Shown here in pieces: positions 1-64,000 of a stretch of 64,000 nucleotides of DNA. Below the pieces are notes generated by a model. It had not been told where the DNA came from, did no database searches, and saw nothing but the letters and a program-made list of their open reading frames with translations. Numbering within the stretch: the stretch's first letter is position 1; each line of letters opens with the position of its first letter. The position numbers and the translations under genes were made by a program. This DNA comes from Eledone cirrhosa (lineage: Eukaryota): assembly GCA_964016885.1 (NCBI GenBank), contig OZ024743.1, positions 253,642,001 to 253,706,000 of the forward strand, in the 5' to 3' direction.

Positions 1-868
1 GTGTATGTGTGTGTTGTCGGTACATGTGTGTATATATATATATATACATATGTATATATATATGTGTGAGCATACGTGTGTGCGAGTGTGTATGTGTATA
101 TCTTGCATACATGAGTGTGAGTCAATGTGCCCATACCCATGTGTATGTATGTGTATGTGTATATATGTAAAACACCTTCTACATCGCCTCTCACCTTCCC
201 CCATCTCTGTCGTTCGCCACCCCCACCGATACTCCCCCACTCTCCATATTGGTGTCCGCATGCGCGCATACACATACATGTGTGTACATATACATATGGC
301 TGTGTGTAAGCGTATGCCGATATGCGTGGGCAAGGATGTGCGTATGTGTTTTATGTTGTGTGTGTTTATACAACAATATATGTGCACATATATACATATA
401 TGTGTGTACGTATACGTATATACAAGGTATCTGTCTGACGAAGAGCGTCTAACTATGTATCTATGTAAGGACATGACGCCACCAATACATCCAATACACC
501 ACCACAACGCCGCTACCATAGACAAAGGCACCACTACCACACCCCCACCCCACGCCAACCCGTCTACTGACAATTCACTAACCTCATACCACAGCCCATC
601 CCACTAAATAACCTTAACCACCATCATATCATCACATACACCCCCACATACTCTACACGCCAAGGCCAACCCACCGCCACCACATCACAGCCCGCCTCAT
701 CCACAGACCGTCACCAACATCTCACCATCACACCCACCCTCATATACTCTACAGGCCAGTACATTGCCTTGATCCTTCTCACCAATCAAAACATCTCATT
801 TTGTCAAACTCTTGAAACTCTGACTTTATCACATAGCATGTATTTCATTTTCTTATAGCATTTTAAGA

Positions 869-955
869 GGGTCCGTCGAGCTGCCGATTATTGAGTCGGG
901 TAGGATCGATATAGATCGAACCTTGAGCTGATCAGTGGCGAAACGCGCGTCACCT
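869..955 (+). ncRNA. Type-I hammerhead ribozyme-like motif with long stem II and altered core
   Basis: GGGT-CCGTCGA-[GCTGCCGATT...GATCAGTGGC]-GAAAC-GCGC-GTC-ACCT, followed by AATAAA (959-964) and (TA)n. The core differs from CTGANGA at two positions. Confidence 0.5.
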
Positions 956-1031
956 ATCAATAAATGCAATGAAGGAATAATCAATCGTCCTTTTTATCCT
1001 TTATATATATATATATATATATTTATATATA

Positions 1032-1200
1032 CAAAGTATTAAAACATTTAGATCTTAGTTTAATACATTTATTTGCTGACAATTGTCACTTCCAGAGGGA
1101 TGGCTAGATTCATCGGAGCATAGAGAATGTATAAACAGGTGACTAAAATCCTACTCTTCAGAACATTTAGGCAGATACATAACTGTTGTCAGTGTCATAG
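1032..1200 (-). mobile_element. PLE pseudo-LTR fragment (same family as 25513-25680)
   Basis: Aligns by eye with 25513-25680; starts at a (TA)n tract; contains an HHR followed by AATAAA on the minus strand. Confidence 0.65.
1075..1119 (-). ncRNA. Decayed hammerhead ribozyme
   Basis: Minus strand GCT-CCGATGA-atctagccatccctctggaa-GTGAC-AATT-GTC-AGC; GAAAC is mutated relative to the copy at 25556. Confidence 0.55.
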
Positions 1201-1366
1201 ACATCATACAGAAAATCGGGAGTTAAAAAATAATGTTATGCTTCAGAAAACACATCTACAAGGAGCAATGGTGAAAGATGAAAAATAAGAATATTATGTA
1301 TAAAAAATGCATTGTTTAAGGTAATACATGTGAAAAAGGTACAAGCAAAAAAAAAAAAGATGTAAG

Positions 1367-1615
1367 ATGAGAGAGATAAAAGATAAAACTAGAAAACAAT
1401 TTCTTAAAATATTAAAAAACTTCAACATAGGTATCACTTTAGATAAAAACACCAAAAATGTTAACTTCCTTGATGTTACTCTTTACTTAGAATCTAAAAC
1501 CTTTACACCTTATCATAAACACAATGAAAAACTTTTCTATGTTAATAACAACTCTAACCACCCCAAATGTGTATTGACCTCAATCATTAAAGGGGTATCT
1601 AATAGAATTTCTAGT
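1367..1615 (+). pseudogene. Penelope-like RT C-terminal fragment
   Basis: VNFLDVTLYL..FTPYHKHNEKLFYVNNNSNHPK..IIKGVSNRISS matches VNYLDVTLNL..YYPYRKPNDTLNYISKHSNHPA..LVRNVSLRLSR of the PLE ORF at 27.6-29.1 kb. Confidence 0.8.
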
Positions 1616-1698
1616 ATATATATATAAAGAAAAAAAGATGAAATCGAAAATGCAACTGGAGTCTTATTTTTCTTTAAATATATATATTTATTTGGTTC

Positions 1699-1734
1699 CT
1701 TTACCGGTTTCGCAGTTCTTCTGCTTTTCAAAAG
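1699..1734 (-). ncRNA. Minimal hammerhead ribozyme, U3-A8 core variant (inverted arm copy)
   Basis: Reverse complement of 1832-1867. Confidence 0.65.
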
Positions 1735-1831
1735 TAGATTTGAGATGGAGGGTCTGTGGTTTTTCTGACATCTGTGTTTTTTCTCACAGATGTGAGAAAA
1801 ACCACAAACCCTCCATCTCAACTCTACTCTA

Positions 1832-1867
1832 CTTTTGAAAAGCAGAAGAACTGCGAAACCGGTAAAG
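1832..1867 (+). ncRNA. Minimal hammerhead ribozyme, U3-A8 core variant
   Basis: CTT-TTGAAAA-GCAG aagaa CTGC-GAAAC-CG-GTA-AAG; stems I and II pair, stem III region is the palindrome ACCGGT. Confidence 0.7.
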
Positions 1868-2010
1868 GAACCAAGTAAATATATATATATTTTAAAAAAT
1901 AAGACTCCAGTTACATTTTCGATTTCATCTTTTTTTCTTTATACTTTCACTCGTGTAGGACACCGGTTATTTTTCATTTTGTAAAAAAATCCTCACTTTC
2001 AAATAATATA

Positions 2011-2109
<99 letters not shown>

Positions 2110-2370
2110 GCATATGTAGATATGTGTATATTATATGTGTATATATATGAACCTGTTATGTTTATCTAAAGACATTTTTTTCCAATTCCACGCCCTCATC
2201 ACTTCAATCTATCCTATTTCTCATTCTTTCTTCGGATGAAGGACTAGTGTCTAAAACTTTAACACCCTCCTCCTGCTATTTCAAGTGTTAACCTCATATA
2301 TTCCTCCCATATACTGTACCAGTTGTGTTATAATTTTTGTTTACATTTTACATACACACACATATATATA

Positions 2371-2570
2371 TGAGAAAAACCACAAACCCTCCATCTCAAT
2401 ACTACTTTTGAAATGCAGAACTGCGAAACCAGTAAAGGAACCAAATAAATATATATTTAAAAAAAAAAAGACTCCTGTTGCTTTTTCAATTTCATCTTTA
2501 TTCCTTATATTTTCACTCGTGTAGGACACCTGGGTCTTTTTACATTTTGTAAAAAACCTCACTTTCTAAT
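2371..2570 (+). mobile_element. Diverged second sense copy of the 1790-2004 HHR element
   Basis: Direct similarity; decayed HHR at 2405-2437 (TTGAAAT-GCAGAACTGC-GAAAC-CA-GTA-AAG); TA runs on both sides. Confidence 0.75.
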
Positions 2571-2675
2571 ATATATATAGGAAAATATATGACCCCGACT
2601 GCAGAGTCCAAGCCGTTTCGACGGCTATTTCTGGACGCGTTATGGTCCATCTGTTTCCTTACCACAATTCCTTCG

Positions 2676-2735
<60 letters not shown>

Positions 2736-2777
2736 AAAGAAAACAGAGAGTGCTTATAACATCAATCAATTTTTATT

Positions 2778-2827
2778 CGCTGACAGTGTTTCATCCATAC
2801 CATGGGGCAGGACTCAGCTTGAAAGCG
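2778..2827 (-). ncRNA. HHR-like motif with aberrant 5' core
   Basis: Minus strand CGCT-ttcaagctga-GTCC...GGAT-GAAAC-ACT-GTC-AGCG-AATAAA, next to (TA)n. Confidence 0.4.
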
Positions 2828-3894
2828 TTGAAAACAAAAGTACAATAATGAAGATAACTTCTACCGACCTACATCAAAAGAACAATAGATATATGGTAGA
2901 GGATCATAGGATAATAGGGAGAATGGAGAAGATACATAATAGTGTTGTTAGTCAAAGTAGGTAAAAATAAGGACAAATAAGGAAAAATAAGGGAAAATAA
3001 AGTAAAAGGAAATAATCACACAAGAGATAGATTCATGTGAAGGAATCGGTGAAGGCGATAAAGAAAAAAGAAAGAATACTCAAAAATAATAAAAATATAA
3101 AAAATAAAAAATAAATTAAATAATAAAAAATAACAATTAATTAAACAATAATTAAAAAATAAAAAAATAAAAAAATAATTGTAACAGTTAAAAAAATTAA
3201 AAAAGTAATAATTAAAAATAATTAAAAATAATTAAAAATGTAAAAATTAAAAAATTAAAAAATTAAAAAAGGAAATTAAAAATTAATTTAAAAAATAATT
3301 AAAAAATATTATGTTACAAAATAATTAACAAGAGAGAGGGGAAGGCATAGATGCATATGAGGGCACACAGACGCAATGAGAGAAAGCATGCATTGGTCAC
3401 AGTCGAATAGATATAGGCCAGACAAAGAGTCGTATATCCTATAGTTTCACAGGGTGAGCCACGGTGGACTCGAATGTTACAGTTGTCAAAGTAGGGATAT
3501 CCAGCAGATAAATTATACTAGCACTAGGCATCAACAGGGGTGTCATATAGAAAAGTGCTATGTAGCCCTTAAAGTATGGTAATAAGGTTCAGAGGGGATT
3601 TAGTAGTCTCGATATTCAGCACGGTTAGGGTAACCATAAGATAGTGGAGCTGTGTGGATATGAGGTGTTAGTCTTGCATAAGGATGGGTACAGCACAGGC
3701 AGAAGCAGGAACACAAGCAAAGCAGGGTAAATGTATAGAAGAAGCTGAAGCAGTCAATTCACAACGAAAAATTCATAACAGAAAATTCATACATGGTTTA
3801 AACAATGTTTGAGGCATATCCGGCAAGGGGAACAAAAAACATATATATCGTAAGTAGATGGTAACTCACGAACTGTCACAACATATATACACAC

Positions 3895-3942
<48 letters not shown>

Positions 3943-4696
3943 TTCATAGATGGTATTCCAGTCATGTTCATACATCCACATGTAGGTATCATAACGTATG
4001 GTACTATATATTATGAGCCGGTGTTAAAATCGAAATCCTCATATAATTAGTGCTCCAGATTGCGGTCACCCACAGTTATGTACATCTAATTCCGTGTTCC
4101 GAGGGTATTATTGTCCGAACATTGCATGAACACACATTATAGCAGTAGCTTGTTGACTATTCACATGAAGCACGTGGTTAGACAAAGAAACTTAAAATAT
4201 AATATAATATAACATGATATATGACATGACATATAAAATATACAAGTGTACAGAACGAATCAGTAATTCTGTCCAGCGCAACTGTGAGTCAATTAACTCA
4301 TACTTGTTTACATTAACTAAACAACTTGTTCATTAACTAAACAACTTGTTTAGTTAATGGAAGAGAGAGGAGTTTAATCAACTGATAGGAAGGTATATGG
4401 TGCTGATGACAGCTAATAAGCCAGAAACTAGTTCATCTTTCCTTTGTCAGTGTTGAACAAAATGGCAACGATGGTTGCCGAACACTGTACGGCTAATAAT
4501 TCGGGCTGTTTATTTACAAACAAAGCGAGCATTATAATAAATGTTCGGTAAACCCATACGTACATATATATATGTGTTCATGTATGTATAAACATACTAC
4601 TGTACGTCTGTATACATATGTGTATGTACGTATACATACTTATATTTAAGTATCAGCCGTACTAAGAGTGAGAAATGAATGTTCGTTTCATTTTTT

Positions 4697-4745
<49 letters not shown>

Positions 4746-4804
4746 AGAAAGAAAGAAGACTGACACAGTTTGCTATACTATATAATAAGGACTGTAATCA
4801 CTTT

Positions 4805-4841
4805 GCTGACAATTGTTTCTCTAAACTGGTAGGTCTAGAGA
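4805..4841 (-). ncRNA. Truncated HHR (3' half only)
   Basis: Minus strand TCTAGAC...GTTTAGA-GAAAC-AATT-GTC-AGC with no CTGANGA; insert sits between (TA)n tracts. Confidence 0.35.
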
Positions 4842-4898
4842 TCGCTACCTATAACAATAATAGGACTACCTATATCAATAATCTGTTATCCCGTATAA

Positions 4899-4954
<56 letters not shown>

Positions 4955-5764
4955 ATGCGTGTGTGTATGTGTGTATTCTTTTATTTATATGTGCACTTAC
5001 ATATTAATTCTTGAATATGTCCATGTATATTTAATGTTATTCGATCAAACCTACGTTTGGTGATCAGAGATTGTCTTAGCTGATAGAGAAGACGATAACA
5101 AAAACAAGAAGAAGAAATTCTGAAAGAACTATATGAGTCAATGACTTTATGAAATATGTATGGAACAATTCTCGCTTCATTTATATGTATATATAACTAA
5201 ATATATGTACGTCCATATCTAGAACTTGAATATTCATTTAACTCCGTTCTTTCCATTTATATGAATGTCTCTATGCGTCAAATGTATACATTTACATCCA
5301 TAATTTCATTCTTTCAATGCATTTATCTATTCAATATATCTCTAGTTATGTATATATAAATATCTCCTTTATAGTTGGACAAAATTTGCATGCGTACATA
5401 TGTATTTATGTATATAGCTGTAAAGTTTCGACCTTGATAGTAACAGGCCATATTCCACAAGTAAAAATACTTTTATGACAATTCTTCTAAGTTGCCACAG
5501 TCGTTTTTATGTGAAAGCTTTCCAAACTAACAGACGATTTTCATAAAAGAATTCTATCAAAAAGTCTTCCGTATTAGCAGTATTTATCAGTGTTTATTGC
5601 ACTTCTGGAATTAAACCAATTCCCAATTATTCAGATATATTCTTTCCGTGCTACGAGATGTCCATAACTTTTAATTTCCACATCATGTGTAATAAACACA
5701 TTAAATAATATGAATGCCGATTAATTAACAATTCTGCTAGTTCATAAAAAGATAAAATGTTTTG

Positions 5765-5895
<131 letters not shown>

Positions 5896-6059
5896 ATATC
5901 AGAGATCATGCAAAGATGGTTGAACTATTGAGTAAACTGAGTTAATGTTTTAAGTACATTTTAATAAATCTACTGACTTCTATCTGTGGTGTAAAAGTGT
6001 GTTATGCTGGAAAAGGGATGGTAAGCAAGAGAGAGAGAGAGCGGGCAAAAGAAAAAAGA

Positions 6060-6196
6060 GAGAGAGTATCAAAAGGAGTATTGTGTCAATGACGATACTG
6101 GCGCCTACCAACATCAGAGTTTTCCTTCCCTCTGACGATATCAGTTGCATGGTGGGGAGAGAGGAGAGACTAGCATGAAGAAGAGTGAGTGTGTGT

Positions 6197-6249
<53 letters not shown>

Positions 6250-6304
6250 GCGGGCAAAGAGAAAAAGAGAGGAGAGACTAGCATGAAGAAGAGTGAGTGT
6301 GTGT

Positions 6305-6378
<74 letters not shown>

Positions 6379-6512
6379 GGCAAGAAGAAAGAGAGGGGGG
6401 AGAGACTAGCATGAAGAAGAGTGAGTGTGTGTGAGATAGTCAGAGAGGGAGAGAAAGAGGCGGGCAAGAGAAAGAGAGAGAGTATCAAAAGGAGTATTGT
6501 GTCAATGACGAT
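6060..6512. repeat. (GA)n-rich local tandem duplications
   Basis: GAGAGACTAGCATGAAGAAGAGTGAGTGTGTGTGAGATAGT occurs three times, separated by (GA)n; AGAGTATCAAAAGGAGTATTGTGTCAATGACGAT at both ends. Confidence 0.8.
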
Positions 6513-7956
6513 CTGGAAAGAGGTGATAAGAGTGTATATTAGCGAAGGAGAAAAAGGTGGTGATGGCAGCTGTGGAGGTTGGTATAGATCGTATGAGAGA
6601 GGGGATTACTTTTACGAAAGACATGTCTTTTTCCTTAACCATAGACAACTTAACCCGGGCTCACAATGATAAGGTAGTGAGTTAGATTTTTTGACTGGCT
6701 AGTGGTGAGTTTTGCCTTGAAGAAAGACTACGATATTCTATTTCACTGAGTCAGGCACATCGCCAGGTTTTGTTGATTTGCTACTTTAGAACATTCGGGA
6801 TGATATACGTATTTTTGACCAGCTTCTTTAGTTATAGATTTTTATTTGTTTATATTTGTTATTTCTTAATTTTGTTATTTGTTTTTATATTGAGAAAAAG
6901 AGATAGTAAAGCCAAGACTCCAAGGAAGTTATTGTAGGAGATTTTTTTAGAAAATCTATTTTCTAAATTTCAGGGTGTATCACTAAATGTATGCCGAGTC
7001 GGCACTTAGGTGGAAAGAATGAGTCGCGCCGATACTGGCGCTTATCTACATCAGAGTTTTCCTTCCCTCTGATGATATCAGTTGCATGGTGAGGAGAGAT
7101 GAGAGACTAGCATGAAGAAGAGATACTTGTATGTATAGACGACTGCAGTTTTTCTACAAAACGCCCTGTCCAGGCTACGGCAATGAGGTAGCAAAATCCA
7201 TGCCCAATCACGGCTGAATAGCTCCTTTTGTTTTTTTCAAAATTGATACTGCCAATGAGTTTCCAATGTTTACTTAATCGTCAAAGCATTTTCATAACAC
7301 ATTTTGTGACCTTATCAATTACTTTTTATCCTCTGTGTCTTTTCAACTTTTCAGCATTGCCTCCAGCTCCAGTTAGACCATTTTCTATTTTTTAGTTACC
7401 AGATTAATGATAATAAAAGAATCTGAAGTGAAACTTAACTGGTGCACGTGTTTTATTGGCAGCGTCAATCTTCCAAAGTATAACGGTATTATAAAACATA
7501 TTTCGCAATTAAATAGAGGTTTATCCTTTTGAACTGACTCTACGTCAAAAATATATTTTCTATTCGATACGTTACAGAATAAAAGGGATCTAAAATATTC
7601 AATTAATATTACGACTTTAAAGTTCACTTTGTTGGTTATCAAATGCAATGTTTTTGTTTTATTGTACTTCAATTTTTCAAAAAAGAAATTGCTTCTATGT
7701 TGAATGTGATTCACTTTATCAATTGATAAAATTGATAAAATTGATACAGCTAACAGTGTAAAGAGGGGAAGGATAAGGAGGAAATGATGAAAAAATTAAG
7801 TGATTGGGAACATGGTTCACTAATATCTATTCTCCTCCATCGTATCGTTCTATATATGGATATGTAGAGAAGAACAAATTGAACAGGTTTTTCTAGCCAT
7901 ACATCAGTTTATTTGCCTTTCTATTGAAATTCAAATCTCTTCGTAAAAGGGGTGCA

Positions 7957-8106
<150 letters not shown>

Positions 8107-8600
8107 TATATATATGTGTGTGTCTACATATATATGTGTATATAAAAATTCATTGAAAGGCATCATTGAAAAATATGCTTACAGGATGGAGAAATGAAAA
8201 TAATTTTGATGAATAAACTTCATTTTAAATTGATGTATACGCATATCTGTGTGTGTGAGTATATAGCTATATATCTATCTCTATATATGTATGCATTTAT
8301 ATATATATATATACGCATATGTATTTATGTGTGTGTATGTATACACGCACACGCACATATATATATATATGTGTGTGTGTGTATAGGAAATGTGAAAATG
8401 TTGTATATTAAAAGCAGAAACATCAAATGCGTGTATTTTAATACAGATGATCATATATTACTACATCACTCTCAACATTCATCTTGTTTACAGTGTACTG
8501 TTTACCGTATACGTACTTCCACATACATAATTATGTTGTGGCTTTTGTTAGTGTTTTTATGATATTTTATCTTAAATCTCTTTTTCATATTATGATATAT

Positions 8601-8633
<33 letters not shown>

Positions 8634-8670
8634 TTATTTATTTATATAAATATATTTGTGTGTGTATGTT

Positions 8671-8746
<76 letters not shown>

Positions 8747-9004
8747 CATGCATACACACACACACACACATACTTACATATATACACACACATACAAACG
8801 TACTGAGGTACATAGATATTACCTTCCTATAAAATTTCATCCCTTTCATACAAGCACAAATGTCAACTCTAGTCCTTTTGTTTACAGTACACTGTATCTA
8901 TATCTTGAACAGTTTTTTTCTCTTCTGTGTATGATATATAAAGTAAATACACCACACACACTCACACATTTATAGATAGAAAGGGAAATAGATATATACA
9001 CGCA

Positions 9005-9580
<576 letters not shown>

Positions 9581-9963
9581 TGTGTTAATGCATAAAAAAC
9601 AAAAAGAATACATAAATAAGAAAACAACAATAAAAATAATAATAAAATTATTGCATATCATATCCCATACAATCTTCTTTTATACTCTGATTTGCTGATG
9701 TATATTGCAAGGTATATCAGCAGACTTAATAAATATTTCTCTTCTATCTTAAATTAAATTGACTTTTTTTTCTGCTTCATTTAAATGCAGCTTGTTTTTT
9801 TTTTTTTGTTTTTTTTTTACGTTTATTATATTTTATTTTCAGTTATTTTATTTTTTTTCATTTTATTTTCCATACCTGGCATCTGTTTATGAAAACATCA
9901 TAGAGAAATAAATGTTCACTCTAGGAATTTGTCTATCTATTTATGTCTATAAATATGTGTATG

Positions 9964-9997
<34 letters not shown>

Positions 9998-10024
9998 AAA
10001 AAAAATTTTTTTTATTTTTTAGAT

Positions 10025-10025
10025 T

Positions 10026-10101
<76 letters not shown>

Positions 10102-10141
10102 TATATATATTTATATATATAGATATATATTTATATATATG

Positions 10142-10184
<43 letters not shown>

Positions 10185-10202
10185 CTATATATACATATGT
10201 AT

Positions 10203-10250
<48 letters not shown>

Positions 10251-10479
10251 TTATATATATATATGTATTTATATGTATATATTTTTATATATATATATAA
10301 ATATATGTATATATATATATAAATATATATATGTGTATATATATATATATATACATACATACTTACATTTAAATATATGTATATATATATATATATAAAT
10401 ATATATATATATACATATATATATGTGTGTTTATATATATATATATGTATATATATGTAAATATATATATGTAAATATA

Positions 10480-10549
<70 letters not shown>

Positions 10550-10681
10550 CGTGTGGGTATATGTATATATACATATATACATATATATATGTATATATAT
10601 ATGTATATATATATGTATGTATCTATATATACATATGTATGGTTATATATATATATATATATATATTTAATATATACCCAC

Positions 10682-10715
<34 letters not shown>

Positions 10716-10761
10716 ATATATATATATATTTATATATATATACATATATATATATGTATAT

Positions 10762-10817
<56 letters not shown>

Positions 10818-10835
10818 CATATATATATATATAAA

Positions 10836-10916
<81 letters not shown>

Positions 10917-11030
10917 CATATATATATATACATACATATATATGTATATATAATATATATATATATATACATATATAAATGTGTGTGTGTGTGTAACACA
11001 CACGCACGCACGCTCGAATATATATATATA
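10025..11030. repeat. ~1 kb interrupted (TA)n/(TG)n tract
   Basis: Direct reading. Confidence 0.95.
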
Positions 11031-11379
11031 TAATTCTTACACATTTTTTAACATGATATTAATTCAGGATGATGAAGTCAAAGATACAGTACTCTTGTTG
11101 TATTCACTTCTATCGTATCTTTATAACAGGATTCTAATTTACAAAATATTCTCGTTATACTTTTATGAGTCCTATATGTTGCTGTGCTAACATATATGTT
11201 TTATATACATATGAAAGGAGATACATTTATGAAATATATATATATATATTCTAAAATATAGTCACGTTACATTTATGATAGTCGTCTCTTTCAGGCTTAT
11301 TGGTTAAGTGAATATGGCGTCAGTGTAACATTCAATAACGATATATATTTTTTATACTACAGAGTTGGCAAACGGCACG

Positions 11380-11620
11380 GGTGAGCCCTGCTTGTTGGAA
11401 AGATAAGGATATAGCTTAAAGTCTTACATCTGAAGGGAGACAAATAGAGCGAGACCAAGGAAAAGATGGACAGAGGATGTCGGACCTGATCTCATATCAT
11501 AGAATCTCACAGAGAATATGACAATTTACCGAGGGGAATGGGGTGATGCTCTGTTGGAAAGGACCCGTCCAAGTCATGCAAGCCTCGAAAAATGAACATA
11601 AAACAGTGATGATGATGAAC
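11380..11620 (+). mobile_element. Old RTE-like LINE 3' remnant
   Basis: Degenerate RPRKRWTED-type terminal peptide and a (GAT)n tail. Confidence 0.4.
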
Positions 11621-11699
11621 TATACGTTGGGGGCATCTTTGAGGGGGGTTATTTTATTTTTATATCAATGATTTCTTGAAATTCAGATATAATTTTCCA

Positions 11700-11960
11700 G
11701 CAACATCCTGATGAATTAAGCCACCAACCTAGGTTTTGCTTCTGAAGATCACATGTTATTGAAATTCTGGCTGCTTTCTGATAGAGTTGTCGTTGGACCT
11801 GTAGCATAGGAGACTTCTGGAATCCTGGGTCTCCACACAACATCCCTAGATGCTGTGATTAAGACAGATTTTGTAACAGGCAAGAGGGAATGGCTATTTC
11901 AATGCATATCCCTCGCTATCCTCCGGGTAGCTCTTCCCTATTCTGTCCACTGTAACCTTG
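11700..11960 (+). mobile_element. Old CRE-like LINE 3' remnant
   Basis: VTGKREWLFQCISLAILR resembles the CRE C-terminal WLFQRLSxAxxRGN motif. Confidence 0.45.
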
Positions 11961-12596
11961 TGGCGGTATGCGTCTTGGGCTCTGATAGCTTTTTCAAATG
12001 GTCCATAGCATGCTACTATATAATTGTGTTAGTAAAGCTGATGCTCTGTGTATTATTGGAGAACATTCTCCAACATTGTCCAGGCATATATCATAGTGAC
12101 ACTGACGATTGTGATATGTGTATTATTTGAAAACGTTCTCCAGTATTGTCTAGGTATATGTCATTGAGGTTGCGCTGGTGGTGGTTTTTGTATTACTCTC
12201 AATTTTATTTGTGTTATTTGTATTACTCTACACATATTCAATATGTATATATTAGCACATTCTATACCAATACATCACCTTCTATACCAAGACACCATCC
12301 ATTACTACCATCCATACCACGGTTTATTATAGTAGCATGCTGTGGTCCATTTGGGGGTTGAATGGAAGGAAAGCAGAGAGTGTGAGATGAGATCGGTGAA
12401 ATGCAAGCTGTGGTGTATGTTTCCTGTATGAATGCACATGGCTAAGTGTGCAGGGTGTTTAGGCTTTGATCTTAAATCATGTGTTCAATTCCCAGAAGCA
12501 CGTTGTGTACTGGAATATGATGAATTATTTCCTACTGAATTGGCGGTTATGGAAAATGATATGAATAAAACGGCGGACTGTATGGTTGCATTTAAG

Positions 12597-13320
12597 TATA
12601 ATGAAAATAAAAAAAGTTACGGGCGACAGATTTCTGATATTTCTTCCCGTTAGAGAAAGATATCTCGACCTAGTACGATCAATAACTAAAATAAGTTATT
12701 GGGATAAAAAGGGAGAGAGAGAAAAAAATACGTAAACAGACCCTAAAATTAAAGCAACGTAAAGAGAGGAAAAATAGATCCATATCCACTGTGACCCGAC
12801 TTTTCTCTTCCCTTGTTGTTATCAACTCTCCCTCTTCTCTCTCTTTCTCCCTCTTACTTCCGCTCACCCCCTCTGTCAGTCACCTTCTCTCTGCTAGCCT
12901 GCCACTATAACTACCTCTTTCTCGCTTCCTCTTACTTTCACTCACTACCTCTCTGCTAGTCAACCTCTCTCCACTAGTTCACTTCCTCCCTCGTCTGTCA
13001 CTGCAAGCAATCTTTTTTTCGCTCACACTGCTACAGTCAAGACGTGTCTGTTCTCTCTCGTCAGACTTGCCAGGACTTATGTCCGAAAAAAGTTTGTTGA
13101 ATTGATATTTTTCCTCTCTTTACGTTGCTTTACTTTTCGTGTCTTTTTTACGTATTTTTTTCTCTCTCCTCCTTTTTATCCCAATAACTTATTTTAGTTA
13201 TTGACCGCACTAGGTTGAGATATCTTGCCTCTAACGCGAAGAAATATCGATGATTCCTCGCAGAAAACTGATGATGGATAATACCTTCTTTCGCCCGTAA
13301 CTTTTTTTACTTTCATTATA
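12597..13320. mobile_element. MITE-like element with ~190-220 bp imperfect terminal inverted repeats
   Basis: 12597-12780 is the reverse complement of 13103-13320 (TATAATGAAA...TTTCATTATA); both ends finish in TA; non-coding interior. Confidence 0.6.
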
Positions 13321-13326
13321 CATATG

Positions 13327-14135
<809 letters not shown>

Positions 14136-14294
14136 TATGTATACGTACATACATGTATGTATACAGACGTACAGTAGTATGTATATATATACATACATGC
14201 ACAAATATATATATGTACGTATCCACTGAATTATTATTATTTTTATATGAGTTGCTATTGTCCGCGCATCGCCTGGGAACTTAGCTGAGAATAG

Positions 14295-14376
14295 ACTCCC
14301 TGATGACGTATGGAATTCTCTATAGTCATATTATGTTACTATATTTATCCCCATACAGAAACTAATTAGTTGGAGT
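14295..14376 (+). ncRNA. Type-I hammerhead ribozyme
   Basis: ACTCC-CTGATGA-cGTATGG...CCATACa-GAAAC-TAATTA-GTT-GGAGT; perfect 5 bp stem I. Confidence 0.85.
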
Positions 14377-14832
14377 GAAAATTTTATTAAGTAAGTTGAT
14401 TTATAATTTTTAAAATTTTCTTATTTTACGTCTTTCATATAATTGTTCTGCATCCCCCTGCATAGAACCACGAAAGTACTAAGACATAACATATATATTT
14501 GCTAGCATAGGTGAACATATGTACACATATGTTGGTAAATGTACTAATTCTCTATATTTATCTCCAAATTATTAGTTGAGCAAAACTTGTCAAAATTTAC
14601 TGCTGATTCATGGTAGTAGTAGGCTCTTGTCATAATACCACTCCGCTCCTAACTGATTAACCTCAGTGTCACGTGATTGATTCTTTAGAATCTGCCACTG
14701 ACCAGAAGCAGAGAATTTTTTCAGTGCTCCGGAATTTAGTCCTCGCTAGCTTTATTCCATCCACTGAATTATTATTATTTTTATATGAGTTCCTAGTGTC
14801 CGCGGATCGCCTGGGAACTTAGCTGAGAATAG

Positions 14833-14914
14833 ACTCCCGTATGACGTATGGAATTCTCTATAGTTATATTATGTAACTATATTTATCCCCACACAGAAAC
14901 TAATTAGTTGGAGT
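14833..14914 (+). ncRNA. Mutated hammerhead ribozyme (second unit)
   Basis: Core reads CGTATGA; stem II 3' strand reads CCACAC. Confidence 0.6.
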
Positions 14915-15552
14915 GAAAATGTTAGTAAGTAAGTTGATTTTTAATTTTTAAAATTTTCTTATTTTACGTCTTTCATATAATTGTTCTGCATCCCCCTGCA
15001 TAGAACCACAAAGGTACTAAGACATAACATATATATTTGCTAGCATAGGTGAACATCTGTACACATATGTTGGTAAATGTACTAATTCTCTCTCTCTCTC
15101 TATATATATATTTATTTATATTTTACTTTCTTATATATATATATATATATATACATATATTTTTTGTATTTTTTTGTTCTTATTTATTTATTTAGTTATT
15201 CCTGCTTCCTTACTACTTCCCGGTTTGGGAGTGCATATATATCTGTATATGTATGTGTATGTATTTATGTATATATCTGTGTATATGTATGTGTGTGTAT
15301 TTATGTTCTTGTCCGTATCTCTTTGTAGACGCAAATACGCTTATGTGAGAAAGTATACGTCTAGGTACTATTAGGTATATGCGCGTAGTTGAGTGTGTGT
15401 ATGTTTACGTTCTGGATATTTATATTTTTATATATATATATATATTTTTTCTCCCTATTTCCTTTTGCCCGTTTTTGCAGCCTCACTTTCATATTTGGTA
15501 AATTTTGTTTTCAAATCCATATTTAATAAAAACACCATGTATTTTATTCATT

Positions 15553-15606
15553 CTGACGACTGAAGACAGACACAACATCTGTCTCAAGAAACCACTCGTA
15601 TATCAA
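15553..15606 (+). ncRNA. Decayed HHR-like motif
   Basis: CTGACGA-cTGAaGACAGA cacaaca TCTGTCTCAa-GAAAC-cactc-GTA; stem I pairs poorly. Confidence 0.45.
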
Positions 15607-15712
15607 ATAATTATCTTATGGTGTTTAATACAATCTCTGTAGCCTACATAGAGCACTCTATTTTCCTGTACCTTTCCGACGGAATTACATCGTACACATA
15701 TATATATATATT

Positions 15713-15933
15713 TATTTATTAAAATAACAGATTAAAGTTGAAGCAAAGAATCGCTGCTTTCACCCTTAACGGGATCTTTAGAAGATCCCGTTAAGGGTGA
15801 AAGCAGCGGTTCTTTGATTAAACTTTAATCTGTTATTTTAATAAATATTTGCACTGCGGTTCTTATATATCTGATATATATTTAGCTTTATCGAGCCATC
15901 TTTGGATTTTAGTCTTCAAATTTATTATTATAG
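15713..15933. mobile_element. Fold-back fragment of the pseudo-LTR of the PLE at 27563-30668
   Basis: 15713-15778 is inverted against 15782-15847, which matches 30603-30668; the tail 15841-15933 is the reverse complement of 27563-27657. Confidence 0.85.
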
Positions 15934-16000
<67 letters not shown>

Positions 16001-16008
<8 letters not shown>

Positions 16009-16332
16009 TGTATATATAGTGTATTTGGTAATACATTGTATGCTTAATTAAAAGCATTTTGAAGACCTTACGCAATTGTTTTAAAGTAGGGACTATGTCA
16101 CTTATTTCTTTTTTCAACAAACAAAGGGAGTGCTAAGCTCTGAGAATACCAACAGTATGAAACAGAGATCTGTCAACTTATCTCCCTTTGTTGAAAAAAG
16201 AAGTGACACAGTCACTACTTTAAAACAATAGAGTAAGGTCTTCAAAATGCTTTTAATTAAGCATACAGTGTATTACCAAATACACTATATATACATTCAT
16301 ATATACATCGCTATTTTAGAGCACCAATTCTA

Positions 16333-16335
<3 letters not shown>
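16001..16335. mobile_element. Fold-back mini-element with an HHR in the loop
   Basis: 16001-16130 is inverted against 16182-16305; ~30 bp tail; (TA)n on both sides. Confidence 0.8.
16134..16180 (+). ncRNA. Hammerhead ribozyme lacking N7
   Basis: TAAGCT-CTGAGA-ATAC caaca GTAT-GAAAC-AGA ga TCT-GTC-AACTTA. Confidence 0.65.
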
Positions 16336-16396
<61 letters not shown>

Positions 16397-16465
16397 TATG
16401 AAGAGAGAAGAAACATTTAGATATAATTAGTAATAAAATGTATCATACCTAAACTGTTCCTAAAT

Positions 16466-16553
16466 TCCTCGACTACGTAGTTTCGTGGCATAAACAAAAA
16501 CAATATATCAAAGATATAGAGTCCTTGCGAGGTCTGCCGACTTATCAAGAGGA
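16466..16553 (-). ncRNA. Type-I hammerhead ribozyme, U3-A8 variant (unit 1)
   Basis: Minus strand TCCTC-TTGATAA-GTcGGCA...TGCCAC-GAAAC-TACGTA-GTC-GAGGA. Confidence 0.8.
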
Positions 16554-17056
16554 TACCTCATTTTACTAGTCTCAAGAACGCGTCTACACGACGTGAGAAA
16601 GAATCCCAAAAGGCGGAGGGGGAGATAGTCACGTGATATAACGGTCGAGAAACAGAGCTAAGCCTCTTATAACCACGAAGAAAATACCACGGAGGCGGAG
16701 GGGGTATTCATATCGAGGCCGTAGAAGAGGTAGTGAAGAAGGCGAGAAGTATGAGTAATGGAAGCTTTCCAGTTGTCCCCACACTTCAAAGATTGCTCGA
16801 CCAGAGGGAGTTATTAATATATTTAGAAACACACAGATAAATGCGGACACACACATATATACATGAATGCATCCGCACCCAACTGTGAGTTAAGGGTGCC
16901 AACTTCACCGATGTTGCTCAATGAATGACTGGGACAGACCAATTCAGTTTGAACCAGACTGAACCAGTATCAGAGTTAAAAATACATTATGAAGAGAGAA
17001 GAAACATTTAGATATAATTAGTAATAAAATGTATCATACCTAAACTGTTCCTAAAT

Positions 17057-17144
17057 TCCTCGACTACGTAGTTTCGTGGCATAAACAAAAACAATATATC
17101 AAAGATATAGAGTCCTTGCGAGGTCTGCCGACTTATCAAGAGGA
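17057..17144 (-). ncRNA. Type-I hammerhead ribozyme, U3-A8 variant (unit 2)
   Basis: Same sequence, +591 bp. Confidence 0.8.
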
Positions 17145-17647
17145 TACCTCATTTTACTAGTCTCAAGAACGCGTCTACACGACGTGAGAAAGAATCCCAA
17201 AAGGCGGAGGGGGAGATAGTCACGTGATATAACGGTCGAGAAACAGAGCTAAGCCTCTTATAACCACGAAGAAAATACCACGGAGGCGGAGGGGGTATTC
17301 ATATCGAGGCCGTAGAAGAGGTAGTGAAGAAGGCGAGAAGTATGAGTAATGGAAGCTTTCCAGTTGTCCCCACACTTCAAAGATTGCTCGACCAGAGGGA
17401 GTTATTAATATATTTAGAAACACACAGATAAATGCGGACACACACATATATACATGAATGCATCCGCACCCAACTGTGAGTTAAGGGTGCCAACTTCACC
17501 GATGTTGCTCAATGAATGACTGGGACAGACCAATTCAGTTTGAACCAGACTGAACCAGTATCAGAGTTAAAAATACATTATGAAGAGAGAAGAAACATTT
17601 AGATATAATTAGTAATAAAATGTATCATACCTAAACTGTTCCTAAAT

Positions 17648-17735
17648 TCCTCGACTACGTAGTTTCGTGGCATAAACAAAAACAATATATCAAAGATATA
17701 GAGTCCTTGCGAGGTCTGCCGACTTATCAAGAGGA
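17648..17735 (-). ncRNA. Type-I hammerhead ribozyme, U3-A8 variant (unit 3)
   Basis: Same sequence, +1182 bp. Confidence 0.8.
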
Positions 17736-18056
17736 TACCTCATTTTACTAGTCTCAAGAACGCGTCTACACGACGTGAGAAAGAATCCCAAAAGGCGGAG
17801 TGGGAGATAGTCACGTGATATAACGGTCGAGAAACAGAGCTAAGCCTCTTATAACCACGAAGAAAATACCACGGAGGCGGAGGGGGTATTCATATCGAGG
17901 CCGTAGAAGAGGTAGTGAAGAAGGCGAGAAGTATGAGTAATGGAAGCTTTCCAGTTGTCCCCACACTTCAAAGATTGCTCGACCAGAGGGAGTTATTAAT
18001 ATATTTAGAAACACACAGATACATGCGGACACACACATATATACATGAATGCATCC

Positions 18057-18540
<484 letters not shown>

Positions 18541-18740
18541 AAAATTTCCATAATGATCTTTAATGCTTGGTGGCTATTACACCATGCAATATCCACTGAG
18601 TCAGTTAGTACAAATTATTTGTTGCCAATAAAAATGTTTACCTTTAGTTTTTCAATCATAGTTTTAAATAAAATAAAAAATCATTAGAATTTAATTTTCA
18701 AAATTCGCTGAAAATTATGTGTACTATCTCTAATGTGAAA

Positions 18741-18890
18741 GGAGGCGAATTAGCAGAATTGTTACAGCGTTGCACAGAATACTTTGCAGTATTTGTTCTG
18801 GCCCTCTGCACTCTCAGACTCTCTGTTCAAATTTGCTCTTCATTATTTTGAGGTTGATATAAAAGTACCACTCAACTACTGGGACCAATC
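18741..18890 (+). mobile_element. Degenerate tRNA-derived SINE
   Basis: A-box-like TAGCAGAATTG, B-box-like GTTCAAAT, and AAAGTACCA...CTGGG shared with the 35.3 kb copy. Confidence 0.5.
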
Positions 18891-19547
18891 CTCCATATTC
18901 ATATCTCTCTACCACTCTTTCTCTTTATCCTCCTCTTGAAGAAATCAGTTGTATTCAGACCTGGAGAGGGTTGGACTCCACCAGTTTTAAAATGCAAAGA
19001 AATATCACTATGGCACCCCCCAAACTCTATCAGAAATTATGGGTTCATACATATATCTCATAGGAGAGAAGTTGTAGCATGAAAGTTAATATAATTCTGT
19101 ACAGAATAGTATTATATAAGAAGTGTAGCTGGAAAGAAATAAAACAATCTGGTGTGGAGCCTCATTGGCATATATTTGGTCACATTCCCAGGATAGACAG
19201 AAAATCTCCTGCTAATAAAACCCAATCAATTAATTCTATACAGGTGAACTTCAGTAATTCCACAGAGAGAAGTATAACTGTCTATCAATCACTTTGTATG
19301 TATAACAACTTAACTGTAGGTGTACAATGCCTGCGTTGACTAAATAATGTACTGTTAGTTGGTGAATTGGCAGAGTTGTTAGAACCTTGCTGTATTTTAT
19401 TCCAGCTTTCTACACACTGTGTTCCAACTTTACCTAGGTCAACTTTGTAATTCTTCCTTTCAGACTTGATTAATAAAGCATGAATACTGTGTAGTGTATT
19501 GACAGAATAAATAATGCATAACATGCTTTGCATTATAATTCATTCTG

Positions 19548-19715
19548 CAATTGGTTGTGTGCTTTGCAGCATAGAGTTACGGCCCTTTACATTCTGAATT
19601 CAAATCCCACCGAGGTTAGCTTTGCCTTTCATCCTTACGACGTCGATAAAAATGCACCAGTAATTGACTTTCCCCTCACCTAAAACTGTTTACTTAAATC
19701 AGAAACCATTATTTA
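19548..19715 (+). mobile_element. tRNA-derived SINE (Octopus-type)
   Basis: TTCAAATCCC..CGAGGTTAGCTTTGCCTTTCATCCTTACG..GTCGATAAAA core; AGAAACCATTATT end. Confidence 0.8.
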
Positions 19716-19984
19716 TTCTCCCTTTCTACTCACTGAATTTGAATAACACCAAGGTCATTTGAGCCTTATACAGATTGCTTTACCGTACTTGTTCTGGCTT
19801 TCTGTGCCAATAAATTACCAGTTCAGAGCAATGGATTGGTGGAATCATAAGATCATCAGATAAATGCCTTGTGGTAGTAATTCCAGTACTCTGTTCTCTG
19901 AGTTCAAATCCCACGTTAGAGCATTGATGAGGCTTCCTAGTAATATTTGTTCTGGCTCTCATTAAATTTCACTCAGAAGGTCAA

Positions 19985-20078
19985 CCTAAAGCTACAGTAG
20001 AAGACACTTTCCCAAGCAGCTATGCAGTCAGATCTAACCAAAAAAGCATAATACTGGGAAGTGAATTTCTTAACCACA
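19985..20078 (-). mobile_element. Head of a second tRNA-derived (CORE-like) SINE
   Basis: Minus strand GTGGTTAAGAA...CTTGGGAAAGTGTCTTCTACTGTAGC. Confidence 0.55.
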
Positions 20079-20957
20079 TAAAAACACACCGTTCTAGACT
20101 ATAACACTGTAATTAACATCACACCACACAACACTACACTACATTACACAACAACACAGTCCTGCACATTACACCACACTACACCGCATCGCTCCACTCC
20201 ACACTAGACTACACCATTTAACACTACAGTGTACCACATTTCACCACATTACACCACACTAACATACTATAACAGACGTACACAGTAGGATTTTCTAAAA
20301 TCACAACAATATGATACACTACTACGCAAAAGGATAGATAGGTAGACAGCTAGAAAGAGAGAGAGGGGGTGATAAATAGAGAGAGTAAAAGAAAGAAAGA
20401 GAGAGTGAAAAAAAGAACGAGATAGATAAGTAGAGAGAGATATAGATAGTAGATATATAGATAGATATAGAGTGAAAGAGATAGAGAAATAGAGAGGCAA
20501 CAGATAATTAGGAAAGGTATTAAACTCATGACCATAAAAGTCCAATATTTAAAACTAATTATCCTCAAGGGCAGTTTATTTCATTGTCAGCTAAATAATT
20601 CAGAATTACCGTATAATTATTTAGCATTCTATATGGCAATTAATATATATCTACAGGATATTCCATATAAATCCTCTCTTACTATCTTTTTACCTATCTA
20701 TCGCAGTCTGTTTCTCTCTCTCTCACTCTCTCTCTCTCTCTCTCTCTCTCACAAATACACTCTCTATTTTTCTATATCTCTCTACAGCACTCTCTCTTTC
20801 TCTTTGTTTCTTTGTCTCTTTGTCTCTCTCTTTCTTATACTCACACACAGACATACTCTCTTTATCTCTGTCTCTCTCTCTTTATCCCACATAGTTTCTC
20901 TTTCTCTTTGACTCTCTCTTTCTTACACTCAGACATACAAACACACAGACATACCCC

Positions 20958-21065
<108 letters not shown>

Positions 21066-21687
21066 ATATATTGCTATCAGAAATCTTTCCATTTATCAAT
21101 GCCTTTATCTCAATGTAAACACAATTAATAGATATATTAAATATGCCAGAGCTACACAACAAACAATACAATTAACAATGCTTTGTTTAATTCCAACACT
21201 TTCCTGTTGTTGCTGTGGTTGTGGTTGTTTTCTAAAGAATTGTAGTTGGCCTGGAGTCATAGCATCATCAGTAGATTCAGCGCAGTAGCTAACACCACAT
21301 TCACCACTAACCACCACAACCATGAACATGATCTTCATCAACCACCCAACTAACCACCACAACCATCATCATTAACAACCACCCTAACTACCACAACCAC
21401 CACTACTCCATCACCATCATAATTGCCACTACCACCATTATCGTCAACCACCACCACTAAGCACTGCAACCAGCACCACCACTACCCCATCACTATCATC
21501 ATTGACAACACCAACATTATCATCCACAAAAACCATTACTAGCATCACCATCACCACCACCATCATCGATACCACCTCCACTACTATCACCAATCACATT
21601 ATCATCATCGTCAACTATTACCATGACCATCATCATCAACAACTATTACCACCACCATCAACATGATCCACTACTGTTCAACATTAA

Positions 21688-22005
21688 AAGAAGGTAAAGG
21701 GTAAAGACACCCTATAGTCTTAAATGACCATGGGTTTTCCTTCAAGAAGGTTCCCCTCTGAAGCACGAGCAAGGGGTTTTATGAAAAACCAGCAGTCACT
21801 CTCCCTTAAATACCAGTCTCCTCTCTTCACATCCCCAATGTTGTCCAAGGGAGAGGCAAATGTCAATACAGCTTGTCACCAGTGAGTCTGAAACTCATTT
21901 CTACAGCTGAGTGATTACTTAAGGAGGGAACACATTGGCCAGTCTGGTAATCTAACTCACAAACTTACGAATGTAAATCCAAATCTCTAACCACTAAGCC
22001 ACGTG
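21688..22005 (-). mobile_element. Third tRNA-derived SINE family
   Basis: Minus strand starts GTGGCTTAGTGGTTAG (A box), contains CACTCAGCTGTAGAAATGAGT, ends in CTTTACC repeats. Confidence 0.65.
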
Positions 22006-22492
22006 TTCAACATTACACAACAACAAACAGTCAAACAACCAACTTCCAAAAGTTGATGATAATGATCAGAGAATCTATGGTAGCAATGTTTATTATAAAG
22101 TTACAGGTAAACAAAGTCTGTGGTTAATTACAAGTGGCTGACTAATGAGTCATGATAATCAGACTATACAAAACAATGATAATAATATTAACAATGATGA
22201 AGAAGAAGAAGAAGAAGAAGAAGAAGAAGAAGAAGAAGAAGAAGAAAAGCAACAACAACAACAATAACAACAAAAAGGATGATGATAATGAGGATGAGGC
22301 ACAGGAGGAGAACAGCAACTTCAACAAGAACACAAACTACATTTAAAAAATTAATAATAATCAAGGAAAGAAAGAAGGAAAAAGTAAAAATTTTGTATGT
22401 GATGCTATAAATAGTTACCTTGTGGTCCGTCAGCAAGAAACCTCAGTTACATAGTACGCCGCCAATACCAACAACAATAATATCACCATCAC

Positions 22493-23726
22493 TACCAACA
22501 ACAATAACAAAACCAATAATACCAACAACATCAACATCCACCACTACCACTACCAACAACAATAACAAAACAAATAATACCAACAACATCAACATCCACC
22601 ACTACCACCACCAACAACAATAACAAAACCAATAATACCAACAACATCCACCACTACCACTACCAACAACAATAACAAAACCAATAATACCAACAACATC
22701 CACCACTACCACTACCAACAACAATAACAAAACCAATAATACCAACAACATCAACATCCACCACTACCACCACCAACAACAATAACAAAACCAATAATAC
22801 CAACAACATCAACATCCACCACTACCACTACCAACAACAATAACAAAACCAATAATACCAACAACATCAACATCCACCACTACCACCACCAACAACAATA
22901 ACAAAACCAATAATACCAACAACATCAACATCCACCACTACCACCACCAACAACAATAACAAAACCAATAATACCAACAACATCAACATCCACCACTACC
23001 ACCACCAACAACAATAACAAAACCAATAATACCAACAACATCAACATCCACCACTACCACCACCAACAACAATAACAAAACCAATAATACCAACAACATC
23101 AACATCCACCACTACCACCACCAACAACAATAACAAAACCAATAATACCAACAACATCAACATCCACCACTACCACCACCAACAACAATAACAAAACCAA
23201 TAATACCAACAACATCCACCACTACCACTACCAACAACAATAACAAAACCAATAATACCAACAACATCAACATCCACCACTACCACCACCAACAACAATA
23301 ACAAAACCAATAATACCAACAACATCAACATCCACCACTACCACTACCAACAACAATAACAAAACCAATAATACCAACAACATCAACATCCACCACTACC
23401 ACCACCAACAACAATAACAAAACCAATAATACCAACAACATCAACATCCACCACTACCACCACCAACAACAATAACAAAACCAATAATACCAACAACATC
23501 AACATCCACCACTACCACCACCAACAACAATAACAAAACCAATAATACCAACAACATCAACATCCACCACTACCACCACCAACAACAATAACAAAACCAA
23601 TAATACCAACAACATCCACCACTACCACTACCAACAACAATAACAAAACCAATAATACCAACAACATCAACATCCACCACTACCACCACCAACAACAATA
23701 ACAAAACCAATAATACCAACAACATC
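22493..23726. repeat. 58/52 bp minisatellite, about 21 units
   Basis: Unit ACCAACAACAATAACAAAACCAATAATACCAACAACATC(AACATC)CACCACTACCACY. Confidence 0.95.
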
Positions 23727-24499
23727 AGCAATAACATCAACGTCACTACCAACAACAACATCACCAGCACAAATGACATCAACAATAACATCAGCAATAA
23801 CAACATCAATAATACCATAAACAACACTACCACCAACATCAAAACCAACAACAGCATCAAGACCATCACTATCACCAACAACAATTAAACTACCACAAAC
23901 AACATCGCTACCAAGGCACAAACACTAATACCACCAACAACAAATTATTCAGACTCCATTCGTTATCTGGTAGTTTATTAGTTTTATTTAATTTGCATGA
24001 TTGCACATAGCTTATACACCCTGTGTGTATGTGTACAATATGACCGCTGCAACCTAATGATGTCCATCATCCCCTATACCAGTAAGTGATGTAGATCAGT
24101 GCTTGTTTTGTAGTGATGTGGCAGCATAGAGGACTGGTTTAATTCTTCCATGAGCAGTAAGGTTATAGTTAATAGGGTCAATTGTAGATTTACATTACTT
24201 AGGTTCGGGGTTGGCTTTGATTTAATCTCGATCTATTTACGTTCAAATCAATGTAACGGGCAGTCTTAGTTAAAGACATACAATACATTCTGTGATTTAT
24301 ACCCCTCCCAACTTCCGTTCTTAGCCACCCACTTATCCTCTGTGGCTATTTTCTGAAATAGCATGCACTACTGACTGCTATACCCCATTCTATTGTATAC
24401 TTTGATCACAGCTGTGGACACTACTATATACATTTCTCTCTTTTCGTTTGGACAGCATTCCATCGTATACTTCGATCACAGACCTGAATACCACCTACA

Positions 24500-24599
24500 C
24501 ACATACATACATACATACATACATACATACATACATACATACATACATACATGCATACATGCATACATACATACATACATACATACATACATACATACA

Positions 24600-24628
<29 letters not shown>
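24500..24628. repeat. (CATA)n microsatellite
   Basis: Direct reading. Confidence 0.95.
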
Positions 24629-24631
<3 letters not shown>

Positions 24632-25480
24632 GTAACTGCCTCAATACAAATCTTGAGAAGCTAGGCTTCACAGGAACAGAAGAACACAACTAGTTAGGAA
24701 ATTACAAGTACAATCCATTAATGGAGCAGTAAAAATATGTGAAACATTCCAAATATTTTGCATCTAATAACTGCATATACACATGTACAGATACAAAGCA
24801 TATACACATGCACACATACAAATCAAAATATACACATCTACACATACAATAACATCCATATCTACACATGCATGCATACATACATATCTACCTAGTTGAT
24901 GTTGTGTAAATTCCAATGAGAGAGTATTGTGTCTATGTTAGAAACCGACTTTCTCTCTATTGGTAAAACTTTGTGAAATTATAAAACCAGAAGAACATAC
25001 ATACATACATACATACATACATACATACATACATACATAGACACTCATTCATACATACAGATTGTCCACACAAGATATATATATTTTCTACGTGTATAAG
25101 AGGAAAGACTAATATTGAAATAAGATAAAAGAATATAAACATCAGACAATGGCTGATGGTTGAACAATTCTTTAGAATTAAGAATATTAACTAAGGTGTG
25201 GTTCTATTACTTCTATATTCCATCTATTCCTTTTCTTTTATGTCTCAGCTATGTTTGACAAGCTTTTAATTATTTCATATTTCAAAATGGTTTGTTGATT
25301 AAAATCATTGTTTGCTGTGATTGTGAGAATGTGTATGTGTATATATTAAAACAGTCGATCGACAAGATCCCAGACCACATTCACTTAACGAGTGGGGTAG
25401 AGATTGTCAAATCGGACTGAGGAAACAATGTTTGCATTGGTATTTCCAATTGCTAATATTATCTGCCTGTCGCAAATATG

Positions 25481-25518
<38 letters not shown>

Positions 25519-25555
25519 GTTAAAAAGATCAAATTTTAGTTTAGAACATTTATTA

Positions 25556-25600
25556 GCTGACAATTGTTTCTTCCAGAGGGAAGTCTGGATTCATCGGAGC
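25556..25600 (-). ncRNA. Hammerhead ribozyme with U4C core, in PLE pseudo-LTR fragment 25513-25680
   Basis: Minus strand GCT-CCGATGA-aTCCAG acttccct CTGGAa-GAAAC-AATT-GTC-AGC-tAATAAA. Confidence 0.7.
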
Positions 25601-26063
25601 ATAAGGAATGTCGAAACCTGTAACTAAAATCCCAGTCATTTAGAACATTTAGGGTACATATTTGTTATTAGTGTTAACACCTTGTATCTCGGCTCTGTAA
25701 TACACTTGAAAATTTGCATTGAGTCTTTTGTCATACCGGTAACCGGCTCGTACTTAGTACTATCCTACATATTTATAGTTATATCAAACATATATAAATA
25801 TAAATATTACTATATATATATGTGTATATATATATATATATAATTAAGTTAAAGATGTACATCCATATATGTATACTGAAATACTAGTATGTATATGAAT
25901 ACACACACGTATACATATGTAGGTGTACCAAGTTTTTTCACTGGTCACTTTACTGTGAGTGGCCAGCTATTCTGTATGTAAACACACAGACAAACCGGTT
26001 TTTAGAGTCATACTGGTTTTTGAGGAAACACCTCTCCTCTATTCTCCAGAAAGCCAGACAAGG

Positions 26064-26108
26064 AATATTGAACTAGTTTCGTTGTTGTTACAACTCATCA
26101 GCAATATT
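26064..26108 (-). ncRNA. Canonical minimal hammerhead ribozyme
   Basis: Reverse complement of 26660-26704. Confidence 0.9.
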
Positions 26109-26659
26109 TACCTATCTTCCGGCCTCTCTAGAGAATCGTAAAAGCACATATCATTATATGCTTTTTCTATGAAAATTAGTAGTGGGCAGACTAATTTGCA
26201 TAGAGTGTGAGTAAGTACCGGTTCAACGGAGACGATAAAAACAAATAACGAAACGAAATTAAATTTCGTTTCGTTTGTAACTCACTTTTGTATGACTGAC
26301 GCTTAAACAATTAAGTTAAAGATGTACATCCATATATGTATACTGAAATACTAGTATGTATATGAATACACACACGTATACATATGTAGGTGTACCAAGT
26401 TTTTTCACTGGTCACTTTACTGTGAGTGGCCAGCTATTCTGTATGTAAACACACAGACAAACCGGTTTTTAGAGTCATACTGGTTTTTGAGGAAACGAAA
26501 TTAAATTTCGTTTCGTTTGTTATTTGATTTTATCGTCTCCGTTGAACCGGTACTTACTCACACTCTATGCAAATTAGTCTGCCCACTACTAATTTTCATA
26601 GAAAAAGCATATAATGATATGTGCTTTTACGATTCTCTAGAGAGGCCGGAAGATAGGTA

Positions 26660-26704
26660 AATATTGCTGATGAGTTGTAACAACAACGAAACTAGTTCAA
26701 TATT
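26660..26704 (+). ncRNA. Canonical minimal hammerhead ribozyme
   Basis: AATATTG-CTGATGA-GTTGT aaca ACAAC-GAAAC-TA-GTT^CAATATT; predicted cleavage after 26697. Confidence 0.92.
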
Positions 26705-27126
26705 CCTTGTCTGGCTTTCTGGAGAATAGAGGAGAGGTGTTTCCTCAAAAACCAGTATGACTCTAAAAACCGGTTTGTCTGTGTGTTTACATACAGAATA
26801 GCTGGCCACTCACAGTAAAGTGACCAGTGAAAAAACTTGGTACACCTACATATGTATACGTGTGTGTATTCATATACATACTAGTATTTCAGTATACATA
26901 TATGGATGTACATCTTTAACTTAATTGTTTAAGCGTCAGTCATACAAAAGTGAGTTACAAACGAAACGAAATTTAATTTCGTTTCGTTATTTGTTTTTAT
27001 CGTCTCCGTTGAACCGGTACTTACTCACACTCTATGCAAATTAGTCTGCCCACTACTAATTTTCATAGAAAAAGCATATAATGATATGTGCTTTTACGAT
27101 TCTCTAGAGAGGCCGGAAGATAGGTA

Positions 27127-27171
27127 AATATTGCTGATGAGTTGTAACAACAACGAAACTAGTTCAATATT
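27127..27171 (+). ncRNA. Canonical minimal hammerhead ribozyme
   Basis: Identical, +467 bp; predicted cleavage after 27164. Confidence 0.92.
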
Positions 27172-27460
27172 CCTTGTCTGGCTTTCTGGAGAATAGAGGA
27201 GAGGTGTTTCCTCAAAAACCAGTATGACTCTAAAAACCGGTTTGTCTGTGTGTTTACATACAGAATAGCTGGCCACTCACAGTAAAGTGACCAGTGAAAA
27301 AACTTGGTACACCTACATATGTATACGTGTGTGTATTCATATACATACTAGTATTTCAGTATACATATATGGATGTACATCTTTAACTTAATTGTTTAAG
27401 CGTCAGTCATACAAAAGTGAGTTACAAACGAAACGAAATTTAATTTCGTTTCGTTATTTG

Positions 27461-27555
<95 letters not shown>

Positions 27556-27657
27556 ATATATATAGTAATAATAATAAAATTGAAGACTAAAATCCAAAGA
27601 GGGCTCGATAAGGAAAATATATATCAAATATATAAGAACCGTAGAGCAAATATTTAT

Positions 27658-29667
27658 GCCTTTTATTTCGATAATCCGCGAAAAGCAGACAACAAACAGG
27701 ATAAATTTGGATTTAAAACCTATAATAACCCTCCGTGGAACCCAGCATTGCTACCCTTCGAAAATGATGTCTTGGAACTCATTCGGAATATCAAATTTCG
27801 GGATAGGAGCAAATCCTTACAGCAAGACATGAAGAATAGAATTCGTTCTATTAAGGATTCTAACGCCGTGCACGTCCATTCCAACAAAACTGGCAACCTA
27901 TATCAAGTGGAGCGCAGTACTTACCATCAACTACTACATAATGCTGTAACTAAGGATTACCGTAAAAATAATCGGTGCGTCATCAATGAAATCAACGATG
28001 CTGGGTTTAAAATCACATCTGATCTCAACATCCTGGACCGGACCGAACCTCTGGACCCTATCTCCCCCCACTTTACCCTGAAGGATCACAAATCCAATTT
28101 TCCGAACAACCACTCTATTCGGCTTATTAACCCTACGAAGTCCGATTTAGGTAGACTTAGTAAAACGATTCTTGATAGAATTATACCTGAAATTAGAAGT
28201 TTGGCCCCTCTCGCACTGTGGAACAATTCTTTCGCGGTGATTGATTGGTTCAACGGCATATGTAACAAGGAACAGTGCCGTTTTATCCAATTCGACATCA
28301 ACCATTACTACTCCTCCATCACTTTACCACTTCTCCTTAGAGCTATCAATTTCGCTAAAACACTCACAGTGGTTAAGGATTTTGAAGTTGATGTCATCCT
28401 CAATGCCCGAAAGTCGGTGATTAATTTCGACGAATCTATTTGGATTAAAAAATCCAATAGTACCCCATTCGACGTGAGTATGGGCGCCAGTGACTCTGCG
28501 GAGGTTACTGATCTTATTGGCCTTTTCCTTCTTTTCTCTATGAAGGACGAATTCCCCAACGCGGGCGGTCGTTTGTACCGTGACGATGGTCTTTTGACCA
28601 TGACTAAGTGCGGACCTCGTGTTTGCGACAGGTTCAGAAAAGAACTCACAGCCTTCTTTAAAGGCTTCAACCTCTCTATACAGGTTGAGGCCAATCTCTC
28701 GGTCGTTAATTACCTCGACGTTACCCTCAATTTATTGAATGGGTTGTATTACCCGTATAGAAAGCCGAATGATACGCTTAATTATATAAGTAAGCATTCC
28801 AACCATCCTGCCAGCATAACCAAGAACCTGGTAAGAAACGTTTCGTTGAGGCTTTCCCGTCTTTCCACCAACGAGCGCATTTTCAACGACCATTCTACTT
28901 ATTACAATGAAGCTCTTGCCCGAAGTGGATTTGTCGATAAGGTAGCATATACTGAGTACGAAAATAGACCTAGAAGAAATAGATCCCGTCGCATTTGTTG
29001 GTTTAACCCACCATATAATATGGAGGTGGCCACACCATTAGCTAAGATCTTTCTTTCCTTATTACGAAGCATTTCCCCCTACACATAAACATTAAAAAAT
29101 GTTAATAGAAATACTATTAAAATTTCTTACTCTACCACTCCTAACCTTGCACATAGCATCACAGCTTCAAATTTAGCTAAACTACCTAGCCGTAGGAACA
29201 CGTGCAACCCTGTAGTTAGTACTAACTGTAATTGTAGGAATCGGGCTGATTGCCCCCTATCCGGGGAATGCCTCTCTAGTAACCTTGTCTACAAATGTAA
29301 GGTTGTAACACCCACGTCCCGTAGGGCCTACATAGGGTTAACCGCCAATAGTTTCAAGCAGCGTCTCTACATCCATACCCATTCTTTTCGTTACCCTCTA
29401 AGAAGGAATATGACGTCACTTTCAGCTTATATCTGGAGTCTAAAAGACAACCACACCCAATATAAGTTACACTGGGAGATCCTAGCTAGGGCTAGATCGT
29501 ATAACGGACATAAAAGACCATGTGACCTCTGCGCCGCTGAGGCCCTGGAAATACTCTACGCCACAGACCACATCTTAAACAAAAAATCTGAGGCAATTTC
29601 GGCTTGTAAACATAAATTGCACAAGACTTTCCTGTATTACAGCCCCACGTTATACCCTAACGGATAG
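27658..29667 (+). pseudogene. PLE polyprotein: RT, Cys-rich linker, GIY-YIG endonuclease; one lesion (TAA at 29086-29088)
   Basis: QFDINHYYSSI, MGASDSAEVTDL, LYRDDGL, YLDVTL, SNHP, WFNPPY. The same frame continues NRNTIKISYS, CNCRNRADCPLSGEC, LVYKC..AYIGLT..FKQR, CDLC..E..LNKKSE..CKH. Motif set resembles Naiad-type PLEs (clade from recall, needs phylogeny). Confidence 0.9.
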
Positions 29668-30594
29668 CACGATGTATACGTGGATATTTTACGTCTTGAT
29701 GTGGGAGCTACGTATATGTTTGTTTATTCCTTTACTTATTTGCATAGGTAACTATATATTACCCGTATGTTTTGTGAAGGTATGTATACCTTCTCGTACT
29801 TATATTTGACTGTTATGGCGTATACTTTTTACATATTCTGGTACATATGGTTTGGCTATGTGTATACGGGAGTTTTGCGTCTGCGTGAGTATGCAGGTTC
29901 GTACGTATGGTGGTTGTGTGTATATGTGTATTTCTTGTTTTAGTTGACTTACGTCTCCGAACATTCGTGTATTTATATGTAGGTATGAGTGTGCGCTTGT
30001 TATATACGTATTTATTTACTTATATACGTTTATATAATTATTTATTTATTTGTACACAAGCATACACATACACACATATTTATATGTGCGTGGTTTTGTA
30101 TACCTACGGTAAGGTTTTGCATATGCTTGTGTATGTACGTATCTGTTTGCGTGTATGTATTTATTTGTTTCTATTACTTCTGTATTGTATTTATTTACTT
30201 TGATCTTAACTCTGTAGCGGAGATTCATTTCGTCTCCTAGTTAGAATTTTAGTCTACGACTTCTGCTTACCATTTACGTGATTTTGTCTTTGCGTGCTAT
30301 TGTTCCCCACGCTCCACATATGACTTATTATCTTCGTTTTTTTCGTTCATTGCCAGAGAACGTCTCTATGCACCACCTAAGAGAACATTAGTCTACGACC
30401 TCTTTTATACCATAAACGTGGTTCTGTCTTTGCGCGTAATTGTTTTTCACCGCTCCTATTAATGACGTATTATTCGTTTTTTCCCGTTCTTTGCCAGCGA
30501 ACGTTACCACGAACCAAAGTATCGTCTTCCTGTCTTCCTCCGGTTGCAACGTTTTTTGAAATATCCAGTTCTGCGTTTACAGATTGACTTTGTT

Positions 30595-30645
30595 AGTTTC
30601 AGAAGATCCCGTTAAGGGTGAAAGCAGCGATTCTTTGCTTAAACT
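30595..30645 (+). ncRNA. HHR of the PLE pseudo-LTR (U4A core)
   Basis: AGTTT-CAGAAGA-tCCC gttaa GGGt-GAAA-GCA gcgattctt TGC-TT^AAACT. Confidence 0.65.
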
Positions 30646-30661
30646 TTAATCTGTTATTTTA

Positions 30662-30738
<77 letters not shown>

Positions 30739-31012
30739 GGAAAAATTTGAACAGGAACAAAACAGAGAGGCAGTACAACGAATGTTTATTAATTTCACGC
30801 TCTGGAGAGTGGGGTGGTGGTGGGGAACATTAGAGTATATATATATATATATATATTAGAAAGTGAGGTTTTTTTTACAAATTGAAAAATAAGACTCGAT
30901 TTCATCTCTTTTACTCTCTCTCTCTCTATATATATATATGCTATCCAAAAAAAACTTGAACCGTTAAGATATCTTTTCTTGGTTTTGTCAAAATTTATAA
31001 AACAAACTTTGT

Positions 31013-31071
31013 ATTTTATCTGATGAGAGCGTACCAAAGTTTTGGTACCCTTCAAATATATATAATAGAAT
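31013..31071 (+). ncRNA. Decayed HHR (GAAA changed to CAAA)
   Basis: CTGATGA-gagcGTACCAA agtt TTGGTACcctt-CAAA-TATATA-TA; downstream AATAAATATGGTTTTATAAATATAGT is shared with 33491. Confidence 0.55.
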
Positions 31072-31169
31072 AAATATGGTTTTATAAATATAGTATCCAT
31101 TTATTTAAATATAGTATCCATTTATTTATAAATATAGTATCCATTTATGGTTTTATAAATATAGTATCC

Positions 31170-31243
<74 letters not shown>

Positions 31244-31257
31244 TTGTGTGTGTATAC

Positions 31258-31299
<42 letters not shown>

Positions 31300-31851
31300 C
31301 TGTGTTTCTGTGTGTAGAGCGAGAAAGAGAGAAAGAGTGTGAAGAGGCAGAAAAAACAAAACATGATGAAAGAAAACAGTCAAAATTAGAATATATGATA
31401 TTAGCTTACTGCTCAGAAGTGTGAGGATGTCAGACAATACATAACATTTTGGGTTAAACCTTTTATCAGATAGTAGAAAGGGGAAGGAAAATGTAGAAAG
31501 GTAGTGGAGAGTGGATAACAATCTTTCTATATCGTTACTAGAGAGTGTTCTCCCACCGTTCAGGCTTATATCATTGGAGTAGCGATGGTATAGGTTTTAT
31601 TAACATTTATTTAAAATATTGTAGTTTGAATCACAATATTGGTTTCTAACCTAAGCAACAGACCAGCCTATTTGGAGTAAGAAGAGACAGTCGATTATAT
31701 AGCCCACAGTTCTTGACTGATACTCTAATGTATCGACCATGGAATGATGAGAGGGGAAGTTGAACTTGGCAGTATTTGAATACTGAACGAAAATGGCCAT
31801 AACTAAATGCAATTTGTCCAACACTAATACATCTGAACATTCCCAAGAGTA

Positions 31852-32004
31852 GTTGCTAAGACAAGCTGTATTTGGTTGGTAAGACTCTATTTATTTGGTT
31901 GCTAAGACAGTGTGGGTTTCGTTGCTAAGACAAGGTGTATACAAGGTTGCAATGACAAAGAGTATATGGCTACTATAACAATATTTTCATGGTTGCTAAG
32001 ACAA
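31852..32004 (+). repeat. Seven-unit 23-25 bp array with conserved GTTGCTAAGACAA core
   Basis: Cores at about 31852, 31875, 31898, 31921, 31946, 31969 (degenerate) and 31992; spacers variable. Confidence 0.75.
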
Positions 32005-32712
32005 TGTGTATATAGAGAAGGTTGAATGTGGAGGGGGGGGGGGGGCTACTAACCTCAAAAGAATAAACACTGACATGTTACTGGAATCATCAGAGAATGG
32101 TCCAATGTGTTCTGAAGCACGGAATAGGAATATAGGGAAAGCTGGCTTGTTGTAAATATGTGTGGGTGTAGGGGTTTCTATGTACATATATCTGTATGAG
32201 TGTATGGTTCATCATACATGTATCTATGTGTGTGTATGGGTGGTTGCTAATGCAGGTACGCAAGTGTGTATTTATGTATAATGATTGCTAATACACATAT
32301 GTTTGTGTTTGTATGTGTGCCTCTGAATGTATATAAATGATTGCATATATAGGCTTGTCTATGAGATTGTGTGTGTGTATGTGTGTATGTGGTTGATTGT
32401 ATAGATATGTCTATTTGTGTGTGTGTGGATCATTGGTTTTATAAATATATATGTGTATATATAAGTGATTTCTAATATTGTGAGATTGTGCATGCACATG
32501 TGTATAGGTGAGAGTATGTGTGCATATGACTATGGTTGGTTGTGCAGAAATTTCTAGATTAAAATATAATATTGCTTCTGTTTGCGGTGTCCCTGGGGAG
32601 GGTTTATACCTACTGTGGAGAGAAATTCTCATCAGAATGGTAATATGGTTCAAGAGAGAATCTGCTCAATGATACACACACACATACAAACACGCATCTA
32701 TATATGTATATA

Positions 32713-32772
<60 letters not shown>

Positions 32773-32811
32773 ATAGAGAGGGAGTGTGATATATATGCGA
32801 GTGTTGTTATT

Positions 32812-32847
<36 letters not shown>

Positions 32848-32970
32848 ACAGATGCATGGACATGTTCACATACATAGACCTACAATACCAACATAAGCCT
32901 ACATGGACAGATACGCACAAACATACTAATACACACCAATTATATGTATACACAAAGAGAGAGAGAGAGA

Positions 32971-33029
<59 letters not shown>

Positions 33030-33299
33030 AAAGATATTACCAGACATACATCGAAGAAGAACTGCTGATAAATAATTTGAGAGAATGCACTAAAAAAGGA
33101 ACAAAAAGCGAATAAAACTGAGATATATTGGGGAATGTTAAACTGAACTAAGCAACACACCCACGTATATATATATATATATATATTCTGTCTTTCATAT
33201 TTTGTAATGTAGAAGAAATCTTTGTTATTCACAGCAATGTTTCTAAAAAGAATATATCAATACATGAAAAATAAGATATTTACAGATCTTAAGTGATTG

Positions 33300-33347
<48 letters not shown>

Positions 33348-33490
33348 TCGTTTTCTGTCTTTCTTTCTTTTTTCTCTCTTTCTTTCTCTTTGTGTAACAT
33401 TTTTTCACTGCCAGCTTAAACCTCTTCAAATGGAAGTCGGTGTTATAACGGTATGTCGAATCTATTTATCTATAAAACTGTTTATATTGT

Positions 33491-33554
33491 ATTTTGTCTG
33501 AGGAAGGCATAGCATATTGTTAATATGATATCCCCGAAATATATATAATGAAAT
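33491..33554 (+). ncRNA. Hammerhead ribozyme in a pseudo-LTR fragment
   Basis: ATTTTGT-CTGAGGA-aGGcATAgCATATT gtt AATATGaTATcCCc-GAAA-TATATA-TA^ATGAAAT. Confidence 0.65.
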
Positions 33555-34689
33555 AAATATGGTTTTATAAATATAGTTTCCATTTATTTAATATTGTAAA
33601 TATACTCCAAATATTTGTCGAGTGCTTTTATATCAGTTATAAATATTTACTAGTTGTAACCCAACAATTTTAAATATAACTTTCCATATATATATATATA
33701 TGAAACAACAGAAACTATGTGGGTACAAAAAAGCTGATTGGTTAACTAGTTTGCCTTGCAATGACAGTTCTGCAGATAGACGCCGCGCTCTCAACACTTC
33801 CCTTCATTGATCCAATAGAACATCCAAAATCTGACAGCTGGAAGGAGAATAACCTGCATCAGCACTGGGCTGATACTTTCTATATTGACTCTTAATAGTT
33901 GAAAGTCTGAAAAAACTGGAAATCATCGTGGATCTTTGCACGACATACTCACAGAACACAAAGCTGGAACAAATATTGAAATTTTCTAATGACACTGCCA
34001 TTTGCACAAGTCTTATTTCAATGAACGAAAAGAAATATGAGGTGTATAAGATATCTGTGTGGTTATGAAATTCACATTGCCACCATCTGCTTCTAGAGTT
34101 AAAGTTACAACATGGTGTCTGATTTACCATTTGTTTTATAGTGTAATCTATATTTCTGTGATTGATCAAATTCTCTTATTGCAGTGTCTTTATCTAGAAT
34201 ATTAGCACTTTTAATTAATTGTCTTCTATTCAGGATTGCTTTGAAACATTTGGTATAAATCTCATATATCTTTCTCATGTAAATCTGTATACAGTCTGCA
34301 GTAGTGTTTCTAATTGCTAACGTCTGCTGCATATAACTTGAAATCATCCATATACGAGAAATGACTAATTTCCATCAGTAGTGTTTGTATCCAAGTTCAA
34401 TCCTGTTTAGCACACCTGTTAAAGGCGTCAGTGCCAGACTATTGAGAAGTGGAGAGAGAAACCCTTTGGAATAATTTCCTGTTGATAAGAATGAGCTCAT
34501 TTTAATAGCTCAATCTTTTGTCAGTATCTGCAGCACAGTTTGACATGATTGATATATTGTTTAAATGTTGATGTTATTTTACTCATGGCTTGCGTGTGCT
34601 TGTTCATTGAAATTCAATGATGAGCATTTTCTAATTAAATTGTGGATCCGTTGTTGACTGTCACATTCCAATCCTTGATGTACAGTTTT

Positions 34690-35190
34690 GGCTGGAGAGG
34701 CAAAGTGGCATGCCTTCTTTCCCACTTCTCTTGGAAGTTTTGAGTGCATTTTCTCATCATATCTTCAATCACCTTCCAAAAGTGAGAACATCAAAGTGAA
34801 TGCTTTGTAGCAATTCCTTCGATTCCTGAAGGGTTAGTGTTATTTCTCTTCAAAATAGTTTTCATCTGGTTTTTGAACCTACATCAAGGTGGTTACCATC
34901 ATGTAGCTGGCCATGGAGAATGCTACATGTCCAAAACCATCTAAGTTGATACAGGTATAGTGTAAAATGCTATTGATATTGGTTGTAATCAGTGAGTGTG
35001 TAATACTATCTTAACAGGTGATGCAAAGGATATTCTGGAGACTGATTTAATAATTATTAAAGGCCTCAAGAGCTTTAATGTGGTCGATGCCTCACGCCCA
35101 TACAAGTGAGTGGAAACACAGAATGCCTGGCAGACAAGAACCTTGGTTTGAATATTGTGGGTCTTATACCAATGAATGGGGAGCAGTGTC
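34690..35190 (-). mobile_element. Old RTE (BovB-like) LINE remnant
   Basis: TKVLVCQAFCVSTHLYGREASTT resembles TKxxVYxAxxxSTLLYGxExWT; QLRWFGHV-like segment downstream. Confidence 0.6.
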
Positions 35191-35296
35191 AAATGTTCCC
35201 TGCTAATTAATCCATGCCATGCTAAATGATTATTAATGACATCACCATTATTGTTATTATCATTATTACTAATGATATTATTGCTAATAGACTAAG

Positions 35297-35780
35297 GGCG
35301 GTGGATTGGCAGTATCAGTAGAGAGTCAGACACCATGCTTTGCAGCATAGAGTTATCGCGCTTTAAGGTCTGAGTTAAAATCCAACGGAGGTTAACTTTG
35401 CCTTTCATCCTTACAAGGTCAATAAAATAAAGCACCAGTAACGTACTGGGGTCGATTTAGTTGATTTTCTCTTCTCCCCAAATTACTGGCCTTGTGCCTA
35501 TACTAGAAATCATTATCATTATTATTATTCTTATTCAAATCCTGCTGAGGTGATCTTTGCTTTTTATCCCTACGTGATCCATAAAATAAGGTACCCATTG
35601 GGTTCGATTCAATCTACTTTACCTTACCCAAAACCATTATTAATATGGTCTGAGTTCAAATCACGCCGAGGTTAACTTTGCCTTTCATCCTTACGGGGTC
35701 GATAAAATAAAGTACCAGTGATGCACTGGGTATTTGCTGGCCTTGTGCCTAAAATAGAAACAATTATTATTACTATTATT
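35297..35780 (+). mobile_element. Cluster of three SINE copies (one full-length) with (TTA)n tails
   Basis: A box TGGCAGTATCAG, B box GAGTTCAAATC, core AACTTTGCCTTTCATCCTTACGGGGTCGATAAAATAAAGTACCAG. Confidence 0.85.
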
Positions 35781-35954
35781 GTTGTTGAAGTTATTATTCT
35801 TTCTAATATACTGTTCTTTTGTAGGCTGTAATTCATTTTTTACTGTTTGTGTTGATGATGATGATATGTTTAAACAAGAACAAAAATAACATTAACATTG
35901 CTGTCATTGTAATGTAAATCTTTAATAATATTCATATTTATAATAATAATAATA

Positions 35955-36017
<63 letters not shown>

Positions 36018-36043
36018 CATGTATACATATCATCAACATCCTC

Positions 36044-36134
<91 letters not shown>

Positions 36135-36447
36135 GTGTGTGTGTTTGTGTATATATATATGCCAGAATTTGCAAGGGTTGTTACATTGAGATGGTATACA
36201 GTAGAGCAATATAGAGAAGAGATGTACAGAGGCACAGCATATCATCATATCATCAATTCTTCTAGATTCTAATGCCACAGAATACTATAAATTATCTACA
36301 TCAACAATAAGAGAGTTATGACTTCCTAAAATGTCTGAGGAGAACTTTTTCTGCTGTGAACATTGTCTACTTTTGGAAAGAAGGTAATAAAGTATTGAAT
36401 TATTATATATATAAATATATACAACAAATATGTATTTCTGTTTGTGT

Positions 36448-36495
<48 letters not shown>

Positions 36496-37102
36496 ATGAA
36501 ATACAAATATGAAATAAACTTTTACAATGGATGCAAGGTCAGCAATATTTGATACCGCAAACCTGGTAAATCTTTTGTGTAGGATTATGCCTATAAAATA
36601 TCTTTGCAAATCAATATAATTACACATACGCACAAAACCACATAAAAACCTATTGTGCGTATGTTCATATAAGAATCTTATATATGCCAAAATATCTATA
36701 CACATATATGTGAGGACTTTGTGTATATATATATATATATATATATGCATAAATATACATATATGCCTTATGAAAATATGGTTTGTTATTCCAAAGGTCC
36801 AAATATTGTGCGTGTACCTACACTGGGAAAAAACAGATATCTGTATATTTTTATATAATTCTTTCAAGAATTCACTGAAATATAATTTAATTTCTGTAGC
36901 TATTTCTGTATATATTTCAAAACAACATTTTGGTGTCTTTCAGAATTGTTAAAACTTATTGGAACATTCCATAGTATGTCAGACAGACAAGTCTATAGAT
37001 GAATGGAGTCACTAGTCTTTTGTAAGAAAAGCAGACACATATGTGTGTGAGTTGGTGTGTATGACCATGTGGAAATGTATATTATGTGTGTATGTATGTA
37101 TG

Positions 37103-37154
<52 letters not shown>

Positions 37155-37197
37155 CAGACACACAAACACACACATATCTATCTATATATATATATCT

Positions 37198-37243
<46 letters not shown>

Positions 37244-37505
37244 AGATATATATATATATAGATAGATATGTGTGTGTTTGTGCGTCTGTATGTATATATA
37301 TATATATATATATATATACATGTGTGTGGGGGGAGTGAATGTGTATACATGGATTAGACATTCCACCTCCTACACTTTTCAATATAATTTTATGCCTATC
37401 AAATTTATAAGTGTCCTTGTTTGTTTCAAATCTTATTTTTCCCAAGAAAATATATCTAAAAAAAAAATATGCATCTAAGACATATATACATATAATAATT
37501 TAAAT

Positions 37506-37603
<98 letters not shown>

Positions 37604-37890
37604 AAATATATCTAACATAAATATATAATAAATAAACACATAACATATAAATATGTTTCAAAGGTACATATAGCATAAAAATATATTTAAGGTATCAGGA
37701 AAAAAATTTGTTGTATGACCCAACCAATCATTCTTTTTAAAGAAAATATTTATTTTAATTTATTTTTGCTCATTTTTTTCTTGCTCAGATTTTTATTTTG
37801 TCTGATCTTCCTGACACTATTTTATATTTTATACTTTCTTTTATGTGTAAATATGTGTATGTATTTGAATCTATATATAAGTGTATATAT

Positions 37891-37946
<56 letters not shown>

Positions 37947-38112
37947 GTGTGTGTGTATTCATATATATATGGTTTGTTATTTAGAGGAAGAACTGTCTAG
38001 CACAAGCTTACCCTAGAAGGAAACAAACAATAATTTGGTTCTATTGGTTATATATTAACTAGAGTCTTGAAGAGATAAAAACTCTCATATGTAAAACTAT
38101 GTCTCATGAAAG

Positions 38113-40200
38113 AAATTTCAGGCCCATAACTCTTCTAAAGACAGAGTTCAGCAAAGAGGTTGGCGCTTGTCGTTGGTGGTCTGGTAGGAGAGGCGCAGAC
38201 ATGCACCATTCCTGACAGATCCATCCACGACAACCTCCACCTCATGATATACATCGTGGAGCGGGTAGCTAGGGAACCTGGCACTAGTGGGTCCTTGATC
38301 AATTTAGATCAGTCGAAAGCTTTCGATAGGGGCGACCATCGTTATCTGGCGGCAGTCCTGAGGGCGGCTGGTTTGGGCCCATCTTCAGAGGCTGGATCGC
38401 TGACATGCGCAGCGATATCTGCTCTGTGGTGAGAGTGAAGGGTCACCTTTCGGAACCATTCAAAATCATGCGCTCGGTCCGCTAAGGATGTCCCCTCTCG
38501 TCCCTCTTGTACGTATTGACTCTCGAGCCATTACTGCACAAACTGGACACGTTGAGGGGGTCCCGCGCAAACTAGGATGCGGAAGATCTGTGTCAGCATA
38601 TGCGGACGATATCACCGTAGTGGTGTCGAATGCCAAACACATCGAGGCGATCGGCACTACACTAAGAGAATATGAAGCGGTGACAGGAGCAATGATCAAC
38701 CAGGAAAAGTCGATGGGCCTGCAGCTCGGCACCTGGAGAGGCAGGTCCATGCCATCCAATGGGGTCGTCGGGTGCTGCACGGACGGACCAGTTAAATTGC
38801 TAGGGGTCTCGTACCGTCCGGACCTCCAGAAGGACAAAATCTGGGACGAGGTGATGAGCAGGGTGGCGTCTCTCACCCAGAAATGGGCGGAGAGGAAGCT
38901 ATCCCTTAAAGGTCGAGCGGAGGTGGCTAACGCGTACATCGCGTCCGTCATCTAATACCGCCTGACTGTCGTACCTTGTCCTAAGCCTCGCCTAACTGCG
39001 CTGGAGCATTTGCTCTTTCGCTTTTTGTGGAAGGGACGCGCTCCGATCGTCTGACGGTCCATCTGCTGTCAACACCCGCTACGTGGAGGGCTGGGCATGC
39101 CGTGGCTAATGATGCGCAGACACGCGCTCAGGCTACGACATCTCCACCTCTTCCTTGATGGTGATCAGGTGTGGTCGCCGTTTGCTAGACACGTTTTTCC
39201 CCAGCTCATCTCCTTGACGGAGCTGCAGTCCTGGGTCAAGCGAAGACTAAGAGGGAGCGCTTGGAGACTGGAATGTCTTCAGGCGCTCACAGCCCTCGAC
39301 CAATCGGGCAATGTGATCGGTGGAAACCCCACCTTGGCGTTCTATAGAGGATTAGTGGAGGGGAAGAGCGACGACGTACTTGGGGAAAAACTAGGCGTCG
39401 ACGAAAATCAACTAGCCAATGTCTTTGGAATAACTTTCGGGCCGGGACCTATGGAGAACTTCCAGCAATCTCTGGCCTGGCAGTGCTACCGAGGAGCTTT
39501 GCCAGTTCGGGATAAACTCTACAAGCATGGAGGTGCCGTCAGCCGAGCATGTCCGAGATGCGCACACGGCGACGAAACCGTCCTGCATGCATTCCTCCAG
39601 TGTCCGAGCATTGCTGACTTGTGGGTTTATGTCGAACACCTGCTGTCGCGCGTGGAACGGATCCGACTATCAGCTGAGTCCATCGTGAGGCTTGCCCGCC
39701 CTCTTCCTTTAGCCGGGAAGGGCAGTTTTTACCTGTCTGGTGGCCATGGCGAAAGAGATAGTATGGTGGACGCGTCTGAAAGGGCTGAAGATGAGCACTT
39801 ACCTATTCGGTGATGCCCTGATTAACTTTTTCCAATTTCATTTGAAAAGGAAAATCAGGGTAGAGATAGGTGCTCTCTTCCCAGCTTTTTGTTGAAAGAT
39901 TGGTGAGAGATGCAAGAATGGCCCGAGTGAATGGACCTACTCTGAGTATATGCCTATAAATTGAAGGTGGAAAACTGGGAGAGGACAATTGCCCTGGTGG
40001 TTTATTTAATGAGCTTTCTCCACGATGACCCTCGGAAGTATCCCCCATATTGGGGAATTTTTCATTGTTGTTTTATTACATCCTCTGTGTTTTTTTGTTT
40101 TTTTTTACACGCAGAAATACCCATTTGTACCGTCCTGTATTGTCCTGTACTGTCCTTAATGTCTACTTTGTGTAAACCCTCGTGGTTAATAAAGAAAGCA
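38113..40200 (+). mobile_element. 5'-truncated, decayed Tx1-type LINE
   Basis: Colinear with 56330-58468; stops and frameshifts; ends AATAAAGAAAGC+(ATT)n. Confidence 0.92.
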
Positions 40201-40228
40201 TTATTATTATTATCATAATTATTATTAT

Positions 40229-40805
40229 GGTGGTGGATAGGCAAAACGGTAGAGGATTGGACACTATGCTTTGCAGCTTAGAGTTATGACCCTTTACGAT
40301 CTGAGTTCAAATCCGGCCGATGTTGACTTTGCCTTTCATCCTTATGGGGTTGATTAAATAAAGCACCAGTAATGCACTGGGGTCGATTTAATCGACTTTC
40401 CCTTCCCCTCAAATTGTTTACCTTGTGCATAAAGTGGATTGGCAGTATCAGTAGAGTGTCAGGCAACTTGCTTTGCAGCACAGAGTTACGCCTCTTGTGC
40501 CCACGTTAGAAACCATTATTAGGTTAACTTGGCCTTTCATCCTTACGGGGTTGATAAAATAAAGTACCAGTAATGTATTGGGTAATTGCTGGCCTTGTGC
40601 CAAAAGTAGGAACAATTATTATTGAGGTATTTAGTTATGACTTTCTACGATCTGAGTTCAATCTCCCCAAAATCAACTTAGCTATTCATCTTCTGAAGTC
40701 GACAAAATAAAATACCAGCAACGCACTGGGGTCGATTTAATCACCTTTCTTCTGTCTTTGAAATTGCTGGCCTTGTCTCAAATGTAAGAAACAGTTATTA
40801 TTATT
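40229..40805 (+). mobile_element. Tandem SINE cluster (3-4 copies or fragments)
   Basis: Repeated SINE core and ATT tails. Confidence 0.85.
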
Positions 40806-41045
40806 GAGAGAATGCACCTTCTCAGAGTATACAACTATAAATTGGAGAAGACAACTGGGAGAGGGCACTTTTCCTAGCCACTAGGGGGACTATAGCTTTT
40901 GTGAGCTTTCTCTAGGCGTGAGCCTCTTAAGTCTTCCTCATTGAGGAATATAACATTTTTTACACACAAATGCCCACACTGTATCGTCCAGTGCTATCTA
41001 TTGCTTGCTTAATATCAGACCTGTATGGCTAATAAAGAAACCATT
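40806..41045 (+). mobile_element. Old Tx1-type 3'-end fragment
   Basis: AACTGGGAGAGGGCACTT...TTTTTACAC.CA.AAATGCCCA...AATAAAGAAACCATT matches 58170-58468. Confidence 0.7.
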
Positions 41046-41410
41046 AGCAGTATCAGTAGAGCATCAGACACCATGCTTTGCAGCATGGAGTTATGGCCCT
41101 TTACGTCCTGAGTCCAAATCCCGCTGAGGTTAACTTTGCCTTTCATCCTTACGGGGTCGATTAAATAAAGCACCAGTAATGCACTGGGGTAATTGCTGAC
41201 CTTGTGCCAAAAGTAGAAACAATTATTATTATTTTGCAGTATGGGTAGAGGGTCTAACGGCATGTTTGCAGCAAAGAGTTACTGCCCTTTATTGTCTGAG
41301 TTCAAATCCCGCCGAGATTAACTTTGCCTTTCATCCTCGCAGGGTCGATAACATAAAGTACCAGTAATACACTGGGGTAATTTGCTGACCGGGTGCCAAA
41401 TGTAGATACA

Positions 41411-41440
<30 letters not shown>
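41046..41440 (+). mobile_element. Two tandem SINE copies, the last with a long (TTA)n tail
   Basis: SINE core twice; tail 41411-41440. Confidence 0.85.
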
Positions 41441-41441
<1 letters not shown>

Positions 41442-41442
<1 letters not shown>

Positions 41443-43687
41443 ATTTGCATTTATCTTGCTTTATGTTCATACGAGTTATCACCAAGTCACAACCAGTGAC
41501 CTCAAGAGACAACAAGGTCCGCCATGTTCAAGAAAGAAAAAAACATACTCACACATGCATCTTTAGTGTTTAGACTTGTGATATACGTATATTGACAGAA
41601 TCTTCCTTAGTATATGGGCAGTTCCCATTAGTACTATCTTTTGTATTTCTCCTATACGCGGGTTTCCTGGGATTTGCGATAAGCAATTATTAGACCCCTC
41701 AGGTATCATTCCCAGAGCGCCCACAACCACTGGTATTGTTTTAGTTCTCAATTTCCACATTTTTCCAATTTCTATCTCCAGGTCCTTATAGTTGCTCAAT
41801 TTTTCAAATGTTTTTATAGATACATTCTTGTCTATTGGAACAGACATATCAATTAGCAGGTATACCCTCTTTTTAAAGTCCTTCAATATTATATCAGGTC
41901 TATTTGCATCTATTTTTCGGTCTGTTTGGATGCTAAGGTTCCACAAGATTGAGATGTGATCTTTTTCAAGTATGGGAGGTGGTTGATGCTCCCAGCAATT
42001 CTTTTGATGGGGCAGGTCAAAATACTTACACATTATCCAATGTATGTATTGTGCAGCTCTGTCATGCCTGTTTAGGTATTCGGTTGGAGCTATAGGACTG
42101 CACATTGAAATTATATGGTCAATGGTCTCTGGTTGTTTTTTGCATACACGACATAATGGGCTGCATCCATTTTTTATTATGTTGGCTTGGTAATTTTGTG
42201 TTGGCAGACACTGATCTTGTGCTGATATAATCAGTCCTTCAGTCTCCGATTTCAGTCCAGAGGATGCCAACCACTGATGGGTTAAAGTTTTGTCAACATC
42301 AGGATTGTTAGCTCGCTCTGGCTATTTTCCATACAGAGGCTTTTCTTGCCATTTCTTAGCCAGTTTCTGTAGCAGTTCTTTCTTTGCAGTTACTTTTACC
42401 TGCTTTGCTTTTTCTGTGTTTTCCATTTCAGCAGTAAATGGGACTTTTGAAATTTGTAGTCCATTACTGTATCTTTGTGCATCTTTTGTAATGGAATATG
42501 ATCTTTTGATGCTTTCGTGTTTCAAAACGAGTTTGATCATCCAATCATGTGATTCCCTTAGATATGTAGATAATCCAATTGTTGCAGTTTTCAACGCAAT
42601 GTCTAACTGGATTAACCCACGTCCTCCTTCTTTCCTAGGGAGATATATTCTATCTATATCTGCCTTAGGGTGATGCATTCTGTGCATGGTTAAGAATTTT
42701 CTAATTTTTGTATCGAGTCTACGGATCTCTGTGCTTGACCAGTTGATGACATTGTAACTGTAGGTTACTACTGGTATGGCAAGCGTGTTTATGGCATCGA
42801 TCCTATTGCTTGCATTCAATTCCGTTCTTAAGATTGCTCTTACTCTGCGGTAACATTCCTTCCTTATCCTTTCCCTCATTGTCGAGTGCTTGATTCCGTC
42901 TCCTTCACAAACACCTAGATATTTGTAAGTTTTTTCTTGATCAAGTTCTCTTATCACGTTCCCCCGATCAAGATTAATGTCTGAAATCTTCAGCAGCTTT
43001 CCTCTGGTGAACGTTGCTTTGGCGCATTCATCTAGTCCAAACTCCATTTTAATGTCATCACTGAACTGCTCCACAGTGGATAATAGCCCTTGCATTTGTT
43101 CATCATTTTTTGCAAATAGTTTCAGGTCATCCATGTAGAATAGGTGATTAATGGTTTTGTCATAGACTCTATATCGATGTTTTGTTTCATTGAGCATTTT
43201 ACTTAATGGTATAAGTGCGATGCAGAATAAAAGAGGTGATAAAGAGTCACCCTGAAAAATTCCACAATTAATATTAACTTCTCCAGCTTCCAGTGATTTT
43301 GTTTCACTATTCAAAAGGAGTGTCGTGTTCCATGTCTTCATACTGAATGACAAAAACCTCCTGACAACGGCAGGTCAAAATGCTTATACATTATCCAATG
43401 TATGTATGGTGCAGCTCTGTCATGCCTGTTTAGGTATTCGGTTGGAGCTATGGGACTGCACATTGAAATTATATGGTCAATGGTCTCTGGTTGTTTTTTG
43501 CATACACGGCATAATGGGCTGCATCCATTTTTTAATATGTTGGCTTGGTAATGTTTTGTTGGCAGACACTGATCTTGTTCTGATATAATCAGTCCTTCAG
43601 TCTCCGATTTCAGTCCAGAGGATGCCAACCACTGATGGGTTAAAGTTTTGTCAACATCAGGATTGTTAGCTCACTCTGGGTATTTTC

Positions 43688-43689
<2 letters not shown>
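41442..43689 (-). mobile_element. R4/Dong-type RLE LINE family A, 5'-truncated composite
   Basis: GIFQGDSLSPLLF, HLFYMDDLKLF, CRVC..ETIDHIISMC, RHD, RPDI..IDMSVP..EK..Y.DL; 43370-43689 repeats 42011-42329. Confidence 0.92.
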
Positions 43690-43733
<44 letters not shown>

Positions 43734-43745
43734 GTTATTGTTATT

Positions 43746-46700
43746 CCTTGAATCTCAGTCATTGATGTTGGTTAACTGGAAAGTCCGTTGGATTGAATAT
43801 CAAGCCACTACCTGCAGCCTCAGATATTCAGGACGTATCGGAGGGTTCTTGTTGTTCCAAGCAAGCATGCCTTTTGAAGCGTTCCAAAAAGCGTGAAGGG
43901 GCCGATTTTCTTTAACCATCCCTGGAAACCTTTGGAGATAGTCCCCAGTGCGCCTATGACAATCGGGATCACTTTGACTTCATGGCTGTTCCAAATCCTT
44001 TTCACCTCCCACTTTAGGTCCTGGTATCGGTTAATTTTCTCCCTCTCCTTCTCTTGCACTCTCGTGTCGAACGGGCAGGCCACATCCACAATCAGGCACG
44101 ATCTTTTTTCTTTGTCCACAACCACCAGGTCAGGTCTATTGTGTTCCAGTTTTTTGTCCGTCTGTATCCTAAAATCCCACAGCACCTTCACCTGACTGTT
44201 CTCCATCACCGCCTCTGGCCTATGCTCATACCATTTCTCAGAATGTGGTAGATTGTTTACTTTGCACAGGTGCCAGTGGATCACCCTGCCCATCACATCG
44301 TGTCTCCAGCCCTTATAGTGGGTCTGGGCTAGGTGTTTACACTCGGACACAATGTGAGCCACAGTCTCCTCTCTCTCTCCACAGATCCTGCACAGTGGGC
44401 TAGCCTCCTCCTTGTAGATATGGTGCTTCAACCACTTCGTTTTGAGGGCCTGCTCCTGCGCAGCCATAGGCATTCCTTCTGTAGCCTTTTTGAGGTCTCC
44501 TCTTCTCAACCAGTTCCATGTCGGTGGATCTCTAAATTCAGTTTTCTCAAAGAAGGTACTATGAAGGGATTTTCCCTTAAGGCTGCTCTTCCTCCTTGAT
44601 GTTATTTCCTCCTTGGACATCCCCTGGCCTACTGTCCCCTCCTTCAGTACAGCTCTGAGCATTGGCTCCTTACTATAGGTCACGTATTTGTATAGGTTGT
44701 TTTTCTCCATCTGAACACAGTCCTCTATGCTGATAAGACCTCTTCCACCCTCAGATCTCCTTAGGTAGAGTCTATCGACATCACTCCTCTTGTGGAACAT
44801 GTTGTAGATAGTCAATAGCTTCCTAGTCTTCCTATCCATTTCTTTTTGTTCAGCAACATTCCATCTCAGAATTCCCGCACCGTACCTAATAATAGACACA
44901 GCTCGGGAATTTACTGCGCTTATGGCATTTCTGCTGTTCAGATGTGACTTCAATACGCTCCTTACTCTCCGAATGTATTCAGTTCTTAACAATTCCTTCA
45001 TTTTTTTGTTCTTTATGCCATCAGCCTCCAGAACGCCCAAATACTTGTATCCTTCCTCAGAGTCAATTTCCTTTATCATCTCACCTGTTGGTATCTGGAT
45101 CCCGTTACTTCTGCTCAACCTACCCCTCTTCATCACAATGACTCCACATTTACCAATACCAAACTGCATACATATATCACTGCTGAAAATACGGACAGTG
45201 TCAACAAGCACATCCAACTCCTTCTCACTTTTCCCGAAGAGCTTAAGATCGTCCATGAAGAGGAGGTGATTGATGGTAAGCTCTCCCCTTCCCAACTTGT
45301 ATCCTGCTCTCACTTTTCGCAGCATAATGGTCAAGGGCATCAGGGCAAGGACAAACAACAGAGGGGACAGGCTATCTCCCTGGAAGATACCTCTCTTGAT
45401 CTTCACGCTTCACAAGGATACTCCAGTTGATGTCAACTCTGTCTCCCAGGACCCCATACTCCTGCCCAGCAACTGTCTGATGTTATCTGCCACCCTGAAG
45501 ACCTCCAGGCTTTTGGTGATCCAGGAATGAGGCACCATGTCAAATGCCTTTCTGTAGTCTATCCATCCCATGGCAAGATCAGTGTGTCTCCTCCTGCAAT
45601 TCCCCATTACCATCTTATCAATAAGCAACTGGTCCTTTGTACCACGTGACTTCTTTCGGCATCCTTTCTGTTCGTCCGGTAACAAGTTGTTTGTGTGGAG
45701 GTGATGGTAGATTTCCTCAGACACAATGCTCGTCAACAGTTTCCACATTACGGGCAGACATGTGATAGGTCTATAGTTGGTAACATCATTACCCTTGATT
45801 CGGTCTTTCATTATCAGAACTGTGGTATCTTTTGTCAACCACTCTGGCACCTCACCCGACACCAAGCAGTCATTGAACATGGCCGTCAGCTTCGGGTGGA
45901 GGGATGTTAAATGTTTAATCCAATACCCCTGCACACCATCTGGGCCTGGTGATTTCCAGTTGGTTAGTTTTTTGGCTTGCCCCTTAAGAGTTTCAACTGT
46001 GATACTCAAATCAGTTTGTTATTGTGCCTTCTCACCGATCTCCCTCTGTACTGTCTCAATCCACCCTGCCTGGGCATTGTGTCTAACATCCTGCTCCCAT
46101 ATTCCTCTCCAGAATGTTTTAGCTTGTTCCGCCCCAGGGATCAAGTCGTTGCCTCTTTCTTTCCCCTCAAGCTGTCCAAACAGCATCTTCTGGTTGTTGT
46201 CGAACATGCGGTTCTGTTTATACTGACTGACTCTGTTCTCGTATCGCCTGATTTTGGCACTCTTTGCTACAATGCGTTGCTTCAATTCCTCTATGATAAT
46301 ATTTAGCTTTTTACTCCTAGTTTTGTATTTTATTTACAGTCTATTTTTAGTGCCTATGTTTTTTAGTGTCCCATTCAGTAGTGACTCAAGCTTTCCTATG
46401 TCATTTCTCATTTCCCTGATTTGCCCACTCAGTCGCTTCTTCCACCACGGCTCTGCTCTTTCTTGTCTGTTGTTTCCTCTCGCTTTTATACCAAGTAGTT
46501 TCCTCACCGTATTTGCTGTTGCTTTGAGGATATTGTTGCACTGGTGAAGACTCCTCGCCTCAAGGTATGGGATGACTTTGTTTACCTTAGCTGTTGTTTC
46601 TTTTAACTTTTTCCTGTCTACAAATCTTAGGTTCATAGGTCTCCCACTATCATTGTTCAATTCATCTACCACTAGATTTAGGATGTCAACCGAATCTTGT

Positions 46701-48292
46701 CCTAGCCCGTCAGCATTCATCTCCTCAGTGGCCGTATCTCTGTTCCAGGTATTATTTATCTCAGTATTCAAATCATTGTCTGCTTCGGGTGGTTCCTCCG
46801 TTCTCAGGACCTCCTCACCTTCATTTCCCACCGGCTCGCTTGTCTGGCATACTACACCCGCCATCTCCAAGCCATTCTCTCTGCTCAGTTCCTCCAGTTC
46901 CAGCTCGCTTATCCACCCATTAGTTCTTATTACCCGAGCCTGCCCGGCCAATTTTTGTTCATCTAATTTAAATAAACCAATCTCGTTCCAGATGTTATGC
47001 ATCCGTCTCCTGTAGCCCCTCTCCTTGGGGTTACTTTTCAGGTAGCATTGCATAACAGTTCTATTCAATTCTTTCGTCCAGTTGGTTCTGGCCCCTTTCC
47101 TTCTTCTTCTTCCTCCAACATCAGCAGTATTTGGTTGACAGTCAGGTTCCTGCTGCTGAGCCAGGGGGCACCTGTTGGGTGAGAGTCTGTCACATGACGT
47201 TCTAGTCTCCATTTCACCGTTATTCGAACTGTTTATGTTCGATATTTAAACACTCTTATCGAGGATTGGCGAATGTATGTTTACATAGCCATCTGTGGAT
47301 CCGCCATCCCACTTGGCCCTTGTGTGGCATTATCACCACGCTGTATACGAAGACACATAAACAAACAAACACACGGGCAGAAAGGGCCCCAAAAATGAAT
47401 AAGCATAAGTTTCATTGTAATGTAGTATTCGAATGTCTGACTTAGTTTTTGTTTTTTAAGTTTTACTTTTTCCCCCCTCTTCTCTGTCCGTCCGCCTGCT
47501 TCTCTCTTCATTCTTATTTTCTTTACGTTTTTGGGGTTTCTTTTTTTGTTTTTGTTTTTCTCTGTTTGTTTTTCTCGTTTTTTGCTGTTGTTGCTGTGCT
47601 GCTTTGGTTTTGTTGTTTGTTTTTTCTTTTTTCTTTTGAGTCTATCTATATATTTTGATGCCTTCCTCTTTGTTAGTAGTAGGGATTCTATAATGTGGAC
47701 GTAGTAGCAGCCAGCAGGGAGAAGTGGGAGAGGGCGGCGTTGGCGATACTGAGACAGTGGTGGTGGTGATGTCGATACCGAGGCAGTGGTGGCGGTGATG
47801 CGACCGTATTACTGTAGTGATGGTGCTGTAGCGGTGGCAACAGCAGTGAAGGAGTCAAGGGGTGGTGGTGGCGGTGATGGGATAGTGGTGGTAATGATGG
47901 CCGTAGTGAGCGGTGGCGGTGAAGGTGAAAATGCTGTTGTGTTTAGTATACACAGATGATGGGGTGGGTGGTGTATCTAGTTTCTGGTGTTGGTGAGTTT
48001 AGCTGTCCTATATAGTGTAGCCAGAGGAGAGGGGGGGGGGGTTCTTCTTCTTCCATTTAGAGCCATTTTTTTTTTTTTTTGGATATACAGTGTACAATAC
48101 GAAGTTGAATATTTGAATATTTGAGCCTTATAACAATATATTTTGGGTCCGAATTTTTTGGGGCTCAAGCCGGGTGCTTTACGTAGCATTTGTACTAAGA
48201 GTTGTTATTTCACAAATGATTTAAATATGTTAAAAATTCAAAACTTACGGGAGCGATTTCATGACCTCCGTCACCTCGTGCGTCTTCTTCCC
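43746..48292 (-). mobile_element. R4/Dong-type RLE LINE family B, full-length
   Basis: (TTA)n on both sides; ~1 kb 5' UTR; single disrupted ORF. Confidence 0.92.
43820..47245 (-). pseudogene. R4-B ORF: Myb-like domain, RT, CCHC, PD-(D/E)xK endonuclease
   Basis: NWTKELN, KSPGPDG, WIDYRKAFD, HLLFMDDLKLF, CRICGEREETVAHIVSEC, RHD, RPDLVVVD. Start codon ATG>ATA, stops at 46334 and 46019, frameshift near 45408. Confidence 0.9.
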
Positions 48293-48358
<66 letters not shown>

Positions 48359-48359
<1 letters not shown>

Positions 48360-51300
48360 AGTTGCATTTATCTTGCTTTATGTTCATACGAGTTATCACC
48401 AAGTCACAACCAGTGACCTCAAGAGCCAACAAGGTCCGCCATGTTCAAGAAAGAACATACATATTCACACATGCATCTTTAGTGTTTAGACTTGTGATGT
48501 ACTTATATTGACAGAATCCTCCTTAGTATATGGGCAGTTCCCATTAATACTATCTTTTGTATTTCTCCTATACGCGGGTTTCCTGGGATTTGCGATATGT
48601 AATCATTAGACCCCTTAGGTATAATCCCCAGAGCACCTACAACCACTGGTATTGTTTTAGTTCTCAATTTCCACATTTTTCCAATTTCTATCTCCAGGTC
48701 CTTATACTTGCTCAATTTTTCAAATGTTTTTATAGATACATTCTTGTCTATTGGAACAGACATATCAATTAGCAGGCATACCCTCTTTTGAAAGTCGTTC
48801 AATATTATATCAGGTCTGTTTGCATCTATTTTTCGGTCTGTTTGGATGCTAAAGTTCCACAAGATTGAGATGTGATCTTTTTCAAGTATGGGAGGTGGTT
48901 GATGCTCCCACCAATTCTTTTGATGGGGCAGGTCAAAATGCTTACACATTATCCAATGTATGTATTGTGCAGCTCTGTCATGCCTGTTTAGGTATTCGGT
49001 TGGAGCTATAGGACTGCACATTGAAATTATATGGTCAATGGTCTCTGGTTGTTTTTTGCATACACGGCATAATGGGCTGCACCCATTTTTTATTATGTTG
49101 TCTTGGTAATTTTTTGTTGGCAGACACTGATCTTGTGCCGATATAATCAGTCCTTCAGTCTCCGATTTCAGTCCAGAGGATGCCAATCACTGATGGGTTA
49201 AAGTTTTGTCAACATCAGGATTGTTAGCTCGCTCTGGGTATTTTCCATACAGAGGCTTTTCTTGCCATTTCTTAGCCAGTTTCTGTAGCAGTTCTTTCTT
49301 TGCAGTTACTTTTACCTGTTTGCTTTTTCTGTGTTTTCCATTTCAGCAGTAAATGGGACTTTTGAAATTTGTAGTCCATTACTGTATCTTTGTGCGTCTT
49401 TTGTAATGGAACATGATCTTTTAATGCTTTCGTGTTTCAAAACGAGTTTGATCATCCAATCATGTGATTCCCTTAGATATGTAGATAATCCAATTGTTGC
49501 AGTTTTCAACGCAATGTCTAATTGGATTAACCCACGTCCTCCTTCTTTCCTAGGGAGATATATTCTATCTATATCTGCCTTAGGGTGATGCATTCTGTGC
49601 ATGGTTAAGAATTTTCGAATTTTTGTATCGAGCCTACGGATCTCTGTGCTTGACCAGTTGATGACATTGTAACTGTAGGTTACTACTGGTATGGCAAGCG
49701 TGTTTATGGCATCGATCCTATTCCTTGCATTCAATTCCGTTCTTAAGATTGCTCTTACTCTGCGGTAACATTCCTTCCTTATCCTTTCCCTCATTGTCGA
49801 GTGCTTGATTCCGTCTCCTTCACAAACACTTAGATATTTGTAAGTTTTTTCTTGATCAAGTTCTCTTATCACGTTCCCCCGATCAAGATTAATGTCTGAA
49901 CTCTTCAGCAGCTTTCCTCTGGTGAACGTTGCTTTGGCGCATTCATCTAGTCCAAACTCCATTTTAATGTCACCACTGAACTGCTTCACAGTGGATAATA
50001 GCCCTTGCAATTGTTCATCATTTTTTGCAAATAGTTTCAGGTCATCCATGTAGAACAGTTGATTAATGGTTTTGTCATAGACTTTATATCCATGTTTTGT
50101 TTCATTGAGCATTTTACTTAATGGTATAAGTGCGATGCTAATAAAAGCGGTGATAAAGAGTCACCCTGAAAAATTCCACAATTAATATTAACTTCTCCAG
50201 CTTCCAGTGATTTTGTTTCACTATTCAAAAGGAGTGTCGTTTTCCATGTCTTCATACTAAATGACAAAAACATCCTGACAACGGGGGATACTTTGAAAAT
50301 CTCTAAACATTTTTCAATCCAACTGTGTGGCAAACTATCAAATGCTTTTTTATAGTCTATCCAAGCAATCGATAGATTTTTGTGTCTATTATGACAATCT
50401 TCCAGTATCATTTTGTTAACCAGAAGCTGATCCTTACAGCCATATGAGCCTCGTTTACACCCTTTCTGCTCAATGGGAAATAGGTCATTTGTTATCAGGT
50501 GGTCATATGTGTATTCAGTTAGGACTGATGTTAAAATTTTATACATTGTGGTCAGGCAAGTTATCGACTGTAATTTTTGGGATTGTTTGTCGCATCATTC
50601 TTCGGAAGCAAGAATGTAATGCCGTTAACTAGCCATGAAGGTATCTTTTCTGGCTCCTTAACTATTTCATTGTAAAGTTGGGCTAACAGCTCATGAGACT
50701 CTGTGAAGGCATTTATCCAAAAGTTTTGTATTTTGTCTTTTCCTGGGGATTTCCATTTGCTGGTTTTTCTTAGAGCCAAGCGCAACTGTTCAACTGTTAT
50801 ATTTTCCCATGTTTGTTCCTCAAGGTGAGCTGTATCTTTCATTTGTCTGTCTGTCCATGGGGCATGTATGTTATGAACTTTTTCTTCGGCCCAGATCTTT
50901 TCCCAGAATTCTTTCACTTCCTCATTGGGTGGTATTGATTTAGCAGTTATTGTTGACTTACCAATTTTTCTGTAGAAGTTTCTTTGGTTCTTTTTGAACA
51001 TATTATTGTCCTTATAGAATATAGATCGTTTTTCAAAGCGCCTTATACGAGCAGCTTTGGCCGACACTTTTTGCTTGATTATTTCTATCAGTATGTCTAT
51101 GTCACATGTTGATTTTATACTGTACTTTTTTTTCAATTTTCTTAGTTTAGTTTGTTTAACATGTTCACCTACTTTATAGTTTGTTAAAATTTCTATGTCA
51201 GATCGGAGAAGGTTTATTTGGCGATTGATGTTCTCTTGCCAAGTAGATTTCTTGTGGGAATTCCTTTGTTTTTTCGTCTTCACTCCACATAAGTGAGTGG

Positions 51301-52235
51301 TACTTTAGCCGATGCATAATAGAGATGATTTAAATCAGTAATGTTTAGTTTGTTTGTGATGATAATGTTTTTGAGAATTATGTTAGTCCTGTGTATTATC
51401 TTTTGATTCTGTTTGGAGTTCTGGATCTTAGGGAGGGTGTCTCGTTGCCCCATGTCAGAATCTTTCATTTTCATCCATTCGATCATAATTTCATCCTTCA
51501 AGTTGGCAAGTTCATTCTCATTCATTTCTTTATCATTTACGATCTCATTATTTTCATTTGGGGTTTCATCCTGAGCATGCACCCCCTCCACCTTTTCGAT
51601 CCTTTCTTTAATTTGTTCTGTTGCCAGTGATTCCGCACCAACCCTGGGATTCGAAGTGTTACAGTTTACCTCGTTTTCACTGACACATGTTTCATTTTCC
51701 CTTCGCTGACTTTGTGCTAATAGCTTGATCTGATCAATTTCTATATCAGTTAGTAACTTTTTTCTTACAATATTTCTTCGTATATTGGCTAGTTTGTTAC
51801 TGTCAATATAGCCTCTGTTTTCGGGATGTTTCTTTTTCCAGTTGATATATGTCTGTTCTGTATTCGATGTATTTGATGGGTAGTACATGGCAGTGTAGAA
51901 AGCCTCAAGGACTTCTTTATTATCTTCCCTTGACCATTTTTCTCTCTTTTTCTTTGGATTTCTTGGTGGTGAGCATGGAGGGCCAACAGTAGGAGTATTC
52001 CGGTTATGGGAGGTCTCCAGCTCCGAAGTGATGGGAAGGTTTGAACCATTAGCTGATTTTTCGACCCCAGTCTGGTTCCTCTCTGAGCGACGCGGCCCTT
52101 TTTGACCCGGGTGACGGCCGATCCGGTATGAGATTTTATCATTAGACATTTACTTTATTTTTTCGCGTTTTATCCTTATCCGCCAAGGGGTAATCATTTC
52201 GTGTTACCACTTCTAGAACGAGTGTCAACCAAGAC
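48359..52235 (-). mobile_element. R4/Dong-type RLE LINE family A, near full-length
   Basis: (TTA)n on both sides; ORF fragments span 52149-48503. Confidence 0.92.
48503..52149 (-). pseudogene. R4-A ORF (RT + RLE), disrupted
   Basis: REKWSREDN, KSPGKD, WIDYKKAFD, FYMDDLKLF, CCHC, RPD. Frameshifts near 51280, 50561, 50118 and 49312; TGG>TGA near 49190. Confidence 0.9.
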
Positions 52236-52259
52236 TTATTATTATTATTATTATTATTA

Positions 52260-52385
52260 CAGTTGCATTTATCTTGCTTTATGTTCATACGAGTTATCAC
52301 CAAGTCACAACCAGTGCCCTCAAGAGACAACAAGGTCCGCCATGTTCAAGAAAGAACATACATATTCACACATGCATCTTTAGTG

Positions 52386-52388
<3 letters not shown>
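52260..52388 (-). mobile_element. R4-A 3' UTR-only insertion (~130 bp)
   Basis: Matches 48359-48488; (TTA)n on both sides. Confidence 0.9.
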
Positions 52389-52436
<48 letters not shown>

Positions 52437-52650
52437 GAATGCCATGGTTGACGGAGGCTCGGCTCTGTAAGGTATAGTAATTTTTAACCGTTAAAACAAT
52501 TGTAAATTGTTTAAAACTTGAACCAAATTGTTGATAAAGACACCCTCCTCCTCGTGAGAGGGGTCTTTCTGTCCGTTATTTGGCCCTTCGGGGTTAAATA
52601 ACCAGTTATTGGGGTTTTGTACCCAATATTCATTTTAAACAAAAAACAAC

Positions 52651-54750
52651 ATGGCTACGAAAAAGAAATTTCATACGTCACTCCCACTCATTCCGTCTTC
52701 TTCTTTCTCAATCATCACTACAGCAGAGAGAAGATTGTCTCTCTCCCTCCCTTCTTTAAATGTGTCTCTCTCCCTCCCTTCTCTTTCGCAAGTGACGAAA
52801 GAAAAGAAAAGTCTCGTGCAAAGCGTGCAAGGTTTCTCCACGACGACGACGACAGCGACGAAACAGGTGTGCAGGAAATACGAAAACCCAGTTCATTCGT
52901 CTGACGTCAGGAATAATAGCAGTAGCAGCCGTAATAACAACTGCAACAGTGACAATGAAAACAACAGTAGCAGCCGCAACAGCATCACCAGCAGCATAAA
53001 CAACAACAGCATTAGCAGCAGCAACACCAACAACAACCACAGCAACAGCGGCGGAGGCAGTAGTCGTAGTACCTGCAGCAACAACAAAAGTACCAGCAGC
53101 TCTGACGACAACAACAAGAGCAGAGAAAAACCAATCTCATTTGCAGGTATTGCGAAAAACCTGGAAACAATCCTCATAACAAATGAGGAATTAGAGGAAG
53201 CGAAGAAGATGGTGACAAAGAACGGACACCGAGCAATCTGCAAGGCAGCGGAAAAATTTTTCGAAACCCAAGAGCACTGTACGGTCACGTACCGTACAGT
53301 AAGTACAAAATCCCGTAGGGTGGAAAGAGCCACAGAGGCCCAAATACAAAAAGCCTTGGGGTCTGTGTGGCAGCGGAAAACGCACATCACCCGAGGCAAA
53401 AAATATGCCACCGTAGACGTACTTTTTGCCACACCCCAGGAGGCAAAGGCCCAATCAGTAGTGACCCTAAGGAGCGAGGAAATGGTGTTGGTGCCCTCCT
53501 ACTGCGGACAAAAAATTGTGAGGGTCAAACTGACACACGTCCCCCCCGGAATGACCCCTTCTTGGCTGGCCGCGTCTGTCCTCGTCGGAATCGAGGACAA
53601 AACAACTGTACTGCAAGTACAGAAAAAAAAAGTAAGAGAAGATTGGGTCGGCTCCTCCATTGAGATGCTAATCCAAACCAACCAGGAGTGCATCGAAGCT
53701 ATCCCGGATGTGATAGACTTCGATAACGGCACTCAACTGCCCATAAGTGTTGAGGGCAAACGCCCGAACTGCTTTCGCTGTGGATCGAAGACTCACCTCA
53801 GGGCCTTCTGCAACGAGAAGACCCTGAGAAAGGAGAAAACCCCCCTCCTTCCGAATCCGGCTCCACGGCTACCAGCAACAGGACAAGCGGCAACCAGGAA
53901 CGATAGGTCCGTGGCACCCATACCCACTCCACGGAAATCAAAAACAGCAGAAGCAGTGGAAATATTAACAACAACAACAGCAATACCAAATGCAGCTGCA
54001 ACAGAGACTCCAGTGCAAACATCACCAACAACAACAAGTGAAAGAGTGGAGCTGGTACCCCTCCCCGACCTCACAGAATCAGACATGGAGTGTGAGGTGG
54101 GAGAGGGATGGCAAAAGGTCGCAAGAAGGCACAAACGCAGAAGCAGCGCATCGTCGCCTTTGAAAAGGGAGGAAAGAAATGAGAAAAGGGTAAAGTCTAC
54201 TGCAAAGAGACCCACAGCAGCAACACCACCAACACCATCACCACCCACACCAGCACCACCATCATCACCGGCGACAACCCCACCACCAACAACACCTTCA
54301 ACACCACCACCACAAGCACCAACATCGCAAACACAACAACAAAACACACACACCCAGCAACAACGACAAGAAAATAGTAGAACCACACCCCACCCCCAGA
54401 AAAACAAATGCACGGCAATAAATACACACAACAAGAAACTAATGACTTACATAATTGAACACACAGACATTTCACAACAGGACTACATAATACCAGCACC
54501 AATCAAAACGCCAACTAACATAAGACTGCTAAAAATAGCACAGAAACAATACACAAATATTAAAACGAAATTCCCCAACGCAGTTGGTGATTTCAGGGAC
54601 CTAGGAGGAACCATCAATCGAAGAGTATACTCAGACATTCTCTTAGAAGAGCCGACGACCAGCCGAAGGGACGATTCAACGGTCCCTTCACCAGACGATC
54701 AAGTGAAAAGGGATGTAAAAACCATCCCTCCTCTACCAAAAGTACGGTAA
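52651..54750 (+). CDS. Tx1 ORF1p (gag-like, CCHC zinc knuckle), 699 aa
   Basis: CFRCGSKTHLRAFC; GWQKVARRHKRR basic motif; S/N- and P/T-rich linkers. Confidence 0.88.
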   Translation: MATKKKFHTSLPLIPSSSFSIITTAERRLSLSLPSLNVSLSLPSLSQVTKEKKSLVQSVQGFSTTTTTATKQVCRKYENPVHSSDVRNNSSSSRNNNCNSDNENNSSSRNSITSSINNNSISSSNTNNNHSNSGGGSSRSTCSNNKSTSSSDDNNKSREKPISFAGIAKNLETILITNEELEEAKKMVTKNGHRAICKAAEKFFETQEHCTVTYRTVSTKSRRVERATEAQIQKALGSVWQRKTHITRGKKYATVDVLFATPQEAKAQSVVTLRSEEMVLVPSYCGQKIVRVKLTHVPPGMTPSWLAASVLVGIEDKTTVLQVQKKKVREDWVGSSIEMLIQTNQECIEAIPDVIDFDNGTQLPISVEGKRPNCFRCGSKTHLRAFCNEKTLRKEKTPLLPNPAPRLPATGQAATRNDRSVAPIPTPRKSKTAEAVEILTTTTAIPNAAATETPVQTSPTTTSERVELVPLPDLTESDMECEVGEGWQKVARRHKRRSSASSPLKREERNEKRVKSTAKRPTAATPPTPSPPTPAPPSSPATTPPPTTPSTPPPQAPTSQTQQQNTHTQQQRQENSRTTPHPQKNKCTAINTHNKKLMTYIIEHTDISQQDYIIPAPIKTPTNIRLLKIAQKQYTNIKTKFPNAVGDFRDLGGTINRRVYSDILLEEPTTSRRDDSTVPSPDDQVKRDVKTIPPLPKVR

Positions 54751-54785
54751 GTGGTCTTTCCCATCTTTTCCACTCTATTTTAAAC

Positions 54786-57700
54786 ATGACCTCACTCAGA
54801 ATAGGCAGCATAAATGCGCGTGGCTTGGGGTCGTCATGGAAGCAGGGTCACCTGCTCAACGACCTCAGGTCACTAAACATAGATGTAGTGGCCATCAGCG
54901 AGACCAGAATCTCCGAAGCACGGGCCTTCGCACCGATCTTCGGCGGCTACGATGTGTACGCATCTCCCAGCCGTCCTGGATCGGGTGGAGGAGTTGCTGT
55001 GCTTTTTCGGAGAGGTTTGGATCTCGCCATACGGGCCATCTTCCTGGACCCAGAGGGTAAGCTGGTGGTGCTGGACGTGACCAGCGGAGACGGGCAAGCT
55101 TTCAGGCTAGTGGCCGTCTATGCCCCGACAGGAGCAGGGCGGCCTTTTTTCTTCCGGCGTCTGGAGACCTTTCTTGGAACGTCCCGCTCTTTAGTGTTAG
55201 TGGGCGACTGGAACGGGATCTTAGATGCACGCTGGGACTGTGTGGGATTAGCGGATAGGGGTGGAGGGTGCAAGAGCCTCACCAACCTGCTCAGGCGTTT
55301 TGAACTGTCTGACAGGTACCGATTGGATTTCCCGAATGTGCCAATGTGGACTTGGACAAACCGCATAGGGTCATCCAGATCATATCTAGATAGAGTATTT
55401 TGTAGGGAAATAGATAGGTCTAGCATAGGCTGTCCACAATTCAAGATAGTCAGCTACACGGACCACAAATTCGTGACCTGTGTGCTTGACTTAGATAGGC
55501 TTCATAGACGAGGACCCGGCTACTGGAAGCTAAACGCGTCCTTACCAGCGCGCAAGGCCTACAGAGACCGGATTAGCGAACTAGTTAAGCGGGCGTTGAC
55601 GGGAGCCATCGTCAACAACAAGTGGTGGTTTGCTCTGAAAAGAGCGATTAGAATAGAATCGATTAGGTTTAGTAAGGCTTTAGCAATAGAGAAAAATAGA
55701 GCAGAGGGAGAACTAGTTAGAAAATTAGACGAGGCGCTTAGCAAAGGCATTGCGACCGACGTGCTTGCGGCGAAATTGGCCCTTGACCAATTCTTCAATG
55801 CAAAGCACGAAGGCTGCGTTGTCAGAGCTAGGGTGCGTGCTCTCAGACACGAGGGGACGAAAGCCATTCAATGGGCCCGAGTGGCGGAGGCGCGTCGTGG
55901 TAACAAAGCCACGATCCGGTCTTTGGTGGACCACGACGGGCGCATGCTACTCGATCCCGGGCAAATGTGTGAAGCTTTTCAGCGACACTTCGCTCAGCTG
56001 TTCGGGGGCAGCGGGGGGCCGGGTAGAGGGATGGACTTTAGTGTCTACCTCGACGGACTGCCGCGGCTCTCGGCCACTGAGGCGAAGTGTTGCGAAAAGC
56101 CGATAACAGCCGCTGAAGTACGGGAGGCAATGACCGGCTGCACAAGGGGTAAATCGCCTGGTTTGGATGGTCTGCCCTATGAACTTTACGTACAGATGCC
56201 AGACTTGTTCGGAGGCCTCTTGGCGGACGTCTACTGCAACTGGCAACAGAACGGGAGAATTCCCAGTTCTGTGAGCCGAGGAGCGGTGGCACTGCTGAGA
56301 AAGGATCCGAACAAGGGGGATAACATAGACAATTTCCGGCCCATAACTCTGCTAAACACAGAGTTTAAGATTTTGGCCAAGGTGCTAGCAAAGAGGTTGG
56401 CGCTTGTCGTTGGTGGTCTGGTGGGAGAGGCGCAGACATGCGCCATTCCCGACAGATCCATCCACGACAACCTCCACCTCATGCGATACATCGTAGAGAG
56501 GGTAGCTAGGGAACCTGGCACGGGTGGGTCCTTGATCAATTTAGATCAGTCGAAAGCTTTCGATAGGGTCGACCATCGTTACCTAGCGGCAGACCTGAGG
56601 GCGGCTGGCTTTGGGCCCGTCTTCAGAGGCTGGATCGCTGCCATGCACAGCGACATCTGCTCTGTGGTGAGAGTGAACGGTCACCTGTCGGAACCGTTCA
56701 ACATCATGCGCTCGGTCCGCCAAGGATGTCCCCTCTCGTCCCTCTTGTACGTATTGACTCTCGAGCCATTACTGCACAAACTGGAGACGTTGAGGGGAGT
56801 CCCGCGCGAACTAGGATGCGGAAGATCCGTGTCAGCATATGCGGACGATGTCACCGTAGTGGTGTCGAACGCCAAACACATCGAGGCGATCGGCACTACA
56901 CTAAGAGAATACGAAGCGGTGACAGGAGCAATGATCAACCAGGAAAAGTCAGTGGGCCTGCAGCTCGGCACCAGGAGAGGCAGGTCCATACCGTCCAACA
57001 GCGTCGTCGGGCGCTGGACGGACGGACCGGTTAAATTGCTAGGGGTCTGGTTCGGTCCGGACCTCCAGACGGACAAAAACTGGGACGAGGTGACGAGCAG
57101 GGTGGCTTCTCTCACCCAGAAATGGGCGGAGAGGAAGCTATACCTGAAAGGTCGAGCGGAGGTGGCTAACGCGTACATCGCGTCTGTTATCTGCTACCGC
57201 CTAACCGTCGTACCTTGTCCTAAGCCTCGCCTGACTGCGCTGGAGCGTTTGCTCTTTCGCTTTTTGTGGAAGGGACGTGCTCCGATGGTCAGGCGGTCCA
57301 TCTGTTGTCAACACCCGCTACGTGGAGGGCTGGGCATGCCGTGGCTGATGATGCGCAGGCACGCGCTCAGGCTACGACATCTCCACCTCTTCCTCGACGG
57401 TGAACAGGTGTGGTCGCCGTTTGCTAGACGCGTTTTTCCCCAGCTCGTTTCCTTGACGGAGCTGCAGTCCTGGGTCAAGCGAAGACCGAGAGGGAGCGCC
57501 TGGAGACTGGAATGTCTTCAGGCGCTCACAGCCCTCGACCAATCGGGCAATGTGATCGGTGGAAACTCCACCTCGGCGTTCTATAGAGGATTAGTGGAGG
57601 GGAAGAGCGACGACGTACTTGGGGAAACTCTAGGCGTCGACGAAAATCAACTAGCCAATCTCTTCGGAAGAACTTTCGGGCCAGGGCCTATGGACAACTT

Positions 57701-58205
57701 CCAGAAATCTCTGGCCTGGCAGTGCTACCGAGGAGCCTTGCCAGTTCGGGATAAACTCTACAGGCATGGAGGTGCCGTCAGCCGGGCATGTCCGAGATGC
57801 GCGCAGGGCGACGAAACCGTCCTGCACGCACTCGTCCAGTGTCCGAAAATTGCTGACTTGTGGGTTTATGTCGAACACCTGCTGTCGCGTTTAGGACGGA
57901 TCCAGCTATCATCTGAGTCTATCGTGAGGATTGCCCCGCCCTCCTCCTTTAGCCGGGAAGGGCAGGCAGTTTTTATCTGTCTGGTGGCCATGGCGAAAGA
58001 GATAGTATGGTGGACACGTTTGAAAGGGCTGAAGACGAGCACTTACCTCTTCGGTGATGCTCTGATTGACTTTTTCAAATTTCATTTGAAAAGGAAAATC
58101 AGAGTAGAGAAGGAAGTGCTCTCTTCCCAGCATTTTGTTGAAAGATGGGTGAGAGAAGCAAGAATGGCCCGAGTGAATGGGCCGACTCTGAGTATATATC
58201 TGTAA
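54786..58205 (+). CDS. Tx1 ORF2p: APE endonuclease, RT, C-terminal zinc finger, 1139 aa, intact
   Basis: SINARGL, ISET, VYAP, GDWN, SYLDR, TDH, GYWKLN, KSPGLDGLPYE, DQSKAFDRVDH, RQGCPLS, AYADD, CPRC..ETVLHALVQC. Confidence 0.95.
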   Translation: MTSLRIGSINARGLGSSWKQGHLLNDLRSLNIDVVAISETRISEARAFAPIFGGYDVYASPSRPGSGGGVAVLFRRGLDLAIRAIFLDPEGKLVVLDVTSGDGQAFRLVAVYAPTGAGRPFFFRRLETFLGTSRSLVLVGDWNGILDARWDCVGLADRGGGCKSLTNLLRRFELSDRYRLDFPNVPMWTWTNRIGSSRSYLDRVFCREIDRSSIGCPQFKIVSYTDHKFVTCVLDLDRLHRRGPGYWKLNASLPARKAYRDRISELVKRALTGAIVNNKWWFALKRAIRIESIRFSKALAIEKNRAEGELVRKLDEALSKGIATDVLAAKLALDQFFNAKHEGCVVRARVRALRHEGTKAIQWARVAEARRGNKATIRSLVDHDGRMLLDPGQMCEAFQRHFAQLFGGSGGPGRGMDFSVYLDGLPRLSATEAKCCEKPITAAEVREAMTGCTRGKSPGLDGLPYELYVQMPDLFGGLLADVYCNWQQNGRIPSSVSRGAVALLRKDPNKGDNIDNFRPITLLNTEFKILAKVLAKRLALVVGGLVGEAQTCAIPDRSIHDNLHLMRYIVERVAREPGTGGSLINLDQSKAFDRVDHRYLAADLRAAGFGPVFRGWIAAMHSDICSVVRVNGHLSEPFNIMRSVRQGCPLSSLLYVLTLEPLLHKLETLRGVPRELGCGRSVSAYADDVTVVVSNAKHIEAIGTTLREYEAVTGAMINQEKSVGLQLGTRRGRSIPSNSVVGRWTDGPVKLLGVWFGPDLQTDKNWDEVTSRVASLTQKWAERKLYLKGRAEVANAYIASVICYRLTVVPCPKPRLTALERLLFRFLWKGRAPMVRRSICCQHPLRGGLGMPWLMMRRHALRLRHLHLFLDGEQVWSPFARRVFPQLVSLTELQSWVKRRPRGSAWRLECLQALTALDQSGNVIGGNSTSAFYRGLVEGKSDDVLGETLGVDENQLANLFGRTFGPGPMDNFQKSLAWQCYRGALPVRDKLYRHGGAVSRACPRCAQGDETVLHALVQCPKIADLWVYVEHLLSRLGRIQLSSESIVRIAPPSSFSREGQAVFICLVAMAKEIVWWTRLKGLKTSTYLFGDALIDFFKFHLKRKIRVEKEVLSSQHFVERWVREARMARVNGPTLSIYL

Positions 58206-58466
58206 ACTAAAGGTGGAAAACTGGGAGAGGGCACTTGCCTTGGTGGTCAGGGTCATTGTGGCTTTTTACTGGGCTTTCTCCACAAATGTCCCTCCGAAGT
58301 CTCCCCCCTATTGGGAAATTTTTCATTGTTATTTTCATTGTTATTTTTGTTACATCCTCTGTTTTTGTTTTTTTTACACGCAGAAATGCCCATTTGTACC
58401 GTCCTGCATTGTCCTGCACTGTCCTTAATGTCTACTTTATGTAAACCCTTGTGGTTAATAAAGAAA

Positions 58467-58516
<50 letters not shown>

Positions 58517-58517
<1 letters not shown>

Positions 58518-61500
58518 TTTGAGTCTCAGTCATTGATTGATGTTAGTTAACTGGAAAGTTTGTTGAAATGAATATATAGCCACTACCTGCAGCCTCAGAT
58601 ATTCAGGACGTATCGGAGTGTTCTTGCTGTTCCCAGCAAGCATGCCTTTTGAAGCGTTCCAAAAAGCGTGAAGGGGCCAATTTTCTTTAACCATCCCTGG
58701 AAACTTTTTGAGATAGTACCTAGTGCGCCTATGACAATCGGGACGACTTTGACTTCATGGCAGTTCCAAATCCTTTTTACCTCCCACTTTAAATCCTGCT
58801 ATCGGTAATTTTCTCCCTCTCCTTCTCTTGCACTCTCGTGTGAAATGGGCAGGCCACATCCACAATCAGGCACGATCTTTTTTCTTTGTCCACAACCAAC
58901 AGGTCATGTCTATTGAGGTCCAGTTTCTTGTCCGTCTGTATCCTAATATCCCACAGCACCTTCACCGAATCGTTTTCTATCACCGACTCTGGCTTATGCT
59001 CATACCACTTCTCAGAATGTGGTAAATTGTTTACTTTGCACAGGTGCCAGTGGATCACCCTGCCCATCACATCATGTCTCCAGCCCTTATAGTGAGTCTG
59101 GGCTAGGTGTTTACACTCGGATACAATGTGAGCCACAGTCATCTCTCTCTCCACCGATTCTGCACAGTGGGCTAGCCTCCTCCTTGTAGATATGGTGTTT
59201 CAACCACTTCGTTTTGAGGGCCTGCTCTTGCGCAGCCAATAGCATTCCTTCTGTAGCCTTTTTCAGGTCTCCTCTTTTCAACCAGTTCCATGTCTGTGGA
59301 TCTCTGAATTCAATTTTCTCAAAGAAGGTACTATGACGTGATTTTTCCTGAAGGCTGCTCTTTCTCCTTGTTATTTCCTTCTTGGACATCCTCTGGTCTA
59401 TTGTCCTCTCCTTCAGTACAGTTCTGAGCATTGGCTCCTTACTATCAGTCACGTATTTGTATAGGTTGTTTTTCTCCATCTGAACACAGTCCTCTATGCT
59501 GATAAGACCTCTTCCACCTTCAGATCTCCTTAAGTAGAGTCTATCGACATCACTCCTTTTGTTGAACATGTTGTAGATAGTCAATAGCTTCCTAGTCTTC
59601 CTATCCATTTCTTTTTGTTCAGCAACATTCCATCTCAGAATTCCCGCACTGTACCTAATAATAGACACAGCTCGGGAATTTACTGCACTTATGGCATTCC
59701 TACTGTTCAGATGTGACTTTAATACGCTCCTTACTCTCCGAATGTATTCAGTTCTTATCAATTCCTTCATTTTTTTGTTCTTGATGTCATCAGCCTCCAG
59801 ATCACCCAAATACTTGTATACTTCTTCAGTGTCAATTTCCTTTATCATCTCACCTGTTGGTACCTGGATTCCGTTACTTCTGCTCAATTTCCCCCTCTTC
59901 ATCACAAGGACTCCACACTTACTAATACCAAATTGCATACATATGTCATTGCTGAAAATACGGACAGTGTCAACGAGCACATCCAACTCCTTCTCACTCT
60001 TCCCGAAGAGCTTAAGATCATCCATGAAGAGGAGGTGATTGATGGTAAGCTCTCCCTTTCCCAACTTGTATTCTGCTCTCACTTTTCGCAGTATAATGGT
60101 CAGGAGCATCAGGGCAAGGACAACAACAGAGGGGACAAACTATCTCCCTGGAAGATACCTCTCTTGATCTTAACGCCTCCCAAGGATTTTCCAGCTGATG
60201 TTAACTCTGTTTCCCAGGACTTCATACTTTTGCCCAACAACTGTCTGATGTTATCTGCCACCCTGAAGATCTCTAGGCGTTTGGTGATCCAAGAATGAGG
60301 CACCATGTCAAATGCCTTTTTGTAGTATATCCATCCCATGGCAAGACCAGTGTGTCTCCTCTTGCAATTCCTCATTACCATCTTATCAATAAGTAACTGG
60401 TCCTTTGTACCACGGGACTTCTTTCGGCATCCCAAGTTGTTTGTGTGGTAGATCTCCTCAGACATAATGCTTGTCAAGAGTTTCCACATTACGGACAGAC
60501 ATGTGATAGGTCTATAGTTGGTAACATCATTACCCTTGATTCGGTCTTTCATTATCTGAACTGTGGTACCTTTTGTCAACCACTCTGGTACCTCACCTGA
60601 CATCAAGCAGTCATTGAACATGGTTGTCAGTTTCGGGTGGAGGGATGTTATATTTTTAATCCAATACCCCTGGGCCTGGCGATCTCCAGTTGGTTAGTTT
60701 TTTGGCCTGCCCCTTAAGAGTTTCAACTGTGATACTCAAATCAGTTTGTTGGTGTGCCTGTTCACTAATATCATTTTGTACTGTCTCAATCCACACTGCC
60801 TGGTCATTATGTTTAACATCCTGCTCCCATATTCCTCTCCAGAATGTCTGTTTGTTCCGCCTCAGGGATCAAGTCGTTGCCTCTTTCTTTCCCTTCAAGC
60901 TGTCCAAACAGCATCTTCTGGTTGTTGTCAAACATGCGGTTCTGTCTATACTGACTGACTTTGCTCTCCTATCGCCTAATTTTTGCACTCTTTGCTACAA
61001 TGCGTTGCTTCAGTTCCTCTATGATAATATTTAGCTTTTTCCTCCTAGTTTTGTACTTTATTTCCAGTCTATTTTTAGTGTCTATGTTTTTTAGTGTCCC
61101 ATTCAATTGGGACTCAACATTTCCAATGTCATTTCTCATTTCCCTGATTTGACCACTCAGTCGTTTCTTCCACCAAGGCTCTGATCTTTCTTGTTTGTTG
61201 TTTCCTCTCGCTTTTATACCAAGTAATTTCCTCACCGTATTTGCTGTTGCTTTGAGGATATTGTTGCACTGGTGAAGGCTCCTCGCCTCAAGGTATGGGA
61301 TGACTTTGTTTACCTTAGCTGTTGTTTCTTTTAACTTTTTCCTGTCTACAAATATTAGGTTCATAGGTTTCCCACTATCATTGTTCAATTCATCTACCAC
61401 TAAGTTTAGGATATCAACCAAATCTTGTCCTAGCCCATCAGCATTCATCTCCTCAATGGCCGTATCTCTGTTCCAGGTATTATTTATTTCAGCATTCAGA

Positions 61501-63360
61501 TCATTGTCTGCTTCGGATGGTTCCTCCCTTCTCTCAACCTCTTCACCTTCATTTCCCACTGGCTCGTTTGCCTGGAATACTCCACTTTCCATTTCAAACC
61601 TAATCTCTCTGCTCATTTTCTCCAGTTCCAGCTCGCTTATCCACCCATTAGTTCTTATTACTCGAACCTGCCCGGCCAATTTTTGATCATCAAATTTAAA
61701 TAAACCAATCTCGTTCCAGATGTTATGCATACGTTTCCTATAGCCTTTCTCTTTGGGGTTTCTCTTCGGGTAACATTGCATAACAGTTCTATTCAATTCT
61801 TTCGTCCAGTTGGTTCTGGTCCCTTTCCTTCTTCTTCTTCCTCCGACACCAGCAGCATTTGGTTGACAGCCAGGTCCCTGCTGCTGAGCCAGGGAGCACC
61901 TGCTGAGTGAGAGTCTGTCACATGACATTCCAGTCTCCACTTCACCGTTATTCGAACTGTTTAGATTCGACATTTAAACACTCTTATCGAGGATTGGTGA
62001 ATGCATGGTTACATAACCACCGGTGATTTCGTCACTCCAGGTGATTTTTGTGTGGCTCTATCACGCTGTAGACGAACATAAATAAACAAACAAACAAACA
62101 GGTAGAAAAAAAAGAAACAAAAAAGAAGAAGCTTAAGTTTCATTGTAATGCAATGTTTGAATGTCTGACTTAGAATTTCTACTCCCTTCTCTGTCCGTCT
62201 GTTTGTTTATCTTTTCTTTTCTTTTCATTTTTCTTTTCTTTACGTTTTTCGTTGTTGCTGTGCTGCTTCGATTTTGATTTTTGTTTTTTTGATTTTGATT
62301 TTGACCGGGTCATCAGATCAGTCTATTTATATATTTTGATGCCTTCCTCTTTTAGTGGGGACACTACGATGTAGCAGGAGGTAGTGGGAGAGAATAGCGG
62401 CGGTAGTGATAATGAGGCAGTGGTGGTGGTGGTTCTGGTGGTGCTGTGCTAGTAGTACTTAGCAGAAGGTAGTGGGTGAGAATAGCGGCGGTAGCGATAA
62501 TGAGGCAGTGGTGGTGGTGATGTGATCGTAGTACTGTAGCGATGGTGTTGAACTTGAAGTAGCATTTTTTAGCGTGGTAGTGGTGGAATTATCTTCTCTG
62601 TCCACCTAGTCATTTATCTATTTAGCTATTTAGTCATTTTGTCATTTTCCTCCTTTTTGACTCTAACATTCCTGATCCAAAATTAAATATTAATATTGTT
62701 TATTAATATTGTCTAGTGATACCGCCACCTTCCCCTTTCGTAAGTTAACAGAAGGTAATGGGGGAATAGCGGTGGTAGCAATGAAGGAGTGGTGGCGGCG
62801 GTGATGGGATAGTGGTAGCAATGATGGATGGAGTGGTGGCGGTGGTGACTATAGTGATGGCGTTGTCGTTACTGAGTTTTGTTGAATAGACTGTAGTTGT
62901 TTGATCGTTTGATCGGCGTATCTATGCGGTTAGTCGCGTATGTTTAATATATGTGTTAACATATTCCCTTAATATTGGATTTAAACATTTTGTGAAAACT
63001 TGAGACAATAATAATAGTAATTATTATTATTATGCTGGGATTGGTGGTGGTGGTGGTGGTGGTGAAATTGCCGTTATCTGGCTGTTATATTTAGTGTATA
63101 CAGAGGGTGATGGGGTAGGTGGTGTATCTAGTTTGTGTTGTTGGTGAAATTGCTGTTATTTGGCTGTTCTGTATAGTGTAGACAGAGGGGGTTTTCTTCC
63201 ATTTATAACCATTTTCTTTTTTGAATATAAAATGTATAATACAAAATTAAATATTTGAGTGATATAACAGAATATTATGGATCCGAATTTTTTTGATAGT
63301 TGAGTCTGTGCTTTATGCATCATTTGTACTAAGAATTATTTCACAATTGATTTAAATATG

Positions 63361-63362
<2 letters not shown>
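58517..63362 (-). mobile_element. R4/Dong-type LINE family B, second and more decayed copy
   Basis: Colinear with 43746-48232; ATG at 61973; several frameshifts and deletions; (TTA)n on both sides. Confidence 0.92.
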
Positions 63363-63504
<142 letters not shown>

Positions 63505-64000
63505 TCATTCACATCTTCAGCACTGTCTTTATCTCAACCATTCTCACTGATGTCACCACCACCACTATCATCATCACCAGTTTTAATAGATTCCTTAAAA
63601 CCTACATTCAAGACAACCAGGCATAATTTGAATTGTTACCAAAATATTACACTAATAGATTCACTTCAAAAATATAAAAGAAATGCAGATGAAAAAAATT
63701 GGAATATTCTTGACAGATATTCGGTTGCAAAATATAATTGAAACAATATATAAAATATAAAAAGTGAACATAAGAAACATATGTGAGCAACGTTATTTAG
63801 AATATCATTTCAAGATATTTCTTCTTATGTTAATGCAGACTTGTTCTAAGTGCAAAAAATGATAAATTGTTGTAAAGAAATGCAATCAATTGAATCAACC
63901 ACAATATATAACTGGTACTTATTTCAACGAACTATCATGGAAGAGGAGGTGCATGGCATAGTGAAGTGTTCAGCTCACATTTGGAAAGTTGTGATATGAA

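Follow-up and report, generated by a model that had tools for sequence, protein, structure and literature searches.

A young, non-autonomous hammerhead retroelement of Eledone cirrhosa with Penelope-type insertion footprints

The tandem array at positions 16391–18056 of the window (the whole 64,000-nucleotide stretch analysed here, positions 253,642,001 to 253,706,000 of the forward strand of Eledone cirrhosa contig OZ024743.1, assembly GCA_964016885.1) is genuine: it is a hammerhead retroelement, young and non-autonomous, that bears clear footprints of Penelope-type insertion. It is best explained as one young insertion of an abundant, non-coding hammerhead family, likely written into a (TA)n tract by a Penelope-like element (PLE), with reverse transcription (RT) probably proceeding round a 591-nt circular RNA; the probability of this reading is about 0.58. 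Its strongest feature is a Penelope-type pair of fixed start sites, which the preliminary description of this DNA had missed.

The near-identical head-to-tail array of about 2.8 units that was originally described is found as such, with period-591 identity extending over 1,666 bp or 2.82 units. The only mismatches between units are the two reported before, and both fall in unit 3: 17801 (G>T) and 18022, where the C of unit 3 is the family majority base and the A of the other two units is the rare one. The start had been placed at 16391; the period indeed runs from there, but the first templated base is 16394, and 16391–16393 (ATA) represent microhomology with (TA)n. The flanking (TA)n tracts are clean, as had been stated. 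The insertion is composed of the following features, in which a strand is given where one applies.

16336..16393: (TA)n target, left; the last three bases (ATA) match the internal context of the unit
16394..16984, minus strand: unit 1, 591 bp; 16394 is start site A, the fixed 3′ end in the hammerhead sense
16811..16830, minus strand: start site B, unit position ~424; internal in the array copy, with repeats at ~17408 and ~17999
16985..17575, minus strand: unit 2, identical to unit 1
17576..18056, minus strand: unit 3, 5′-truncated at unit position 481 and differing at 17801 and 18022
18056..18065, plus strand: right junction, CTAAATATAT, equal to the inverted site-B end
18060..18539: (TA)n target, right

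The window's insertion consists of one site-A arm of 1,663 bp, and the left (TA)n tract would be the primer side of target-primed reverse transcription. At the right junction, 10 bases, mostly A or T, match the inverted site-B end. They hint weakly at a possible vestigial second arm with about 4 templated bases; a chance match could also explain them.

In agreement with the earlier remark that no credible open reading frame is present, no frame lying entirely within the repeats exceeds 86 codons from stop to stop, and longer frames are read-throughs of (TA)n. The array lacks the RT plus GIY-YIG frame of an autonomous PLE. Upstream of the hammerhead, 16612..16637 holds what we take to be GC-box-like and E-box-like motifs, which are kept in an 81%-identical relative and form a candidate internal promoter. 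No tRNA gene is found within 15000–31000, and hence there is no sign of a tRNA-derived SINE. Beside the array, 16016–16300 is an element of ~285 bp with long terminal inverted repeats (MITE-like or another fold-back). Further along the window are a 58-bp minisatellite (22464–23727, 22 copies, 95% matches), several LINE-type RT elements (41500–62000), and, at 54591–58205, an uninterrupted 1,204-codon endonuclease-RT frame preceded by a 703-codon frame.

A motif scan of both strands of the window yields seven hammerhead matches. Three of the seven correspond to the single minus-strand type I hammerhead per unit noted previously, with cores starting at 16548, 17139, and 17730. Another three belong to a different family, and the match at 8166 is weak and chance-like. 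The array motifs are positioned as follows.

16466..16553, minus strand: hammerhead 1, type I; predicted cut between 16471 and 16470
17057..17144, minus strand: hammerhead 2; predicted cut between 17062 and 17061
17648..17735, minus strand: hammerhead 3; predicted cut between 17653 and 17652

The other hammerhead family, at 25845–27467, is unrelated, has a 467-bp unit, and also lies in (TA)n. It carries a canonical minimal CUGAUGA core at 26101, 26667, and 27134, and its two arms lie back to back, with outer ends that differ from each other.

Each array motif comprises a 5-bp helix I, the core UUGAUAA (U3–A8), a helix II of ~56 nt, GAAA, and a palindromic helix III, with GUC at the predicted cut; cleavage at all three would release two full 591-nt monomers. 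These motifs depart from the canonical hammerhead as specified in 2020 (C3–G8, 6-bp helix I, 4-bp helix II with loop contacts). An Rfam search of the array finds no hammerhead at the gathering threshold or at E ≤ 10, because the core is a U3–A8 variant with a ~56-nt helix II; weak miRNA-type matches were set aside as chance hairpins. A C3–G8 version of the unit's core context is absent from the genome, and therefore there is no core covariation within the family. The same traits are described for hammerheads in the terminal repeats of metazoan PLEs, among them the U3–A8 variant of Schistosoma mansoni Cercyon elements: U3–A8 covariation in place of C3–G8, a short helix I of 4–5 bp, an enlarged helix II, and a helix III whose palindrome lends itself to dimer formation (PMC4209133). 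In contrast, helix II of the array is far longer, and whereas the PLE motifs in that source are mostly single and adjacent to an ORF, the array motif occurs in tandem non-coding units.

The palindromic helix III does not fold by itself, but two copies of it pair at −12.9 kcal/mol. The hammerhead fold is ~1 kcal/mol costlier than the best fold of the local sequence, and helices I and III do not form when the motif is folded without constraint. By these models the hammerhead would likely act as a dimer. The circular monomer is highly self-paired on the hammerhead strand, with a z score of −6.2 vs −1.2 for the opposite strand (40 shuffles).

The preliminary description had made its reading depend on other genomic copies, and these are plentiful: a 22-nt core word has 7,502 exact matches in the 3.0-Gb genome, and a control word has none. 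A DNA search of the genome returns at least 85 matches from the best 40 scored candidates, and full-length matches are 87–100% identical. The family is dispersed and multicopy and lacks an LTR. Across ~110 insertions, the core together with helices I and III shows 0.5% non-majority bases vs 3.3% elsewhere in the unit; the value is 0.4% for the UUGAUAA half of the core, which lies outside the search word, and the core is unaltered in relatives at ~80% identity. Older relatives at 70–83% identity are present at three sampled loci (L074:770-1080, L101, and L122). Two of them, L074 and L122, retain a site-A or site-B end, from which it follows that the family has deep lineages. L101 and L122 were rejected as partner elements, being non-coding relatives at ~80% identity.

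The head-to-tail unit junction is present in independent public contigs. Contigs of one deep run span it, and others terminate loosely in (TA)n at sites A and B. Two runs, from two studies and of a kind not known, each contain one unbranched, self-closing contig of 591 or 590 bases at a depth of ~8. These were discounted as proof of a circle, since DNA tandems yield the same pattern.

The insertion footprints are defined by the points at which (TA)n is fused to the unit. By exact match, which makes the counts lower bounds, (TA)n is joined to site A (unit position 1) at least 2,628 times in the genome and to site B (position 424) in at least 1,018 arms, and controls give 0 in both cases. The two sites are 168 nt apart, site A being 77 nt and site B 245 nt past the predicted cut. 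Insertions were sampled in order along contig C1, and 48 of 51 loci were kept, the exclusions being L101, L122, the duplicate L086–L088 group, and the middle piece of L112. In these 48 insertions, 69 of 72 arms begin at A or B. Half of the insertions (24) have two back-to-back arms: 21 combine A with B, one is A+A, and two include an unclassified arm, such that A+B pairing is found in 21/22 classified cases (p = 5.5e-6). A second sample, of 40 loci picked by end junction, agrees, with A+B in 20/23 multi-piece insertions. More than one unit is present in 16/37 of its A arms, and 33/37 extend beyond 85 nt; 5′ ends of arms are scattered. The family thus displays the two fixed 3′ ends, random 5′ truncation, and inverted arms of PLE-mobilised sequences. 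A Helitron or satellite origin was rejected on the basis of the fixed paired ends and the inverted arms. One two-arm insertion on contig C1 has a second, identical occurrence at a distance of 2.55 kb (L083 and L086, G000:C1:19,619,900-19,623,900), reflecting either a local duplication or an assembly repeat.

Two internal RT start sites are the “tail” signature of PLEs (PMC11167929), and PLE-type integration of the 591-bp family is very probable. A close parallel is the Poseidon PLE PAc of Anolis carolinensis (PMC11167929), which has two internal RT start sites downstream of its hammerhead, cuts AT-rich DNA, and extends from both strands. However, PAc is autonomous, and its tail measures 30–40 bp vs 168 nt in the 591-bp family. 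According to the same source, PAc uses the same start sites on both strands and primes without homology, whereas the arms of the 591-bp family nearly always use different sites and show 3–6 nt of AT microhomology.

Among PLEs, the Hydra clade is one that targets (TA)n (PMC8557442), and an element of this type lies in the window.

27545..30667, plus strand: Hydra-type PLE, candidate helper; RT plus C-terminal GIY-YIG, broken in the window copy

This element has an inverted short arm at 27545–27655 and, near 30598, a hammerhead-like motif with CAGAAGA (A replaces U4) and a long helix III. It fits the Hydra clade, in which it is placed by motifs rather than by a tree: a C-terminal GIY-YIG without CCHH, a CxCX5C linker, CxxC and CxH, and insertion in (TA)n. 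A Neptune-type identity was dropped after the motif check. A Pfam search of the PLE pieces gives no match, and an Atlas look-up of them leads to RT-type clusters. A genome search with the C-terminal part gives 68,297 first-look candidates, the best 150 of which score at 94–100% identity, and some genomic copies have open frames of 713 codons. At the 30 loci examined, the element has two alternative ends against (TA)n, separated by ~90 nt, and inverted pairs contain one of each 3′ end. Of note, 15706–15935 is a short fold-back of the two 3′ ends of this same PLE, back to back in (TA)n, i.e., the two-end layout in miniature.

The 591-bp family and a co-resident PLE with open ORFs hence target the same microsatellite, and the Hydra-type family is the best, though not well supported, candidate for the helper of the 591-bp unit. 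No sequence common to the unit and this PLE was found, one PLE family having been compared, and a limited search returned no autonomous element carrying the unit. The elements of PMC8557442 resemble the 591-bp family in (TA)n targeting (by the Hydra clade), in tandem and inverted insertions, and in a tail on one end, and the non-autonomous Chlamys elements of that source (e.g., MRC1) are likewise multicopy head-to-tail derivatives. In contrast, the Chlamys elements generally share 3′ sequence with their autonomous partner, while the 591-bp unit shares none with the Hydra-type family compared. At L147:1103-1190, a site-A arm is followed by a few bases and then an 83%-identical PLE tail; this is 1 of 53 junctions and is not counted as proof. 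At L106, an arm is joined to the end of a third family. Both loci are possible mixed two-template insertions.

The nature of the template is the point on which the main alternatives diverge. Since A arms run past the predicted cut, the template must be continuous there, as a circle, an uncut multimer, or monomers between which RT has jumped. The non-integer copy number, previously read as a sign of rolling-circle synthesis, does not discriminate, as a fixed RT start with a random 5′ stop produces it, also from an uncut multimer.

The sharing of alleles within insertions also bears on the template. An allele is termed private when it occurs in one insertion only among the 114 sampled of thousands; counts refer to private alleles covered by at least two units, after removal of three “some” alleles from a misassigned L074 neighbour. 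Of the 188 such alleles, 43 are common to every covering unit, 3 are present in some of them, and 142 are confined to a single unit. At L120, three private alleles are found in 7–8 of 7–8 units, across both arms. RNA-sense A>G changes account for 9/43 shared vs 6/142 single-unit private alleles (Fisher p = 0.0015). Within the shared alleles alone, A>G vs U>C stands at 9 to 6 (p = 0.08); without the divergent locus L092, the source of 9 of the 43 shared alleles, p is 0.026 (post hoc). Taken as sequence patterns, the sharing and the A>G enrichment favour repeated copying of one (edited) monomer, though a homogeneous source array would likewise produce shared alleles. Also weighing against it, divergence within insertions (median 0.62%) is barely lower than that to the nearest other insertion (0.72%) and is the lower of the two in 41/69. 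On these patterns the template would, on balance, be a circle.

Rolling-circle RT, the mechanism first proposed for the array, is therefore sustained in part: allele sharing across the family fits repeated monomer copying, but the array itself is an imperfect case of it. Units 1 and 2 have the rare A at unit position 447 (4/110 insertions), and unit 3 has the common C. This A,A,C pattern is not what three clean passes round a single circle would leave; it could stem from local duplication at a later time, from a mixed template, or from a site of recurrent error. The rare A is also seen in one arm only of L006 and of L021.

The foremost alternative retains PLE-type integration but takes an uncut multimeric transcript of an existing array as the template, with a hammerhead that is weak or used at another step and with no circle required. 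The anole PLE, the one PLE studied in vitro, acts mainly on uncut, unprocessed RNA (PMC11167929), and PLE-type hammerheads are poor cleavers in vitro (PMC4209133). The unconstrained fold without helices I and III, the A,A,C pattern, which suits a mixed multimer, and the existence of source arrays of up to ~5 units per arm (L120) also speak for it. Against it, an intermediate distribution is seen for only 3 of the 188 private alleles counted above, while 43 are in all units, often in both arms; independent editing along a multimer would leave A>G in single units, yet such changes are rare there, and the hammerhead core is conserved. An uncut multimer is considered unlikely, though it is a serious contender.

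A second alternative concerns the array and is compatible with the family mechanism: the array was inserted as 1.82 units and then gained one by local duplication or assembly error. The identity of units 1 and 2, with a rare allele absent from unit 3, is as expected from such a gain, and no public contig spans the locus, as contigs break at (TA)n. However, the same allele in single arms of L006 and L021 indicates that the site may be a recurrent copying-error spot, and arms of more than two units are found at other loci as well. A later gain of a unit is rated as rather unlikely.

In a third alternative, the template is a cut linear monomer, and multimers arise because RT, on reaching the 5′ end, jumps to a 3′ end. 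The C1 sample was selected by a hammerhead word and is unsuited to examining stops at the cut site; the junction-picked loci were used instead. Arms of L156 and L164 stop exactly at the predicted cut, at the linear-monomer lengths of 77 and 245 nt. These 2/53 5′ ends (p = 0.004, pre-set position) are a small hint that some RNA is cut. Against a template of this kind, such stops make up only these two ends, and the hammerhead haplotypes listed cross the cut site without junction insertions or deletions (by inspection rather than formal count). Jumping between linear monomers is improbable. The least probable alternative, that an unfound autonomous PLE has the unit as its terminal repeat (pLTR) and the arrays are truncated copies of that element, would account for the PLE-type hammerhead, tail, and inversions and has a parallel in Xenopus retrozymes that match pLTRs (10.64898/2026.07.22.740005), but it is at odds with direct head-to-tail unit junctions with no ORF between them and with 0/53 single-arm junctions leading straight into the Hydra ORF (the Hydra-type family being the only reference). 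An ancestral origin of the unit from a pLTR is possible.

For the preferred reading, i.e., PLE-type insertion probably templated by a circle, the following sequence of steps is proposed. The candidate internal promoter would drive transcription of a multi-unit locus, from which the hammerheads, probably dimeric via the palindromic helix III, would excise 591-nt monomers to be closed into circles by a host ligase. A PLE protein, with the co-resident Hydra-type family as the best candidate, would cut both (TA)n strands, and each DNA end would then prime inside the RNA by means of the AT microhomology, one at site A and the other at site B. How far synthesis travels round the monomer would be random, and the joining of one or two cDNA arms would give tandem or back-to-back arrays. 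The array locus would represent one long site-A arm. Against this reading, insertion by the anole PLE is unchanged in hammerhead mutants (PMC11167929), and 8 of 9 Xenopus retrozyme dimers tested do not cleave in vitro (10.64898/2026.07.22.740005). The fullest form of the proposal, in which a PLE-type enzyme reverse-transcribes one edited circular RNA from both (TA)n break ends, each with its own start site, is tentative, and the odds are slightly against it.

Metazoan non-LTR retrozymes (PMC7229834; 10.64898/2026.07.22.740005) are the nearest known class. Like the array family, they are non-coding tandem units of <50% GC with one type I hammerhead per unit, dispersed as dimers to multimers, with a strongly self-paired monomer and co-resident PLEs. 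A retrozyme is expected to have tandem non-coding units with at least two complete type I hammerheads, and the array has three in its 2.82 units. The unit exceeds the 150–450 bp given in the 2020 paper (PMC7229834), but it is not unusually long, as had been suggested, because non-LTR retrozyme consensuses of 51–972 bp are reported in the 2026 preprint (10.64898/2026.07.22.740005), and 591 bp falls within this range. Unlike in those retrozymes, the array hammerhead is non-canonical (U3–A8, ~56-nt helix II, 5-bp helix I). Expression as linear and circular RNA and self-cleavage, further traits of non-LTR retrozymes, are predictions for the array family. The array family is a retrozyme by the tandem and size definition of 2026 and fails the canonical hammerhead of 2020; it is filed as a variant.

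Fixed paired start sites and (TA)n targeting, both of which the array family has, are not described for metazoan non-LTR retrozymes in the portions of these two sources drawn on here. More generally, no description of paired start sites or two-arm insertions for retrozymes was found in the literature searched, a body that excludes most subscription journals and all supplements. A PLE link of retrozymes is proposed in both sources, and the mover enzyme of animal retrozymes and a circular template are, in the cited texts, proposed rather than demonstrated. With the element class, the U3–A8 core, and the PLE link already in print, the array family serves well as a test case but does not constitute a new system.

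The value of the 591-bp family is that it makes the integration step testable. It offers defined coordinates, namely two start sites, a predicted cut site, and a young helper candidate with 713-codon frames, and its thousands of near-identical insertions provide allele patterns that can separate a circle from a multimer. It also illustrates that standard hammerhead models miss an abundant family. If the tentative proposal of an edited circular template is true, the A>G scars that recur from unit to unit and from one arm to the other would directly document that an animal circRNA undergoes rolling-circle retrotransposition, and the helper of that circRNA would be an enzyme with no sequence in common with it.

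Follow-up and report, generated by a model that had tools for sequence, protein, structure and literature searches.

PLE insertions comprise partial tandems, an adjoining inverted and truncated copy and a one-sided tail (Craig 2021, PMC8557442), and how these tandem and inverted insertions are made is stated to be open in the same paper. Purified PLE protein from Anolis nicks AT-rich DNA, extends both of its strands and begins at two internal sites, the spacer between them being the tail; hammerhead cleavage was dispensable in vitro, and the model put forward by the authors has a linear multi-copy mRNA (Frangieh 2024, PMC11167929). For retrozymes, Cervera and de la Pena (2020, PMC7229834) hypothesized that a primed circle gives rise to tandem cDNA through a PLE or LINE enzyme, and both the mobilizer and the formation of tandem arrays are stated to be open (PMC7229834; Li et al.). 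The preprint of Li, Clavereau and Pollet (2026; here Li et al.) bases a link to PLEs on co-occurrence and on homology to pLTRs, and it prefers local growth of the arrays. The retrozyme class and the primed-circle idea are already known, and the insertion-level mechanistic evidence is the new part of the present analysis; we found no report of a two-end tail signature or of single-template evidence in retrozymes, in a search that covered the main texts of the retrozyme papers and few subscription papers.

Here we describe an insertion in a 64,000-nucleotide stretch of the Eledone cirrhosa genome (the window, to which all positions refer) that we read, on balance, as a non-coding hammerhead retrozyme whose self-cut 467-nt circular RNA was copied by a PLE protein from two sites. 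Hammerhead cores with the sequence CUGAUGA lie at 26667 (+), 27134 (+) and 26101 (-) of the 64-kb window, within type I hammerheads at 26660-26704 on the plus strand (predicted cut after 26697), 27127-27171 on the plus strand (predicted cut after 27164) and, in an inverted arm, 26064-26108 on the minus strand. Stem I of the first hammerhead has 7 bp (26660-26666 with 26698-26704), and the motif further comprises a 5-bp stem II, GAAA and a GUU cleavage triplet. Apart from these three cores the window has no full motif, and none was present in any of 15 mononucleotide shuffles. In E-value mode, Rfam assigned all three to Hammerhead_HH9 (37.7 bits, E 4.3e-7; the gathering score of 52 was not reached), while a search of the window at the gathering threshold gave no match. 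The stems, core, triplet and Rfam assignment bear out the original prediction of three canonical hammerheads, and its word "perfect" needs the qualifier that stem III is minimal, with just 2-3 bp and a loop that is a 1-2-nt palindrome, a type that may require dimers (PMC6765202).

The predicted cleavage sites are spaced exactly 467 nt apart and delimit a monomer at 26698-27164 (+); unit numbering starts at 26698, the base after the predicted cut. The left arm (25842-26496, minus strand, 655 bp) carries unit 42-467 and then 1-229, reaches (TA)n at 25842 with its "short" end (unit 229) and is the perfect reverse complement of 26739-27393. The right arm (26493-27467, plus strand, 975 bp) runs through unit ~262-467, 1-467 and 1-303 and abuts (TA)n at 27467 with its "long" end (unit 303); its segment at 27394-27467 (+) can be tied to the tail concept of PMC11167929. 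At the inner junction (26493-26527) the arms share a 4-nt AAAC overlap, and the strand switch lies inside a near-palindromic hairpin. Tandem copies in the window differ by five mismatches and one gap, all of them in the first 35 nt past the inversion and so inside this junction, and every unit carries a change at position 385 that is the majority allele at no other locus among the first 32. The insertion is flanked by (TA)n on the left (25790-25841) and by (TA)n/(GA)n on the right (27468-27554), the latter being common to the retrozyme and PLE insertions. The tandem and inverted layout, the exact spacing of sites and the (TA)n bounds were thus all as first described, and so was the near identity of the copies, but the three hammerheads do not amount to three whole units, the arms comprising 1.4 (left) and 2.1 (right) units. 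The element contains no stop-free frame of 120 aa or more, and its anatomy is arm-based, without an LTR/PBS/PPT structure (PBS and PPT judged from anatomy only). Self-cleavage, circularization and read-through dsRNA would be expected from this arrangement, as far as it can be read from DNA. Its non-coding tandem units with a type I hammerhead each, low GC and paired predicted circle are shared with animal non-LTR retrozymes, as are the PLEs in the same genome, the target duplications of more than 4 bp and the dispersed copies. The 467-bp unit is larger than the 170-400 nt given in PMC7229834 and falls within the 51-972 bp of Li et al.

A census of genome copies had been proposed as a check, and we counted pattern matches in the 3.0-Gb assembly. 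A pattern for the hammerhead core gave 6,251 matches (control 0), and a pattern for the long end followed by (TA)n gave 2,277 (control 0), which corresponds to at least 2,277 dispersed insertions. The short-end pattern gave at least 725 matches on the forward strand (control 0), the reverse count of 1,349 being inflated by overlapping matches. Intact cores alone account for ~2.9 Mb of the genome, and copies are ~85% to 100% identical to the window unit, which supports the view of a young or recently active, dispersed element of retrozyme type. When the spacer in the pattern was lengthened from 12 to 14 bases, two sites only were matched, either unrelated or variant, and hammerhead-like cores with shorter spacers were mostly family variants or unrelated single sites. 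Some twenty scattered single hammerhead-like cores (L124 and the non-family rows of L246-L273) have a varied stem II and stand in no tandem relation to the family; they are probably old PLE ends. The unit was also present in six public runs under four organism labels, none of them on record as RNA. In one of these runs (X3, record 9), a single 497-nt contig of low depth spans the whole unit and closes on itself, which fits a circular RNA or a tandem.

Throughout the genome, a complete insertion consists of two tandem arms pointing outward, with ends at unit 229-234 and 303. When the first 100 core matches were taken in coordinate order, they yielded 26 insertions, 21 of which ended at 228-234 on one side and at 301-304 on the opposite side, and none of which had like ends; in 5 of the 21 one arm was merely ~8-14 nt long, and the other 5 of the 26 were one-armed, truncated or ran into a gap. 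Similarly, 41 of 45 neighbouring end pairs in the first 117 Mb of contig C1 were short plus long and diverging; among the exceptions inspected, two cases were separate neighbouring insertions and one was a true short/short insertion that had been counted twice. A partly selected set of 65 two-armed loci, from which 12 compound or interrupted loci were excluded, contained 57 short plus long, 2 short/short, no long/long and 6 unclear cases. Since short ends on both sides were seen (L295, L296) and long ends on both sides never, the two start sites may be non-equivalent. Inner junctions were scattered anywhere along the unit. Target duplications of 9-16 bp were found at 5 informative sites of 20 checked, the rest lying in TA-repeat flanks; these lengths include microhomology and are therefore upper bounds. 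In an independent short-read sample, loose ends before (TA)n correspond to 26931 and 27000, that is, to unit 234 and 303, and many different inversion-type joints were present at low, single-copy depth.

This two-site end signature with its tail is that of PLE insertions, and we are therefore highly confident that the retrozyme was mobilized by PLE-type machinery. Diverging arms, two fixed 3' ends that bound a tail, 9-16-bp duplications and AT-rich or (TA)n targets are all shared with PLE insertions, as are the type I hammerhead and an inverted, 5'-truncated arm beside a direct arm (PMC3846280, PMC8557442, PMC11167929). Unlike PLEs, the unit contains no ORF for RT and GIY-YIG; its tail is 69-74 nt long compared to 30-40 nt in PLEs, its start sites lie far from the hammerhead, and its arms reach up to 31 full turns, whereas PLEs usually form partial tandems. 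Inverted arms, fixed ends and a tail also set it apart from retrozymes as presented in the main texts of the retrozyme papers, where PMC7229834 has no occurrence of "inverted" and Li et al. none of "tail". Newt satellite 2, Schistosoma Sm-alpha and the hammerhead satellites of cave crickets, which PMC7229834 and PMC6765202 name, were compared by description, and the present family differs from them in offering more than 2,200 individual insertions with defined ends.

The two arms of an insertion closely resemble each other. Across 37 loci (5 compound loci excluded), arm majority sequences within a locus differed by 0.44% compared to 2.6% after permutation, and none of 2000 permutations was as low. 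At one locus, 20 full units distributed over both arms were all identical and all carried 337G/341G/342G. The likeness of the arms and such locus-specific changes across 20 units point to a single template for each insertion. Arm lengths had medians of 649 and 692 bp and maxima of 6.3 and 14.4 kb, and of 57 loci compared, 32 had the greater length in the long-end arm and 25 in the short-end arm (rho 0.17); since either may be longer and the lengths are uncorrelated, neither arm appears to have been copied from the other. Unit-to-unit junctions at the cut site were exact in 436 of 441 cases. No variant recurred among the units of 37 out of 54 arrays. The other 17 had recurring variants, with a period of 2 in three loci, 4 in one and 6 in one, a haplotype switch in one array (M048) and a mosaic in a 31-unit array (M162), which indicates that multimeric templates or later expansion at the DNA level also contribute. 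Repeated passage round a monomeric circle is the simplest account of the arrays, which appear to have been born multi-unit, and we consider that the template was probably circular in the main.

The same two-site priming by a PLE could have used an uncleaved linear multimer from an existing array instead, the hammerhead being incidental to transposition. This is the alternative that survives best, although we regard it as unlikely. Hammerhead mutants left insertion by the Anolis PLE in vitro unaffected (PMC11167929), eight of nine Xenopus retrozyme dimers remained uncleaved in vitro (Li et al., bioRxiv 10.64898/2026.07.22.740005), stem III is short here, and the periodic or shared variants of the 17 arrays are what a multimeric template would leave, as in L280, whose outermost units both carry 24A/50A. 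However, copying from a linear multimer can only shorten arrays, yet arms with a median of 650-690 bp reach 6-14 kb, and changes fixed over up to 20 units and both arms would need a single-monomer bottleneck followed by multiplication. Moreover, core and stems are intact at all 6,251 sites, while the core of an autonomous PLE family in the same genome (family C, described below) is degenerate.

Growth of the arrays after insertion is considerably less probable still. In this scheme a PLE would insert short copies, and unequal crossover or slippage would lengthen them later at the DNA level, a history that has been suggested for retrozymes of vertebrates (Li et al., bioRxiv 10.64898/2026.07.22.740005), and the mosaic of recurring variants in M162 and the period-6 pattern in L281 would fit such a history. 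Against it, both arms of many young loci contain a number of identical units, and just 0-2 differences occur in several kb of sequence, which would require the two inverted arms to have expanded repeatedly and independently before a mutation arose, and multi-unit arms are common, well beyond a few loci.

Consistent with a template that acts as RNA, the monomer folded as a circle reached -146.5 kcal/mol compared to -91.5 +/- 5.9 for 60 shuffles (z ~-9), and the predicted structure is branched and highly paired and leaves the hammerhead formed. Most of the frequent changes within the family are compatible with pairing, among them the replacement of U-A by A-U in stem II, and double pair-keeping subfamily changes occur at 36-45 and 445-456. 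We also identified a sister retrozyme family with units of ~431-433 bp that are 65% identical to the 467-nt unit (275 of 422 columns). A first look gave 4,560 candidates; one copy lies in the window (4372-4705, plus strand) and others at L356:30-825 (minus strand) and L358-L387. The sister family is older, with copies mostly 91-95% alike, and apparently more abundant, and stem II of its hammerhead begins with a U.U pair. Its predicted fold has the same helices (-144.6 compared to -95.6 +/- 5.8). Out of 154 predicted pairs, 66 are unchanged in the sister, 13 changed on one side, 12 on both sides, 33 broken and 30 gapped. The sister arms end at homologous positions (~218-224 and 281), and all of the loci with both ends clear (9 of 30) are short plus long. 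That a sister at this level of identity keeps the branched fold and both end sites argues for constraint at the RNA level, against which the broken and gapped pairs have to be set. The sister tail of ~60 nt is shorter because its long hairpin is, so that the end sites seem to be set by structure and not by distance.

An imprint of A-to-I editing was also considered. A>G changes outnumbered T>C changes by 18 to 3 over 54 loci, but some of these were subfamily sites, and with stricter filters over 92 loci the difference faded (17 vs 9, p 0.17; 20 vs 14 distinct alleles, p 0.39). A>G changes were enriched among locus-fixed changes (17 of 46) compared to single-unit changes (17 of 179), which selection tolerant of changes that keep pairing also explains.

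Next to the retrozyme, 87 bp beyond its right end, a PLE begins at 27555. Its inverted arm (27555-27657, minus strand) consists of its own tail only and ends at its long end, and a 5'-truncated copy with RT and GIY-YIG follows at 27658-30669 on the plus strand, broken in frame near 29086-29088 and with its short end preceding (TA)n. The presence of its own inverted tail beside a 5'-truncated copy marks this PLE as a complete, separate insertion into the same microsatellite. Pfam gave no match for its frames. An intact copy of the same family, which we call family C, encodes 709 aa, with relatives at ~40-57% identity. The features used to recognize the Hydra clade (a single ORF, a C-terminal GIY-YIG, RWK, DKT and a CxCX5C linker) were found as a set in family C, with RWR, CNCRNRADC and either DKT (L221) or NKT (the window copy and L113), along with the preference for insertion into (TA)n; family C and two other families here appear to belong to this clade. 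All three Hydra families have intact ORFs and two fixed ends each that abut (TA)n, with tails of ~72-80, 76 and 88 nt, few ends having been seen for families A and B; (TA)n targeting, the two-end signature and tails of ~72-88 nt are thus common to the retrozyme and to Hydra-clade PLEs (Craig 2021). The window copy of family C has a degenerate hammerhead (30595-30645, plus strand) with the core CAGAAGA and a U.U at the base of stem II. This core is common to 76 of 77 family C copies examined, and the hammerhead looks decayed with its stems still present. The hammerhead of family A is also non-canonical, with a long stem II that starts with U-A (L196), while the non-autonomous retrozyme keeps a canonical one.

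That the retrozyme and the adjoining PLE have no sequence in common, as first noted, was confirmed: the local alignment score of 55 lies within the shuffled range (51 +/- 8; 92 of 300 shuffles reach it), and comparisons focused on the ends revealed no similarity. The end look-alikes TTAAGC, AACCGG and CACTCTA were at chance level, and the idea of an ACTCT at the ends fails in the oldest subfamily. In families A, B and C (L196:1191-1500, L220, L113), each end lies a few bases 5' of GCTC, with a partner GAGC followed by (A/C)CTCT. This GCTC...GAGC(A/C)CTCT arrangement is a candidate protein-binding element that might set the start sites; unlike the three Hydra families, the retrozyme has no such stems after its two ends. 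Comparison with the three families and with 30 GIY-YIG loci, nearly all Neptune-like, gave no sequence link to the retrozyme within a PLE survey that covered the best-scoring loci of 89,186 and 10,596 candidates. A meaningful adjacency of retrozymes and family C was not borne out either (13 copies in 349 kb near retrozymes vs 6 in 287 kb of control; rough binomial p ~0.17). Family C copies are at most 99.6% identical to each other, and the family is older than the youngest retrozyme copies. The original prediction of a partnership with a PLE therefore holds for mobilization, which the two-site ends support, and not for a special link to the neighbour, which is older than the youngest retrozyme copies, not significantly enriched and an insertion of its own. 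In family A, 16 of 25 copies have a relative at 99.4-100% (two of these being arms of one locus), and Neptune-like GIY-YIG matches are at most 97.5% alike. Given these near-identical young copies and the greater age of family C, family A fits the youngest retrozyme copies better as a helper candidate, on circumstantial grounds.

The unit could alternatively be the terminal repeat (pLTR) of a further autonomous PLE, of which the copies are truncated versions. PLE insertions share exactly the combination of tandem, inverted arm and tail, among the 57 retrozyme families of Xenopus there are 24 that match known elements, almost always PLE ends (Li et al.), and our survey took in only the best-scoring candidate loci. 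Nevertheless, at 115 loci arms that pass a full turn re-enter the unit, and none was seen to enter an ORF. Of 25 loci with matches to PLE proteins, 18 were separated from these by (TA)n and 7 had matches on both sides or between the arms, the latter not each settled base by base, and no chimeric retrozyme-PLE junction occurred among 21 non-canonical ends. Furthermore, the distance from the hammerhead to the start sites is 229 and 303 nt, compared to ~25-40 nt for the short end of families A and C of the Hydra type. We find this origin very improbable; in contrast to the subset of families in Li et al. with pLTR homology, the link to PLEs here lies in the signature of the insertions, and the three Hydra families and 30 GIY-YIG loci compared showed no such homology.

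To the same low degree we credit a scheme with a single primed cDNA, in which fold-back self-priming or an antisense template gives rise to the inverted arm, and the endonuclease trims this arm at the second site. Inner junctions were within 25 nt of mirror symmetry in 16 of 65 cases (p 0.0014), or 11 of 60 without the hairpin cases (p 0.06), the window junction changes strand in a hairpin, and self-priming has been proposed from junction palindromes in rotifer PLEs (PMC3846280). An arm copied in this way cannot outgrow its template, but the arm lengths are uncorrelated and either of the two can exceed the other (32 vs 25); the alternating variant of L057 is not mirrored between the arms, and two starts on both nicked strands have been demonstrated biochemically (PMC11167929). 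The mirror-symmetric junctions may be due to a common break at which both enzymes stopped, or to a degree of fold-back. Finally, a chimeric-read or assembly artefact, which the original prediction had named as its refutation, can be dismissed for the family, as dozens of loci show the same arrangement with fixed outer ends and differ from one another in inner junction and haplotype, independent short-read contigs hold both fixed ends and inversion joints, and target duplications flank the insertions, while the failure of the public contigs compared to bridge the inner junction of the window itself is not evidence either way.

The mechanism that we favour, copying of a circular retrozyme RNA by a PLE protein from two sites, would proceed in six steps. 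A tandem copy would be transcribed and its hammerheads would release the monomer, as the intact core and the exact unit junctions suggest, and a host ligase, by analogy with other animal retrozymes, would close the monomer into a circle. A PLE protein, probably a dimer, would then nick both strands of an AT-rich target ~9-16 bp apart, the spacing being that of the observed duplications. Each nick would prime cDNA synthesis on the same RNA, at unit 229-234 and at 303; these are the ends found in the insertions, and priming at them is suggested by the biochemistry of the Anolis PLE. Each reverse transcriptase would circle the template, from a few bases to many turns, which is the range of arm lengths that we measured. 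The cDNA ends would join at variable points, often with microhomology, to give the two diverging arms that are seen in the genome. The helper would most plausibly be a (TA)n-targeting PLE of the Hydra clade, the young family A rather than the neighbouring family C. A more specific version is tentative, and we give it slightly less than even chances: a protein-free circular RNA parasite, independent in sequence of PLE terminal repeats, that presents two structure-defined starts to a PLE dimer and is copied by two simultaneous rolling-circle reverse transcriptions.

With this family, over 2,200 insertions become available as natural products in which the two start sites can be placed to within a few bases. 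Their haplotypes link each insertion to a single template, and comparison with the diverged sister reveals the structures that matter. Together with the near-identical intact Hydra ORFs of the same genome, the 467-nt unit could serve as a defined substrate in the PLE assay that has been published for use in vitro. Should the circle model be correct, this would be a case of rolling-circle reverse transcription building genomic tandem repeats de novo in an animal germ line. If the reading as a circular parasite is true, the family would be the first genomic read-out of a retrozyme life cycle, and circular templates would then be a conceivable source of the tandem pLTR and the inverted structure in PLEs as well.

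In addition, the window contains a third young dispersed tandem family (16394-18056) with (TA)n-bounded units of 591 bp that are 96-100% identical. It also occurs at L037:1479-3277, L170:3766-4820, L341, L052, L057 and L065. Its copies end repeatedly near unit 1 and unit 424, and L341 has an inverted arm. Searches of this family for a hammerhead motif and for relevant Rfam matches were negative. Folded as a circle, its minus strand reached -172.6 compared to -131.6, values obtained without a shuffle control, and it may represent a parasite of the same machinery that has no ribozyme or an unknown one. An apparently intact two-ORF LINE lies at 52639-58205 on the plus strand, with stop-free frames of 703 and 1204 aa in which endonuclease and RT motifs were read by eye, and decayed LINE copies occupy 41500-52200 and 58800-62000 on the minus strand. 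A 58-bp minisatellite of 22 copies, 95% matched, is located at 22464-23727.
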